Positions 1 through 53,372 are shown, numbered from the stretch's first letter. The stretch: 53,372 nucleotides of DNA from a virus (IMGVR_UViG_3300010160_000059:1-53372), one strand, 5' to 3'. Notes: a model not told the origin generated them from the sequence alone. Numbers and translations: made by a program.

Positions 1-234
1 TGCAGGCTCAGTTGTTTTTGTTTCGACCTTGGCAGCAGGTGCTTCACTTTTGACAGGCGTTGCCTTGGCTTCTACCTTGCAAGTCTTGTCTTTAGCAGGA
101 TCACATTTTGCAGCAGCAGCAGGAGCAGCGGCACTAGCAGCAGGTGCTGGAGCAGGTGTTGCAGTCTTAGCAGGCTCAGTAGCAAAAGCAGCGGTTGCTA
201 CCAAAGTAGCGATAAGAGTAGCGATTGTTTTCAT
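1..234 (-). CDS. Secreted Ala/Pro/Lys-rich protein with Sec signal peptide (3' end beyond window)
   Basis: My translation: MKTIATLIATLVATAAFA|TEPAKTATPAPAPAA...KCDPAKDKTCK...; SD AAAGGAAA upstream; frame open to base 1. The ORF track shows only its antisense shadow. Confidence 0.85.
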   Translation of the reverse strand, partial: MKTIATLIATLVATAAFATEPAKTATPAPAPAASAAAPAAAAKCDPAKDKTCKVEAKATPVKSEAPAAKVETKTTEPA

Positions 235-252
235 TTGAAGTTTCCTTTAAAG

Positions 253-420
253 TTAATGAAATTTATGCTTAACATTATCAACTCGACGACACGGAACACT
301 ACGCCTTTCATCACAATTGGATAATCTCCAATCATAACTAGTGGGCAAATATTGTTCCAAAAACGGTTCAGTTTTATCCTCTACCGGTTTATCGTAGTCA
401 AGTTGTTTTTTGTCTTGCAT
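253..420 (-). CDS. Small hypothetical protein (55 aa from ATG 420)
   Basis: ORF fills the gap between the tmRNA terminator and the secreted-protein gene; no SD; no motif recognised. Confidence 0.4.
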   Translation of the reverse strand: MQDKKQLDYDKPVEDKTEPFLEQYLPTSYDWRLSNCDERRSVPCRRVDNVKHKFH

Positions 421-428
421 ATATATAT

Positions 429-455
429 AACGCGGTAGCACAACAAAAAGTTTAC
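429..455 (-). promoter_or_regulatory. Possible ECF-sigma-type promoter (GTAAAC-N17-CGTT)
   Basis: The AAC-N17-CGT arrangement is typical of ECF promoters; it lies between a terminator and the next genes. Confidence 0.3.
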
Positions 456-462
456 AAGAATT

Positions 463-490
463 AAAAAGAAAGCACCCGAAGGTGCTTTCT
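463..490 (-). terminator. Intrinsic terminator downstream of tmRNA
   Basis: Minus strand AGAAAGCACC-TTCG-GGTGCTTTCT followed by T-tract; cUUCGg tetraloop. Confidence 0.88.
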
Positions 491-739
491 GTTATTTTCT
501 GTTACGAGGTATAACTACCCTAAGCGGCGTTTAGGCTGCTAATGCGAACTGTGAGTCGTTTGCGTTTACTTGTTTTGCTTGATTAACGGTCATCGCCTAC
601 CGTGTTGCCGTCGCCACTATCTAGTCCAATCGATCCTGTGTCATCCCCACCTAAATATACCTTATACACTTAGGTGGAGATGCCGGGCACTGCCCCCGGG
701 TCTTGGTCTCCTTCGTTTTGAAGGGATTACAACAATAAC
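491..739 (-). ncRNA. ssrA: Circularly permuted (two-piece) tmRNA
   Basis: Minus-strand order: T-arm CCGGG-GGCAGTG-CCCGG and 3' acceptor strand CATCTCC-A-CC (682-673), then a 24-nt intervening segment, then 5' acceptor strand GGGGATG (648-642) giving a G3.U70 pair, then TAAAC-GCA resume context and tag ANDSQFALAA* (563-531). The ends GTTATT/AATAAC are complementary. Confidence 0.95.
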
Positions 740-745
740 TTTTAT

Positions 746-892
746 TTATCGCCAAGTTTTCTGAGCGATACAATGTTGTATCCGTTGTACTTTCCACGCT
801 AGTCCCCAGGGCAGTGTGAAAAATATCTTTGTACCATTTGGAGTATACATGGTCTTACCATCATTGTCAATTCCCATCAATCCTATAAACAT
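746..892 (-). CDS. Small hypothetical protein (48 aa, MFIGLMGIDNDGKTMYTPNG...)
   Basis: Below the ORF-track cutoff; strong SD GAGGAG; fills the intergenic gap. Confidence 0.65.
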   Translation of the reverse strand: MFIGLMGIDNDGKTMYTPNGTKIFFTLPWGLAWKVQRIQHCIAQKTWR

Positions 893-907
893 ATCATCTC
901 CTCTAAC

Positions 908-1144
908 TCAATGTCTCACAGCAAACATACTGCTGATCATTGCTCTTACTAAAACTAAATCACTTTCACATGTAACTTCTATAGGTTCGTCAAGATCTGG
1001 ATCATCCTCCCATGCTTCTTTAGGAAACTGTAAAAAACTAAAGATAGTTCTAAAGGTCACAGTCCTGCCTTGCGTGTAAGCCAACTCTATCACATCCACT
1101 ATGGAATTTACTATTTGTTGAGTTTTAAAATCCAAGGGAGTCAT
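908..1144 (-). CDS. Hypothetical protein (78 aa)
   Basis: ORF on the gene-bearing strand, tightly packed, GGAAAA SD-like sequence upstream. Confidence 0.65.
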   Translation of the reverse strand: MTPLDFKTQQIVNSIVDVIELAYTQGRTVTFRTIFSFLQFPKEAWEDDPDLDEPIEVTCESDLVLVRAMISSMFAVRH

Positions 1145-1149
1145 GATAT

Positions 1150-1659
1150 CTATTTTCCTATTATTTCTATAGAATTAAACACTTCATCAAACGGTAAATC
1201 ATGCCAAAAAAATCTTATAAATTTTCTCACCATATTACGATCTTTTTTAACAACTGAATGCATATGAGAAGAATTTAATAAAAATGCTTCTTTATTTTCT
1301 GCTACAAAATGTTCAGCATACACTAAATCATAGGGATCACTATCTTCTAATTTTTTCTTCCAAAATATTGTAATATCATTATAGGTTTCTAAATAATAAT
1401 TTAGTGCAACCTGTGATGGTCCATCTACATGTTTACCAATACCACTTTTTAAAATTTCTGTATAGTTTACTGAAACTGGTGGTATATTAAATTTAATTAC
1501 TTGAGATAATGCATCAGTGAAATATTTTAAATCTTTAATTTCGTAACTAATGAATAGATCTTCGTACTTTTCTTTTAATTTGCTACTTTTTATTTTTTCA
1601 ATATCAACGTCTAATTTAAATTCTATTTTTTTAAAATAAACGATATTGTCCCCATTCAT
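1150..1659 (-). CDS. Putative 2OG-Fe(II) oxygenase-like (cupin) protein
   Basis: HxD (KHVD), ALNYY strand, distal H (HMHSV) and R (VRKFI) pattern typical of phage 2OG-Fe(II) oxygenase-like proteins; very AT-rich. Confidence 0.6.
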   Translation of the reverse strand: MNGDNIVYFKKIEFKLDVDIEKIKSSKLKEKYEDLFISYEIKDLKYFTDALSQVIKFNIPPVSVNYTEILKSGIGKHVDGPSQVALNYYLETYNDITIFWKKKLEDSDPYDLVYAEHFVAENKEAFLLNSSHMHSVVKKDRNMVRKFIRFFWHDLPFDEVFNSIEIIGK

Positions 1660-1668
1660 AAAATATAT

Positions 1669-1818
1669 TTATTCACTAATTCGAGAATAGTTAAGAACCA
1701 TGCCGGCGCCATATTGTGCTTCAGCAATCATTTTGGCTTGCCAATCGTTATCTGCACTAACTACAACATTAGCAGTTTGATACTGATTAAGACGAACCCA
1801 AACAGTGTAACGGTACAT
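1669..1818 (-). CDS. Small early protein (49 aa, MYRYTVWVRLNQYQTANVVVSADNDWQAKMIAEAQYG...)
   Basis: Missed by the ORF track; SD AAAGGAG; consensus sigma70 promoter directly upstream. Confidence 0.8.
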   Translation of the reverse strand: MYRYTVWVRLNQYQTANVVVSADNDWQAKMIAEAQYGAGMVLNYSRISE

Positions 1819-1847
1819 AGCAGACTCCTTTGTGTTGTTAAGCGTTA

Positions 1848-1876
1848 ATTATAGCAAGGTTTTACCTATTTGTCAA
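1848..1876 (-). promoter_or_regulatory. Consensus sigma70 (early) promoter
   Basis: TTGACA-17 bp-TATAAT with TGn extension, upstream of the 49-aa gene. Confidence 0.85.
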
Positions 1877-1984
1877 CCATAATTTACCCAAAAAGTGGAG
1901 AAATCTGCAAGAATTGGCTTCTCCTACCTCCCGGACTTGCACCTTCCAAAATGCTACGCATTATGCCCTTGCAGACTATAATAC

Positions 1985-2899
1985 TTATGCATTACTCAAA
2001 TCGTACAATCCAGTAACACCCGGACCTTTAGCATTTTTGTCATTCATAAATGTACAAACTTGTCCGCGATTTCCTGCTTTGTTAAAACTAATATGATGCC
2101 AAGGCAGACCACTTCCTGTACTTTTATACTCTAATAAGAATTGATCGTATTTGGTATTATCTTTTATCCACAATGCTCTTGTATAAAAATCTGCTTTGCT
2201 TGCTTTAGCATATTGAATATCACATGCCATACCTTTAGGATGTTGACTAGTAGGACTACCTACTCCTGCTTTTCTAAAAGAACAGGTCATAAATGCATCT
2301 GGATATTGTTTTTTAATAGGATCAAAACAATTAATAATCATAAGTCGTAAATTGTCACATACTTCTTGTACAGTCATACCATTCTGTGGAGCAATAGTAG
2401 CTACATCGTACGGGAAAATAACACCCATCTCTGTAGAAGAAGCCGGTTGTTTTGTAACATTTTTAACCTTATAAGTTATTCCAGTTAATGCACTAACATA
2501 TAATACTGTCTCGTCAACTGTTCCTCCTACTGCTACAGTACCAGCAGTTACTCCCTCTGTTACTCCAGCAGGTGGAGGTGTAGTATTGGTTGCTGCGGGA
2601 TTGGTTGCTGCGGCAGTTCCTTTATCTAAATCTGCTTGTGTAATCGTTCCAGCAGCAACTAATGCTTGTTGTTGTGTATCTACTGCGGCCGGGCTATCTG
2701 CGTCCCCCTCCGTTGCTTCTGTAACTGTGCTTTCTTGTGCAAATGAAGGCGAATTAATTGCTACATCAATAGCAGCAGAAACAGCGCCTGTCGCTGCTGG
2801 AGAATTCCATAGGGCTACAGGTATAAAATTGGCAAAAACATTTGGACTGTGAAAAACATCAGAACTTGTTGGGTAAGGCCCTGGGTTTACTACTGGCAT
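1985..2899 (-). CDS. Peptidase M15 family (Zn D,D-peptidase fold) cell-wall hydrolase, possibly virion-associated
   Basis: SFR...SQHPKGMACD (HxxxxxxD) and WHHISF (HxS) motifs; Ala/Thr-rich linker; N-terminal SPNVFAN motif. Confidence 0.8.
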   Translation of the reverse strand: MPVVNPGPYPTSSDVFHSPNVFANFIPVALWNSPAATGAVSAAIDVAINSPSFAQESTVTEATEGDADSPAAVDTQQQALVAAGTITQADLDKGTAAATNPAATNTTPPPAGVTEGVTAGTVAVGGTVDETVLYVSALTGITYKVKNVTKQPASSTEMGVIFPYDVATIAPQNGMTVQEVCDNLRLMIINCFDPIKKQYPDAFMTCSFRKAGVGSPTSQHPKGMACDIQYAKASKADFYTRALWIKDNTKYDQFLLEYKSTGSGLPWHHISFNKAGNRGQVCTFMNDKNAKGPGVTGLYDLSNA

Positions 2900-2921
2900 A
2901 AATTATCCCCTAATCTGATAT

Positions 2922-3209
2922 TTATCTTAGGGCAATATCAGTGGTACTATCTCTATATTGGTCAGCAGCATCGTGTTTGCTAGTCATCATAGCAAATATA
3001 TGTGACTTATTTAAAGTTACTTCTTTGCCATTGCCTAAAAACATCCAAGGCATTAATCCAACACCTTGACCATTAAGTGTAACACATAATGGTTTAATGA
3101 TTTTAACCGTATCAGCAGTTTCGCTTTCAAAACGTGCGATAAGTTCTTCACCGTTGATTAGTTTTAAACTAACAACATCAGCGGTGGTAAATCCTCTTTC
3201 TATTAACAT
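2922..3209 (-). CDS. Conserved phage protein, small beta-barrel (Sm-like) fold likely
   Basis: DVVSLKLINGEELIARF N-terminus resembles Sm-like small phage proteins; the fold is inferred. Confidence 0.6.
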   Translation of the reverse strand: MLIERGFTTADVVSLKLINGEELIARFESETADTVKIIKPLCVTLNGQGVGLMPWMFLGNGKEVTLNKSHIFAMMTSKHDAADQYRDSTTDIALR

Positions 3210-3210
3210 G

Positions 3211-3636
3211 TTATTCCTTGGTTTCTTTTGGTAATTCGCATAATGCCTCTAACAATTTATAGTGATTGTATGCTTTTTTCAACGCTTCAAAGTGTTCTAA
3301 TTTATCTGGGTCTGGTACAAGTATAGCAAGACGTTTGGATATTGTTTCCATAAACTCGCCGAGGTCCTGCCTATTTATCATAACCTTGCCTTCAAACTCT
3401 GCATCACCTTTAACATTTAATGTTGATTGCCCGTTATTAGTATTGATAGTTGCCCAGTTTGAGCCGCCGGTGCCGTTGGTCATATAATAACTACCAGAAC
3501 TGCCTACACTATATGTTCCAGCAGTAAGGCTAGGAATTGTCCCATTCATTGAACTTAAAGACGATATTTGAGCAGTAGTCAATGGAGAGATAGTAGTGTT
3601 CCAAGTATTATCCAAAGTGATGGTATCATAACTCAT
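3211..3636 (-). CDS. Hypothetical phage protein (Ser/Thr-rich N-terminus, helical C-terminus)
   Basis: ATGA overlap with glutaredoxin; 141-aa ORF. Confidence 0.75.
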   Translation of the reverse strand: MSYDTITLDNTWNTTISPLTTAQISSLSSMNGTIPSLTAGTYSVGSSGSYYMTNGTGGSNWATINTNNGQSTLNVKGDAEFEGKVMINRQDLGEFMETISKRLAILVPDPDKLEHFEALKKAYNHYKLLEALCELPKETKE

Positions 3637-3854
3637 TTTAGATATTCCTTGAGTTCAGTAAATCCGCCAACATATCCTTCTTCAATAAAAATTTGTGGAA
3701 GTGTACGTGCATTAGGTACTGCTTCTAATAATTCTTCCTTGGTATATCCATCACCGATCTTACGTTCTTCAATTTGATAACCCTTAGACTTTAGTAAAGC
3801 AGTTGCCTGATCACAGTAGGGGCAGTTATACTTACTCCATAATATTGCTTTCAT
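3633..3854 (-). CDS. grxC: Glutaredoxin
   Basis: CPYC active site, RTLPQIFI and VGGFTEL motifs; likely start MKAIL at 3854; next to nrdAB. Confidence 0.93.
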   Translation of the reverse strand: MKAILWSKYNCPYCDQATALLKSKGYQIEERKIGDGYTKEELLEAVPNARTLPQIFIEEGYVGGFTELKEYLK

Positions 3855-3859
3855 TTTTA

Positions 3860-4489
3860 TTATCCTTTTATATATGATGCTTTGTAATAGGTTGATGCTA
3901 CCATTGACCAACCTGCGCTTAGAAGATGGGATCTAATGACATTGTGATCATAATAATCCACAACATCATCGTAAACAAAAACTGCACCTTTGGGTGCCCT
4001 TGGTTCAAAAAATAATGTTTCATTAAATGTAGATTCTAAATCATGAGGACCATCAAAGTGTACCAATGAATATTCGTTGATTATTTGTTTACCCTTATCA
4101 AAGTAAATAGGGACCCCATCAGCAAATCTTTTAAAAAATTCTGTATCTTCCATGGGATACAGACAAAAATTAATGTTAGAATTTTCTATACAATATTGTG
4201 ACATAGAAATCATGATTCGATCACGCATATTGTTTGAATAATCGGTTTCTTCTGGAATAAAATTTTCTTTCCAGAAATATGGAATCTCACCATAGGGATC
4301 AATGGCAATATGTGTACGTGGGGCTATTTTTGTTTGAAGGGCATCTAATATACGTTTTGTCCCACCACCTGCTCGTAATCCTATTTCGCAAGTAATGCCA
4401 GGTACATCTCTAACCATCATAGCAGCATCATATAATATATAGTAGTCTCCACAACCGTCTTCAAATTCGCCTGCCTTAAAATTGCTCAT
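3860..4489 (-). CDS. Class I SAM-dependent methyltransferase (Methyltransf_24/TylF-like)
   Basis: CEIGLRAGGG, IAIDPY, LVHFDGPH and VFVYDD motifs. Confidence 0.85.
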   Translation of the reverse strand: MSNFKAGEFEDGCGDYYILYDAAMMVRDVPGITCEIGLRAGGGTKRILDALQTKIAPRTHIAIDPYGEIPYFWKENFIPEETDYSNNMRDRIMISMSQYCIENSNINFCLYPMEDTEFFKRFADGVPIYFDKGKQIINEYSLVHFDGPHDLESTFNETLFFEPRAPKGAVFVYDDVVDYYDHNVIRSHLLSAGWSMVASTYYKASYIKG

Positions 4490-4491
4490 TA

Positions 4492-4656
4492 TTATCCTCG
4501 TCTATTAATTACTGAGGCTATCTGACTAACCTCACCGCGTCTGCGGTTGTTTTCTCTTTCTAATAAACTTATACGTTGATTTAACTCTTGATTCTGTTTA
4601 ATCAATTGTTCAACTAATTGTTCAAGTTTTTTAATTTTATCAATTTCGGTAGTCAT
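4492..4656 (-). CDS. Small coiled-coil protein (54 aa)
   Basis: TAATG coupling to the nrdB stop; heptad pattern KIKKLEQLVEQLIKQNQELNQRISLLERE; missed by the ORF track. Confidence 0.7.
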   Translation of the reverse strand: MTTEIDKIKKLEQLVEQLIKQNQELNQRISLLERENNRRRGEVSQIASVINRRG

Positions 4657-5759
4657 TATAGATCTGGTAGTTCATCGTACATAACACTATCACTCATTAC
4701 ACCAATAACATAGTTTGTACTTTCAGTTTCCTGTAATGCGCTTTGTTTCTTGCCAATATTAACATGTTTGTTAAACCACGGAATAGGACTTGAACGTGGA
4801 TGCTCTTCGGCATACTTAATACCAATATCTTTCAAACGTGTAAATGCAGTATAATCCACAAAGTCTTTTAAAATAGTAGCATTAAGTCCAATTACAGGAC
4901 CTTTCTTAAATAAGTATTCGGCCCATGCCTTTTCTTCTTCTATAACTTCCATATACATAGCATACACTTCTTCTCGACACTCTTCTACTATTTTGGCAAA
5001 TCGATCATCATCTTTTACTACATTATTAATTAACCAAGCAGTCCATTCTGCGTGTAATAACTCGTCTTGTAGAATTAGGCTAATGATGTTTCCATTACCA
5101 ATATAGATCTTGTTCTCAACCATAGCCAGGCTGGTAGCAAATGATACCATGAAGCGGAATGCTTCTAATGCATAACTGGCATTGAGTGCTAACCAGATGG
5201 CCTTGATATGACTAGTCTCACTCACTGTTTTTGGATTAAGTTCCTTGAAGCAATTTAGTTCATGTAGTTTGTCGTAGTATCTACCTATACTTGCAGACAT
5301 TTCTACAATTTCTTTAGTGTCGTGAATCTTGTTAAATTCTTCTTTTGGCACGCTATAGACATTACGAATGATGTGACTGTAACTCTTACTGTGAATATTT
5401 GTTTCGAAGAACGACCAATTGCTAACAAGTGCTTCTAATTCAGGTATGCTAATTACTGGACTAAAGATCTGACCAGGGGCACGACCTTGAATACTGTCCA
5501 ATGCTGTTTGACGTAGCAGGTTACTGGTAAAGATATGTTTGACAGCATCACTGGCATCCTTGTGATCCATCTTATCTTTAGTCAAACTGATCTCTTCTGG
5601 TACCCAAAAGAATCCACGTGCTAAAGATTCAAATGTTTGTAATTTATTATATTTCACTTCTTCAAAACGTTGGACTGTTACTGGACCTTCTGGATCCAAA
5701 AACATCTTGCGTTTGAGATAGTTTGTTTGTTTGCTTAAATTGTATTGTTCTTTTGACAT
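4656..5759 (-). CDS. nrdB: Ribonucleotide reductase class Ia beta subunit
   Basis: FFWVPEE, DSIQGR, ETNIHSKSY, DELLH di-iron motifs and C-terminal ALQETE..NY; start MSKEQ at 5759 with GGAG SD. Confidence 0.97.
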   Translation of the reverse strand: MSKEQYNLSKQTNYLKRKMFLDPEGPVTVQRFEEVKYNKLQTFESLARGFFWVPEEISLTKDKMDHKDASDAVKHIFTSNLLRQTALDSIQGRAPGQIFSPVISIPELEALVSNWSFFETNIHSKSYSHIIRNVYSVPKEEFNKIHDTKEIVEMSASIGRYYDKLHELNCFKELNPKTVSETSHIKAIWLALNASYALEAFRFMVSFATSLAMVENKIYIGNGNIISLILQDELLHAEWTAWLINNVVKDDDRFAKIVEECREEVYAMYMEVIEEEKAWAEYLFKKGPVIGLNATILKDFVDYTAFTRLKDIGIKYAEEHPRSSPIPWFNKHVNIGKKQSALQETESTNYVIGVMSDSVMYDELPDL

Positions 5760-5766
5760 AATGCTC

Positions 5767-8088
5767 CTATAATTTGCAGGCCTCACAATTTTCTTCATCT
5801 TCGTAAACAGTAACTGGTTGAGATACTAATGCACTTTGGGTAGTGGTTAGAACATGTTTAGATCCTACCTTGTCGATAAGGCTATAATAAATTGTTTTCA
5901 AGCCCCACTTGTATGCCAACATTAGATTCTTGGCAATCAATGTGCCCGGAACTTTACCATCTCTAAAATGTCTTGGACTGTAGAATGTGTTAGTACTCAA
6001 ACTTTGATCAATGTACGCTGCCAATACTGCTGATGTTTTTAAATACTCAACACAGTCAGTTTGTTCCCACATCATTTGATATCGATTCTTTAGACGACGA
6101 TATTCTGGCACAACTTGTGTAAATGATCCTGCCTTGCTTTCTTTAACACTGATCAATTCCATAGGCATTTCAATACCATTAGTAGAATTTAAAACAACAC
6201 TACTAGATTCAACGGGAGCAACTGCCATAAGTGTAGCATTACGTATTCCATACTTTTTCATACGTTCACGCAATGGTTCCCAATCTATACTAGGTGTAAA
6301 ATCTGTAAGTTCATTGACACCGTTGGCTCTACGTTCCCAAGGAAATATTCCCTTACCGTAGTAAGTGTATTCGCTACGCTTACATGGGCCACGCTCTTGG
6401 GCCAGTTCTACACTTGCTTCGGTGAGGTAATATGCTTGATGTTCCATCCAACGTTTGACTTCTGCTAATGCATCTGCTTCACCGTATTTGAAACTCTTAC
6501 GTGCATGCCAATAGGCCAAGTTTGTAATGCCAACACCGAGAGGTTCAAAATCTGTATTAGCCAACTTGCTCTGTATGCTTAGGAAGTCTTGATAACTTAA
6601 TAAGTTACTTAGACTACGAACTAATACACGACAAGCCTTTCTCATTTCCTGCGGGTTGCGGAAGGCGCCCCAGTTGATGCTGCCAAGAGTGCAAAGAGCA
6701 ATGCGTCCCTCTGGATCTTCAATACGCTGGAAAGGTTTCGTGGGTAAAAGTATTTCTTGGCATAGATTTGATTGATATATTGGGTCAAGCCGTGTATCAA
6801 ACGGACCCTGGTTGATAACATTGTCGATATTGACAAGGTAGATGCGCCCAGTATCAGTACGTTCTTTAAGGATGCCATTTTTGAATATCTCATCCGCTGA
6901 TATGCTCTTCTTTTTAATTGTCGGATGCTTTTCATAATTTAAGTATAGTTGTTCAAATTCTTCGCTGTTGCGATAGTAGGCTTCGTATAAGTCTGGTACA
7001 TCATGTGGATCAAACAATGTCATCATGTGTCCATTCTTATACCGATTCCAAAACATTCTATTGACCACTACACTGTAATCCATTTGACGTACACGAGTTT
7101 CTTCTGTGCCTTGGTTGTTTTTCAATACAATAAGGTCTTCAAACTGATAATGCCAAACAGGAAATGTCACTGTACAACTTGCATTACGGATACCACCTTG
7201 ACTACAACTACGTAGATCAGCAAACCATTTTTTTAAGAAAGGTATCATACCTGTATGTTTGATTTCACCGTTACGTATAGGAGCACCGAGTGGGCGGATA
7301 CGTCCAATCTCTAATCCTATGCCAGCACGTTTGCTAGCATACTTGGCCATCATCTCACCACTAGCAAATATACTGTCCAGAGTATCATCGCTACTGATAA
7401 GCACACAACTTGAAAATTGTTTGGTAGTTGTGCCAAGTCCGGCAAGAACAGGAGTAGCAAGAGTAAAATGACCTGCGCTAGCACACTCGTAATATTCTTT
7501 AACATATTTTAATCTAACCTCTTTAGATTCATTATGGAATGCTGTGGCTGCTGCAACAGCATAACGTACCTGTGGAGTCTCAAATATCTGTCCAGTGGCA
7601 CGATTCTGTACTAGATATTTTTCACATAACTGTGCTATAGCGGCATAGGTATATGTTTCGTCTTTATCATGATCAATAAAAAGATCTATAATATTCCATT
7701 CATCTTCTGTATACCACTGTAATAGTTCAGGAGTATACATACCTAACTCTACATTCTTTTGTATAATACTATACAATTTAGGAGGATCGTATTGTCCATA
7801 CACCTCTTTGCGTAGCATACTAACACGTTGTCTACCTGCTACATATTGATAGTTGACATTATTAATTTCTGGATTTTCACTTTCGTCAACTAAATCTACC
7901 ATTGCTTTAAGTAATAGTTCGTCTATTGTTTCTGTGGTCATACCATCATGCAGTTCAATTTGCGCTTTGATTTCGATCATACTAGGACTAACACCATCTA
8001 TGCCCTTACAAGAGTATGCTACCTGTCTTTGTATTTTTTCAATATCAATGGGGACACGATCCCCATTACGCTTCACTACTGTAATCAT
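5767..8088 (-). CDS. nrdA: Ribonucleotide reductase class Ia alpha subunit
   Basis: ATP-cone VVKRNG, QFSSCVL, SNLCQEI, ALCTL, APVESSS, KTIYY and C-terminal CEACKL; no intein evident at 773 aa. Confidence 0.98.
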   Translation of the reverse strand: MITVVKRNGDRVPIDIEKIQRQVAYSCKGIDGVSPSMIEIKAQIELHDGMTTETIDELLLKAMVDLVDESENPEINNVNYQYVAGRQRVSMLRKEVYGQYDPPKLYSIIQKNVELGMYTPELLQWYTEDEWNIIDLFIDHDKDETYTYAAIAQLCEKYLVQNRATGQIFETPQVRYAVAAATAFHNESKEVRLKYVKEYYECASAGHFTLATPVLAGLGTTTKQFSSCVLISSDDTLDSIFASGEMMAKYASKRAGIGLEIGRIRPLGAPIRNGEIKHTGMIPFLKKWFADLRSCSQGGIRNASCTVTFPVWHYQFEDLIVLKNNQGTEETRVRQMDYSVVVNRMFWNRYKNGHMMTLFDPHDVPDLYEAYYRNSEEFEQLYLNYEKHPTIKKKSISADEIFKNGILKERTDTGRIYLVNIDNVINQGPFDTRLDPIYQSNLCQEILLPTKPFQRIEDPEGRIALCTLGSINWGAFRNPQEMRKACRVLVRSLSNLLSYQDFLSIQSKLANTDFEPLGVGITNLAYWHARKSFKYGEADALAEVKRWMEHQAYYLTEASVELAQERGPCKRSEYTYYGKGIFPWERRANGVNELTDFTPSIDWEPLRERMKKYGIRNATLMAVAPVESSSVVLNSTNGIEMPMELISVKESKAGSFTQVVPEYRRLKNRYQMMWEQTDCVEYLKTSAVLAAYIDQSLSTNTFYSPRHFRDGKVPGTLIAKNLMLAYKWGLKTIYYSLIDKVGSKHVLTTTQSALVSQPVTVYEDEENCEACKL

Positions 8089-8120
8089 TTGCTAACCTTT
8101 TTATTATTCTTAGATGATAT

Positions 8121-8555
8121 TTACCTAGGACTTAAAATTTCAATTATATTTTCAAGTTTAAATCCGTCATTTATTTCTAATGCAGGAATTGGACCATTAT
8201 CGTTGTAGTTAATCGCCCAGGTATTATCAATACATATTACATTATACTGTCTAGTCCGATTAGGATCAACCATAGTTTTAATTTCTATTTTGGAATCTTT
8301 AAATTTTTTTGTCAATTTCAAAGTCCAACTGATCATCAATGCTTTTGTAAAATCATCGTATATGTTAGTTTCTATAATCTCCCAAGGAGTAGGCCAACTT
8401 TTTTGATGATAAGGATCAATATTTCTATTGTGTGGAATGAAGGGAGCAGTTTGCCAAAAGTTCCAAACTTCTTGTAACGGATCTGAATTTTGATCCAAAT
8501 TTTTTCTATGTTCGATCCACTCTGTTAGTCTCGAATCAACAGATCGATTAAACAT
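8121..8555 (-). CDS. Conserved hypothetical phage protein (WPTPWE motif)
   Basis: Likely start MFNRS at 8555, just after the upstream stop. Confidence 0.7.
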   Translation of the reverse strand: MFNRSVDSRLTEWIEHRKNLDQNSDPLQEVWNFWQTAPFIPHNRNIDPYHQKSWPTPWEIIETNIYDDFTKALMISWTLKLTKKFKDSKIEIKTMVDPNRTRQYNVICIDNTWAINYNDNGPIPALEINDGFKLENIIEILSPR

Positions 8556-8559
8556 AAAG

Positions 8560-10266
8560 TTATGTCCATCTAGTGGTGTGTATTTCCATAGACGCAGTTC
8601 CAACGGCGGTATTTGGAGGGATATATCGAACTGATATTACGATCTTTCCAGCAGATCCGAAATAACCTACTTTCCAAGTTAACTCATGGGCATCTCCTAT
8701 GTTATATGTATAATCATCTGTAATAGATCCATTCTGAAGATTTATTTTACATTCTCCCATTCTGTCAACAAAAAATTTTGGTGTTTTATAAGTTGGACTA
8801 GTTATATCGTTATCATAGTCTCCATAAAATAAATTATATTTTAAAAGTATTTGTTGTCCACCGTTGGAGGTAGGATATACAAGAATACTTTGATAATCTT
8901 CAGTCCCACCGACTCCTCGAACCCTAACAAACTCGTCCATGAATACTGATCTGCCTTCTACTAAAGGATAGTACCTGCCCCCACTACCTAGAGTATCCAT
9001 TTGATATTCTTGTCTATCAAAATAATCATTAATACTACTATTTCCTTCGGTAAAAAATTTTATAATAGATGTATAAGGTGTGAGTTCCCCTCCCCCATAA
9101 TTGCCAACATCATAAAATTTATTTTGTGTACTAATATGATGAGATCCAGCAGACTCTGGACTAAATCCACAATATATTGCCTGTTCTCCTATACTTTTAA
9201 ATAAATTGTCTTTTATTGTTCCCCAGCATGGTCCAACATTACCTTTTATATCATCATTAAAAGAAATTCCCCTTACAGAGTTTTGAAATAATGATTGTTG
9301 AATTGTTATGTATTTTACATCATAATCTGAATAAATTCCGTGATATAATCCTGTAAACTGACAATTATCAATTAAAAGATTTTCAGTAGTTAGATAATCA
9401 AGGCCGCCGGATGACGCAGTTCCTCTCAAATTAATTCCTATGTGAGTTGATGTAGTAGTTAGTGTACTGTTGGCATTAGAATTTCCCACAAATCCTACAT
9501 TTCTAATTACGGTATTTTGTGAACAATCTAAATTTAAAAGACTAAGAGTTCTCAGTTTATCAGTAGTTGTACTATATTGAATAGTCATTCCTTCTATATG
9601 TATATTACTAGGTCGTCCAACTCCCGAATCTATTGAAGGAAATAAATTATTGTTTGAATCTTTAGTTTGAAATGCACTAATATCATTAGATGTTAAATTT
9701 ATAATAGTCTTGCCAATTCCCTCTCCAACTAATGTTGTATATTTAGGAATATATATAGTAGTATCTATGTTATAAATACCAGCAGGTAGATGTAATACTT
9801 TAGCTGAATGTTTCCCATAATTGCCACCGTTTGTTTGTAGTGGTTCTAAAAATAAATTATTAATAGCCAATTGAAAACTGGCGGCTACATCTTCATTTGA
9901 TCCTTTGTCGCCATAAACACCAAAATCTTTAATACTTACTGTGTCATCTTCTTTGTCACGAATTGATCGTATAAAACCTGTTGGATATAAATCTGTTGCT
10001 GTTATGTGTTTACCATCTTGGACACCAATAGAATTTCCTCTGTATTCGTATGAAGTATCTGCGGTACTGATAATATTAAATAGGTCATTTTCTGTTAAGA
10101 TTCTGACATTGGCATCTCTAGCACCACCGTCGTCTTTACGTAGACCTATATACAGATGTTCTGTGTCAGCCGCCCAGCCAAATTCGCCCCCTGCTAATGT
10201 TGGTACGCCTGTTTGATTTTCTTGCCCTCTTCGAACTTGAATCCTTGAAATTTCCACTACAGCCAT
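8560..10266 (-). CDS. Virion tail/baseplate protein with pectate-lyase-like beta-helix
   Basis: N-terminal ISRIQVRRG...LAGGEFGWAAD anchor motif; VSIKDFGVYGD, LHLPAGIY and LVGEG pectate_lyase_3-type motifs; late promoter and GGGGA SD. Confidence 0.8.
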   Translation of the reverse strand: MAVVEISRIQVRRGQENQTGVPTLAGGEFGWAADTEHLYIGLRKDDGGARDANVRILTENDLFNIISTADTSYEYRGNSIGVQDGKHITATDLYPTGFIRSIRDKEDDTVSIKDFGVYGDKGSNEDVAASFQLAINNLFLEPLQTNGGNYGKHSAKVLHLPAGIYNIDTTIYIPKYTTLVGEGIGKTIINLTSNDISAFQTKDSNNNLFPSIDSGVGRPSNIHIEGMTIQYSTTTDKLRTLSLLNLDCSQNTVIRNVGFVGNSNANSTLTTTSTHIGINLRGTASSGGLDYLTTENLLIDNCQFTGLYHGIYSDYDVKYITIQQSLFQNSVRGISFNDDIKGNVGPCWGTIKDNLFKSIGEQAIYCGFSPESAGSHHISTQNKFYDVGNYGGGELTPYTSIIKFFTEGNSSINDYFDRQEYQMDTLGSGGRYYPLVEGRSVFMDEFVRVRGVGGTEDYQSILVYPTSNGGQQILLKYNLFYGDYDNDITSPTYKTPKFFVDRMGECKINLQNGSITDDYTYNIGDAHELTWKVGYFGSAGKIVISVRYIPPNTAVGTASMEIHTTRWT

Positions 10267-10304
10267 AATAATATCCCCTATATAGGATATTTATCATAAC
10301 TGGA

Positions 10305-11006
10305 TTACTTAATTAGAGCGTAATACTCTTCAACTTTGGTTAACCAAGCATCTTGCCATTTATTAAAATCTTCTGATTTAAGATCAAATTGTTGGTATTG
10401 TAAATCTCTACTGCACATGAAAATGTGTCCTTCTCTAATGTCAGTACCGTAAACTTCATTATGTGCTAATATATAGGCCATAAGTTGAATGTAATAGTCG
10501 TCTACCCATTCTGCTTTCTTAGGCTTATTAGTTTGTTTGTGATCAGCAATACACGGATTACCTTGATAAACACCAATCAAGTCAGTAGTACCGCTGTATA
10601 ATCCGGGAAAGTACAGACTTTGTTCCATAGCCCAAACTTCACTCATTTTACTAAGACCGTTTTCAATAATGATGTCAGCCATTTTATTAGCCTGTACATG
10701 TACTGGATTACTGCCTGGTTGACGTTGTTCTCCAATTAAGAAACGTTCCAAATTGGCATGCATTGCTGTACCAACTCCTGCTGCCTCTGTGGTAATTTGT
10801 TGTGCCTTATCGTGTCCAATACGATTACGCCATGCATTAAGATGAGTTTGATCTTTAGTAGCGCCTAAGATGGTAGTTACACTAGGTAGTTTTTCACCAT
10901 CCGGTGTTCGATAAACTCTTTTGCGAGTTACTGGATCATTAATCTGTACGCAATTTTTGTATTGGAAACGTTCAACGAACGCAGGGGGAGTATAGGTTGT
11001 TGTCAT
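10305..11006 (-). CDS. PD-(D/E)XK exonuclease (phage/MGME1-like)
   Basis: LPSVTTIL, GTAMH, YSGTTD, IADHKQ and QLMAY motifs. Confidence 0.88.
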   Translation of the reverse strand: MTTTYTPPAFVERFQYKNCVQINDPVTRKRVYRTPDGEKLPSVTTILGATKDQTHLNAWRNRIGHDKAQQITTEAAGVGTAMHANLERFLIGEQRQPGSNPVHVQANKMADIIIENGLSKMSEVWAMEQSLYFPGLYSGTTDLIGVYQGNPCIADHKQTNKPKKAEWVDDYYIQLMAYILAHNEVYGTDIREGHIFMCSRDLQYQQFDLKSEDFNKWQDAWLTKVEEYYALIK

Positions 11007-11015
11007 ATAATGTTA

Positions 11016-11044
11016 ATTATAACACTACGTGACTAGTATAGCAA
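11016..11044 (-). promoter_or_regulatory. sigma70-type promoter for the exonuclease gene
   Basis: TTGCTA-17 bp-TATAAT with extended -10 TGn. Confidence 0.6.
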
Positions 11045-11386
11045 CTATTTGGTTATTGTTTTGGCGTTTTTAGATGCCATTGCATCTACTGCCGGAGTCG
11101 CGCCGCCTGCTTTTGCTGCTTGATCTTTATTTGGATTTTCTGCTTTAGTTTTAAGTAATACTGTACCGTCATCTAATACATCAGAAATAACATCACCTGC
11201 TGGATCAACTGCATTTTTAAGTGCTATCAAACCATCAGGTGTGCTTATACCCAATCCATAGGGTTTTAAAATATTCATCACTACTGGAAAAGGTAAAGAA
11301 GAAGGTTGATCGGCCCTATTAGCCTGTCCTTGTAATACGGCTAGAACATCTCTAGCCGATCCTAGATCAACTTCAAATAATCTCAT
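11045..11386 (-). CDS. Hypothetical virion-associated protein
   Basis: MRLFEV N-terminus; abuts the core-like gene. Confidence 0.75.
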   Translation of the reverse strand: MRLFEVDLGSARDVLAVLQGQANRADQPSSLPFPVVMNILKPYGLGISTPDGLIALKNAVDPAGDVISDVLDDGTVLLKTKAENPNKDQAAKAGGATPAVDAMASKNAKTITK

Positions 11387-12733
11387 TTACTTTGCCAATG
11401 AGGCCATAATGTCATGCGATTCTTTAAGTTTTTTAACGAACTTACTTTCACGCATTTCACGTCCAGTTGTTCCCATACCTGCTGCTGCATCTGCTGCACC
11501 AAATTCATCCCCACCTGGTTCTGGATTCATTGCATCAGGTGCACCAATATCCATTCCTGGTTCTGGAGGCATTTCTGGTTCCATTCCCATTGCTGCATCT
11601 GGCGTAGCTTCACCTGCTAATGCTGCCACAGCACCACTCACTGCTTCACGTTGTTGAGTTAGTGTCTCGAGTGTAGCGGATAGTGCGGGGCCAACTGCTG
11701 CCTTGAATGCTTCTGCTTCTTGTGCTCCAAAGTCTGCTTTGATAGCATCGGCTAGTTCAATCATTGTTTTAGTTTGATATTGGCCAACACGTTGCATCCA
11801 ACTTGTAAAGTCATTGACCATATCACCTGCTGCGGTAATGGCCTTAGCCTTACCTTCTTCGTCTTCTTGTAATAGATAGCCTAAACTTTCATTAACAAAT
11901 TGAACATTGTGTTTAAAGGTACTAAAAGCCTCTTTAACTTTCTTTTTAGCAAAAGGATTCACACCTTTCTTTGGACCTGCTTTTTTATCAGCAACTGCTT
12001 TCTTCATTGGCTCTTTCTTATTGCCATCTTTGTCCATGTCTAAGAAGTCGGGTTTCTTGCCGGCTTCACCGAGTGGCTTTTTGTCTTTTTTAGCAGGCAT
12101 TGTTTTTGCTGGACGACGTGCATCTTCTGGTGGCTTCTTATAATCAGATTGATTACCGTATGAGCTACCTTTAACTGTTCTACTTGGCAAGTCAGCCATT
12201 TTAACTTCTTTCATACCATGCACTGGACAATTTTCTTCACCTTTAGTAGAGCAGCAACATTTTTTGCTCATTGCTTCTTTGAATGGTTTTCCAGCCTTTG
12301 CAGCGGCTTTCATACGGCTACCCATAACTTCGTCTTTGCCTGTTTCAACTTTGCCGTCGCCGTCATAGTCTTTGTTAGCCATAGGGCTCTTGGCTTTCTT
12401 AGTATGTTTAACATCACGAACACCTTTTTTGGCTTCGCTTAGTTGATCCATTTTGTCACGTAGTTTTTTGATGTCTTCGCCTAGCATTTCTTTAATCCTT
12501 GTATTAAGCAAGTCCAACATGGCCTTGTCTTTTTGATATGTTTCGTTGGTTAGCAAATCATTAATACCTGCTGAACCCTCTTGTTGGAAAACGCGGGTGC
12601 GTAATTTGTTACGCATATCTTCTAATTGTTCTCTAGAATAATTTTCTAACTTAACTCGTACACCAAACATCTTGTTCATGTTTTCGTTTAGTTTTTTGCT
12701 TGTTAGCGGAGCTGTAAAATCAGTTGTTTTCAT
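11387..12733 (-). CDS. Putative prohead core/scaffold-like protein
   Basis: Helical, Lys/Glu-rich; many (L/V/F/M)xE sites; two DxDxDG motifs; late promoter. Function inferred. Confidence 0.6.
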   Translation of the reverse strand: MKTTDFTAPLTSKKLNENMNKMFGVRVKLENYSREQLEDMRNKLRTRVFQQEGSAGINDLLTNETYQKDKAMLDLLNTRIKEMLGEDIKKLRDKMDQLSEAKKGVRDVKHTKKAKSPMANKDYDGDGKVETGKDEVMGSRMKAAAKAGKPFKEAMSKKCCCSTKGEENCPVHGMKEVKMADLPSRTVKGSSYGNQSDYKKPPEDARRPAKTMPAKKDKKPLGEAGKKPDFLDMDKDGNKKEPMKKAVADKKAGPKKGVNPFAKKKVKEAFSTFKHNVQFVNESLGYLLQEDEEGKAKAITAAGDMVNDFTSWMQRVGQYQTKTMIELADAIKADFGAQEAEAFKAAVGPALSATLETLTQQREAVSGAVAALAGEATPDAAMGMEPEMPPEPGMDIGAPDAMNPEPGGDEFGAADAAAGMGTTGREMRESKFVKKLKESHDIMASLAK

Positions 12734-12763
12734 AATTAATCCCAGAAAGATCGATAGTATTAT

Positions 12764-13234
12764 TTAGTTAAATCGAATAAGTTTATTAAAACTTCTCATA
12801 ACAGTTTTCATATATTCTTCTTTCTTTTCTTTGGAAATTCTAGATTTAACCGTCATGATATCCATACGATCTAATGATTTTGATGCTAAGTTTTTCTCTA
12901 CTAGTTTATTATGTAGTTCCTCATCAAACAATGCATAACCGTATTTTGTATCGGTTTCAAGCAGATCATCATTTACAAATTTGCCCAATGCTAGTCTATT
13001 GGCTAGCACAGCCGCAGTTTGTGGAAGATTTATATTATCTATAATTATATCTTTTTCAAAATCTAATATACAATAAAATCCGTTTTTTTTGCGTTTAATG
13101 TAATAACGTCCTACACTAATAGTGCCATCGTTATTTTTTACAGGAATTATTACTCCTTGTTGAAGCAATTTTTCTTTTGAATTTTTACTTAGTTCTTCTA
13201 TTTTTGAATAGAGGTCATTTGGTCGTAGTTTCAT
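12764..13234 (-). CDS. Hypothetical protein (156 aa)
   Basis: ORF in the late gene block. Confidence 0.75.
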   Translation of the reverse strand: MKLRPNDLYSKIEELSKNSKEKLLQQGVIIPVKNNDGTISVGRYYIKRKKNGFYCILDFEKDIIIDNINLPQTAAVLANRLALGKFVNDDLLETDTKYGYALFDEELHNKLVEKNLASKSLDRMDIMTVKSRISKEKKEEYMKTVMRSFNKLIRFN

Positions 13235-13427
13235 CTAGTTGTTTTATTAAAGTTGTACTATCATTACTTATTGCGTAGAGTCCCTTGCGAACAAGGTTTT
13301 GAGCAAGCCATTGATCGTGCTCATCTAAACTAGTAATAGATATATTATCTTTATGTCTACGGAGGAAAGATTGTTCTTCATTGGTGAGAACAATATGCAT
13401 CCCTGATAACAACTGACCTATTTTCAT
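13215..13427 (-). CDS. Small hypothetical protein (70 aa; LTNEE...AQNLVRKG, winged-helix-like)
   Basis: ATGA overlap with the upstream gene. Confidence 0.7.
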   Translation of the reverse strand: MKIGQLLSGMHIVLTNEEQSFLRRHKDNISITSLDEHDQWLAQNLVRKGLYAISNDSTTLIKQLDETTTK

Positions 13428-13738
13428 ACTGTCGGTGGTTGCTGCATCTGCTGCTGCATCTGTTGTTGTTTTTGTTTTAGACCCACAATCTGTGCAGCAA
13501 TCTTATCAAGGTCTGTCATTGTATCTTTCATACCTTGTTGCATTGCGGGAGGTTGTCCTATTGGTTGTCCTGCTGGCTGTTGATTGCCTAATGTTGGAGC
13601 AGGTTGCCCTGCTTTTGGAGGTTGTCCGGGGGGAGGTGTTTGTCCGGGGGGAGTTGATTTTGGTAATCCATCTGGACTAACCGGATCGGTTGTAGATCCT
13701 ATAGGCGCTACGGCTTCGACTAATTCTGATATACGCAT
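13424..13738 (-). CDS. Pro/Gln-rich putative internal head protein
   Basis: MRISELVEA N-terminus followed by low-complexity P/Q sequence. Confidence 0.7.
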   Translation of the reverse strand: MRISELVEAVAPIGSTTDPVSPDGLPKSTPPGQTPPPGQPPKAGQPAPTLGNQQPAGQPIGQPPAMQQGMKDTMTDLDKIAAQIVGLKQKQQQMQQQMQQPPTV

Positions 13739-13739
13739 A

Positions 13740-14060
13740 TTATTTTAACAAACTAATTAATGTTTCGCTATGTGCTGTAACCCAACCTAATGCTGCTATA
13801 GCACCTGCACTAATATATACCCATTTTGTTTTAAATTGTTCAAGGTCTTTAATCTTTCCCGCCATATCACTATGTTGATCAATATTTGCTGTATGCATTA
13901 CAGCAAGTTGATCCATGATACTGTCACGAGTACGATCTAGGCAATCATGCATATCTTTGACATCTGTTTTGAGATTGTCAATCTTTTCTTCAATGTTATC
14001 TACTTTTGTTTCTAGTACGCTAACACGTTCTGGAACGGTTGCCAGTGCTGCTCGAGCCAT
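13740..14060 (-). CDS. Coiled-coil protein with C-terminal transmembrane helix (XhlA/holin-like)
   Basis: ERVSVLETKVDNIEEKID heptads, then hydrophobic WVYISAGAIAALGWV; AGGAGA SD. Confidence 0.7.
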   Translation of the reverse strand: MARAALATVPERVSVLETKVDNIEEKIDNLKTDVKDMHDCLDRTRDSIMDQLAVMHTANIDQHSDMAGKIKDLEQFKTKWVYISAGAIAALGWVTAHSETLISLLK

Positions 14061-14103
14061 TTAAGTCATCTCCTTTAAGGTGTACGAATTTCCGACTAGT
14101 TGC

Positions 14104-14529
14104 CTAAATTGTGCCTTTGATTGCCTTAATGACTGTATTCTTGGAAGACGCATCTATTAGTTCGAAAATGGCCTTCTCGATATTTATCGTTTCAGTTAAC
14201 TTTTTAATAATTGGAACACCCTGCATATCTTCGTACAAACATCCTAGTTCATGTAGACCATCTGAGTACACATCGGATCTGTCTGGATTAAATCTAAATG
14301 TCCATACGGCATGTTTGCCTTTGAACTTAGTTCCAAACCCTAAATCTTTAATATCAATAACTTGCATCTCCGGAGCAAAGTCATAAGATATAATTGATCT
14401 AATTTCAATACATTGTTTTAATGTAACAAAATTTCTATACTGGTCATGTTCTAATGTGGTACCTTGATTAGGTCTTGCAACCTTTGTATCAGTGATATCT
14501 ATTAAAGTTTTAATTTCTATTGTTTGCAT
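14104..14529 (-). CDS. Conserved hypothetical late protein (TLIDIT motif)
   Basis: Likely start MQTIE at 14529, after TAAATA and the terminator. Confidence 0.75.
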   Translation of the reverse strand: MQTIEIKTLIDITDTKVARPNQGTTLEHDQYRNFVTLKQCIEIRSIISYDFAPEMQVIDIKDLGFGTKFKGKHAVWTFRFNPDRSDVYSDGLHELGCLYEDMQGVPIIKKLTETINIEKAIFELIDASSKNTVIKAIKGTI

Positions 14530-14556
14530 AATATACCTATATAATATATTTATGTC

Positions 14557-14586
14557 AAAGAAAAAGGGAGTTAAAAAACTCCCTTT
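14557..14586 (-). terminator. Intrinsic terminator
   Basis: 10-bp stem AAAGGGAGTT/AACTCCCTTT with T-rich tail on the minus strand. Confidence 0.8.
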
Positions 14587-14605
14587 CATTTTCTAATAGT
14601 TTAGA

Positions 14606-15034
14606 TTAGAATGTTGTGCCGTTAACACCAAGTGCTGTAGTTACAGTACCAAGGTCAAAACCTTGCCATGTACCTTGAGCGCGGATTAAACGCTTAACGT
14701 AATCAATGAATGACTCGCTGTTTGTACCATCCCACTTGATTGTTCCAGCAAATGCGCCGCCTGGTGCTGAAAGAGCAATTGCAAGAATTGTGTTACCAGA
14801 ACTACCTAAATTGTATTGTGGTGTACCAATTAGTTCAATTGTTGCTACTTGAGTAACTGCTTCCAATGCTACTGCGATTGGGCTGCGTGATGCATTTGGG
14901 TAAGTTGTTGTATCGGTATCTAACATTGCTGTCAAGTCGCTGCTTGGGAAAGTAATAGTAAGAAACTGTAAAGTTACGCCGTTCTTGTAAAACGGTGCTA
15001 CTACCGTTTCATTCTTTTTTGTTAATGTTGCCAT
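14606..15034 (-). CDS. Probable abundant virion structural protein (142 aa)
   Basis: Own late promoter (15090-15095), strong SD CAGGAGA, own terminator and highly biased codons. Confidence 0.7.
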   Translation of the reverse strand: MATLTKKNETVVAPFYKNGVTLQFLTITFPSSDLTAMLDTDTTTYPNASRSPIAVALEAVTQVATIELIGTPQYNLGSSGNTILAIALSAPGGAFAGTIKWDGTNSESFIDYVKRLIRAQGTWQGFDLGTVTTALGVNGTTF

Positions 15035-15128
15035 TTTAAATATCTCCTGATCTTGTTTTTAAGTTTCCCCATGAAACTTAGTATGTTTTTATTTATCTCG
15101 ATTGAAAGAAATTAATCCAAATGCCCTA

Positions 15129-15428
15129 TTAATCGTCGTTTTTGACATCACCTTCTATGATTTTAAGGTGTCTAGCAGTTTCTTTGTTATCACGTAGTTT
15201 GCGTATACCACGAGTAAACTTGTTAGGATCAGATGCTTTGATGCTATTAAGCAGTCTACGTTCTAACTCATAAGCATCCTCTGGGGAGAAATTTTCTTTG
15301 ATAAGTGCTAGTAGATTGATAGCACTGTCAATGACATGTGTAGCCCTTGCTTCTATAATGGCTTCACTATTCTTCTTTTCCGATATGGAATTGAGTTCTT
15401 CTAACAGACTACGGGTTGCTCGTTTCAA
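15129..15428 (-). CDS. Conserved hypothetical phage protein (TTG start)
   Basis: AAGGA SD; TAAATA and a TGnTATAAT upstream; helical 99 aa. Confidence 0.75.
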   Translation of the reverse strand: MKRATRSLLEELNSISEKKNSEAIIEARATHVIDSAINLLALIKENFSPEDAYELERRLLNSIKASDPNKFTRGIRKLRDNKETARHLKIIEGDVKNDD

Positions 15429-15489
15429 GATAGTATCCTTGTTGTGGTATTTAGTAGATTATAGCATATAACTTTGGAGAAATAAAGAC

Positions 15490-15527
15490 TTGTAAATTGT
15501 GCGGTCGCAGCATACAATGTATAAATA
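15490..15527 (+). promoter_or_regulatory. sigma70 promoter with palindromic operator in the spacer, followed by a late promoter
   Basis: TTGTAA (15490-95), 17 bp, TACAAT (15513-18); the spacer contains TGCG-GT-CGCA (15500-09); TATAAATA at 15520-27. Confidence 0.65.
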
Positions 15528-15590
15528 CTTTACTCAGTAGAAACCATGAGAGACTACTGAGAATATGTTATATACAAAGGAAAATAAAAT

Positions 15591-15764
15591 ATGTTAAACA
15601 CAATCACTGAATACTTCCAAAAGATGTTTCAGAATTTCAGTAAGCCACAAACTTACAGTTCCGCATTAGAAGAATACATTGTTAGACACGCACCCACAGA
15701 TTCTTGTGATGTAGATCGTCTAACCCGTCAATTTGAAATAAATCAATCACGTAGGGGATGGTAA
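15591..15764 (+). CDS. Small protein (57 aa), DUF3563-like
   Basis: Missed by the ORF track; AAAGGAAA SD; LEEYIVRHAPTDSCDVDRLTRQFE resembles the E.YL..s.D..DlErr.R pattern of DUF3563 (from recall). Confidence 0.7.
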   Translation: MLNTITEYFQKMFQNFSKPQTYSSALEEYIVRHAPTDSCDVDRLTRQFEINQSRRGW

Positions 15765-15766
15765 TC

Positions 15767-15901
15767 ATGTATATGCTAAAAGCAATCTATAATTTTTTAG
15801 GCGAGATGGGTAAGGCCCATGCTGCTTCAAATTTAGCACGTAGCGGAGATTATAAGGGCGCAAAACGTCTTATGATGGAAGATTTTAAAGGCTGGATTTA
15901 A
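15767..15901 (+). CDS. Small amphipathic protein (44 aa, MYMLKAIYNFLGEMGKAHAASNLARSGDYKGAKRLMM...)
   Basis: Missed by the ORF track; SD AGGGGA; starts 2 nt after the upstream stop. Confidence 0.7.
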   Translation: MYMLKAIYNFLGEMGKAHAASNLARSGDYKGAKRLMMEDFKGWI

Positions 15902-15975
15902 TTGCTCATTAAATTTGCAATATAAATAATAATGCAGTACAATTACTGCTACACATTAACACACAGGAGATAAAA

Positions 15976-16257
15976 ATGTTTAATAAAATGTTCGCACCAT
16001 ACCTAACGCTTGAAGCACACATCGAAGCGTTCCAAGAAACTAAACGAGGCCTAACAGACAAGATCATCACTGATCCTACGCTGAATAAGGCTGCACACGA
16101 TTATATCGATGCTCAGACTGAATTTGCTAAAATGCTAGCACACAACTTTACTGACATCGCAAAATATTCCATGGATGCCATTTCTGATAAATGGTTTCCT
16201 AAGAATGAAGAAGTAGTTGAGGCTAAGACTACACGTAGCAAGACGGCTACCGCCTAA
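15976..16257 (+). CDS. Helical amphipathic protein, phasin-like (tentative)
   Basis: Strong SD CAGGAGA; all-alpha amphipathic pattern, about 90 aa, basic tail. The phasin call is inference. Confidence 0.6.
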   Translation: MFNKMFAPYLTLEAHIEAFQETKRGLTDKIITDPTLNKAAHDYIDAQTEFAKMLAHNFTDIAKYSMDAISDKWFPKNEEVVEAKTTRSKTATA

Positions 16258-16282
16258 GACATACACACACAAGGAGAAAATT

Positions 16283-16549
16283 ATGTCAACATTGAAAGCA
16301 CCTGAAGTAAAATTCAACAAGAACGGTTATGAAATCCGTACAGATATTTTAGACATGGCCAAAGGACTAGTCAGTGAGGAATATCACTCTAAGTTCCGCG
16401 GCTGGGAAATGTCAGTTGCCAAGGACGAAAAGACTGGCCAAGTGGTTACCCGGATAGACATGCCAGAATTTCCAGGACTTGACAAAGTATTAGAAACAGC
16501 AGAAAAGATGTATTCATTTGTTAATGCTGGTAGTGTTTCAAAGAAATAA
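16283..16549 (+). CDS. Conserved T4-like phage protein (NKNGYEIRTDILDMAK...AEKMYSFV)
   Basis: True start likely ATG 16283, after AAGGAGA. Confidence 0.8.
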   Translation: MSTLKAPEVKFNKNGYEIRTDILDMAKGLVSEEYHSKFRGWEMSVAKDEKTGQVVTRIDMPEFPGLDKVLETAEKMYSFVNAGSVSKK

Positions 16550-16580
16550 TATAAAAAAAATATATAGGACGTAGTCCAGA

Positions 16581-16611
16581 AGCCCCGGCATTAGATCGGG
16601 GCTTTTTTTTT
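16581..16611 (+). terminator. Intrinsic terminator closing the plus-strand island
   Basis: AGCCCCG...CGGGGCT stem followed by a T9 tract, at a convergent junction. Confidence 0.88.
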
Positions 16612-17341
16612 ACCAAGACATTTGTTTATGATATTTCCATTTAACTATTTTCCAACCAAAGAAGTCAGATAGTCCACCTGTACCGTCAATTTTAAGAGTG
16701 CTCATTAAATTAACATAATATTCTCTATGTGATATTTTACAAAGATATAATTTATTATGTCCCATAGCAAATGGAACTAGTGATGGGTTCATACTGTTAT
16801 ATTTTACCCAACCCTCAAGCACGCCGGTCCACCAGTGATTCATTATATCATCTAATATAACTACACCTTCATTACTTATAACGCTATTAGCAAGTACTAG
16901 ATCATTCATTACATGGATAGGAGTATGTCCGCCATCAATTGAAAAGAATTTAATTGATCCCGGTTGAATAATTTTAGTTAATTGTAAACTAGAGTCTGTA
17001 CTATCACCCTGTATAATAAGAGTATTACGGCCATTATGTCTATCAAGATTTTCTAAATTTTTTCTAAAAGCATCTAGTTGACCTGCACCTGATTTATCTA
17101 CATTAAGATGTTGATTGTTGAATATATCAATAGCATACGATTTAAAATTTTCATCTACTGTTTGATTTAACAATAAAAATAATTTGCCATCTTGTATACC
17201 AATTTCAGCAATGCCGCCCCTTTGGTTTACTGGTTGTGTAGAAAGTATGTCAAGTGTGTTAAAAATATCATCATAACACCATCCGTGGACTGTTTCAAAA
17301 TGAGGGTAATATTGTTCTAGATAGGGATTATTAAAGGCCAT
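16610..17341 (-). CDS. Class I SAM-dependent methyltransferase (Methyltransf_24-like)
   Basis: AEIGIQDGK, YAIDIF, IQGDS, FSIDGGH and GVVILDD motifs. Confidence 0.88.
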   Translation of the reverse strand: MAFNNPYLEQYYPHFETVHGWCYDDIFNTLDILSTQPVNQRGGIAEIGIQDGKLFLLLNQTVDENFKSYAIDIFNNQHLNVDKSGAGQLDAFRKNLENLDRHNGRNTLIIQGDSTDSSLQLTKIIQPGSIKFFSIDGGHTPIHVMNDLVLANSVISNEGVVILDDIMNHWWTGVLEGWVKYNSMNPSLVPFAMGHNKLYLCKISHREYYVNLMSTLKIDGTGGLSDFFGWKIVKWKYHKQMSW

Positions 17342-17344
17342 TTT

Positions 17345-17749
17345 TTAAATTGGGTTACTTCGAAGAAATTCAGGATGCTGTTTATTGAAGTGACGCATAA
17401 TAACGCCAGCAATTTCGTGCGCTTGATTTTCTTCCGGGGATCCTGTTTCACCACTTTTATCATTTAATTCATTACTAATATCTTGTTTAAAGTGTACTAG
17501 TTCGTGAGCAACAGTTCTGAGTATATCTACAGGATGACGGTTAAGTATTGCAACATGTAAAGTTTTCTCATCATTAACATACATACCAAAACTAGGCTGT
17601 CCGCCCGAATCTATTTCAGATTCAAAGTTCATTTTAGGTAATCTGTTAATTTCTAAGATTTTCATAGCCAAGGGAAGAAACTTCTTGAACATATCAACGA
17701 ATGTTGCCTTGGATTCTCTACCTTCAACTAATAACTCAACAATTTGCAT
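17345..17749 (-). CDS. Zincin-type metallopeptidase, probable internal virion protein
   Basis: TVAHELVH (HExxH) plus distal ENQAH glutamate; MQIVELLVE N-terminus; late promoter. Confidence 0.8.
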   Translation of the reverse strand: MQIVELLVEGRESKATFVDMFKKFLPLAMKILEINRLPKMNFESEIDSGGQPSFGMYVNDEKTLHVAILNRHPVDILRTVAHELVHFKQDISNELNDKSGETGSPEENQAHEIAGVIMRHFNKQHPEFLRSNPI

Positions 17750-17855
17750 ACTGTATTTAGTGCCGGTAACTTTATCCGGCGCACACTACGCGGTGCAGTT
17801 CAATTGCGCGGACGCCTATAACCGTGACGACTAACGTGCCCTAAGGTGGGTTCTT
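17750..17855 (-). ncRNA. Candidate structured cis-regulatory RNA (SAM-V/SAM-II-like pseudoknot, tentative)
   Basis: GC-rich island in AT-rich DNA; stems GCCGG/CCGGC, GCAC/GTGC, GCGCA/TGCGC, GGCG/CGCC and ACTG/CAGT, the last abutting the ATG. Confidence 0.4.
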
Positions 17856-18487
17856 AAATATTCTTCTGTTTTATCAGTATATATACCTGTGACCTGTAAA
17901 GTTGCCCTAGGTACATGCCCTGCATTGGCAGTAGAATGCGGTACATTCATCCAATCAAAAGTAGTTACAGAGCCTGCTTCCCAGCGTGACCACATATAAT
18001 TACCATAACTCCAAAAATGTCCCATTTGCCAATCTGTTAATTGTATAAAATATCGTACTACTCGGTTAGGATCTGCTGGCATCCATTTTTCTAATTTATC
18101 TAAGTGCAGATTCCAAACTTGTCCCGGATGCTGAACATGTATGCGTGCCATGCATGAATCAAGACCAAATTGATCTGCAATGTTTTGAAACACAGGTGCT
18201 AGTTCGTAATTTAAATTTGTTACTATATAATCTTTACTCATACCATACGATTCTAAATCGTATTCTTCACGATCGTGTTCTTCACTGCTACGAACCTTTG
18301 TATCGTTGGGTTTGCCCCTTGTACGCCATGTTACAGGTTTACTAGATTCTATTGCAGCCGCAAGTTCTACTTCCCAGTTCGGTTCTATATGTCCTAAACG
18401 TTCTACTCTATCCCATTTTGGATTCCAACGTTCTGTATTAAAGTGGTACTGGCTACGCTGTTTAGTGAGTTCCCAATTTGAGTTCAT
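17831..18487 (-). CDS. 2OG-Fe(II) oxygenase-like (AspH-type) protein
   Basis: PGQVWNLHLD (HxD), VPHSTANAG (distal H) and PRATLQVTG (R) motifs. Confidence 0.8.
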   Translation of the reverse strand: MNSNWELTKQRSQYHFNTERWNPKWDRVERLGHIEPNWEVELAAAIESSKPVTWRTRGKPNDTKVRSSEEHDREEYDLESYGMSKDYIVTNLNYELAPVFQNIADQFGLDSCMARIHVQHPGQVWNLHLDKLEKWMPADPNRVVRYFIQLTDWQMGHFWSYGNYMWSRWEAGSVTTFDWMNVPHSTANAGHVPRATLQVTGIYTDKTEEYLRTHLRAR

Positions 18488-19104
18488 ATTACTTTTACCC
18501 TTACATCACTTACTACATATTCTTGTGTGTATTCTAAAGGTGGAGGTTCAATACCTAGTAACGATGCTAATTCACAATTGGTGTTGGGTACTTTACCATT
18601 ATGATGCCAATATGCATCTAGTATATCCTGGTTTTGTTCGCTGATGATGTTAGACATTGTACGTAAATCTTTATAGTACTTATCGTATTTAGGATAGGTA
18701 ATGTTGAAATGCCCACACTTAACCCACCAACCTAAACAAGCATCATTACCGCGATGTACTAATATAATAGGACAGTCAGGCCAATGTTCTTTTAAGAAAT
18801 TAATGTTATGTGCAAAGATATGGCTTTTAATAATACGTATGCCGTGTCCTGTAAATGGCCTATCAAATTCTTCTTCACATTGTTCTTTAGTATGAACATC
18901 TAAGTTATCAAAAAAATCCCCAAACTCCATACCAGGGTCAAAGTATGCACCTAAGTGCATTAACTCCATCTTGCCACTAGCATCATGGTGATATGTGCGT
19001 TCATCACTATAATCAGTTTGATCTAAACTAGGGCTATAATAGATGTTTTTAACTACACTACTCCATTTACTGCCTGGAGCACCGGCTACAAATATATATT
19101 TCAT
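18484..19104 (-). CDS. Sulfotransferase/kinase-like P-loop protein
   Basis: IFVAGAPGSKWSSV, IIKSH and IILVHR align with the sulfotransferase-fold pattern; the PAPS-binding residues are atypical. Confidence 0.6.
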   Translation of the reverse strand: MKYIFVAGAPGSKWSSVVKNIYYSPSLDQTDYSDERTYHHDASGKMELMHLGAYFDPGMEFGDFFDNLDVHTKEQCEEEFDRPFTGHGIRIIKSHIFAHNINFLKEHWPDCPIILVHRGNDACLGWWVKCGHFNITYPKYDKYYKDLRTMSNIISEQNQDILDAYWHHNGKVPNTNCELASLLGIEPPPLEYTQEYVVSDVRVKVI

Positions 19105-19676
19105 AATTTATTAATTAAATCTAGTATGTATTTTCTAGTGTGACGATTGACTTCACGTTCTGGATGCCAACCTACACATAACATTCTAGTTAATTTATTT
19201 AACGTCAATTCTACCACCCCAGAAGAATCTTGTTGTAATATTTCAAAGCCGGGCGCTACTTTATCTATCATGATACTATGATGACAAGTAACTTCAAAAT
19301 TAGATAATTTTACTTTTACACCGTCGTATGGATTCTCCATGCGTACATGTGTACCGCCTGATATGTAATTTATAAAGTGTGAACCTCTACATATACCAAC
19401 TACAGGTAAACTTCTATCCCAGCAGGACTCAATCAATTTCTTTTCATATTCATCACGCAATGGGTAATGATTGTCGCGCCATGTTTTAATTCCAAGCATA
19501 TCATTACCACCTGTTAATATAACTAAGTCTAAGTTATCAACATAGCATTCAGTGTCATAGCAACTTAATGGTATGATTCTATGTCCTTTTAGAAAATCAT
19601 ACCATTCGTGATTAAGTGCCGCATGCCACGTATCACGCAGCTTGCGGGTCATTTCCATACTTATACCGATGTTCAT
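19101..19676 (-). CDS. Class I glutamine amidotransferase / peptidase C26 (gamma-glutamyl hydrolase-like)
   Basis: ILTGGND, VGICRG (catalytic Cys) and VGWHPE (His-Glu). Confidence 0.9.
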   Translation of the reverse strand: MNIGISMEMTRKLRDTWHAALNHEWYDFLKGHRIIPLSCYDTECYVDNLDLVILTGGNDMLGIKTWRDNHYPLRDEYEKKLIESCWDRSLPVVGICRGSHFINYISGGTHVRMENPYDGVKVKLSNFEVTCHHSIMIDKVAPGFEILQQDSSGVVELTLNKLTRMLCVGWHPEREVNRHTRKYILDLINKL

Positions 19677-20635
19677 TCTGGTTTAATCTTTGCTGCAAAT
19701 GGTTGCCATTGTTGACGTAATTTACGCATACTATCACGTATACCTTCTGCATTATGCTCACTTGGTGTTATGAATATATAGTTTTTGTCAAACTGTTCTT
19801 TTACCTCATTGCTACGGATAGCAGGAACAAAGTTTTCTTTGTACCACTGTTGTACATCAAGTGGAGTACCTTTTGGTAACATCAAGTTCCAGCAAGCATA
19901 GACATTTAGACCGGGTATGTAGTCTTTCATTAATGGAACTGTTTCTAAACCAGTTATCTTAGATTCACTAGCTAGTCCAATAAGTTTAATTTTACCTGCT
20001 TGTACCATTGGTGCTCCAACTGCAATAGGGAACACACCAAACTCTACGTGTCCACCTAACACATCTTGCATTGCTTGTGCAGGGCCTTTATACAGTATAG
20101 TCTCAACTGTATCTTTTGTAGGTTTTACACCTGCTACAAAGTATTCAACTGCTAACTTATGTGCAGCACCACCTACAGCAAATGTAATTGGACGTTTACC
20201 TGCACGTACCTCTGCAATGAGTGTTTGCGGAGTATCAACTGTAGCAGAATTTCTAGCATAAAATGCTAATGGGCTTTTACCTATGTTAGCAACACCTTCC
20301 CACGCCATTGCATCAAACTTTACTGTATCTGGATACCAAATTTCTGCTGTTACAAATGTTGATTGACAGCTTGGCATAGCAACGTGATAACCATCTGCGG
20401 GTAGTGTGTTGAAATGGGTCATGCCTATGTTGCCGTCTGCTCCGGGTTTATAATCGGGTGCCCATTTAAATGATGGGTTCTTTTCTTCTACAATTTTTGC
20501 TACTATGCGAAAACTGATTTCATTCCCAGCGCCTGGACCATTTGGAAATATAACTGTTATAGGTTTAGTAGGTTGCCATGCAAAAGCTAAAATTGGGAAT
20601 AGTAATAATAATATTAAAAGTTTTTTCATTGTCAT
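19673..20635 (-). CDS. Bug/TctC family tripartite tricarboxylate transporter substrate-binding protein
   Basis: Signal peptide; PTKPITVIFPNGPGAG, KPGADGNIG, PADGY, YKGPAQAMQDVLGGHV, GKIKLIG and PKGTP motifs. Confidence 0.92.
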   Translation of the reverse strand: MTMKKLLILLLLFPILAFAWQPTKPITVIFPNGPGAGNEISFRIVAKIVEEKNPSFKWAPDYKPGADGNIGMTHFNTLPADGYHVAMPSCQSTFVTAEIWYPDTVKFDAMAWEGVANIGKSPLAFYARNSATVDTPQTLIAEVRAGKRPITFAVGGAAHKLAVEYFVAGVKPTKDTVETILYKGPAQAMQDVLGGHVEFGVFPIAVGAPMVQAGKIKLIGLASESKITGLETVPLMKDYIPGLNVYACWNLMLPKGTPLDVQQWYKENFVPAIRSNEVKEQFDKNYIFITPSEHNAEGIRDSMRKLRQQWQPFAAKIKPE

Positions 20636-20642
20636 CTCCTTA

Positions 20643-20672
20643 TATAAATATTAACAACTAGTATTATTTATT
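20643..20672. promoter_or_regulatory. Face-to-face late promoters for the Bug operon and the methyltransferase
   Basis: TATAAATA on + (20643-50) and AATAAATA on - (20672-65), 14 bp apart. Confidence 0.55.
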
Positions 20673-20713
20673 CCATAATACAGAAAAAAATATTAAATTA
20701 TCAAAAAAATCTT

Positions 20714-21442
20714 ATGAACACAAAAATTTTTAACCTAATCAAAGAAAATTTAGAACTTGCGTTTAATTTACCCAAGTATAATAAAATTTCTATCACTGAG
20801 GATACAATTGTAGAACAGTTACCCTGGACACCCGCACGATACTCAAAGTTTAAGGATGCTGTAGAAGCTGAATTAAGTCTACCATGCGAATACACAGGAA
20901 CATTACGCAATATAGTAGCAGATTTATCTGAACGTTATATTTTACGTTTCTTTAGTGAGATATGGAAACCACGCACAGGTGACTATGAACATACCGGATG
21001 GGAACTTGCTGATGAAATCAACAAGTTAAACCCAGAAAAAGTATTAGATGTTGGGTGCGGATATCATCCATTCAAAGGTCGTATACATAATATTATTGGA
21101 ATAGACCCATACAACAACTGTGCTGACTATGAAGTAGATATACTAGATTATAAAGTCAAGCCTGCAAGTTATGATGTTATCATAGCGTTGGGTAGTATTA
21201 ACTTCAACAGCAAAGATGAAATTGAAAGACGATTCAGCCATTGTGTAGATTTACTTAAGACTGGTGGAAAGTTTTATCTACGTGCAAATCCAGGGATAAC
21301 TCATAAGACTGGACCTTATGTAGAAATATTTCCCTGGACGTTTGAAGTTATAAATGAGTTTGCTGAAAAGTACAATTTAAAATTAGAAACGTTTAAGCGT
21401 GATGCTAATGATAGATTATACTTTGTATATACTAAACTTTAA
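20714..21442 (+). CDS. SAM-dependent methyltransferase with N-terminal acyl-carrier-like domain
   Basis: VLDVGCG, IGIDPY, YDVIIALGS and LKTGGKFY motifs; the first ~75 aa follow an ACP-like helix pattern. Confidence 0.82.
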   Translation: MNTKIFNLIKENLELAFNLPKYNKISITEDTIVEQLPWTPARYSKFKDAVEAELSLPCEYTGTLRNIVADLSERYILRFFSEIWKPRTGDYEHTGWELADEINKLNPEKVLDVGCGYHPFKGRIHNIIGIDPYNNCADYEVDILDYKVKPASYDVIIALGSINFNSKDEIERRFSHCVDLLKTGGKFYLRANPGITHKTGPYVEIFPWTFEVINEFAEKYNLKLETFKRDANDRLYFVYTKL

Positions 21443-22254
21443 TCTGCATTCTTTCCGCATTTAGTACGTTTAGCATTTGTAAGTGCTCCGAAATCTACAG
21501 GCCATTCTTGTCCTGGATTGAGTTCTTTGTATCCCGGTGGAAGTGCATATATCACACCTGCTTCGGTTTGAATCTGTGAAACTGGAATACGAAACGCTTT
21601 GAGATCATTACCTAAATTGGGATAAGGTGCAACATGGGGGAAACGCCAGCCTGCAACTTCTTTGGTTGTGTTATTAATAACAATTTTATAATATCCATGA
21701 GGAACAATTACACCATTTCCTATTCTTTTATCGCCAGCACCGTAAAATGCACCAACAAAGATTGTAAATGGTTGGTTTAATTGAACTGTCCAACCACGAA
21801 CACTAGTTTCTAATAGTTTCCAGATTCCTCTATTTAATGATCCTGCTTGTGGATACATATTAGTCATTAAGAAACTTTCGTACTCTACAATTTGACTCCA
21901 ACTTAGATCGCCGTCTGGAGCAGCATGTCCTTTGTCATAGCCTGTGCCAGCATAGTCATCTGGACGAGCACCGCCCTGTATGCTTTGATCTACAACAAAA
22001 GCATTTGTGCGCGGCCAGCATCCTATAGCATTTTGTGGTAGCAATGTATATGCTACATATATTGGAATCTTGACAGGAGCATCATATGCTACTAAGTATG
22101 CTTCACGGCAGATAGGCTGTGCTGCTCGTTGGGTAGTGGCAAATCCGTATGGGCTATGTACTTGACATGCGACCGGTTGTAATGGAGCACGTTGGTCCCA
22201 GGCTTGTGCCAATCCTGCTACGAATAGCAGAGCAATTATTAATAGTTTTTTCAT
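21439..22254 (-). CDS. Secreted DNA/RNA non-specific endonuclease (NucA/EndoG family)
   Basis: Signal peptide (AQA|W); GYDKGH, ESFLMTNMYPQ, LNRGIWKLLE and VPHGYYKIV motifs. Confidence 0.93.
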   Translation of the reverse strand: MKKLLIIALLFVAGLAQAWDQRAPLQPVACQVHSPYGFATTQRAAQPICREAYLVAYDAPVKIPIYVAYTLLPQNAIGCWPRTNAFVVDQSIQGGARPDDYAGTGYDKGHAAPDGDLSWSQIVEYESFLMTNMYPQAGSLNRGIWKLLETSVRGWTVQLNQPFTIFVGAFYGAGDKRIGNGVIVPHGYYKIVINNTTKEVAGWRFPHVAPYPNLGNDLKAFRIPVSQIQTEAGVIYALPPGYKELNPGQEWPVDFGALTNAKRTKCGKNAD

Positions 22255-22283
22255 GGTAGTCCTTTAAACTACCAGTATTTATG

Positions 22284-25200
22284 TTATCTACGTACAAAAT
22301 GATAGTCACCATCAGGACCGTTATTACTAAACAATCCCAAGCAGTCATATCCTATTGAATCCATATAAGCAATTACAGTATCCTTTAGTGGTGCGCCCTT
22401 ATTATATTCTACTATCTGTAATTCTAATATAATATGCTTGGCTGTTTTAATAGTTTCCTGAGCACCTTTAAGCACATCTAATTCTGCACCTTGTACATCC
22501 ATTTTAATTAGATCAGGTGTAGGAAATTGTTTAAGATTTACTATAGCATCTAACGTAATAGTTCTAAGTTTTCTTAAATATTTTTCTGCATATAAATGTG
22601 CTGCTGCTGGTTGTATTTCTGCATTTTCTCTGTAATAACTATTGCCGCCAGGGGCTTCATCGTTTTGATAGAAATCTACTTCCCTACCGCTTTCATTACT
22701 TAACACACCTATGTGGTATTTTATACCTGCTTCTTGATATAAGAATTCATGTACATCTGCTGCTTCAAATGCAATTACTTCTGCTTCAGGCCAAATCTTT
22801 CTAACTCGATCTGTCCAATGTAGCACACATGCACCAATGTCATATATAACTTTTGGTTCTAATCCTTCATTTTTTAATTTGTTTAGATATTCTATATGAG
22901 GAGGTGGAAACGGATATGGATCACGTAGGTCTCTTAAAAATTGTTTAATATCAACTACTTCTGATGTTGTGTTTATTACCGGTATAGTAGTATCTACATT
23001 AAATGTAAAACTTCCTGTATGTCTACATAATATAGTAGGATCTGCCCAAATTGTAAATCCATTGTCTCTTGCTTTTCTACAGAAATCAACATCTTCAGAT
23101 ACTGTATCATTCATACTTAATGCACTATAATATTTAAACTGGGGATATCCTATTTTACGCATAACTTCTGCTTTAACAAGAGCACATCCAAATCCACATC
23201 CTGCAACTTCCACTAATGGTCTTCCTTTTAATTTTCCATAAGGCATATTAGCAACACCACCAGTTGGGGTATGTTCATATATTTCTAAAATGTGCTGCCC
23301 GGGTTTACGCTGTATGTATAATCCACTTACAACATCTTTATCATATGCTAACATTTTAGATAATGTATCTGGTGCAAATGCAATATCACTATCTACTGAA
23401 AATAGATAATCGTAGCCTTTAACAACCCAGTCTGCAATTAGATTACGTACTTGATCTATATTATATCCGTAAAAATATTGAAATGTTGTTTCATATCCAT
23501 CGGGTACTATTAAATCATATATACTTTTATATGTATCTGGTTCAATATTTTTAGCCGTTGGGATTGCTATAAGTATTGTTTTTTTTTGTTGATTCATTTT
23601 ATTAACTATCTCTCTTGCATTTTTATTTTGCTCATCTCCGTTAACTTTATAATCATTTAATGGACTAGCATCGTTATAATTATATACAATATCTGTTATA
23701 CATTTTACCTTGTTAGGATCAGCGGCTTCTATTAATGCATAAAATACGCTGCCATCACCACCTGCCTTATACCAATTACCATTTGAATCTTTAAATTGAT
23801 CGTCGTTAATTGTATTGAGCAAACTCTTTTTAAATGTTCTTAAATGTGTATAGGGTAATATCCAATTGAAGTGATGATTCCTGTATGATTTATTTTGTTT
23901 TACTGATTCAGGATATGGTTGACTAATTAAAGGAATATCATCAACCATGCTCCAACATGATCCATATGTGAATTCTGTGGTGCCATCATATATAGAATTG
24001 TAATAGGATAACACAGTATTGTCACTAATTAAACTATCATCTCCATCAAGCAGTATTACTATGCTATCATCACTTATCAGAGTTCTAATATTTTGTATTT
24101 GATTCCTAACTGCACCTAAATTTTCACTGTTAGATATAACAGTGACTTTGTTTCTAACATCCTCAGGCAACACTTTTAATGTTTCTAATATAACCTTAAT
24201 AGAATCATCAGTGCTTGCATCGTCAATTAAAATGTGTTGATAATTATCATAATCTTGCGATGCTACACTTATTATACAACAAGATATATAATTAGCACAA
24301 TTATAGAAAGGACTAATTATCGCTATACTTTGTTCATTGCCTGATTTATAATTTTCTAGTTCAATTGTATTAGTAAATCTTCTATTCCAAACTTTATGTA
24401 CTCTACGATTAATTTTTGATACAGCACGGTATTCATCTCTAGGCAAATATTTTCCTAGTTTATATACCATAAATTGTTTCCACTGTAACGCTACACTATC
24501 CCATCCTGCAATATCTTTTACAATATTACAATAATATTGTTTTTGTTGATGTAGATATTTGTTATGATATGCTTGTATGGTTAAATTTACAAACTTGTCA
24601 ATTTGATCAGGTGAGTTTATGTCTGGAAATAATCCATTAGGCTCAACAGCATAATCCATTAGATAACATGCACCTTCTAAAGCAATCTCTTCTAATGCAC
24701 CAAATCTACAGGTAATTATAGGAGTATTATATAGTAGACTTTCTAGTGATGATATTCCAAATGTCTCTGGAAAGATTGCAGGATATATCATATAACTAGC
24801 AGATGTTAATATATCTGCAATTTCTTTTTGCGATATAACTCCTGTATATTCTATGTTTAGTTCTTGATTTCTTGGGTCAGCGGACATTACTCGCCAATCT
24901 TTTTCTTGTTGGTCGGGTTCTGAACTTTCACTAAATCTGTAATAGCCGCCTATAACTTTTAATCTTGCACTGGGTATATGTGCTTTAACACGTGGCCATA
25001 TCTGTTTAATTAGCGGAACCATACCTTTGGTTACACTAGCATTGTAAACAAACAGGTTAGGATCTTTGGCTTTTATATCAATTTCTGTTTTGTAATTTCG
25101 AGCACCATTACGTGTGATAAACATTTTGCGTTTTAGTACTTCAAAATTACGTCGACGTCCGTGATTGCAATTTGCTACGTATGTTAAATGAAAATCACTA

Positions 25201-25655
25201 AGAGTAAAGATGTCAGTGATACGATTTGCTGTTGCAAGTTCTTCTATAAGATTATCTCCGAGACAAAATGTATCATGCATCCATAATATACGCATTTTGG
25301 CTCGACTAACAATTCTATCATATAAATTCATACTTTGGAAAGGCATAGCCCGTCCGTCACCTAATTTATGATAGTCTTCGGGTTTAGTAAAAGGAATCAC
25401 TGTTCTAGAACTTATAACAATATCAAATTCATGATCTAGTGCTAGATCATTAAGTGGACGATATTCTACTCCGTTATAGTTACCTGCCTGAGCATGATCA
25501 ATTCCGCAGTTGTTAAAAACAGTAACTGAGAACCCAATATTATTAAGTTCTCTGGACATAAGGGTAACTGCACTTTCGCTGCCACCTAGTCCTTGATTAT
25601 CTACGGTATTACCATCGTACGGTATACCAATTATGTCTATAATAGCAAGTTTCAT
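22284..25655 (-). CDS. Multidomain glycosyltransferase: GT-B (GT4-like) + GT2 + GT-A + FkbM methyltransferase
   Basis: LGGSE and FPETFGISSLE (GT4); IISPFYN/IDDASTD/LDGDD (GT2); VDSDI/GCGFG/SEDVDFC (GT-A); YDIGA/IKMDVQGAE (FkbM). Confidence 0.9.
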   Translation of the reverse strand: MKLAIIDIIGIPYDGNTVDNQGLGGSESAVTLMSRELNNIGFSVTVFNNCGIDHAQAGNYNGVEYRPLNDLALDHEFDIVISSRTVIPFTKPEDYHKLGDGRAMPFQSMNLYDRIVSRAKMRILWMHDTFCLGDNLIEELATANRITDIFTLSDFHLTYVANCNHGRRRNFEVLKRKMFITRNGARNYKTEIDIKAKDPNLFVYNASVTKGMVPLIKQIWPRVKAHIPSARLKVIGGYYRFSESSEPDQQEKDWRVMSADPRNQELNIEYTGVISQKEIADILTSASYMIYPAIFPETFGISSLESLLYNTPIITCRFGALEEIALEGACYLMDYAVEPNGLFPDINSPDQIDKFVNLTIQAYHNKYLHQQKQYYCNIVKDIAGWDSVALQWKQFMVYKLGKYLPRDEYRAVSKINRRVHKVWNRRFTNTIELENYKSGNEQSIAIISPFYNCANYISCCIISVASQDYDNYQHILIDDASTDDSIKVILETLKVLPEDVRNKVTVISNSENLGAVRNQIQNIRTLISDDSIVILLDGDDSLISDNTVLSYYNSIYDGTTEFTYGSCWSMVDDIPLISQPYPESVKQNKSYRNHHFNWILPYTHLRTFKKSLLNTINDDQFKDSNGNWYKAGGDGSVFYALIEAADPNKVKCITDIVYNYNDASPLNDYKVNGDEQNKNAREIVNKMNQQKKTILIAIPTAKNIEPDTYKSIYDLIVPDGYETTFQYFYGYNIDQVRNLIADWVVKGYDYLFSVDSDIAFAPDTLSKMLAYDKDVVSGLYIQRKPGQHILEIYEHTPTGGVANMPYGKLKGRPLVEVAGCGFGCALVKAEVMRKIGYPQFKYYSALSMNDTVSEDVDFCRKARDNGFTIWADPTILCRHTGSFTFNVDTTIPVINTTSEVVDIKQFLRDLRDPYPFPPPHIEYLNKLKNEGLEPKVIYDIGACVLHWTDRVRKIWPEAEVIAFEAADVHEFLYQEAGIKYHIGVLSNESGREVDFYQNDEAPGGNSYYRENAEIQPAAAHLYAEKYLRKLRTITLDAIVNLKQFPTPDLIKMDVQGAELDVLKGAQETIKTAKHIILELQIVEYNKGAPLKDTVIAYMDSIGYDCLGLFSNNGPDGDYHFVRR

Positions 25656-25664
25656 ATGCTATTA

Positions 25665-25692
25665 ATTATACATTCTTTAATCCCAAGGTCAA
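25665..25692 (-). promoter_or_regulatory. sigma70-type promoter for the glycosyltransferase gene
   Basis: TTGACC-16 bp-TATAAT in the intergenic gap. Confidence 0.55.
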
Positions 25693-25693
25693 A

Positions 25694-28600
25694 TTATTTG
25701 AGTTGTAGTTTTTGTATAGGTGGAATAAATGCAGAAGTATAACGTGCTATACCATTAGTAATCCTTAACTCATCAATGTATCCATTGAATAGCAAATTAT
25801 TATATGATTTTCCAATATACTTAAATGGTGCTGTTAAATTTGTGCTATTTGTTGCAGTAGAAATAACTGTACCATTATTGTACATATATATTATTCCGTC
25901 ATTTCTAACCACTGCTATGTGTTGCCATGTATTAAGTATTACTGTAGCAGTTACAATGTTTGTTACATTTTCTCTCCATGCTATTTGAGGGCCGGCTGGT
26001 AATGTTGTTCCACTAAATCCAAAACGTATTAATCCTGCTCCATCACCAGTTGTTCTTGCATCTAATAATGCAGGTGCATTACCACTACTATATGATGTTA
26101 ATGGATACATCCACATCTCTACAGTAAAATTCCCAGACCCTAAAGCAACTGCCGAACTTGTACTTATTATTAATCCAGTTCCTGTTGTTCCGTCAAAATA
26201 CATACTCATGTTATTGTATTTTTTAACAGAAGATGCTAACCCTGCATCTCCTGCGGTGTAGATATCATTCATTGATGAAGCATCAACAATTACAGCATCA
26301 GTAAAATTAAGTAATAAATTAGTAGCAGTTAAACTAGCAACTACAGGAGCAACTGGTAATGTGTACGAAGGCACACTATCCGTAAATATACCAGAACTAA
26401 GGAATGTATGTACTGTATATCCGCTTATGTTAGTTGTTATAAGGTCACCACCGGTTGCTCGTTGTGGACCAAAATATCGTATAATAACACATCCTGATCC
26501 CCCAGCCCCGACATTCGCGCCACCACCACCTGTATTTGTTCCACCATTTTGAGCACCACCAACATTCCTCCCGTTAGCACCACCACCAGCGCCGCCTGCA
26601 CCCCCACCTTGACCGCCATAATAATATTGGTTTGGATAAGCGCCTGCGCCGCCGCCCGAATAATAATATCCAAATCCATCAATATTTGACATCGCGCCAG
26701 CACCGCCATTACGATCAGTTGCTGCTGCACCGCCTCCACCGCCACCACCACCACCCTGTGATCCGCCTGGTCCATCAAAACCGTCGTATCCTTGAGGAGG
26801 AACTGTGGATGGAACGTTACCTGATTGTGCCGGATAAGTGGCACCATAACCACCGCCACCTGAACCACCACTAGTACCTCTTACGTTATTAGATGCACCA
26901 CCACCACCACCGGCAGATTCAATAAGTATTCCACCACCTGCTATTGAAGATATAGAACCTTGGAATCCTGGTACTGATCCGCTACTACTACCTGCGCCTC
27001 CTGGTCCCACTGTAACTACATAGTTGATTCCTAGTTGAGAAGTAACGAATGTACCGGTTCTAAAACCGCCGCCGCCGCCACCACCTTTGCCACTACCGGC
27101 ACCTGCGCCACCCCCACCAGCAACCACTAAGTATTCTACGGTTGTTCCTGAACTAATGTTAGATGTAACAACACCATCAGATATAACACCTTTTAATATT
27201 CTTAGGTTAGACATATAACCTGTGTAAGAATTAATTGTAGATACAGCATATCTTCCAATTGTTAATGGATAACTAGCAGATGTAGCAGTAAATGATGATG
27301 TAGTAGTGGCAGTAGTTGTTGTCCTATATCCATTTATATACAAATTTGTAGTTTTGTTGCTACTAGCAAATGTACATGCTATATGATTCCATGCGTTAGG
27401 TTTAATGGTGTTTTTGCCACTTTGCACAATTGTATAATTAGTACCATTTACCGCAACCCAGTCAAATGATCCGCCGTTTACTTGTAATTGCATTCCGGGG
27501 ACAGAAGAATTGCTAATATCAGATGTTCCAATCAATCCAATATTTGAAGCAGTAGTTATAGGATATATCCATCCTTCTATAGTGTAGTCGGTGGTTCCAT
27601 CATGTAGATATGTCCAATTGGGAGTGTTATTGGTGCTTGTAGTACCAATTGTTAAGTAGTCTGTAGTTCCATTAAAATATGCACTACCACCAACTAATGT
27701 AGTATTATATGAACCAAAATTAGAAAATGGTGAAAACTTTTTAACTGCAGGATTTCCGTTGCTCACTATTGTCCAATTATAATTGCTTACATCATCCCAT
27801 ATACTATTAGAACATGTTAGTAATAATGTATTTGTTACTAGTGGTAATGGACTAATCGCAGGAGTAAATGGTGCTGTATAAAAAGCAGTCCCGTTTAATA
27901 TGCGTATGTTTGATATATATCCATTGAAATATGAAGCATCTACATAACCTATTCTTAAATCAGTAGTATAAGCATATAAACTCGATGCATTTGTAGTTGA
28001 TCCTCCTGCAACACCATTTAGGTATGTTGTAAACGTTGATCCGCTACGTACTAATGCAACATGATACCATTGTCCTACTGCTACCGTACCCACGGTAATA
28101 GTACCTATATTAAAACTACTTCCATTTGAACTAAGATAGCATGACAAAGTACCAAGAGCACTCAGTTGAAATTTCCATGCAAATCCAGAATGCCCTATTA
28201 ATTGCTGTCCACTTGCTACACTATTAAAATATACCCAACCTTCAATGGTAAAATTATTGCTGCCTAAACCTAATCCTGTAGTTCCATATGATGTACTATT
28301 TGGTATTGATAGATAACTACTCCCGTCAAAATATACACTCCAATTTTTAGCATACGGATTAAATGATCCTTGTGAGGGAGTACCATTGTGTAATATTGGA
28401 TATGAATTTGTACTATTATCTATAAATTTAGTATTACTTAATGAATTTCCAAATACTAGTGCTCCTGTACTGGTAAACACATAAACTCTATAACCACTAG
28501 TAGTAACCATTATAGGAGAACCGATAATACTAGGCATAGGATTAGCAGATGGTTCCCAAACTATTCCAACGCCGGAACCTCCAGCGCCGCCGGTACTGCT

Positions 28601-30877
28601 TTGACCGCTTTGGCCACCTGCACCCGATCCCCCACCATTTCCTGTACTAGCAGCAGAGTTTACACCACCGTTGCCTGCGGTAGCAGTACCACCAGTTGCA
28701 TAAACTTTTGAATATACCGAATATGGAGTATTTACATGTAGCCCAACACCTCCAGTACCAGTTATTGCTGGTCCACCACAACCGCCTCCTCCTCCACCGT
28801 CACCGCCTGCCCCGTCATTACCGTAACCACCATACGTTGATGTTGATTGTATTGCATAACCAGGACCAGTGGTACCAGGATTGCCACCACTTGCACCCCC
28901 ACCACTACCACCATTGCCACCACCACCACCACCACCACCATATGCTATTTTAGTTATATAATTACTGGTAATTGACGAGTTTCCACCTACCTGGCCGCCA
29001 GCAGAGGCGCCGCCCGCTCCTACTACAATTGATAGCAAAGTAGAAATATTTGTTATAGTAAAAGTACCTGTAATAAGTCCGCCGGCGCCGCCTGCTCCAG
29101 GTGTACCACTAAAGGCTGATCCACCAGCACCTCCTCCTCCTCCACCTATTAATAGATAACGTATAATAGGAGATATGTAGTTTGTACCTGTTGAAGAAGG
29201 AGTTGCGGTAAACGCTGAAATTACTCCGGTAGTTGTAAATGTATGATAAACATAATTTGATACTGTTGAAATAGTACCACCTGTGGCCAATACATTAGTT
29301 CCAGAATAACGAATTATAACAACACCTGATCCACCGGCGCCTGCCGCCGTGCTGCCACCATTTCCATCTCCCCCGTTTCCAGTATATGGTACTCCAGCAA
29401 CAGAGGTAGGTGCTCCGTACAGATAATTATGTGATCCACCACCAGCAGCATATGTATTACCATCGAGCCATGTATATCCAGCACCACCAGAAACTGTATC
29501 ACCAGTTGCTCCGACACCGCCTACGCCGCCTGCACCTCCACCGCCGCCTCCTGATGGATTAGAATTAACTGTTCCGTTACCACCGCTATTTCCTAAAGAT
29601 GTTGAGGAAACATCAGTACCTAAACTGTAAGTTATTTTATTACTGGTTGCACCGTTACCTGCTGTTCCGCCACCACTTGAGCCACCACCGCCGCCAGATC
29701 CACCAACGTTACCAGTATTGGCGGTACCGTATCTTGAAGATCCACCGTAACCACTGCCGCCTCCGCCATTGGCAATTATTGTTGATGTAGATCCAGGTTG
29801 AAATCCTAATCCAGTATAAGAACTTATATAAGATGAATTTCCATTTCCACCGTTAGTGGTGTCATTTCCAATAGGACCACCAGAACCTACAGTAATAGAC
29901 AACGAACCGCCCGGTAGTAATATATTGTTAGAGGTGCCGTATATAAGGCCACCACCACCGCCACCGCCACCGGCAGCATATACAGTGCCGCTGCCGCTAC
30001 CACCGCCCCCACCTGCTACTATTAAATAGTCAAAAGTAATAGCAGGGACAGAACTTAAAGATGTAGGAGTAGTTATATTTGTTGATTGATTGCTGAGTAA
30101 GAGACTAACATAATTAAAATATTGATCGTTGATTGGAATGATACTGTTAATAGGTGTTGGATAGCGAATTATAACAATACCAGATCCGCCGGATGCACCA
30201 TTATTGGTTGTACCACCGCCACCGCCACCGCCGCCCCCACCTGTATTTGTGGTTCCAGCAAAACCGTTACCACTACCTACATAACTGCCACCCCGGCCGC
30301 CCCCACCTACGCCGCCAAGAGGACCTCCCGAACCACCACCGCCACCGCCACCTGCATACGCGGTGTTTGTGCTACTATAATTATTATAAAGACCATCACC
30401 ACCAATATTGTTTACAGATACAGCGCCTGCACCATCTCCACCACCGCCACCAACAGTTCCGGCTGCACCACCTGTAGCAGTTGATGCATAACTAACGTTT
30501 ATAGTACCCACAATAGATGATGCAGTACCGGTGCCTCCGGTGCCGCCATCACCACCATTACCAACTGTAATATTATATTGTCCAATATTTAATGTTACAT
30601 TAGTTGCTGTAACAAATTGACCAGCATCACCACCGCCACCGTTATTACTACCACCACCACCGCCATACCCATTCTCTCCACCACCCCCACCCCCTACTAA
30701 TAATATATCAACTGTTGCAGTAGAGAATATTGTAAAATTATTAGTACCAGTAGATAAAAAAGTATGTACAGTATATGAAACTCCCCCATCGGTGTAATAG
30801 GAGATAGTACCACCTACCGCATTGAAGGTTGGATATACATATCGTTGTCGTTTAAATACACCAAGGTCGTAGGTCAT
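25694..30877 (-). CDS. Tail fibre/adhesin with four glycine-rich domains and three LamG/concanavalin-like domains
   Basis: Repeated (D/E/R)YL(I/V)xGGGG...GGSGxVIIRY...HTF modules and FT(I/V)EGW...W.H(I/V)A.VR...GYISN.RI LamG motifs. Confidence 0.88.
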   Translation of the reverse strand: MTYDLGVFKRQRYVYPTFNAVGGTISYYTDGGVSYTVHTFLSTGTNNFTIFSTATVDILLVGGGGGGENGYGGGGGSNNGGGGDAGQFVTATNVTLNIGQYNITVGNGGDGGTGGTGTASSIVGTINVSYASTATGGAAGTVGGGGGDGAGAVSVNNIGGDGLYNNYSSTNTAYAGGGGGGGSGGPLGGVGGGGRGGSYVGSGNGFAGTTNTGGGGGGGGGGTTNNGASGGSGIVIIRYPTPINSIIPINDQYFNYVSLLLSNQSTNITTPTSLSSVPAITFDYLIVAGGGGGSGSGTVYAAGGGGGGGGLIYGTSNNILLPGGSLSITVGSGGPIGNDTTNGGNGNSSYISSYTGLGFQPGSTSTIIANGGGGSGYGGSSRYGTANTGNVGGSGGGGGSSGGGTAGNGATSNKITYSLGTDVSSTSLGNSGGNGTVNSNPSGGGGGGAGGVGGVGATGDTVSGGAGYTWLDGNTYAAGGGSHNYLYGAPTSVAGVPYTGNGGDGNGGSTAAGAGGSGVVIIRYSGTNVLATGGTISTVSNYVYHTFTTTGVISAFTATPSSTGTNYISPIIRYLLIGGGGGGAGGSAFSGTPGAGGAGGLITGTFTITNISTLLSIVVGAGGASAGGQVGGNSSITSNYITKIAYGGGGGGGGNGGSGGGASGGNPGTTGPGYAIQSTSTYGGYGNDGAGGDGGGGGGCGGPAITGTGGVGLHVNTPYSVYSKVYATGGTATAGNGGVNSAASTGNGGGSGAGGQSGQSSTGGAGGSGVGIVWEPSANPMPSIIGSPIMVTTSGYRVYVFTSTGALVFGNSLSNTKFIDNSTNSYPILHNGTPSQGSFNPYAKNWSVYFDGSSYLSIPNSTSYGTTGLGLGSNNFTIEGWVYFNSVASGQQLIGHSGFAWKFQLSALGTLSCYLSSNGSSFNIGTITVGTVAVGQWYHVALVRSGSTFTTYLNGVAGGSTTNASSLYAYTTDLRIGYVDASYFNGYISNIRILNGTAFYTAPFTPAISPLPLVTNTLLLTCSNSIWDDVSNYNWTIVSNGNPAVKKFSPFSNFGSYNTTLVGGSAYFNGTTDYLTIGTTSTNNTPNWTYLHDGTTDYTIEGWIYPITTASNIGLIGTSDISNSSVPGMQLQVNGGSFDWVAVNGTNYTIVQSGKNTIKPNAWNHIACTFASSNKTTNLYINGYRTTTTATTTSSFTATSASYPLTIGRYAVSTINSYTGYMSNLRILKGVISDGVVTSNISSGTTVEYLVVAGGGGAGAGSGKGGGGGGGFRTGTFVTSQLGINYVVTVGPGGAGSSSGSVPGFQGSISSIAGGGILIESAGGGGGASNNVRGTSGGSGGGGYGATYPAQSGNVPSTVPPQGYDGFDGPGGSQGGGGGGGGGAAATDRNGGAGAMSNIDGFGYYYSGGGAGAYPNQYYYGGQGGGAGGAGGGANGRNVGGAQNGGTNTGGGGANVGAGGSGCVIIRYFGPQRATGGDLITTNISGYTVHTFLSSGIFTDSVPSYTLPVAPVVASLTATNLLLNFTDAVIVDASSMNDIYTAGDAGLASSVKKYNNMSMYFDGTTGTGLIISTSSAVALGSGNFTVEMWMYPLTSYSSGNAPALLDARTTGDGAGLIRFGFSGTTLPAGPQIAWRENVTNIVTATVILNTWQHIAVVRNDGIIYMYNNGTVISTATNSTNLTAPFKYIGKSYNNLLFNGYIDELRITNGIARYTSAFIPPIQKLQLK

Positions 30878-30891
30878 TATTACTGTTTAAT

Positions 30892-31266
30892 TTATTCAGT
30901 AGGAGGCATTGGGTTAGAATCCCAAGTTAGATTTATATTATTCCATGTATAATATACATTATTTTCTATTCCATCAGTTGGCATAGGAATAGGTGGTTCC
31001 CAAATACATGTATCTTCATTTAACAACCAACCAACATATGGTTTAGGAGCATAAAAAGCATCTCGTTGGCTATCGTATATATATCCAATTCCTGCATAGT
31101 TTTTACGTAAAGGAGTCCCACCCAATCTGTGTTCTCCACCATATGTGTTGTAACTAGTTTGAACCCACATACTAGGATCGCCCCAATATCCAGTATTAAG
31201 TACGTCTTGTTCGATAACAATTACTTGTGTAACTATTCCGTTTTCTACTTTTGCAAAATGACTCAT
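30892..31266 (-). CDS. Tail-fibre-associated small protein
   Basis: MSHFAKVENGIVTQVIV, WVQTSYN, RKNYAGIGY and WEPPIPMP motifs, characteristic of the family found beside glycine-rich fibres. Confidence 0.85.
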   Translation of the reverse strand: MSHFAKVENGIVTQVIVIEQDVLNTGYWGDPSMWVQTSYNTYGGEHRLGGTPLRKNYAGIGYIYDSQRDAFYAPKPYVGWLLNEDTCIWEPPIPMPTDGIENNVYYTWNNINLTWDSNPMPPTE

Positions 31267-31355
31267 CTTGAAAATCCTTATTATAATATAATGTTATAGT
31301 TATTTATAACATAGTAATTTATCAATGTAATGATATTAAAATATTTGTTTTTGAA

Positions 31356-33803
31356 TTAATACCAAACTTGACCACCTGATGTGACTGCTGTAGTAAGTGA
31401 TGCGTCACTTCCGGTTACTCCTATAACAAAGTTTTGAACACGAACACTTATTAATCTAGGATCATTATCTGGTCTAATTTCCTGTATAGATTGATAATTT
31501 CCCGGAGTATTATATGTAGCAGGTAATGTTGGATCACTATTTTTTAACATCATTTCATGATCAGTTATATATGAGATGATTTGGAGATTTCCAGCAACTA
31601 TAGACTGTGATTGAGATGTTTTAGCCACATTTATATCAACACTATTATAATTTGTCAAATTACCAGTATTAAGAGTTTCATACTGTAGGCCTTGATATGA
31701 CGTTACGATATTATCAAATTGTGTTAATAATAATTTATTTGTGGTGCTTGAAACTGTTAATAAAACAGTACTAGCAGTGTTTACACTATTAGATAACAAT
31801 GGCATAATACTAGGATATGAATAAGTAGATGCTGTAGTATTATATACTATCAATAAAGCACCGCCTGCTCCATTTCCGGTAGCGGTATCAACAGATGCTA
31901 CGGCCGCTCCCGAACCACCTCCACCATATAATCCACCATTGCCACCTGTACCAGGTTGTCCTCCTAGATTAAATAATGCACCACCTAACCCTGGATTATT
32001 TGCAGAGCCTCCGGATATAATATAATTAGAACTGGTAGTTATTCCATAAACATCAACACCCCCACCTCCTCCACTAGCCGCAGTAGTACTAGCACCACCA
32101 CCGCTGCCGCCGGCCTGAATTTGATATCCTGTATTAGTTGATGCAGAACCATTAGCCCCCATGCCACCAGCACCGCCGTACCAATTGCCAGCGCCCCCAC
32201 CCCCACCACCATATGGGTTACCTTGTCCTCCATTGGCCTGAGCATAGAATGGAAAAGGACCTAGTGTAAAAATAGCACTTGAGAAAAATGCATGTGCCGT
32301 ATAAAGTGTAGATCCTGAAGTATATGAATATATAGTACCGCCGGTACCTCGTTGCGGTCCTACATAACGTATGATAACAGCACCACTACCACCAGTACCG
32401 CCTGCATTAGTTGCATTAATATGAGAACCACCACCACCGCCACCACCAGTATTAGTACCACCATTACCGCCGGCTTTATTAGTTGTTGTGCCTAATGTTC
32501 CTGCTATTGCATCTGCACCTGGATTTATACCCTGTGTATTACCATAGCCACCACCGGTACCAGAAGCACTTCCACCACTTAATGGAGCACCACCACCACC
32601 ACCACCGGCGCCGCCGTTACCAGAAAGATTACTGTAGCCGGAGCCACCACCACCACCTCCCCAATAATATGTAGTTCCTAATATCGAACTTGAAAGACCA
32701 GTTCCACCTACATTACCTGTAGCAGCGGATACTCCCACACTTGTAGCACCGCCGCCGCCACTTGCATAATAATTACCAATACTAGCGACTCCAGCATATC
32801 CCTGTCCTGCTATACCTAAACCAAATACACTACTACTAGATTGAGCACCGCCTCCTGAGCCACCAAAACTTGCAACACTTACACTTGGAGCACTATATTC
32901 TGATCCACCACCGCCACCACCAACAGTGGTAAATGTTGAATTAAATGGATTCCATAATAAACTAAATGGACTTCCTGCAATTGCGCCCGATGCAATCAAT
33001 GAAGCACTGCTAGTACTATAATCTTTAGTATATGTACTACTTGAACATGCTAATAATACTGTATTGGTTACAGGAGTTAATGGTGTTGAACTTACAGTAA
33101 AAGTATTTGTATATAGTGCAGTTCCATTGGTAATTCTAACATTTGAAATATATTGGTTAGCACCGCCTGTTACATTGTTAGCCCCTATATATAAATTGCT
33201 GGCACTAAATCCCAATGTTGTTGCATTGCTGGCAGTTGTGGCAGAAGGAACTCCATTCAAATATACTTTAACAATACCACTGCTACGAACTAATGCTATA
33301 TGATTCCATGTTTGAATTGCAGGGACTCTATCAGTTACAACAAGATTGGCAGTAGCATTGTTTAAATAGACGTTTATACCTGTTCCTGCATTAACATTTA
33401 TTCCAAAATAAGGATTAGTCCCCTGTACTATCATACTAGCATCACCTGTTGCTAGTCTGTATATCCATCCTTCAACTGTAAAATTTCCTGTATATGCAAA
33501 TGAAACATTAGCACCAGGAGTTAAGGATTGTGCCGATTGTAACATAACGCTATAAGTTGCTGTAGTGGAAGTATTGATAATTGCACTATCAGTGCCATTG
33601 CTACCACGTACTTGATTTGCACCCGCAGGTGCTCCACTTCCTCCAGCACCTACAGTTATATTATATGAACCAAAAGTTAGATATTGACTAGTGGCAGTTG
33701 TTCCGCCAGCGCCACCACCACCACCCATGTCAGATCCACCACCACCACCACCGGCTACCAATAGTATATCTGCAGTTGTTCCAGTTGAAAGATTAGTTGG
33801 CAT
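31356..33803 (-). CDS. Glycine-rich/LamG virion protein
   Basis: Gly-rich domain interrupted by LamG, then a partial second Gly-rich domain; no clear SD. Confidence 0.82.
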   Translation of the reverse strand: MPTNLSTGTTADILLVAGGGGGGSDMGGGGGAGGTTATSQYLTFGSYNITVGAGGSGAPAGANQVRGSNGTDSAIINTSTTATYSVMLQSAQSLTPGANVSFAYTGNFTVEGWIYRLATGDASMIVQGTNPYFGINVNAGTGINVYLNNATANLVVTDRVPAIQTWNHIALVRSSGIVKVYLNGVPSATTASNATTLGFSASNLYIGANNVTGGANQYISNVRITNGTALYTNTFTVSSTPLTPVTNTVLLACSSSTYTKDYSTSSASLIASGAIAGSPFSLLWNPFNSTFTTVGGGGGGSEYSAPSVSVASFGGSGGGAQSSSSVFGLGIAGQGYAGVASIGNYYASGGGGATSVGVSAATGNVGGTGLSSSILGTTYYWGGGGGGSGYSNLSGNGGAGGGGGGAPLSGGSASGTGGGYGNTQGINPGADAIAGTLGTTTNKAGGNGGTNTGGGGGGGSHINATNAGGTGGSGAVIIRYVGPQRGTGGTIYSYTSGSTLYTAHAFFSSAIFTLGPFPFYAQANGGQGNPYGGGGGGAGNWYGGAGGMGANGSASTNTGYQIQAGGSGGGASTTAASGGGGGVDVYGITTSSNYIISGGSANNPGLGGALFNLGGQPGTGGNGGLYGGGGSGAAVASVDTATGNGAGGALLIVYNTTASTYSYPSIMPLLSNSVNTASTVLLTVSSTTNKLLLTQFDNIVTSYQGLQYETLNTGNLTNYNSVDINVAKTSQSQSIVAGNLQIISYITDHEMMLKNSDPTLPATYNTPGNYQSIQEIRPDNDPRLISVRVQNFVIGVTGSDASLTTAVTSGGQVWY

Positions 33804-33812
33804 AATTTTTAA

Positions 33813-35558
33813 TTAGAAAGTTAAAGTTCCACTAGAAGTAAATGTATGTATAAAATATCCACCCGAGGTTGAAGTTGTTCCACCAGTAGCAAATTGTGTT
33901 GAGCCGAGATATCTTACTATTGCTATTCCAGGGTTACCATTGTAAGATGAATTATTTGGAGCGCCTGTGCCATTGGCTCCATATCCATAATATCCTTGTT
34001 GAACATTTGAGGAATTATATCCAGTAACGTATACTGTACCAGAATCACTATTTCCATATCCCCCACCTGCATAATTTACGCTAGATCCGCTTATAGATGA
34101 TGTATAAGGAGCACCGCCGGTAACGTAGGCGCCGGTTCCAGTAACACCGGCGCCACCAGCACCGCCTCCCGAACCACCTCCCCACTGTCCAGTATATGAG
34201 GTGCCTCCTGAATTGCCATAACCAACACCGTTAAATGATGGATAACTTCCTTGACTCGATCCACCACCTGATGATCCGTATTGACTACCACCACCACCAC
34301 CTGATCCTCCTGATTGGCCTAGTGTTGGAGAATTATTAGCACCTGTATGACTACCACCACCACCACCACCCGGTGCAACAACTGCACCAGCACCAGTAGA
34401 TCCGCTAAATGTTGCTGTAGTGGCATTACCGTTGTTTCCTACTACAGCACTTTGAGCAGATGTACCGCCACCACCAATAGTAAATGCAATTGCAGTACTA
34501 CCGGGTGCTATAGAAAATGCTGTTCCAACTACTACCCCGCCGGCACCACCGCCGCCACCAACGTCAAATCCTGCGCCACCACCCCCACCGACAATTAAGT
34601 AGTCTATAGTTAGTGTGAATTTAAGAATTTTAATAGTAAATGGTTTTGTTATAGTTTGAGTGCCGTTTGTTGCAGAAAGTGTAAAAGTTGTGTATTCTGT
34701 ATCTGATGATATATTTTGGTATGTCCATGATATAACACCTGTACTAGTATTTAAACTAGCTCCGGTAGGCAATGATCCAGAACTAACTGAATATGTAATT
34801 GCTCCACCTACTGGATCATATGCTGATTGGGTAGTAAGCACTCCGGAGACATCTGAAGAAGTTACACCTATACTACCCGATGTCCAAAAAATAGAATCGC
34901 CGCCTGCACCGCCTTGTGCAAGAACTATAGGTACATTAGTGCCTGGCAATAACAAATAAGTACTACTACCGTTAAGTCCATAAGTTCCTCCAGTTGCACC
35001 GCCAGCGCCGACAACTATAGTACATGTAGTTCCCGGTGTTACTGATATTGAATTTGAATAAGATATAAGACCACCGCCGCCACCACTACCGCCTGCTGAT
35101 TTTTGAGATCCGCCACCGCCACCGCCTATTCCTGCTACTGATATACTAGTAACTCCGGCTGGCACAGTCCAACTATAAGTACCGGGTGTACTGAATAATT
35201 GACTACTAAAATTAGTAGCAGTAAGTGCCAAAGTACCAAAATTGCTACCAACTTGTTGATTAAAATTTGCATATCCGGCAGCAGTTGGGGTGCTATAAAA
35301 AGTTAATGCTGGGCCTGTAGAGAAACGCTGTCCTCCACCCATATTATCAGATAGATTAAGAGATTTAGTTACATTAAATTCTGTTGCTACTAAGGCTCCG
35401 ACCTGTCTTGCTGTAATTGAACTATTATTAACAGTAATTGTTGCTTGGCCGGGACTTACGTCTCCTAACATTCGGTCAGAAGGATTCACACCATATATTG
35501 CCACAATGGTCAGTTGATTTTGTGTTACAAGATCAACTGCGCTTAAATATGTTCCCAT
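33813..35558 (-). CDS. Glycine-rich virion protein with putative Ig (He_PIG-like) domain
   Basis: TPGTYSWTVPAGV Gly-rich start, YSVSSGSLPTGASLNTSTGVIS Ig-like segment and a complete Gly-rich domain; TAATG coupling to the upstream gene. Confidence 0.85.
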   Translation of the reverse strand: MGTYLSAVDLVTQNQLTIVAIYGVNPSDRMLGDVSPGQATITVNNSSITARQVGALVATEFNVTKSLNLSDNMGGGQRFSTGPALTFYSTPTAAGYANFNQQVGSNFGTLALTATNFSSQLFSTPGTYSWTVPAGVTSISVAGIGGGGGGSQKSAGGSGGGGGLISYSNSISVTPGTTCTIVVGAGGATGGTYGLNGSSTYLLLPGTNVPIVLAQGGAGGDSIFWTSGSIGVTSSDVSGVLTTQSAYDPVGGAITYSVSSGSLPTGASLNTSTGVISWTYQNISSDTEYTTFTLSATNGTQTITKPFTIKILKFTLTIDYLIVGGGGGAGFDVGGGGGAGGVVVGTAFSIAPGSTAIAFTIGGGGTSAQSAVVGNNGNATTATFSGSTGAGAVVAPGGGGGGSHTGANNSPTLGQSGGSGGGGGSQYGSSGGGSSQGSYPSFNGVGYGNSGGTSYTGQWGGGSGGGAGGAGVTGTGAYVTGGAPYTSSISGSSVNYAGGGYGNSDSGTVYVTGYNSSNVQQGYYGYGANGTGAPNNSSYNGNPGIAIVRYLGSTQFATGGTTSTSGGYFIHTFTSSGTLTF

Positions 35559-37753
35559 TATGACAGTGCAGCACTGGCAATGATATTAGCCACGCCGCCT
35601 CCAGTAATAGATACGGGAACAACAGTATCACCTGAAGCAGAAGTAGTTATAGTTTTAGTTAAATTACTACCAGCAAAGGTCATTGCTCCACCGTCGATTA
35701 CTAATTTAACCGAAGTGGCAATTCTTGATCCACTGTAATTATACGCATTTACTGTTATATTTGCAGTAACCGTAGTACCTGCATAGTTATAACTACTTGC
35801 ATCAGAAGTAACCACAATTGAAATAGGTACGTTTAATGTTAATAGATGTAACCTTCCCCAACCTAATCCTGTATCCTGTGCCCATATACGACCTGTATTA
35901 TCTCGACCTACAGCATTAAATTGGTATGGAAAATTTCCAGTTTGTGTCCATCCAGTTCCTGATGTAAATGTATATACATAAAAATTAGCATGACAGAATA
36001 TACCTAATATAGTTCTATCATCACTTAGCCATACTATATTTTTAGGTGTTGCAGGAACTTCGATTTTACTACTATAAGTCAAAGTTTTATATGTTGATGT
36101 ATCAATGCTGTATACAGGAAATGTTCGCATTGTAGGACTACTATCAAATAATCCGCCAGCACCATGTAATTGCATTAGCATTAAATATCTAGTACTACTA
36201 GAAACAAATGTTTCAGTATACCAAACACGTTGCATTCCATAATTTATATCTATTGAAGTACTACTAAAAGTATCATTTGTCCAAACAGCACCTTGACTAG
36301 TACCGGGATATACCATAGTAATATCAGTTGACCTAGTAAAAACGTCTGTAGATTGATTCCATCGATAATATAAAGGATGGAAACCTCCAGTTTTATCTAC
36401 ATATGGTACATAAAATCCCATAGTCGAAGCGGTGGATAGATCTGTAAAAGTTTTACTAGCAAATTTTGGAAGGCGAGTACCAAAACTTGTGCCTCGATCT
36501 CCGCCCTGGTTAGTACCTTGTCCAAAAGAAGTAATCACTGTACCTGTATAAGCAGCACCTGCCGCAAGTGTTGCCCCAACGGTACCACCTGTTGCAAAAT
36601 TAACAGCAATCTGTGTAATAGTCATTCCAATGGCTAAGGTTCCGGTTGTAGCACTTGTTACAGTTAATACACTACCAAATACTGTAGCAGTTCCTGAGAA
36701 TGTAGAAACAAAATTAGTAGCAGTAAATAAAAACCACCATGTAGATGTAGTAAAATTTAATCCAGCCATGGTTGTAGCGGTACTAAGATTATATGTGCCT
36801 GTACTACCACTACCTGATGGAGTTGGAAAAGCAAAGGTATTCAATGTGGTATATGAATTTGAGCCGTCTTGATATTTGTAAATATTATTTGAACCATCGG
36901 CCAGAACTGCATGATGGATATTAATTGTATTAAAATCTAATTTACTCACACCGACCATTTGTCCTGAGTAATTTTGATTAATACCACCAGTAGGTCCTTG
37001 CATAGTCGGACTTCCACTAAATGCAGTTACCTGACTAGCACCTATCATAGCACTAGGAGTGTAGGAACCATAATAGGCCTGTGCAATCCATACTACATTA
37101 TTACTGGCAGGATTTCTATATACTGGCCAAGCGTTAGTACCGTAATAGTTGCTGTTAGACGATGCAGCAAAATAAGCAAATGATGCAGCAGGTTGTGTAC
37201 CTTGTTGTCCAGTAGTATTTTGTTTATTTGTTACATATCCAGATGTGTATAAATCTTTAGCACTGGTATTTACTTTTATCCAATATGCTGCAAAATCTCC
37301 AAGGTAGCCGGAGGTGGTTACGGCGGTTCCGTTATTATAATTAAAACTAGATATTACAACATTATTGGTACCATCGGTAAAGTATTGTACTGGTTTAACT
37401 CTATAATTTGTATCCATCGATACCCATGGTGATGCATCTAAGTTATTTCTATAATCATCTGCCGTTTTAAACAAATTATGTCTTACATGTGTAGTTTCAC
37501 CGTTTAATTGTAAAATTCCACCAATTCTATAATCATACGGAGAAACACCAACCTGACCAACACCCGAATAACCAAAGGTATTGTTTATAATACTGCCATT
37601 GGTAGTATATGTCATTCCTACATCATATAAAGGGGCTAAAGTATCTTTAGTATATGCATCACTTTGGATGTACAAATAATTTGAACCCGGTGTAGGATCC
37701 TCAAATAGAGAATTTAGATCTATTGCATTTCTAATATTTTTAATTACAGCCAT
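35558..37753 (-). CDS. Virion protein, paralog 3 of 3 (beta-rich, C-terminal Ig-like domain)
   Basis: Shares EDPTPG, LQLNGE, MQLHGAG, PKNIVWL and AVGRD..GRIW motifs with the 722-aa and 683-aa ORFs. Confidence 0.85.
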   Translation of the reverse strand: MAVIKNIRNAIDLNSLFEDPTPGSNYLYIQSDAYTKDTLAPLYDVGMTYTTNGSIINNTFGYSGVGQVGVSPYDYRIGGILQLNGETTHVRHNLFKTADDYRNNLDASPWVSMDTNYRVKPVQYFTDGTNNVVISSFNYNNGTAVTTSGYLGDFAAYWIKVNTSAKDLYTSGYVTNKQNTTGQQGTQPAASFAYFAASSNSNYYGTNAWPVYRNPASNNVVWIAQAYYGSYTPSAMIGASQVTAFSGSPTMQGPTGGINQNYSGQMVGVSKLDFNTINIHHAVLADGSNNIYKYQDGSNSYTTLNTFAFPTPSGSGSTGTYNLSTATTMAGLNFTTSTWWFLFTATNFVSTFSGTATVFGSVLTVTSATTGTLAIGMTITQIAVNFATGGTVGATLAAGAAYTGTVITSFGQGTNQGGDRGTSFGTRLPKFASKTFTDLSTASTMGFYVPYVDKTGGFHPLYYRWNQSTDVFTRSTDITMVYPGTSQGAVWTNDTFSSTSIDINYGMQRVWYTETFVSSSTRYLMLMQLHGAGGLFDSSPTMRTFPVYSIDTSTYKTLTYSSKIEVPATPKNIVWLSDDRTILGIFCHANFYVYTFTSGTGWTQTGNFPYQFNAVGRDNTGRIWAQDTGLGWGRLHLLTLNVPISIVVTSDASSYNYAGTTVTANITVNAYNYSGSRIATSVKLVIDGGAMTFAGSNLTKTITTSASGDTVVPVSITGGGVANIIASAALS

Positions 37754-37765
37754 TTTAAATATCTC

Positions 37766-38026
37766 TTATCTTAAGAATGAATCTTTAACTGATTCTAACC
37801 AAACTGCCGCATCAGTTTCATCAACAAAATTTTCTCTACTGCCATCAGAATGACATTTCCACGGTTGTTCCATAACCAATACTTCTGTTTCTTGGTTGTC
37901 TTCATTGGTTATAATTTCTTTAATTACTAGCACCCCTCCAGAAAATATTGAACTATATTTTTTAATTTGAGTTACAGTTAGATCGGATGGATCCGGATAT
38001 ACAATTTTTTCAGTTATAAATGACAT
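37766..38026 (-). CDS. Small acidic protein between the paralogs (possible chaperone)
   Basis: 86 aa; AAGGA SD. Confidence 0.75.
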   Translation of the reverse strand: MSFITEKIVYPDPSDLTVTQIKKYSSIFSGGVLVIKEIITNEDNQETEVLVMEQPWKCHSDGSRENFVDETDAAVWLESVKDSFLR

Positions 38027-38035
38027 TATGTATCC

Positions 38036-40204
38036 TTATATTGCAATTGTAGTAGTAATACTACTGTAACCATTGGATATTACAGTTCCATATGCTATGG
38101 TACTTGTTGATGTGCTAGTAACCACAGTTAATGAACTAAAATAATTTGTACTGCCACTACTGGTTGTTAATTTAAGAGAATTTCCAGCCACATTTAATAC
38201 AATGGTTGCAGTCATTCTACTACCTGTTAAATCAAAAGCGTCAACTAAAAATGATGTGGGAATTGCAGTACCTGCATAATTGTATGAACTTGCTGTTGAT
38301 ACAACACTAACTGTTGCTGGTACACCAGATAATAAATGTATTCTCCCCCAACCGGTTGGACCATTATCTTGTGCCCAAACTCTACCAAGATTATCTCTAC
38401 CTATGGCATTATATTGATATGGGAATGTTACAGTATTAACCCATCCTGTAGAAGTATTGAAATTATAGATATACGTTGAATTAAATGCAATTACTGCCAA
38501 TAAAGTACGTCCATCATTGAGCCAACATATATTCTTTGGTGTAGATGGTATAATAGCACTACTATGATATGACAAGGATCTATAACTCGAAGTACTAATT
38601 AGATAAGTCATAAAAGTACGTTGTTTTTCATTACTATCAAACAATCCGCCAGCGCCATGTAATTGCATAAACGTTATATATCTTCTATTATCATTACCTA
38701 AAAATGTTTCATTATACCAAACACGTTGTAATCCGTAAATAGCACCGTTCGAGCCCTGACTAGCAGTGTCAGGTGCCCAATAAGTTCCAAATGTACCGGT
38801 ACTGTAAGTCATGTTTATATCTGTATATCTTGTAACAACATCTCTTGTTTGATCCCAGTAATAATATAACGGATGAAAAGTTCCTCTAATATCTATTAGT
38901 GGGGAATAAAATCCTACTGCATTAGTAACTGTAGTTGTAACTGTATCTGTAAATGTTTTACTTGCATATTTTGGTATATAATTACCAAAGTTGGTAGTTC
39001 TATCAGCAAATCCAATAGTACTGGTAGTGAATGATGTTACAGTTGTACCAGCAAGAATACCAGTTCCTGACAATGTTTGGCCGGGAACTATTGCTCCAGA
39101 GGCAACTGCGGTGACAGTAAGAAGATTGCCAACAACATAACCGGTTACGCTAGATGAACCTACTCCCGATCCTGTAATTGTGGTGCTAGCCGCAGATGTA
39201 GTAATTACGCTGAGTATGTAAGTTCCTGTATTTCCCACGCCCGATCCATATGTTAAATCAGTATTAGCATATGCTCTGCCTAACGTGGAATATGTATTAC
39301 TGTTATCATTATATTTGTAAATAGTACTTGCTTGATCGTATAGAGTAGAATTATGGAAGTGTAATGAATTACCATCTAATCTACTAACACCTAAAAACTG
39401 ATTTGTATAATTAGCGGTGTAATTAGTGCTAGGACCTACCTGAACAGTAGGAGCACTACTAAAAGCCGGTTTCCAACTAGTACCTATTAACCCATTAGGG
39501 GTTGTATTATACATATGATTAGCAATCCATACCAAGTTTCCACTTGAAGGATTTCTATATATTGGCCAAGCACTTCCTCCAGCATTTGTTTGACTAGGAT
39601 ATCCAAAATTGGCATATGCACTAGCATCATTACCACCGGTACCGAGACCTTTCATGGTCATATAACCAGAATTTAATAAATCGCTAGGACTTGTGTTTAT
39701 TTTTACTACAAAAGGTGTATAATTATTAGCATATGCAGAGGCTGCATTTACGGAGTAGTTAAGGTAACTATAGGTAGATATTACCATATTATTAATACCA
39801 TCAGTAAAATACTGTGTTGGTTTAACTCTATAATTTGTATCCATTGATACAAAAGGTGCCACATCAATGTTATTTTCAGATTTATCAGCAACACCAAATG
39901 TAAGAGTAGTACCATTAGCAGAATATCCCTGCTGACGGACATGAGTAACTTCGCCATTTAACTGTAAAATACCTCCCACTCTCCATGTATATGTAGAGGA
40001 ATATGTGCCAACACCCGAGAATCCAAATGTATTGCTTATAACACTGCCATTGGATGTATATATCAGTCCTTTATCAATTAAAGGATTTAACGTTGTTTTA
40101 CTATACGCATCGGTCTGTATGAATAAGTTATCTGATCCTGGCTGAGGATCCTCAAATAGACTAGCAATATCTAGATTATATCTAATAGTTTTAATTATGG
40201 CCAT
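38036..40204 (-). CDS. Virion protein, paralog 2 of 3
   Basis: Same shared motifs; own TAAATA promoter. Confidence 0.85.
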   Translation of the reverse strand: MAIIKTIRYNLDIASLFEDPQPGSDNLFIQTDAYSKTTLNPLIDKGLIYTSNGSVISNTFGFSGVGTYSSTYTWRVGGILQLNGEVTHVRQQGYSANGTTLTFGVADKSENNIDVAPFVSMDTNYRVKPTQYFTDGINNMVISTYSYLNYSVNAASAYANNYTPFVVKINTSPSDLLNSGYMTMKGLGTGGNDASAYANFGYPSQTNAGGSAWPIYRNPSSGNLVWIANHMYNTTPNGLIGTSWKPAFSSAPTVQVGPSTNYTANYTNQFLGVSRLDGNSLHFHNSTLYDQASTIYKYNDNSNTYSTLGRAYANTDLTYGSGVGNTGTYILSVITTSAASTTITGSGVGSSSVTGYVVGNLLTVTAVASGAIVPGQTLSGTGILAGTTVTSFTTSTIGFADRTTNFGNYIPKYASKTFTDTVTTTVTNAVGFYSPLIDIRGTFHPLYYYWDQTRDVVTRYTDINMTYSTGTFGTYWAPDTASQGSNGAIYGLQRVWYNETFLGNDNRRYITFMQLHGAGGLFDSNEKQRTFMTYLISTSSYRSLSYHSSAIIPSTPKNICWLNDGRTLLAVIAFNSTYIYNFNTSTGWVNTVTFPYQYNAIGRDNLGRVWAQDNGPTGWGRIHLLSGVPATVSVVSTASSYNYAGTAIPTSFLVDAFDLTGSRMTATIVLNVAGNSLKLTTSSGSTNYFSSLTVVTSTSTSTIAYGTVISNGYSSITTTIAI

Positions 40205-40227
40205 TTATGTTCTCTTTTCCATATTTA

Positions 40228-42279
40228 TCATAGGTTAACAGTTGTTGCTATGCTGCTTGGCCCGGCTGCTATGATAGCAGCGTTAACTATTGTGCTGGTA
40301 CTAGTACTAGTAGCAGTAGTATACGAAGTGTATTGATTACTTGCATTATCTAAAATTCGTAAAGAATTACCAGTTACAGTTAACGTGACATTTGTTGACA
40401 TTCTAGTACCTGTAGAGGTTAAAGTATCTAACGCAAATGTAAAAAGTTGATTTGTTCCTGTATAGTTGAATACTGATGCACTTGGAACTAAAGATATTGT
40501 TACCGGGACAGCGTCGGCTGTTATTAAATGTATTCTGCCGCCGCCAAGTGGTCCTGTATCTACACCCCATATCCTACCCTGACCATCTCTGCCTACAGCA
40601 CTAAATTGATAATTTTCTGTTCTAGTTAATGTCCACCCTGCTGATGTAAAATTATAAATCCAAAATGCTGAATGTCCAAATACACCTAGCAATGTTCTAG
40701 CATCATTAAGCCATACTATATTTTTTGGAGTAGTAGGAATTGTAACACTGCTGTGATATGTTAATGTTTTATAAGTTGCTGTATTAACCGTATAGGTCAT
40801 GAATGTTCTTTGCAGAGCATTAGCATCCATAACTGTACCAGCACCATGAAACTGCATAAATGTTAGATATCTAACGCCATTAAAAATAAATGATTCATTA
40901 TACCAAGCACGTTGCATTCCATCAATTCTAGTTACTGAGGTAGAACTAACAGTTTCAGCAGCCCAATACGTTAGCATATTACCTGAAGAATATACTACTT
41001 TAATATCTTGATTTCTAACAAAATTATCAGTTCCGAGATTCCATTGATAATAAAATGGCTGATATGTACCGTTTACATCAAAATAAGGAACATAGAAACC
41101 ACGTACTGATGTTGATGTAGATAAGTCAACAAATGTTGAACTAGCAATTTTTGGTAAGAATGGTGCAACTCTAATACCACCAATACTAGAAGTAACATTA
41201 GTACCAGTTGCAGTTATAGTAGTACCTACAATTACACCAGTTCCTGATATAGTTTGTCCAACTTGCATATAATTTGGAGCAAGGGCCGCAGTAACATTAA
41301 GTACATTTCCGATTATATATCCTGTTACACTGGCCGAAGGACTTGTGCCTGTAACTGTAATACTACCTGTGGCAGTATTATGATAATTGCTTATTAAGTA
41401 AGAACCAACCAGCGAAGTTGTGCTTAAAACTGCTGGTGCAAGGTTATAAGTATTAAGTGTTGTTGATGCATTTGTTGAATCATTATATCTATAAATTGTT
41501 TGTGTGTAATCTGAACCAACATCATTGTGTAACATTAATGCTTGCCCATTATTAACACTACTAACTCCTATAAATTGGCATAATACGCTGGCCGCAGCAG
41601 TAACGTTTTGGATAGTAGGAGGATTTGCAACAGTAAATGCAGAATTTATATTAAATCCAGCGTATCCACCTGGATGATATCCAGTAGCATTATAATTTCC
41701 TATACAAATTATATTATTAGTTACAGTATTTCTATATAAAGGATATGCTGTATAACCTGTGGCTATTGCACCAGAAGCATCACCGTTATAACTAGGATTT
41801 CCTACACTTAAATTGTTTGTGGTATTTTGTCTTCTAAAAAAACGTACATAATTATTTGCCGCAGTTGTTCCTTGCGAGTTATAAAATGCCTGAACTAAAT
41901 TATTTGAAGTACCATCAGTATAATATTGTATGGGTTTTATTTTATTGTTAAGATCCATTGACGACCATGGAGAATAATCTAAATTATTTCTATAGTTATC
42001 AACTGCAACACTTAGATGTTTACAATGAGTAACTTCACCATTGAGAATTAATGTTCCTTGCCAATACCATGGATCGGTACTAGTTTGATAATTCGAAGTA
42101 CCCCAGTTACTATAACCACTACCTGCTACATTATATGATATAGTAGTATTAAACGTACTGGCCAATGTGCTAGATTTAAATGCATCATTTTGAAAAAATA
42201 TAAGGTCAGCACCAGGGGTAGGATCCTCAACTATTGTAGGATAATTTACTGAATAATTATTTGTTCTTAAAATTGTCAT
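40228..42279 (-). CDS. Virion protein, paralog 1 of 3
   Basis: Same shared motifs; own TAAATA promoter. Confidence 0.85.
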   Translation of the reverse strand: MTILRTNNYSVNYPTIVEDPTPGADLIFFQNDAFKSSTLASTFNTTISYNVAGSGYSNWGTSNYQTSTDPWYWQGTLILNGEVTHCKHLSVAVDNYRNNLDYSPWSSMDLNNKIKPIQYYTDGTSNNLVQAFYNSQGTTAANNYVRFFRRQNTTNNLSVGNPSYNGDASGAIATGYTAYPLYRNTVTNNIICIGNYNATGYHPGGYAGFNINSAFTVANPPTIQNVTAAASVLCQFIGVSSVNNGQALMLHNDVGSDYTQTIYRYNDSTNASTTLNTYNLAPAVLSTTSLVGSYLISNYHNTATGSITVTGTSPSASVTGYIIGNVLNVTAALAPNYMQVGQTISGTGVIVGTTITATGTNVTSSIGGIRVAPFLPKIASSTFVDLSTSTSVRGFYVPYFDVNGTYQPFYYQWNLGTDNFVRNQDIKVVYSSGNMLTYWAAETVSSTSVTRIDGMQRAWYNESFIFNGVRYLTFMQFHGAGTVMDANALQRTFMTYTVNTATYKTLTYHSSVTIPTTPKNIVWLNDARTLLGVFGHSAFWIYNFTSAGWTLTRTENYQFSAVGRDGQGRIWGVDTGPLGGGRIHLITADAVPVTISLVPSASVFNYTGTNQLFTFALDTLTSTGTRMSTNVTLTVTGNSLRILDNASNQYTSYTTATSTSTSTIVNAAIIAAGPSSIATTVNL

Positions 42280-42309
42280 TTTGGGAATTCTTTTGAATAT
42301 TTATCACAC

Positions 42310-45300
42310 CTAACTAGCCACATATTTAAATTGTACATATAAATTAGTTGCTGTAGTTGCTTGAGGTGTAATTGGAGAAACATCTACGGTGATATAATCA
42401 TCTTCATTCATTGGAATAGGTGTTGTATAAGTTGTTCCACTAGTTGCTGCACCTGGAATTGTTATATTTGTAATAGGAACCGAATTTACATTTATAGTAA
42501 TAATGTCAGCACTACTTGCTGCTGTTCCTAACTTTGTTTTAATTGAAGTAATATTTAAAGCATATGGAGCATACCAACGCTGTACTCCTACAAATGCAGT
42601 TACAGAACCAGATTGATACATAGTTATGTTACCAGATGATGCTCCGCCCCCACTTACTGGAACACCGTTTTGATAAATGTTTCCACCAACATATAAATTT
42701 TTACCAATACCTACACCACCCGAAACAACCATAGCACCTGTAACGGTGGAAACTGAAGTAGCGGTATCTAATACTAAAACTTGTGTAGCGGTGGAAAATA
42801 TTGCATCACCGGTGCCATCTGGATCAATTAATAAATTAGCATTTGAACCTACTGGATATGTAGTAATAGATGTATGTGCTGCTTGTGGTGCCGTTATCTG
42901 TCCACCAATACCCACTCCACCATAAACAGTAAATGCACCAGTAGTTGTTGATGTTGAATTTGTTGTATTAGTAAGTGTACTAATACCTGTAATTAAGCCA
43001 CCATTAAATGTTCCACTTTGTGTACTGGCAGAACCAGTATACCCAACAGTACCTGTTGAACCAGTAAATCCAGCAATACCTTGTGTACCTGTTGAACCAG
43101 TAAATCCTTGAATACCCTGCGTACCTGTACTACCTGTAAATCCAGTAATTCCTTGTGTACCTGTTGAACCAGTAAATCCTTGAATACCCTGCGTACCTGT
43201 ACTACCTGTAAATCCAGTAATTCCTTGTGTACCTGTGCTACCTGTATAACCTACACTTCCCCAATATCCATTAATACCAGCACTACCTGTATAACCAGCG
43301 GAATATGTAGCAGGTCCAAAATAACTCCATTCATTTGATCCTATTTTGATTAATGTACCAACACTATATGGATTATTTAATATAGGAGCATCTGTGTAGT
43401 GCAATGTAACTCCGACTCCACCGGAAATAACAACTAGTCCTGTGTTTCCTTGTGTTAAATCTATACGTTGTCCAACACTAAAACTAACAGAATTTTCAGG
43501 AGGAATTGTAACAACCGTACTAATTGCATTTGTTAAATTAACCAATCTTCCAGCATCTGATAATACCAATGTATAGGTAGCAGTTGTTTGAGTATTAATT
43601 ACCTGTATAGCACTACTAAAATCTCCTATACTACCAGTATAACCAGCACTACCCGTATATCCAACACCTGCACTACCAACAAATCCTGCTTGAGTAGTTG
43701 CTGGACCGGCAAACATCCATTCATACGGACCTATTTTGATTAATGTACCAATGCCATATTGATTATTCAATAAAGGACTATCTGTACTGCGTAACAGTAC
43801 TCCTACCCCTGCACTAATAACAACAGGTCCAGCGCCATATTGTTCTATATCTATACGTTGTCCAACAGCAAAGTTAGTAGTACCATCGTCAGGAATAGTA
43901 ACAACTGTTTGAGAACCATTAGTAAAACTAAGTAATTTACCAGCATCTGTTAACTGTAAAGTATAATTAGTACCAGTTTGTGTACTAATAACTTGTATAG
44001 CAGTACTAAAATCTCCTGTACTACCACGACTACCTGTATATCCTGAGGCGGTACTGGCAGATCCTGTAAATCCAGTACTACCTTGTGTGCCTGTTGATCC
44101 AGTGTAACCTGCGCCTGCCGGGCCTATACTACCGGTATATCCAACTATGGTACCAACATCAACAAATCCAAAAACTGATGCACCACCCGTAGCACTTGTA
44201 TAGGTCCAAAGATGCCCGTTAAATGTAACGATAATTCCGTCACCTTTTGCAGGTACAGGATCAAGAGCCTGGAATGCTGAAACAGTTGAAGTACTGGTAC
44301 TACCAATAATTGTAACACTAGTGCCGTCATTACCTGTTGTTCCTTTACTACCTGTGTAGCCAACACTGCCGGCATATCCGGCACTACCTGTAAAGCCTGC
44401 ACCTTGACTACCAGTAAATCCAATAATACCCTGCGTACCTGTTGAACCAGTATAACCAAATCCAACGCTTTGTCCATTTACTTGTACTGCTGTTGCGTTA
44501 AAAGTCCCACCAATATTCAAGTTACCACTAATACCAACGCCACCTATTACTACTATTGCGCCATTAGTAGTTGAATTTGATTGACTTACAACTTGATTAT
44601 ATCCTACTTTTATGGAATTATTAACGTATAGTTCGCCACCAATACCAACACCACCAGTAACAACTAATGCTCCGGTGGTTGTGCTTATGCTATTAACATT
44701 GCTAGAAATTGTTGTTGAACCATTTATTTGTACATCACTATTAATTGTGGTTAATGTACCAGCAGGATCAAGTGTTAAATCTCCAGATTGTGTAACTACG
44801 CTATTACCACTCAATACTAAACTACCAACACTAACGCTAGTTGGTAATATTACTGCATTGTTAGATCCGTCGGTTACTGTAAGTTGTCCTAGGTTTCCTA
44901 GATTGACTTGTGCATTGCCAAAACTTACATCTCCGGTGCGTTGATTAACTAGGAAACTTTCTCCTACACGGAAATCACCACCTTGATCAACTGTTTGGAA
45001 ATATACCTTACCGCCATTTATCTGTATAATTTCATTAGCCTGTACAACCAAACTGGTATCATCTGATGAATCTTTACCTGCGCCAATATGGCTCACGTTA
45101 AAAGCAATAAGTTTAATGTCGGTACCGGTTCCGTCGGCAGTAACACCCGTATTACCAAATATAGCGGCAGATCCTATGCTACGTATCTCAGCACCAAACT
45201 GATGATAGTCAACAAGGTCAATACTGGTGGCAGTAGCATAGTTTGTGCCGGTGGAATAAATTACTTGCGGTACTGCATTCTCATCAGTGAATACCGTTGA

Positions 45301-48300
45301 TCCTAATACACCGTTAGCATGTAACATCAATACCGTATATTCATCAGTAGTTAATGCCTGCGTTGGTGTTACAAATGATGATGTTGAATACTTTGCAATG
45401 CCTTTACTGATCCTAATGTCATCTATATAGCCATTCCATGGAATCGTATTATCGTATCTTGTTCCAATGAATAATGGTGCAGTAATATAGTTTGTAGAGT
45501 CGGCCCAAGTGCTGCCTACCTGTGCGCCGTTAACATACAGCATTGTATTGCCACTGGCACGCATTAATACAACGTGATACCAGGTGTTATTTGATGGTAA
45601 TGCACTAGTTCCGGTAATTCTAGCAGATCCTAAAACAGTAAGAACTAAATTGCTTGAACTATATGATAATGATATTGCTGCCTGCGAAGTACCGTTAACT
45701 CTAAACTCAAACATATCTTGAGTAGCATTACTAATATGATAGAACCAGCCTTCAATTGTAAAATCGCCTGTGCCGAATCCAAAATCTGACGATGATGGTA
45801 TAGTTAATCCGTCACCGACTCCGTCAAACTTTGCACTACCAGTTCCATATTTCTTAACAGAGGTATCAATACTTGCATCACCCAACGCACTTACAATTTT
45901 AGCAGTTCTAGTAGATAGAGTATCAAATCCCCAGGCTGCACCAGTGATGTAAACATATGATCCATCAACACTGGCAATAGTACCGCTGGCTAATGTAGTT
46001 CCACCAGATGTTTTATAAAATAATGTATCGCCTACAGATAGTGTTCCACTAACACCGCCTAATTTTAATTTTGTTTTACCAGCACCGGCATAACCAGTTG
46101 AACTAGTGACAGCATGTACGGCCTTGTCTGCAAAGTAGAAGAATGTGTTGATAACTTCTGCACGGGCACCATTGGTCATGTACAAACCAGTGGAATTTGG
46201 CACAATGAACGTTGCTTCGTTGAACATTATTGATGCTTGTGTGCTGGTAGTTGCTACTCGTGCTCCATCAATTTTTACGCCGCCGCCCGCGTCGTGTGCG
46301 TCAAATCCGTATGGATCACCGGCACTGGTTATGCTACCTTTGGTAATAACACTGAAACGTTCAATATAAGGACTCTTGGTAGTAGTTACTGCACCGGGTG
46401 CAAACTCAAACGCATAACCCGGTTTAAAGAATCCACCTACAGTGAAATCACTGATCAGTGCTTCACCCATGAATAAGAACGCGGTCGCTGTATTAGTAGC
46501 AGTGGTTGGATATATTATTACTTCACGAAGTCCGGCTCCACGAACATTTACACCTTTTGCTATGGTTAGTGGAAATTCTTCATAGTATGTACCAGGTTGT
46601 ATAAAAACTGTATCACCATCATCAGCATAACCAAGTATATATTTTATAGTACGAGCGGGTGCTGACGGATGGCCATTTTTGGTATAGTCATTAACACCTA
46701 TTACAGGATCAACATACCAAATATGTTGATTTTGATTTAGTAGATTAATACCACTGGCTGCCAACCCGCCGGCGATATTAATATTGCCGCCGATACCCAC
46801 TCCACCAGTAATAACTAATGCGCCAGTAACTGTAGATGTGGAACTTGATGTATTGGTAATTCTAATAGCATCTGGGGTAGTTGCACCATATTGAGTTACA
46901 CCTGCTAATGTACTGGTGCTTAAACTTTGAACAGTGGACGTTGTAACAACTTTTGCGCCGCGTTGATATAAATCACCGCCCACATACAAGTTACCACCTA
47001 TCCCAGCCCCGCCCACAACCTGTAAAGCACCGCTGTTTGTACCTGCACTATCTGTAATATTGGTTATCAATATTGCGTTAGTGGTGCTGTTACCTCTACT
47101 AGTAACAGTTTGTAATGTACTAGTATTCCAAATAGTAATATTTCCGGTGCTGGTACTTACTGCGGTATCAGTACCTGCTGTTATTACTGTGGGAGTTACA
47201 TAGGAAGTAATTGAAGATGTTGTGATTATGAATGATCCGGCAACGCTAAGGTTTCCACCAACAAATAAATCACCACCAATACCAACGCCACCATCAACCA
47301 CTAAAGCACCATTAGTTGTTGATGTTGAACTAGCAGTATTGGTAATACGTATTGAGTTACTGGTTAAATTACCTCTATCAGTAACGGTTTGTAATGTACT
47401 AGTATTCCAAATTGTAATACTGGTACCTGAATTAGAACTAACTGCTGTATCAGTACCTGCATAAATCGTAGTTTGATTTGCAAATTGATTGATAGTGGCA
47501 GTAGTAATTACCTTTTGACCGCGAGTATATATGTCTCCACCGGCGTATAAATCTTGACCAATACCAACACCACCAGCAACAATTAAAGCACCTGTATTAG
47601 TTGATGTTGAACTTGTAATATTATAGGTTGATATTATATCGTCTGTTACTATTAGTGTTGTAGTAATAGTAGTTAATTGTATGACTAATTCTTGGGCAAT
47701 GATTTTTCCGTTAACAGTAATATTACCGCCAACATTTAAACTACCCCCAACACCAACACCACCAGTTACCGTTAATGCTCCAGTAGTAGTGGATGTTGCA
47801 CTAGTAACATTATTAATTGATATAGTATTATTAGTTGTAGAGCCTCTATCCGTAACACTTTGTAATGTACTGTTATTCCAAATGGTAACAGCACCGGTGC
47901 TTGTACTTACGGCTGTATCAGTACCTGCTGTAATTGAAGTTACCGCAGAATTTCCAATCGAAGACGTTGTAAGAACTAATGCTCCATTAACAGTCACCGA
48001 TCCGCCTACATATAAATCTCTTCTAATTCCCACACCGCCTAGTACAATCAATGCACCAGTATTAGTTGAAGTTGAATTTGTAGATGTATTAATAAACAAA
48101 GTTTGATTAATAATCGATATACCCAATATACTAGTCAATCCACTTTGTGTGGTCAACACTTCAGCATTGTTAAGATACGCTTTACCTGCAACATTTAAAA
48201 ATCCACAATACTAACCCCGCCTGCTACTACCAATGAATTAGGAGCATTAAATCCAAAATTTGATAGAGTCGAAAGTATAACAACGGTATCTGTACCTGCG

Positions 48301-48485
48301 GTTAATATATTTGACCAAGTGCGTATCGAAGTTGACGTTGATCCTGTTAGAACACTGCCATCTAAAGAAGGTAATCCTAAATCTGGTTCTGCTTGGCTAG
48401 GATCTAAATATTCGTAGCGATCAACGGTGAGATTGCCACTGTGTAATTTCTTTATCTTACCACTGAATAATCTACTTTTACTCAT
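42310..48485 (-). CDS. Long tail-fibre protein (~2058 aa) split by a 1-nt frameshift near 48205
   Basis: The 96-aa ORF (48195-48485) and 1949-aa ORF join if one G is added (ATT G[G]T GGA TTT TTA AAT = IGGFLNVAG), restoring the GAL.V.GGVGIGG.L.V.G repeat. Contains beta-helix, LamG and G[YF]TGS repeats. Confidence 0.85.
43079..43236. repeat. Perfect 72-bp tandem duplication (2.2 copies) within the collagen-like G[YF]TGSTGTQG array
   Basis: 43079-43150 is identical to 43151-43222, with a partial third copy. Confidence 0.9.
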
Positions 48486-48819
48486 TGCTGGTTTCTAATA
48501 TACTTAAAACTAAATTAACGCTGTTATTTGAGCCAGCACTAGCAGTAATAGATGCTCCAGTTTCAATTACTAATTTCCCCGTAGTAACTTCGCAAGCATC
48601 ATTAACTGGAATTTCAAAATCTTTAAGCATAACGAAATCAGTAGCATTTTTTACTAAAGTAAATTTTACAGTAACAGGAACTGCTCCGATATTAGTAGCC
48701 TGTGCACCAAGCACAATAGTAGTAACCGCATCTGGGGTTTCATAGATAATTTGAGTACCTGTAGTTAATTCAAATGCTTTGGTTTTAAACGAATTTAACG
48801 GTAGTGCTGCTGTTGCCAT
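48478..48819 (-). CDS. Small virion structural protein accompanying long fibres
   Basis: LPLNSFKT...IY.TP...TIVL.AQ.TN...GKLVIE.G...LSILET pattern; lies between two fibre genes. Confidence 0.8.
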   Translation of the reverse strand: MATAALPLNSFKTKAFELTTGTQIIYETPDAVTTIVLGAQATNIGAVPVTVKFTLVKNATDFVMLKDFEIPVNDACEVTTGKLVIETGASITASAGSNNSVNLVLSILETSNE

Positions 48820-48821
48820 TT

Positions 48822-51800
48822 TTATGATCCTATTGCCAATATATATGGCGTCATTACTGCAAATAAACTTTTCGTGAATGTTCTTCCAGAAATTGTTCCT
48901 ATACTGTTATTTATAACTAGGTCATTTCCAATTCTAAAATCTCCTTGTTGGTCTGTACCTGTAAAATAAACTTTCCCACCATTAATGGCCACTGCCTGAT
49001 GACTACTTAGAGGTTCTCCTCCAATGTATGGCAATGCTGAATCAATATTAGTACCTGCACCAATCCATTCAAAATTATGTGCAGAACTTTGAATTTGACT
49101 ATATGTGTGGAAAGTTACAACTGTAGTATCATTAATAGTTGATACTACAGACGGTTGTAATGTAACAGTACTTGAATAATCATTTTCTACTAAATTTGCA
49201 ACAATACCAATTAATCCTGTGGCGGTGTTAATTACGTTCAATGTAGTAGCAGGGGCAGCAAATCTGTCTTGAGTATTAACACTATATATTGGAGATACTT
49301 GAATATTAGATAATATGCTATTCAAAATATCTCCAATATGATAATATGCAGCAATACTGGCTAATTTTTCAGTGCTAGAAATCTGTAATGTTCCACCGTC
49401 ATAGTATGCCTCTGCCGCAAATATTGTTTGGCTATTTCCGCCATACATCACATCGTAACTCATGGCATCAATAATATATCCTATATCTCTCTTACACGTT
49501 GCGGTGCTATAAGATAATCCAACATAACTGGTATTAACATACGCAATAGTTTCTGCTTGTATAAATGCTCTATTTGCTAACAGTAAATTAAATGCGTTTA
49601 CAATATTTGTATTAGTATTCGGAATAAGACCAATCGGTACATGAGGAGGTGCAACACTAGGTCCATATTTAATAATATTTGTTATGGTAGATATTTTACT
49701 ATTAATCAATCCTACTTCTACATAAGTAGCAGTACTAGCACTTATTGTTTGAGAAACTACAGTTTGATATGTTGATGTTATTAAATTACCTTTAACAATA
49801 TCTTTAGAAATGTCTCTAATAAAATTATAGGCAGCGGTAGTTTGTGGTATTTCATTTGCAATTACTGTAGAAGTACTACTAAATCCATAATAATAAACTC
49901 CACTCATTATACTTTGTCTATTACCACCGCGTAAAAAATCAAATGCCACACTATCTATAATATATCCAACATCTCTATAACATGTTGCAGTATTATATGC
50001 AAAGGTGGGATAATTACTAGTGATCCATGCTATGGTATTATTTTGTAATGTAGTTTTATTAGATAGAATAGCATTATAAGCAGAATTGAAATTAGCATTT
50101 GTACTTACTTCTCCATTGGGAATAATCAGATCAGTAACGCCCGCTGTTCCAGAATTTAAAATATTTAACAGACTGTTAAATTTAGCAGTTAATGACGTAT
50201 TAACAGTAGCGGCCCATATTCCCGCTACGGCTGTAGCAATTGGAATTGTAATATCTCTTAGATAAGCAATCGCAAGACTAGTTGTAGTTATTTCTCTAGC
50301 AATATCTCCAACATATCCAGTTTGACTCCAGTACTGTAACCCTGCAAATGCGCTTTGGCTAGTACCACCATATAATAAATCAAACGCTATACTATCAACA
50401 ATTAATCCTGTATCTCTATAACATGTTGCAGTATTATATGTAAAATTACTAGTATATGCTACTGTTTCTTCTGCTATAAAATTTTTATTTACTTGTAATA
50501 TTTCTACTGCATTGATAGTTGCTGTACTTGCTCCTGTAGGAGGATTATATGTTATCGAAGGAACTACGCCTAATCCATTTGTTATAATATCTAATATTAT
50601 ATTAAAAAGATCAGATATTCGATTGTAAGGAATAGTAGAAGGAGTTAATAATTCAAGTACTCGCGTTTTTAAAAAATTAATTGCATCTATGGTTTGACTC
50701 AATTCTGAACCAGCAGCATAATAAGATGCTACTCTATAATAACTTGATCCTGCTTTTATACTTTGATAATTTGTATCTAACACCATGTCATAGCATACAG
50801 CATCTATAATATATCCAACATCTCTACTACATTTAAATTGATTAAAGTCAAATCCGGGAAATGTTTCTAATACATGATTAATAGTTAATATTTGTAACTT
50901 TGTTTTAGCGTCGAGTATTGTTTGTCTGGAATTTCTCAGTGTAGCATCTTCGTTTAAAATAGTAGGATACACTTTAGTAACATTACCTACCTGAAGTGCT
51001 GTACTTGAAGCAATTGTATAATAGTTTCCATCTCCAAAACTTAGCGCATCTCCTATACTAGGTTTTGTAGTTAAATTGTTTATGGTAAAAGTTCTTCCAC
51101 TAGTAGCACCATTAACTTTTCCTGAATATTTTACTGCTCCGACACCATCTGCATATAATGCATAATTACCAAAACTACTATTACTATTCGTGATTGAACA
51201 AAAACCACCAGATTCACATAAAACTCCTATATTGCAACATATAGTAAACACTGATACTAACGAAGTATATCCCTCATTTAACATATGGACACCAATTCCG
51301 CCTTGATTATACTGCGTAAATGCATCAACCATCATGCTCTTTGTACCTAATGCTAAATTACCATCTACACGCAAGCCTGTACCATCTGTAGTCATACTAG
51401 TACAGTTTTGTACGTATGGGCTAGTAGAAATTACACCTGCACTGCCATCAATAGGGAATGAAACTGCGGCGGCTGGTGCTTCATGCCCTTTAAAAGTCAT
51501 ATTAGCAATATACACACCATTGTTTACATAAAATATATCTTGAGTGGTTAAGGTAGATCTAACTGTAACAGTCCTTAAATTATCTCCTACAATAGAAACA
51601 AAATCTGGAACAATGATAGGAGTTATTTCAGTATAGTCACCACTTTTAACAAAGATAGTAGTTCCTCTAGTTGCTGCTGCTACTGCGGATCTAATAGTAA
51701 GTTTACTATCACTTAAACTAGTGCCGTTACTAGAATCATTGCCACTTTTACTAACGTAGAGAACGTTAGAAACAGCCATAGAAAAACTAGCGGTACTACG

Positions 51801-51977
51801 AGAACCAGTATAGCCTTGTATACCGCCGTAATCTAATACTGTCCATGTAGAAGTACCGTTACCAATTTTAAACAATTTGGTATCGGTTTCAATACCCATC
51901 TCACCTTCGGCTAGAGTAGGATTTATATGGCCCCATTCATATGCTGTGCCCCGTCTAAATTGGATTTGTATTGCCAT
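48822..51977 (-). CDS. Virion structural protein: Mtd_N-like anchor, beta-helix and four helical C.RD.G.I.D repeats
   Basis: IQFRRG..LAEGEMGIETDT..FKIGNG; LYVSKSGND; KCSRDVGYIIDA, TCYRDTGLIVDS, TCYRDVGYIIDS and TCKRDIGYIIDA. Confidence 0.85.
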   Translation of the reverse strand: MAIQIQFRRGTAYEWGHINPTLAEGEMGIETDTKLFKIGNGTSTWTVLDYGGIQGYTGSRSTASFSMAVSNVLYVSKSGNDSSNGTSLSDSKLTIRSAVAAATRGTTIFVKSGDYTEITPIIVPDFVSIVGDNLRTVTVRSTLTTQDIFYVNNGVYIANMTFKGHEAPAAAVSFPIDGSAGVISTSPYVQNCTSMTTDGTGLRVDGNLALGTKSMMVDAFTQYNQGGIGVHMLNEGYTSLVSVFTICCNIGVLCESGGFCSITNSNSSFGNYALYADGVGAVKYSGKVNGATSGRTFTINNLTTKPSIGDALSFGDGNYYTIASSTALQVGNVTKVYPTILNEDATLRNSRQTILDAKTKLQILTINHVLETFPGFDFNQFKCSRDVGYIIDAVCYDMVLDTNYQSIKAGSSYYRVASYYAAGSELSQTIDAINFLKTRVLELLTPSTIPYNRISDLFNIILDIITNGLGVVPSITYNPPTGASTATINAVEILQVNKNFIAEETVAYTSNFTYNTATCYRDTGLIVDSIAFDLLYGGTSQSAFAGLQYWSQTGYVGDIAREITTTSLAIAYLRDITIPIATAVAGIWAATVNTSLTAKFNSLLNILNSGTAGVTDLIIPNGEVSTNANFNSAYNAILSNKTTLQNNTIAWITSNYPTFAYNTATCYRDVGYIIDSVAFDFLRGGNRQSIMSGVYYYGFSSTSTVIANEIPQTTAAYNFIRDISKDIVKGNLITSTYQTVVSQTISASTATYVEVGLINSKISTITNIIKYGPSVAPPHVPIGLIPNTNTNIVNAFNLLLANRAFIQAETIAYVNTSYVGLSYSTATCKRDIGYIIDAMSYDVMYGGNSQTIFAAEAYYDGGTLQISSTEKLASIAAYYHIGDILNSILSNIQVSPIYSVNTQDRFAAPATTLNVINTATGLIGIVANLVENDYSSTVTLQPSVVSTINDTTVVTFHTYSQIQSSAHNFEWIGAGTNIDSALPYIGGEPLSSHQAVAINGGKVYFTGTDQQGDFRIGNDLVINNSIGTISGRTFTKSLFAVMTPYILAIGS

Positions 51978-52006
51978 TTTTACCTTTTATACCTGCTTTG
52001 AGGTAT

Positions 52007-53372
52007 TTATCCAGAAACACCGCCTGCATTGATGCTGGTAATTCCACCATAATTTGAATCTGGTCGTCCACCGTCAAAATTACCAATATATCCACCCATT
52101 GCCGCAGCGGTTACTGTTAACGTATTACCTACTATAATTGTTGTTGTTCCCGTTGAAAAATTAATTGTAGATACTGTAGAAGTAGTAGGAACTCCATTTA
52201 TCTGTACATTTATTGCTCCTTCGCCAGCACTACCGGTATATCCTATACCAGCATATACTCCAGGAATACCTTGACTACCAGTATATCCAGTTTCTGTACT
52301 AGCGGATCCAGTAAAACCTACTCTACCTTGTGTACCAGTTGAGCCAGTATATCCTCTAAGGGTACTAGCAGAACCAGTATAACCTAAACTACCATCATAT
52401 CCGGAACTTCCAGTAAAACCAGGTTCACCTCGACTACCGTTAAAACCGGTGCCAGCACTACCAGTAAAACCAACACCTTGACTACCGGTAAATCCGGTAA
52501 TGCCTTGGGTACCTGTTGAACCAGTATATCCAGTAATACCTTGTGTACCAGTACTACCAGTATAACCATTTAAAATACTACCATTAACAGAAGTAAAAAC
52601 AATATTATTATTTGGATCAACGCTGATTGTAACACCAGTAGTTGTAGAGGTACTTCCTAATAAAATGTAATTACCATTTATTGTACCATCAACCCATAAA
52701 TCTCCACCAATGCCTACGCCGCCTGCAACAATTAATGCTCCGGTTGTTGTAGAAGTTGAAGAATTTGTACCAGATATTGTTATATTGGTAGCGGTAACAG
52801 TCCCTGAAGATAAAATATTATTAGTTTTGATAATAGATGATATTATCGATAAACTAGTACCAGTAGCATTTAATGTAACATTAGATCCTGTTGTATCTCC
52901 TAAAACTAATGATGTTCCAATAATAATACCACCAACTGTAACAATAGTACCTTGACCACTTGTGTTACTAATTGCTAATTTACCGTCAACGTCAACTGTT
53001 AAAATTGTTCCGCCTAAATCAATAGTTTGTCCTGCTAGGTATAATTTTCCAAATCGGTGATCAGGAGACCCTAGATCTTGTGTCTTATCATCTTCAGGAA
53101 CAAATTTAAATCCTGAACTAAGTGTTACTGTACTGGTATCATCAGTTCTTAATCCTATGATAGCACTACCTGTGTAACCCATTACACCTTGTGTACCTGT
53201 GCTACCAGTATAACCAGTAACCCCTTGAGTACCTGTTGAACCTGTAAAGCCAGTAATACCCTGTGTACCAGTTGAACCTGTAAAGCCAGTAATACCCTGT
53301 GTACCAGTTGAACCGGTATAACCGGTAACACCTTGTGTACCTGTTGAACCAGTATATCCAACTGATCCCCAA
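52007..53372 (-). CDS. Collagen-like fibre protein with G[YF]TGS repeats (5' end beyond window)
   Basis: The frame stays open past the ORF-track start at 53182 to the window edge ([21 protein letters not shown]...). Confidence 0.85.
53183..53372. repeat. 36-bp coding tandem repeats (GxTG[YF]TGSTGTQ)
   Basis: About five degenerate 36-bp units; similar arrays at 52230-52570 and 43030-43290. Confidence 0.85.

Follow-up and report, generated by a model that had tools for sequence, protein, structure and literature searches.

A secreted Bug/TctC receptor tied to virus-specific enzyme families in freshwater jumbo phages: a candidate import-and-process module

The auxiliary metabolic genes of phages are mostly single host-derived enzymes and, for uptake, the PstS phosphate receptor. 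The locus analyzed here raises the question of what a phage would do with a secreted receptor of the Bug/TctC family that is encoded together with a set of tailoring enzymes. It lies in a window of 53,372 nucleotides (nt) (IMGVR_UViG_3300010160_000059), which is about 15% of the genome of a freshwater jumbo phage of roughly 320 to 350 kb; the phage origin of the window was supported. The five genes were found where the initial annotation had placed them, and the features are as follows.

17831-18487, minus strand: oxygenase-like gene (oxy), 218 aa, virus specific, probably a 2-oxoglutarate/Fe(II) oxygenase
18484-19104, minus strand: P-loop-like gene, 206 aa, virus specific, probably a sulfotransferase-fold (PAPS-type) group transferase
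19101-19676, minus strand: GATase gene, 191 aa, Peptidase C26/class I glutamine amidotransferase-type amidohydrolase, an accessory part
19673-20635, minus strand: Bug gene, 320 aa, Bug/TctC-family periplasmic solute-binding protein with an N-terminal signal peptide
20636-20713, both strands: divergent control region with overlapping ATAAATA promoter-like motifs
20714-21442, plus strand: MT gene, 242 aa, probable class I SAM-dependent methyltransferase whose first 85 or so residues form a conserved N-terminal domain

The four minus-strand genes (Bug, GATase, P-loop, and oxygenase) face the divergent methyltransferase (MT) gene across a 78-nt spacer. The claim that they are coupled by ATGA overlaps held at all three junctions (Bug/GATase, GATase/P-loop, and P-loop/oxygenase). 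The spacer carries ATAAATA on each strand, at 20644 to 20650 (plus, toward MT) and 20665 to 20671 (minus, toward the Bug operon), which bears out the face-to-face TAAATA promoter-like motifs described earlier. The three overlaps, together with promoter-like motifs on both spacer strands, indicate an operon. Across the window, 14 of the 19 ATAAATA copies were intergenic, versus 6.6% of the window that is noncoding, and all 14 lay 5 to 100 nt upstream of a same-strand start. Of 60 distinct spacers from related loci, 52 retain TAAATA directed into the operon, in most cases 19 to 22 nt from the MT start (background rate, 0.056 per 100 nt). Sigma-70-like sites showed no excess over chance. Tail-fiber-like genes are also preceded by ATAAATA; if the motif is a late promoter, its timing would be odd for nutrient uptake.

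The receptor was correctly recognized as a Bug/TctC periplasmic binding protein. It matched Pfam TctC (PF03401) with an E value of 4.1e-21 (76.1 bits; cutoff, 27) over profile positions 20 to 242 of 274, and 11 solved Bug/TctC chains matched it as well (best, 2.2e-18). Its signal peptide, read from the sequence, is MTMKKLLILLLLFPILAFA, followed by WQP, with a hydrophobic stretch that ends in AFA just before the WQP; relatives keep the hydrophobic N terminus and A-W-x-P. In 18 Bug sequences of this candidate carboxylate binder, two Gly-rich loops (P31-E39 and G155-H159) did not vary, nor did A19, W20, and P22, which follow the signal peptide. Bug alone among the module proteins has a signal peptide, the enzymes being cytoplasmic; thus, a membrane step must link the two. 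No TctA was found in a search of the window, as had been stated, nor in any of three relatives that are at least 92% complete, although Bug is present there. Each of four large relative genomes has one to three TctC genes, and the virus-borne Bug clade is large, with 909 clusters that occur on contigs as long as 349 kb. Among the bacterial Bug proteins found, even the nearest shared only 26 to 29% identity with the window Bug. Because of this distance and the absence of TctA from the near-complete relatives, docking of Bug on a host permease is a step that we infer.

The amidotransferase assignment was likewise confirmed: the protein matched Pfam Peptidase_C26 (1.4e-20; 74.4 bits; cutoff, 20.5), and its triad of Cys96, His171, and Glu173 was invariant in 12 sequences from two subfamilies. 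Its best NCBIfam match, over the whole length, was the gamma-glutamyl-CDP-amidate hydrolase NF045546 (E = 5.8e-20). We rejected it as an equivalog of that model, since 72.2 bits is far below the cutoff of 250 and the model also matched below the cutoff in 14 of 14 control genomes.

The other three enzymes needed family-level comparisons. The window P-loop protein had no Pfam match of its own above the cutoff and no PHROG match; Sulfotransfer_3 (PF13469) gave it 16 bits (cutoff, 27) and, across 21 family members, produced weak matches in 15 (best, 5.8e-4). Alignment of the family to 13 bacterial Sulfotransfer_3 domains with hhalign gave an E value of 7.8e-4 (probability, 25%; 45 columns; cross-control E value, 0.62). 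It paired K93 and R118 with the DK.P and R.P.D..S stretch of Sulfotransfer_3 and left the N-terminal loop unaligned. Residues G8, P10-S12, W14-S15, and K93-S94-H95 are invariant, R118 occurs in at least 90% of sequences, and the canonical Walker A Lys-Ser/Thr is absent. The description of the protein as sulfotransferase-like thus has weak but consistent profile support that stays below the Pfam cutoff; the protein is probably a sulfotransferase-fold (PAPS-type) group transferase. None of the family's 4109 relatives in the protein collection is named.

The oxygenase showed a similar pattern. The window protein had no Pfam or PHROG match, including none to Asp_Arg_Hydrox (PF05118), which matched weakly in 4 of 39 family members (best, 2.6e-4). 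These 39 diverse members (23 to 53% identity) share invariant H128, D130, H184, and R194, giving the His-x-Asp...His metal triad plus a basic residue for 2-oxoglutarate. In an hhalign comparison with 13 bacterial Asp_Arg_Hydrox domains (E = 2.2e-4; probability, 45%; cross-control E value, 0.1), these residues lined up with the H, D, H, and R of that family. So the initial call of a 2OG-Fe(II) oxygenase kept its metal triad and weak, consistent profile support but no Pfam match for the window protein itself, and we regard the protein as probably a 2-oxoglutarate/Fe(II) oxygenase of cupin fold, similar to Asp/Asn beta-hydroxylases. With the GATase triad also intact, the catalytic residues are not degenerate. 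The family has 1323 relatives in the protein collection (1040 representative clusters) and was found in none of 301 Burkholderiales-order genomes searched.

Four Pfam methyltransferase models matched MT, all below the cutoff (best, 21.8 bits versus 27). Its DxGCG motif (D112, G114, C115, and G116) is invariant, and the nearest solved chain is a phosphoethanolamine N-methyltransferase (E = 7.8e-5); by these sequence features, MT is probably a class I SAM methyltransferase. The proposed ACP-like part of this protein found no support: a Pfam search with its N-terminal 85 residues gave no carrier-protein family at E values up to 0.01, these residues contain no conserved Ser motif, and the conserved stretch LPWTPARY(R/S)KFKD lacks an Asp-Ser-Leu-type motif.

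We examined how often these genes occur together in related phages, which are kin, so that locus counts are not independent events. In 25 Bug-anchored loci, the P-loop gene was present in 22, MT in 20, the oxygenase in 18, and GATase in 16. The oxygenase-anchored sample comprised 70 distinct loci, 49 of which have at least 4.5 kb of upstream flank. The P-loop gene accompanied the oxygenase in 66 of 66 loci; among the 49 with enough flank, MT and the P-loop gene were each present in 49, Bug or a divergent Bug (Bug2) in 48, a TctA permease together with the divergent binding protein in 9, and GATase in 7. Around TctA (26 distinct contexts), Bug2 was present in 25, the oxygenase in 20, the P-loop gene and MT in 18 each, GATase in 11, and an APS-kinase fusion in 6; the enzyme set recurred, but its gene order was shuffled, as in GATase, TctA, Bug2, and oxygenase. 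Locus L043 has the order P-loop, Bug2, TctA, and oxygenase. Rare co-occurrence in other phages is clearly refuted, because the enzyme set and a binding protein of the tripartite tricarboxylate (TTT) class recur together. The module, which recurs in dozens of related phages, is a real phage metabolic module. As a five-gene unit it is conserved across many phage contigs except for GATase, which is accessory rather than core and was not found in the four large relative genomes.

The slot between MT and the P-loop gene varies. It holds Bug; Bug and GATase; TctA and Bug2; TctA, OMP, Bug2, and ST2; or a diiron-like protein, a cupin, and ST2 without TTT parts. Alleles have been exchanged with breakpoints at gene boundaries while the gene set was retained. 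One locus (L019) has Bug without any of the enzymes, and another (L094) has the enzymes without any TTT part. Locus L017 holds GT1, a NodU-type carbamoyltransferase, and additional P-loop and MT paralogues; the glycosyltransferases and carbamoyltransferase near the module, here and in L017, fit glycan tailoring too. The P-loop family also occurs without Bug in a marine cyanophage-like virus, adjoining a carbamoyltransferase.

Some relatives carry further transport parts. Their phage TctA matched Pfam at 4.1e-91, and its 353-aa neighbor, Bug2, is a divergent Bug by hhalign (probability, 97%; E = 2.3e-11; 83 columns; BugE, E = 2.7e-4). One relative has an outer-membrane beta-barrel inside the module, and a 349-kb relative genome has a Porin_4 porin beside further Bug paralogues. 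These parts in or near the module argue for uptake rather than for signaling or for binding of a self-made product. The receptor had initially been supposed to bind the module's own product in the periplasm; the permease, barrel, and porin favor uptake. Just downstream of the oxygenase, 17 of the 49 loci encode a fusion of an APS-kinase-like domain and an HxGH nucleotidyltransferase. Structures have been solved for nine relatives of the fusion, and eight of these belong to APS kinases or PAPS synthases. The fusion fits a group-transfer theme.

Our reading of the locus, a tentative one that we hold to be quite possible, if a shade short of probable, is that a freshwater jumbo phage carries an import-and-process cassette. 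In the host periplasm, the secreted Bug protein would bind an organic anion and pass it to a TTT permease; the likeliest ligand would be a carboxylate, e.g., an amino-acid-like or gamma-glutamyl compound. Here the permease would be the host TctA(B), and in some sister phages it would be the phage-encoded TctA with its own divergent binding protein. The cotranscribed cytoplasmic enzymes and the divergent MT would then convert the imported compound, in whatever order: the C26 amidohydrolase might cleave or transfer an amide, the oxygenase hydroxylate the compound, the sulfotransferase-fold enzyme move a sulfuryl-type group from a PAPS-like donor, and MT methylate it. Amidation, hydroxylation, and group transfer on a carboxylate are what we infer for the module, as is a benefit to the phage.

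Other explanations draw on the same observations. The locus could be a glycan- or envelope-tailoring island. A polysaccharide, lipopolysaccharide, or virion glycoprotein would then be the target that the sulfotransferase-like protein, the oxygenase, and the methyltransferases decorate, with the TTT parts as precursor supply or neighbors in a hypervariable region. Asp_Arg_Hydrox, the named family closest to the oxygenase, has members whose substrates are proteins and lipid A, and the Pfam search placed a 1123-aa GT1+GT2+FkbM-methyltransferase protein and a Methyltransf_24 protein on the flanks of the module. The gene content of L017, the carbamoyltransferase next to the marine P-loop relative, and the promoter motif common to tail-fiber-like genes also fit. 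We give this explanation real weight but consider it unlikely, because the association with TTT parts (48 of 49 loci) is far tighter than that with glycosyltransferases and persists under gene-order shuffling; of the 77 listed oxygenase-anchored loci, just 2 beyond the window's close kin had glycosyltransferase matches close to the module. The variable slot and its breakpoints could instead mean that the MT/P-loop interval is a recombination hot spot gathering unrelated morons, the TTT genes being functionally untied to the enzymes. That seems improbable, since TTT genes remain among the same enzymes in rearranged orders and the window genes are translationally coupled.

As initially suggested, the module might serve signaling or sensing: Bug would inform a host sensor kinase of a ligand in the periplasm, which might be what the enzymes themselves make. 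Orphan Bug proteins that signal occur in Bordetella, and near-complete relatives carry two or three Bug genes and no TctA. We think this role quite improbable: none of the loci examined showed an exporter, kinase, or regulator within the module, and sister phages swap Bug for TctA plus Bug2, a transport solution. DNA hypermodification, by a logic resembling the thymidine hypermodification clusters of other large phages, would have the oxygenase oxidize a base and the P-loop protein phosphorylate it, with amidotransferase and methyltransferase steps after; the large glycosyltransferase nearby would suit it. It is barely credible, given that none of the 39 oxygenase members matched a Tet/JBP model at E values up to 0.1, that the P-loop protein lacks the canonical Walker A residues, and that a secreted binding protein and a permease would have no role. 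A phosphoramidate (MeOPN-like) pathway, as in the Campylobacter jejuni capsule, would make GATase a gamma-glutamyl-CDP-amidate hydrolase, the kinase/cytidylyltransferase fusion the source of a 3'-phospho-CDP-amidate donor, the P-loop protein the transferase, and MT the methylating enzyme. In C. jejuni, Cj1415 to Cj1418 make CDP-phosphoramidate 3'-phosphate (PMC11800397). The best NCBIfam match of GATase points this way, and the APS-kinase homologue fused to a cytidylyl/adenylyltransferase-like domain in relatives mirrors Cj1415 and Cj1416. This route is nonetheless very improbable: the match is the subthreshold one shared by all control genomes, a glutamine-kinase-type PPDK_N domain was found in none of five phage records, the four large relatives lack such a GATase, and, of 32 loci that have both flanks, only 1 has GATase and the kinase fusion together.

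The import-and-process reading also has a more far-reaching form, which we judge distinctly unlikely. The jumbo-phage lineage would run its own pathway, importing a scarce or host-inaccessible anion by a phage-specified TTT route (porin or barrel, Bug, and sometimes TctA). The anion would then be converted by two enzyme families exclusive to viruses, one a novel oxygenase and the other a novel PAPS-type transferase supplied by the phage APS-kinase fusion. Once hydroxylated, sulfated (or phosphoramidated), and methylated, it would meet a need of the phage, e.g., for a virion cofactor, an antidefense metabolite, or a signal.

TTT-class organic-acid uptake, noted in viruses earlier only as a tctA domain match in the relevant passages of PMC4164917, is a stable, abundant feature of uncultured freshwater jumbo phages. 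Its genes are physically linked to those of two large enzyme families seen only in viruses, with 4109 and 1323 relatives. Should this link prove functional, these phages would determine how a metabolite enters the cell as well as how it is converted, two unnamed protein families would gain a testable function, and the Bug family would gain a new biological setting. In the literature searched, neither a phage TctC nor this module had been described in print.

Compared with bacterial BugD, BugE, Bug27, TctC, and the terephthalate-binding TBP, the phage Bug shares the above-cutoff TctC match, a similar length, a signal peptide, and Gly-rich loops; it differs in its low identity, its virus-borne clade, and the lack of an adjacent TctA in the window. 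Cyanobacterial toxin clusters (cylindrospermopsin and saxitoxin) combine a hydroxylase, a sulfotransferase, and an APS kinase, with hydroxylation creating the acceptor for sulfation. The likeness is one of enzyme type. The toxin clusters use PKS/NRPS-type enzymes to make a scaffold of their own, whereas the phage module has a transporter in place of a scaffold enzyme. A tctA "AMG" has been described on viral contigs of SUP05 bacteria with its role left open (PMC4164917; reviewed in PMC6359870). It too is a TTT component on a putative phage contig, but it is a domain match for tctA only, on contigs identified by nonreference methods, and the passages that describe it mention no TctC or enzyme partners (PMC4164917). 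The C. jejuni O-methyl phosphoramidate pathway (Cj1415-Cj1418 and Cj1421/22), as outlined in PMC11800397, shares a GATase-type hydrolase, an APS-kinase homologue, a nucleotidyltransferase, and candidate methyltransferases; the phages lack its defining glutamine kinase, their hydrolase match is far below the equivalog cutoff, and the parts rarely co-occur. Cyanophage PstS is likewise an orphan periplasmic solute-binding protein of T4-like aquatic phages, without membrane subunits of its own; it works with host PstCA, a precedent for the import-and-process reading, and is thought to boost uptake via the host transporter, as summarized in bioRxiv 10.1101/2021.07.20.453049. The transporter there is an ABC system, whereas here it would be a TTT secondary transporter; the phage Bug, unlike PstS, is operon-coupled to enzymes, and some sister phages bring their own permease.

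The five genes lie at the positions claimed in the initial annotation, and each of the three junctions between minus-strand genes reads ATGA. This is a real feature, both conserved and abundant. As read from the sequence, it consists of one predicted periplasmic receptor and three predicted cytoplasmic enzymes in a translationally coupled operon, with a co-regulated methyltransferase (MT).

Genes of the module and its surroundings in the window
16610-17341, minus strand: Methyltransf_24 protein, after the operon with the HExxH protein
17345-17749, minus strand: HExxH protein, 134 aa, matching the phrog_87 metallo-protease (3e-5)
17831-18487, minus strand: oxygenase-like protein, 218 aa
18484-19104, minus strand: P-loop, sulfotransferase-like protein, 206 aa
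19101-19676, minus strand: C26 glutamine amidotransferase (GATase)
19673-20635, minus strand: Bug (TctC-family receptor)
20714-21442, plus strand: MT
21439-22254, minus strand: secreted NUC1-type DNA/RNA non-specific endonuclease, with signal peptide (Endonuclease_NS, 6.8e-35)
22284-25655, minus strand: four-domain protein, 1123 aa (GT1, GT2, phrog_1574-matching region, FkbM-type methyltransferase)
25694-30877, minus strand: very long ORF, 1727 aa, structural region
42310-48159, minus strand: very long ORF, 1949 aa, structural region

The endonuclease gene adjoins the module, overlaps the 3' end of the MT gene by 4 nt at its own 3' end, and is also found beside the module in several relatives. 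Longer relatives of the HExxH protein (189-195 aa) come after the module in many loci. In its domain layout, the 1123-aa protein resembles multi-domain glycosyltransferases known from giant viruses.

Two of the original gene calls stood firmly. Bug matches the TctC family at 76.1 bits (cut-off, 27), has 11 Bug/TctC chains as relatives among solved structures, and carries a plain signal peptide, read from its sequence. The GATase has a profile match to Peptidase_C26 (class I amidotransferase), and its triad, Cys96-His171-Glu173, was invariant in 12 sequences from two subfamilies. The oxygenase and sulfotransferase-like calls are plausible. The divergent gene encodes a class I methyltransferase, judged from a motif and weak profile matches; its supposed ACP-like part found no support in the profile search or in conserved motifs and was dropped.

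The 206-aa and 218-aa proteins, each searched alone, had no match in Pfam, PHROGs or NCBIfam, and sequence and profile searches of the PDB with them gave nothing significant; with a wide oxygenase profile, the sole PDB match was AtsK (E 0.7). For the 218-aa family, a word search gave 1323 relatives and a full HMM scan 1040 representative clusters, with 350 confirmed stretches on viral contigs; no member was found in the 301 bacterial genomes searched, which belong to the order holding the nearest bacterial Bug. Over 39 members of 23-53% identity, H128, D130, H184 and R194 were unchanged; this His-x-Asp...His plus Arg arrangement is the pattern of 2-oxoglutarate/Fe(II) oxygenases. Weak Asp_Arg_Hydrox matches were obtained for 4 of the 39, and the family profile aligned its four invariant residues with those of 13 bacterial Asp_Arg_Hydrox domains (E 2.2e-4, probability 45%; E 0.1 in the cross-control against sulfotransferase domains). 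The P-loop family has 4109 relatives. Sulfotransfer_3 matches fell below the cut-off in 15 of 21 members, and the profile alignment to 13 bacterial Sulfotransfer_3 domains (E 7.8e-4, probability 25%; cross-control E 0.62) covered K93-S94-H95 and the R118 stretch. A protein-language-model atlas pointed the two families in the same two directions, oxygenase and sulfotransferase. The names that we use for them are consistent leads, not proofs.

The window, which spans an entire IMG/VR virus record of 53,372 nt, was estimated by CheckV to be 15% complete; it encodes a class Ia ribonucleotide reductase (RNR) and tail-fibre-like proteins. Because relatives of its genes occur on viral contigs that measure 303-349 kb and have completeness ratings of 86-97%, it is a fragment of a jumbo phage. 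The relatives carry the T4-type genes for gp32, PhoH and a Gp38-like adhesin (seen in locus L019). Among GenBank phages there was no DNA match to the window, no relative of the oxygenase, only two P-loop matches, both distant, and one Bug match, 24% identical; the closest RNR large subunit was that of a Xanthomonas phage, at 60% identity. At least half of the window's sampled words were present in two public runs, both labelled freshwater metagenome. One of the two may be where the record came from; in the other, pieces of 230-424 nt had zero differences from the window. No RNA run was among the listed holders of the window's words. Three runs labelled RNA-Seq or metatranscriptomic, which were flagged as probably DNA, contain contigs of relatives only.

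The 78-nt spacer between the MT and Bug genes (20636-20713) has ATAAATA on both strands, in an arrangement that would make the 5' ends of the two predicted transcripts overlap. Fourteen of the 19 copies of ATAAATA in the window are intergenic, although non-coding DNA makes up only 6.6% of it; each of the 14 precedes a start on its own strand at a distance of 5-100 nt, and starts of tail-fibre-like genes are among these. Among distinct spacers of related loci, 52 of 60 keep a TAAATA directed towards the operon, in most cases at 19-22 nt from the MT start. The exact 8-mer TATAAATA was not enriched (6 observed versus 11.9 expected); the signal of the 7-mer is its position, not its count. The motif is similar to NATAAATA, the late promoter of T4-like phages. 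Sigma-70 promoters and terminators showed no excess over chance. A GC-rich 80-nt spacer (17750-17830) follows the oxygenase gene in this 36% GC genome and has CTAAATA at its end, before the next gene; it folded no better than shuffled sequences did (z 0.40) and contained no called terminator.

That the genes form a unit, as initially proposed, was borne out: the module was recovered from three independent anchors, Bug, the oxygenase and the TctA permease. Since these phages are kin, the locus counts are not independent events. With Bug as anchor, 25 viral loci (58-95% identical, several cut by contig ends) contained P-loop (22), MT (20), oxygenase (18) and C26 GATase (16) genes; 10 of the GATases were close and 6 were at 26-30% identity. 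The best 80 of the 350 oxygenase stretches gave 70 distinct loci, and in all 66 that had 1 kb of flank the P-loop gene lay directly upstream. Among the 49 with 4.5 kb of flank, MT was present in 49, Bug in 39, and Bug2, a divergent binding protein beside phage TctA, in 9 (either receptor, 48 of 49); TctA was found in 9 and GATase in 7. The TctA anchor gave 32 viral loci in 26 distinct contexts, with several gene orders: Bug2 adjoined TctA in 25, oxygenase was found in 20, P-loop and MT each in 18, a GATase directly upstream in 11, and a kinase fusion (see below) in 6. From these counts, the core is MT, a receptor of the tripartite tricarboxylate transporter (TTT) type, P-loop protein and oxygenase, and the window's GATase is accessory.

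The gene set also outlasts rearrangement and allele exchange. The order is P-loop/Bug2/TctA/oxygenase in one related locus (L043) and GATase/TctA/Bug2/oxygenase in four others (L164-L167). Locus L033 keeps 96% identity with the window over 12390-18481, falls to 70% in the P-loop gene, has no GATase, and is 80% identical beyond. In L003, MT and Bug are 97% and 95% identical to the window's, but the oxygenase is only 56% identical. Across 53 loci, the identity of Bug to the window's copy was uncorrelated with that of the oxygenase (r = -0.17).

Loci seemingly without Bug supply transport parts of their own: a TctA permease of 479-483 aa (Pfam E 4.1e-91 and 3.6e-85), adjoined by Bug2, a secreted protein of 351-353 aa without a Pfam match. 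The first 85 residues of Bug2 match the Bug profile (hhalign probability 97%, E 2.3e-11), and among solved structures Bug proteins come out as its best relatives (BugE, E 2.7e-4). An outer-membrane beta-barrel lies between TctA and Bug2 in one group of loci. Each of the three relatives with a completeness of at least 92% lacks TctA and has two to three TctC genes; in one of the three, a Porin_4 porin neighbours two additional Bug paralogues. To these parts the window adds its secreted NUC1-type nuclease beside the module. This phage lineage invests in acquisition at the envelope level.

Extra Bug paralogues of the large genomes lie in L123 (7613-13530), L124 (5935-7991) and L126 (5944-8003), each followed by a protein of 380-423 aa that has no Pfam match and starts ...YY.VG...Y..K..A; in one of these genomes the Porin_4 porin lies there as well, and a 415-aa protein precedes Bug in L019. 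In L125 (7486-11678), from another of the three relatives at least 92% complete, a Bug paralogue sits beside an AMP-binding (adenylating) enzyme, a hexapeptide acyltransferase and a radical SAM protein, a further receptor-plus-enzymes set of the same lineage.

Where the downstream flank was long enough (49 loci), the oxygenase gene is followed by one for a kinase fusion in 17.

Kinase fusion in a related locus
L045, 8639-9436: APS-kinase-like and HxGH nucleotidyltransferase protein, 265 aa, directly after the oxygenase gene; in 26 of 102 related loci

It is present in all three relatives at least 92% complete and not in the window fragment. The N-terminal domain resembles APS kinase (Pfam, 42.4 bits versus 21.1), and APS kinases or PAPS synthases make up eight of its nine solved relatives; the nearest relatives of its C-terminal HxGH domain are NMN adenylyltransferases. 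A kinase making a 3'-phosphorylated nucleotide donor, next to a sulfotransferase-like protein, fits sulfation, and the oxygenase could provide the acceptor for this by hydroxylation. A module variant in L094 (2461-8693) has no TTT gene; it includes an outer-membrane barrel, a divergent GATase, a cupin-like protein, a second sulfotransferase-like protein whose N-terminus matches the Sulfotransfer_3 loop (E 2.3e-4), and a 242-aa helical protein like one in L062 with weak diiron-family matches.

The best NCBIfam match of the window's GATase led us to consider a pathway like that for the O-methyl phosphoramidate of Campylobacter jejuni capsule, whose donor, according to PMC11800397, is built by a homologue of APS kinase together with a cytidylyltransferase and a GATase-type hydrolase. 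We set it aside as very unlikely: the defining glutamine kinase is absent from all five phage records searched, the GATase score is far below the cut-off, with sub-cut-off matches in 14 of 14 control genomes too, and GATase and kinase fusion occur together in only 1 of 32 loci.

To our knowledge, receptors of the Bug/TctC class invariably act together with a TctA-type permease, which some sister phages themselves supply. In the reading that we put forward, Bug would capture an organic anion, the host's TctA(B) would import it, and the amidohydrolase, oxygenase, transferase and MT would then convert it. We hold this tentatively, as an account that falls somewhat short of probable. Against it, the closest Bug found in bacteria reaches only 26-29% identity, the promoter, probably of late type, is an odd choice for a nutrient gene, and L019 (Bug) and L094 (enzymes) show that either half exists alone.

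Tailoring of a glycan or of the envelope would fit equally well with the glycosyltransferases and carbamoyltransferase nearby and with the cyanophage context of the P-loop family, which also counts against our reading; we consider it unlikely, and each of the other rival readings less likely still. The proposal that Bug binds the product of its own enzymes or receives a signal leans the wrong way: the envelope-level parts of the lineage, including the transport genes of sister phages, favor uptake over either role, which leaves signalling less probable.

For TTT genes in viruses, the literature searched gives only a tctA domain match on SUP05 viral contigs (PMC4164917) and a review table (PMC6359870). 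Our literature searches returned nothing relevant on viral TctC, freshwater phage TctA, jumbo-phage sulfotransferase or a virus-encoded TTT solute-binding protein. Because TTT appears in viruses only as a tctA match in the literature searched, the module would represent a phage uptake AMG of a new transporter class, joined to a tailoring operon built partly from virus-only enzyme families.
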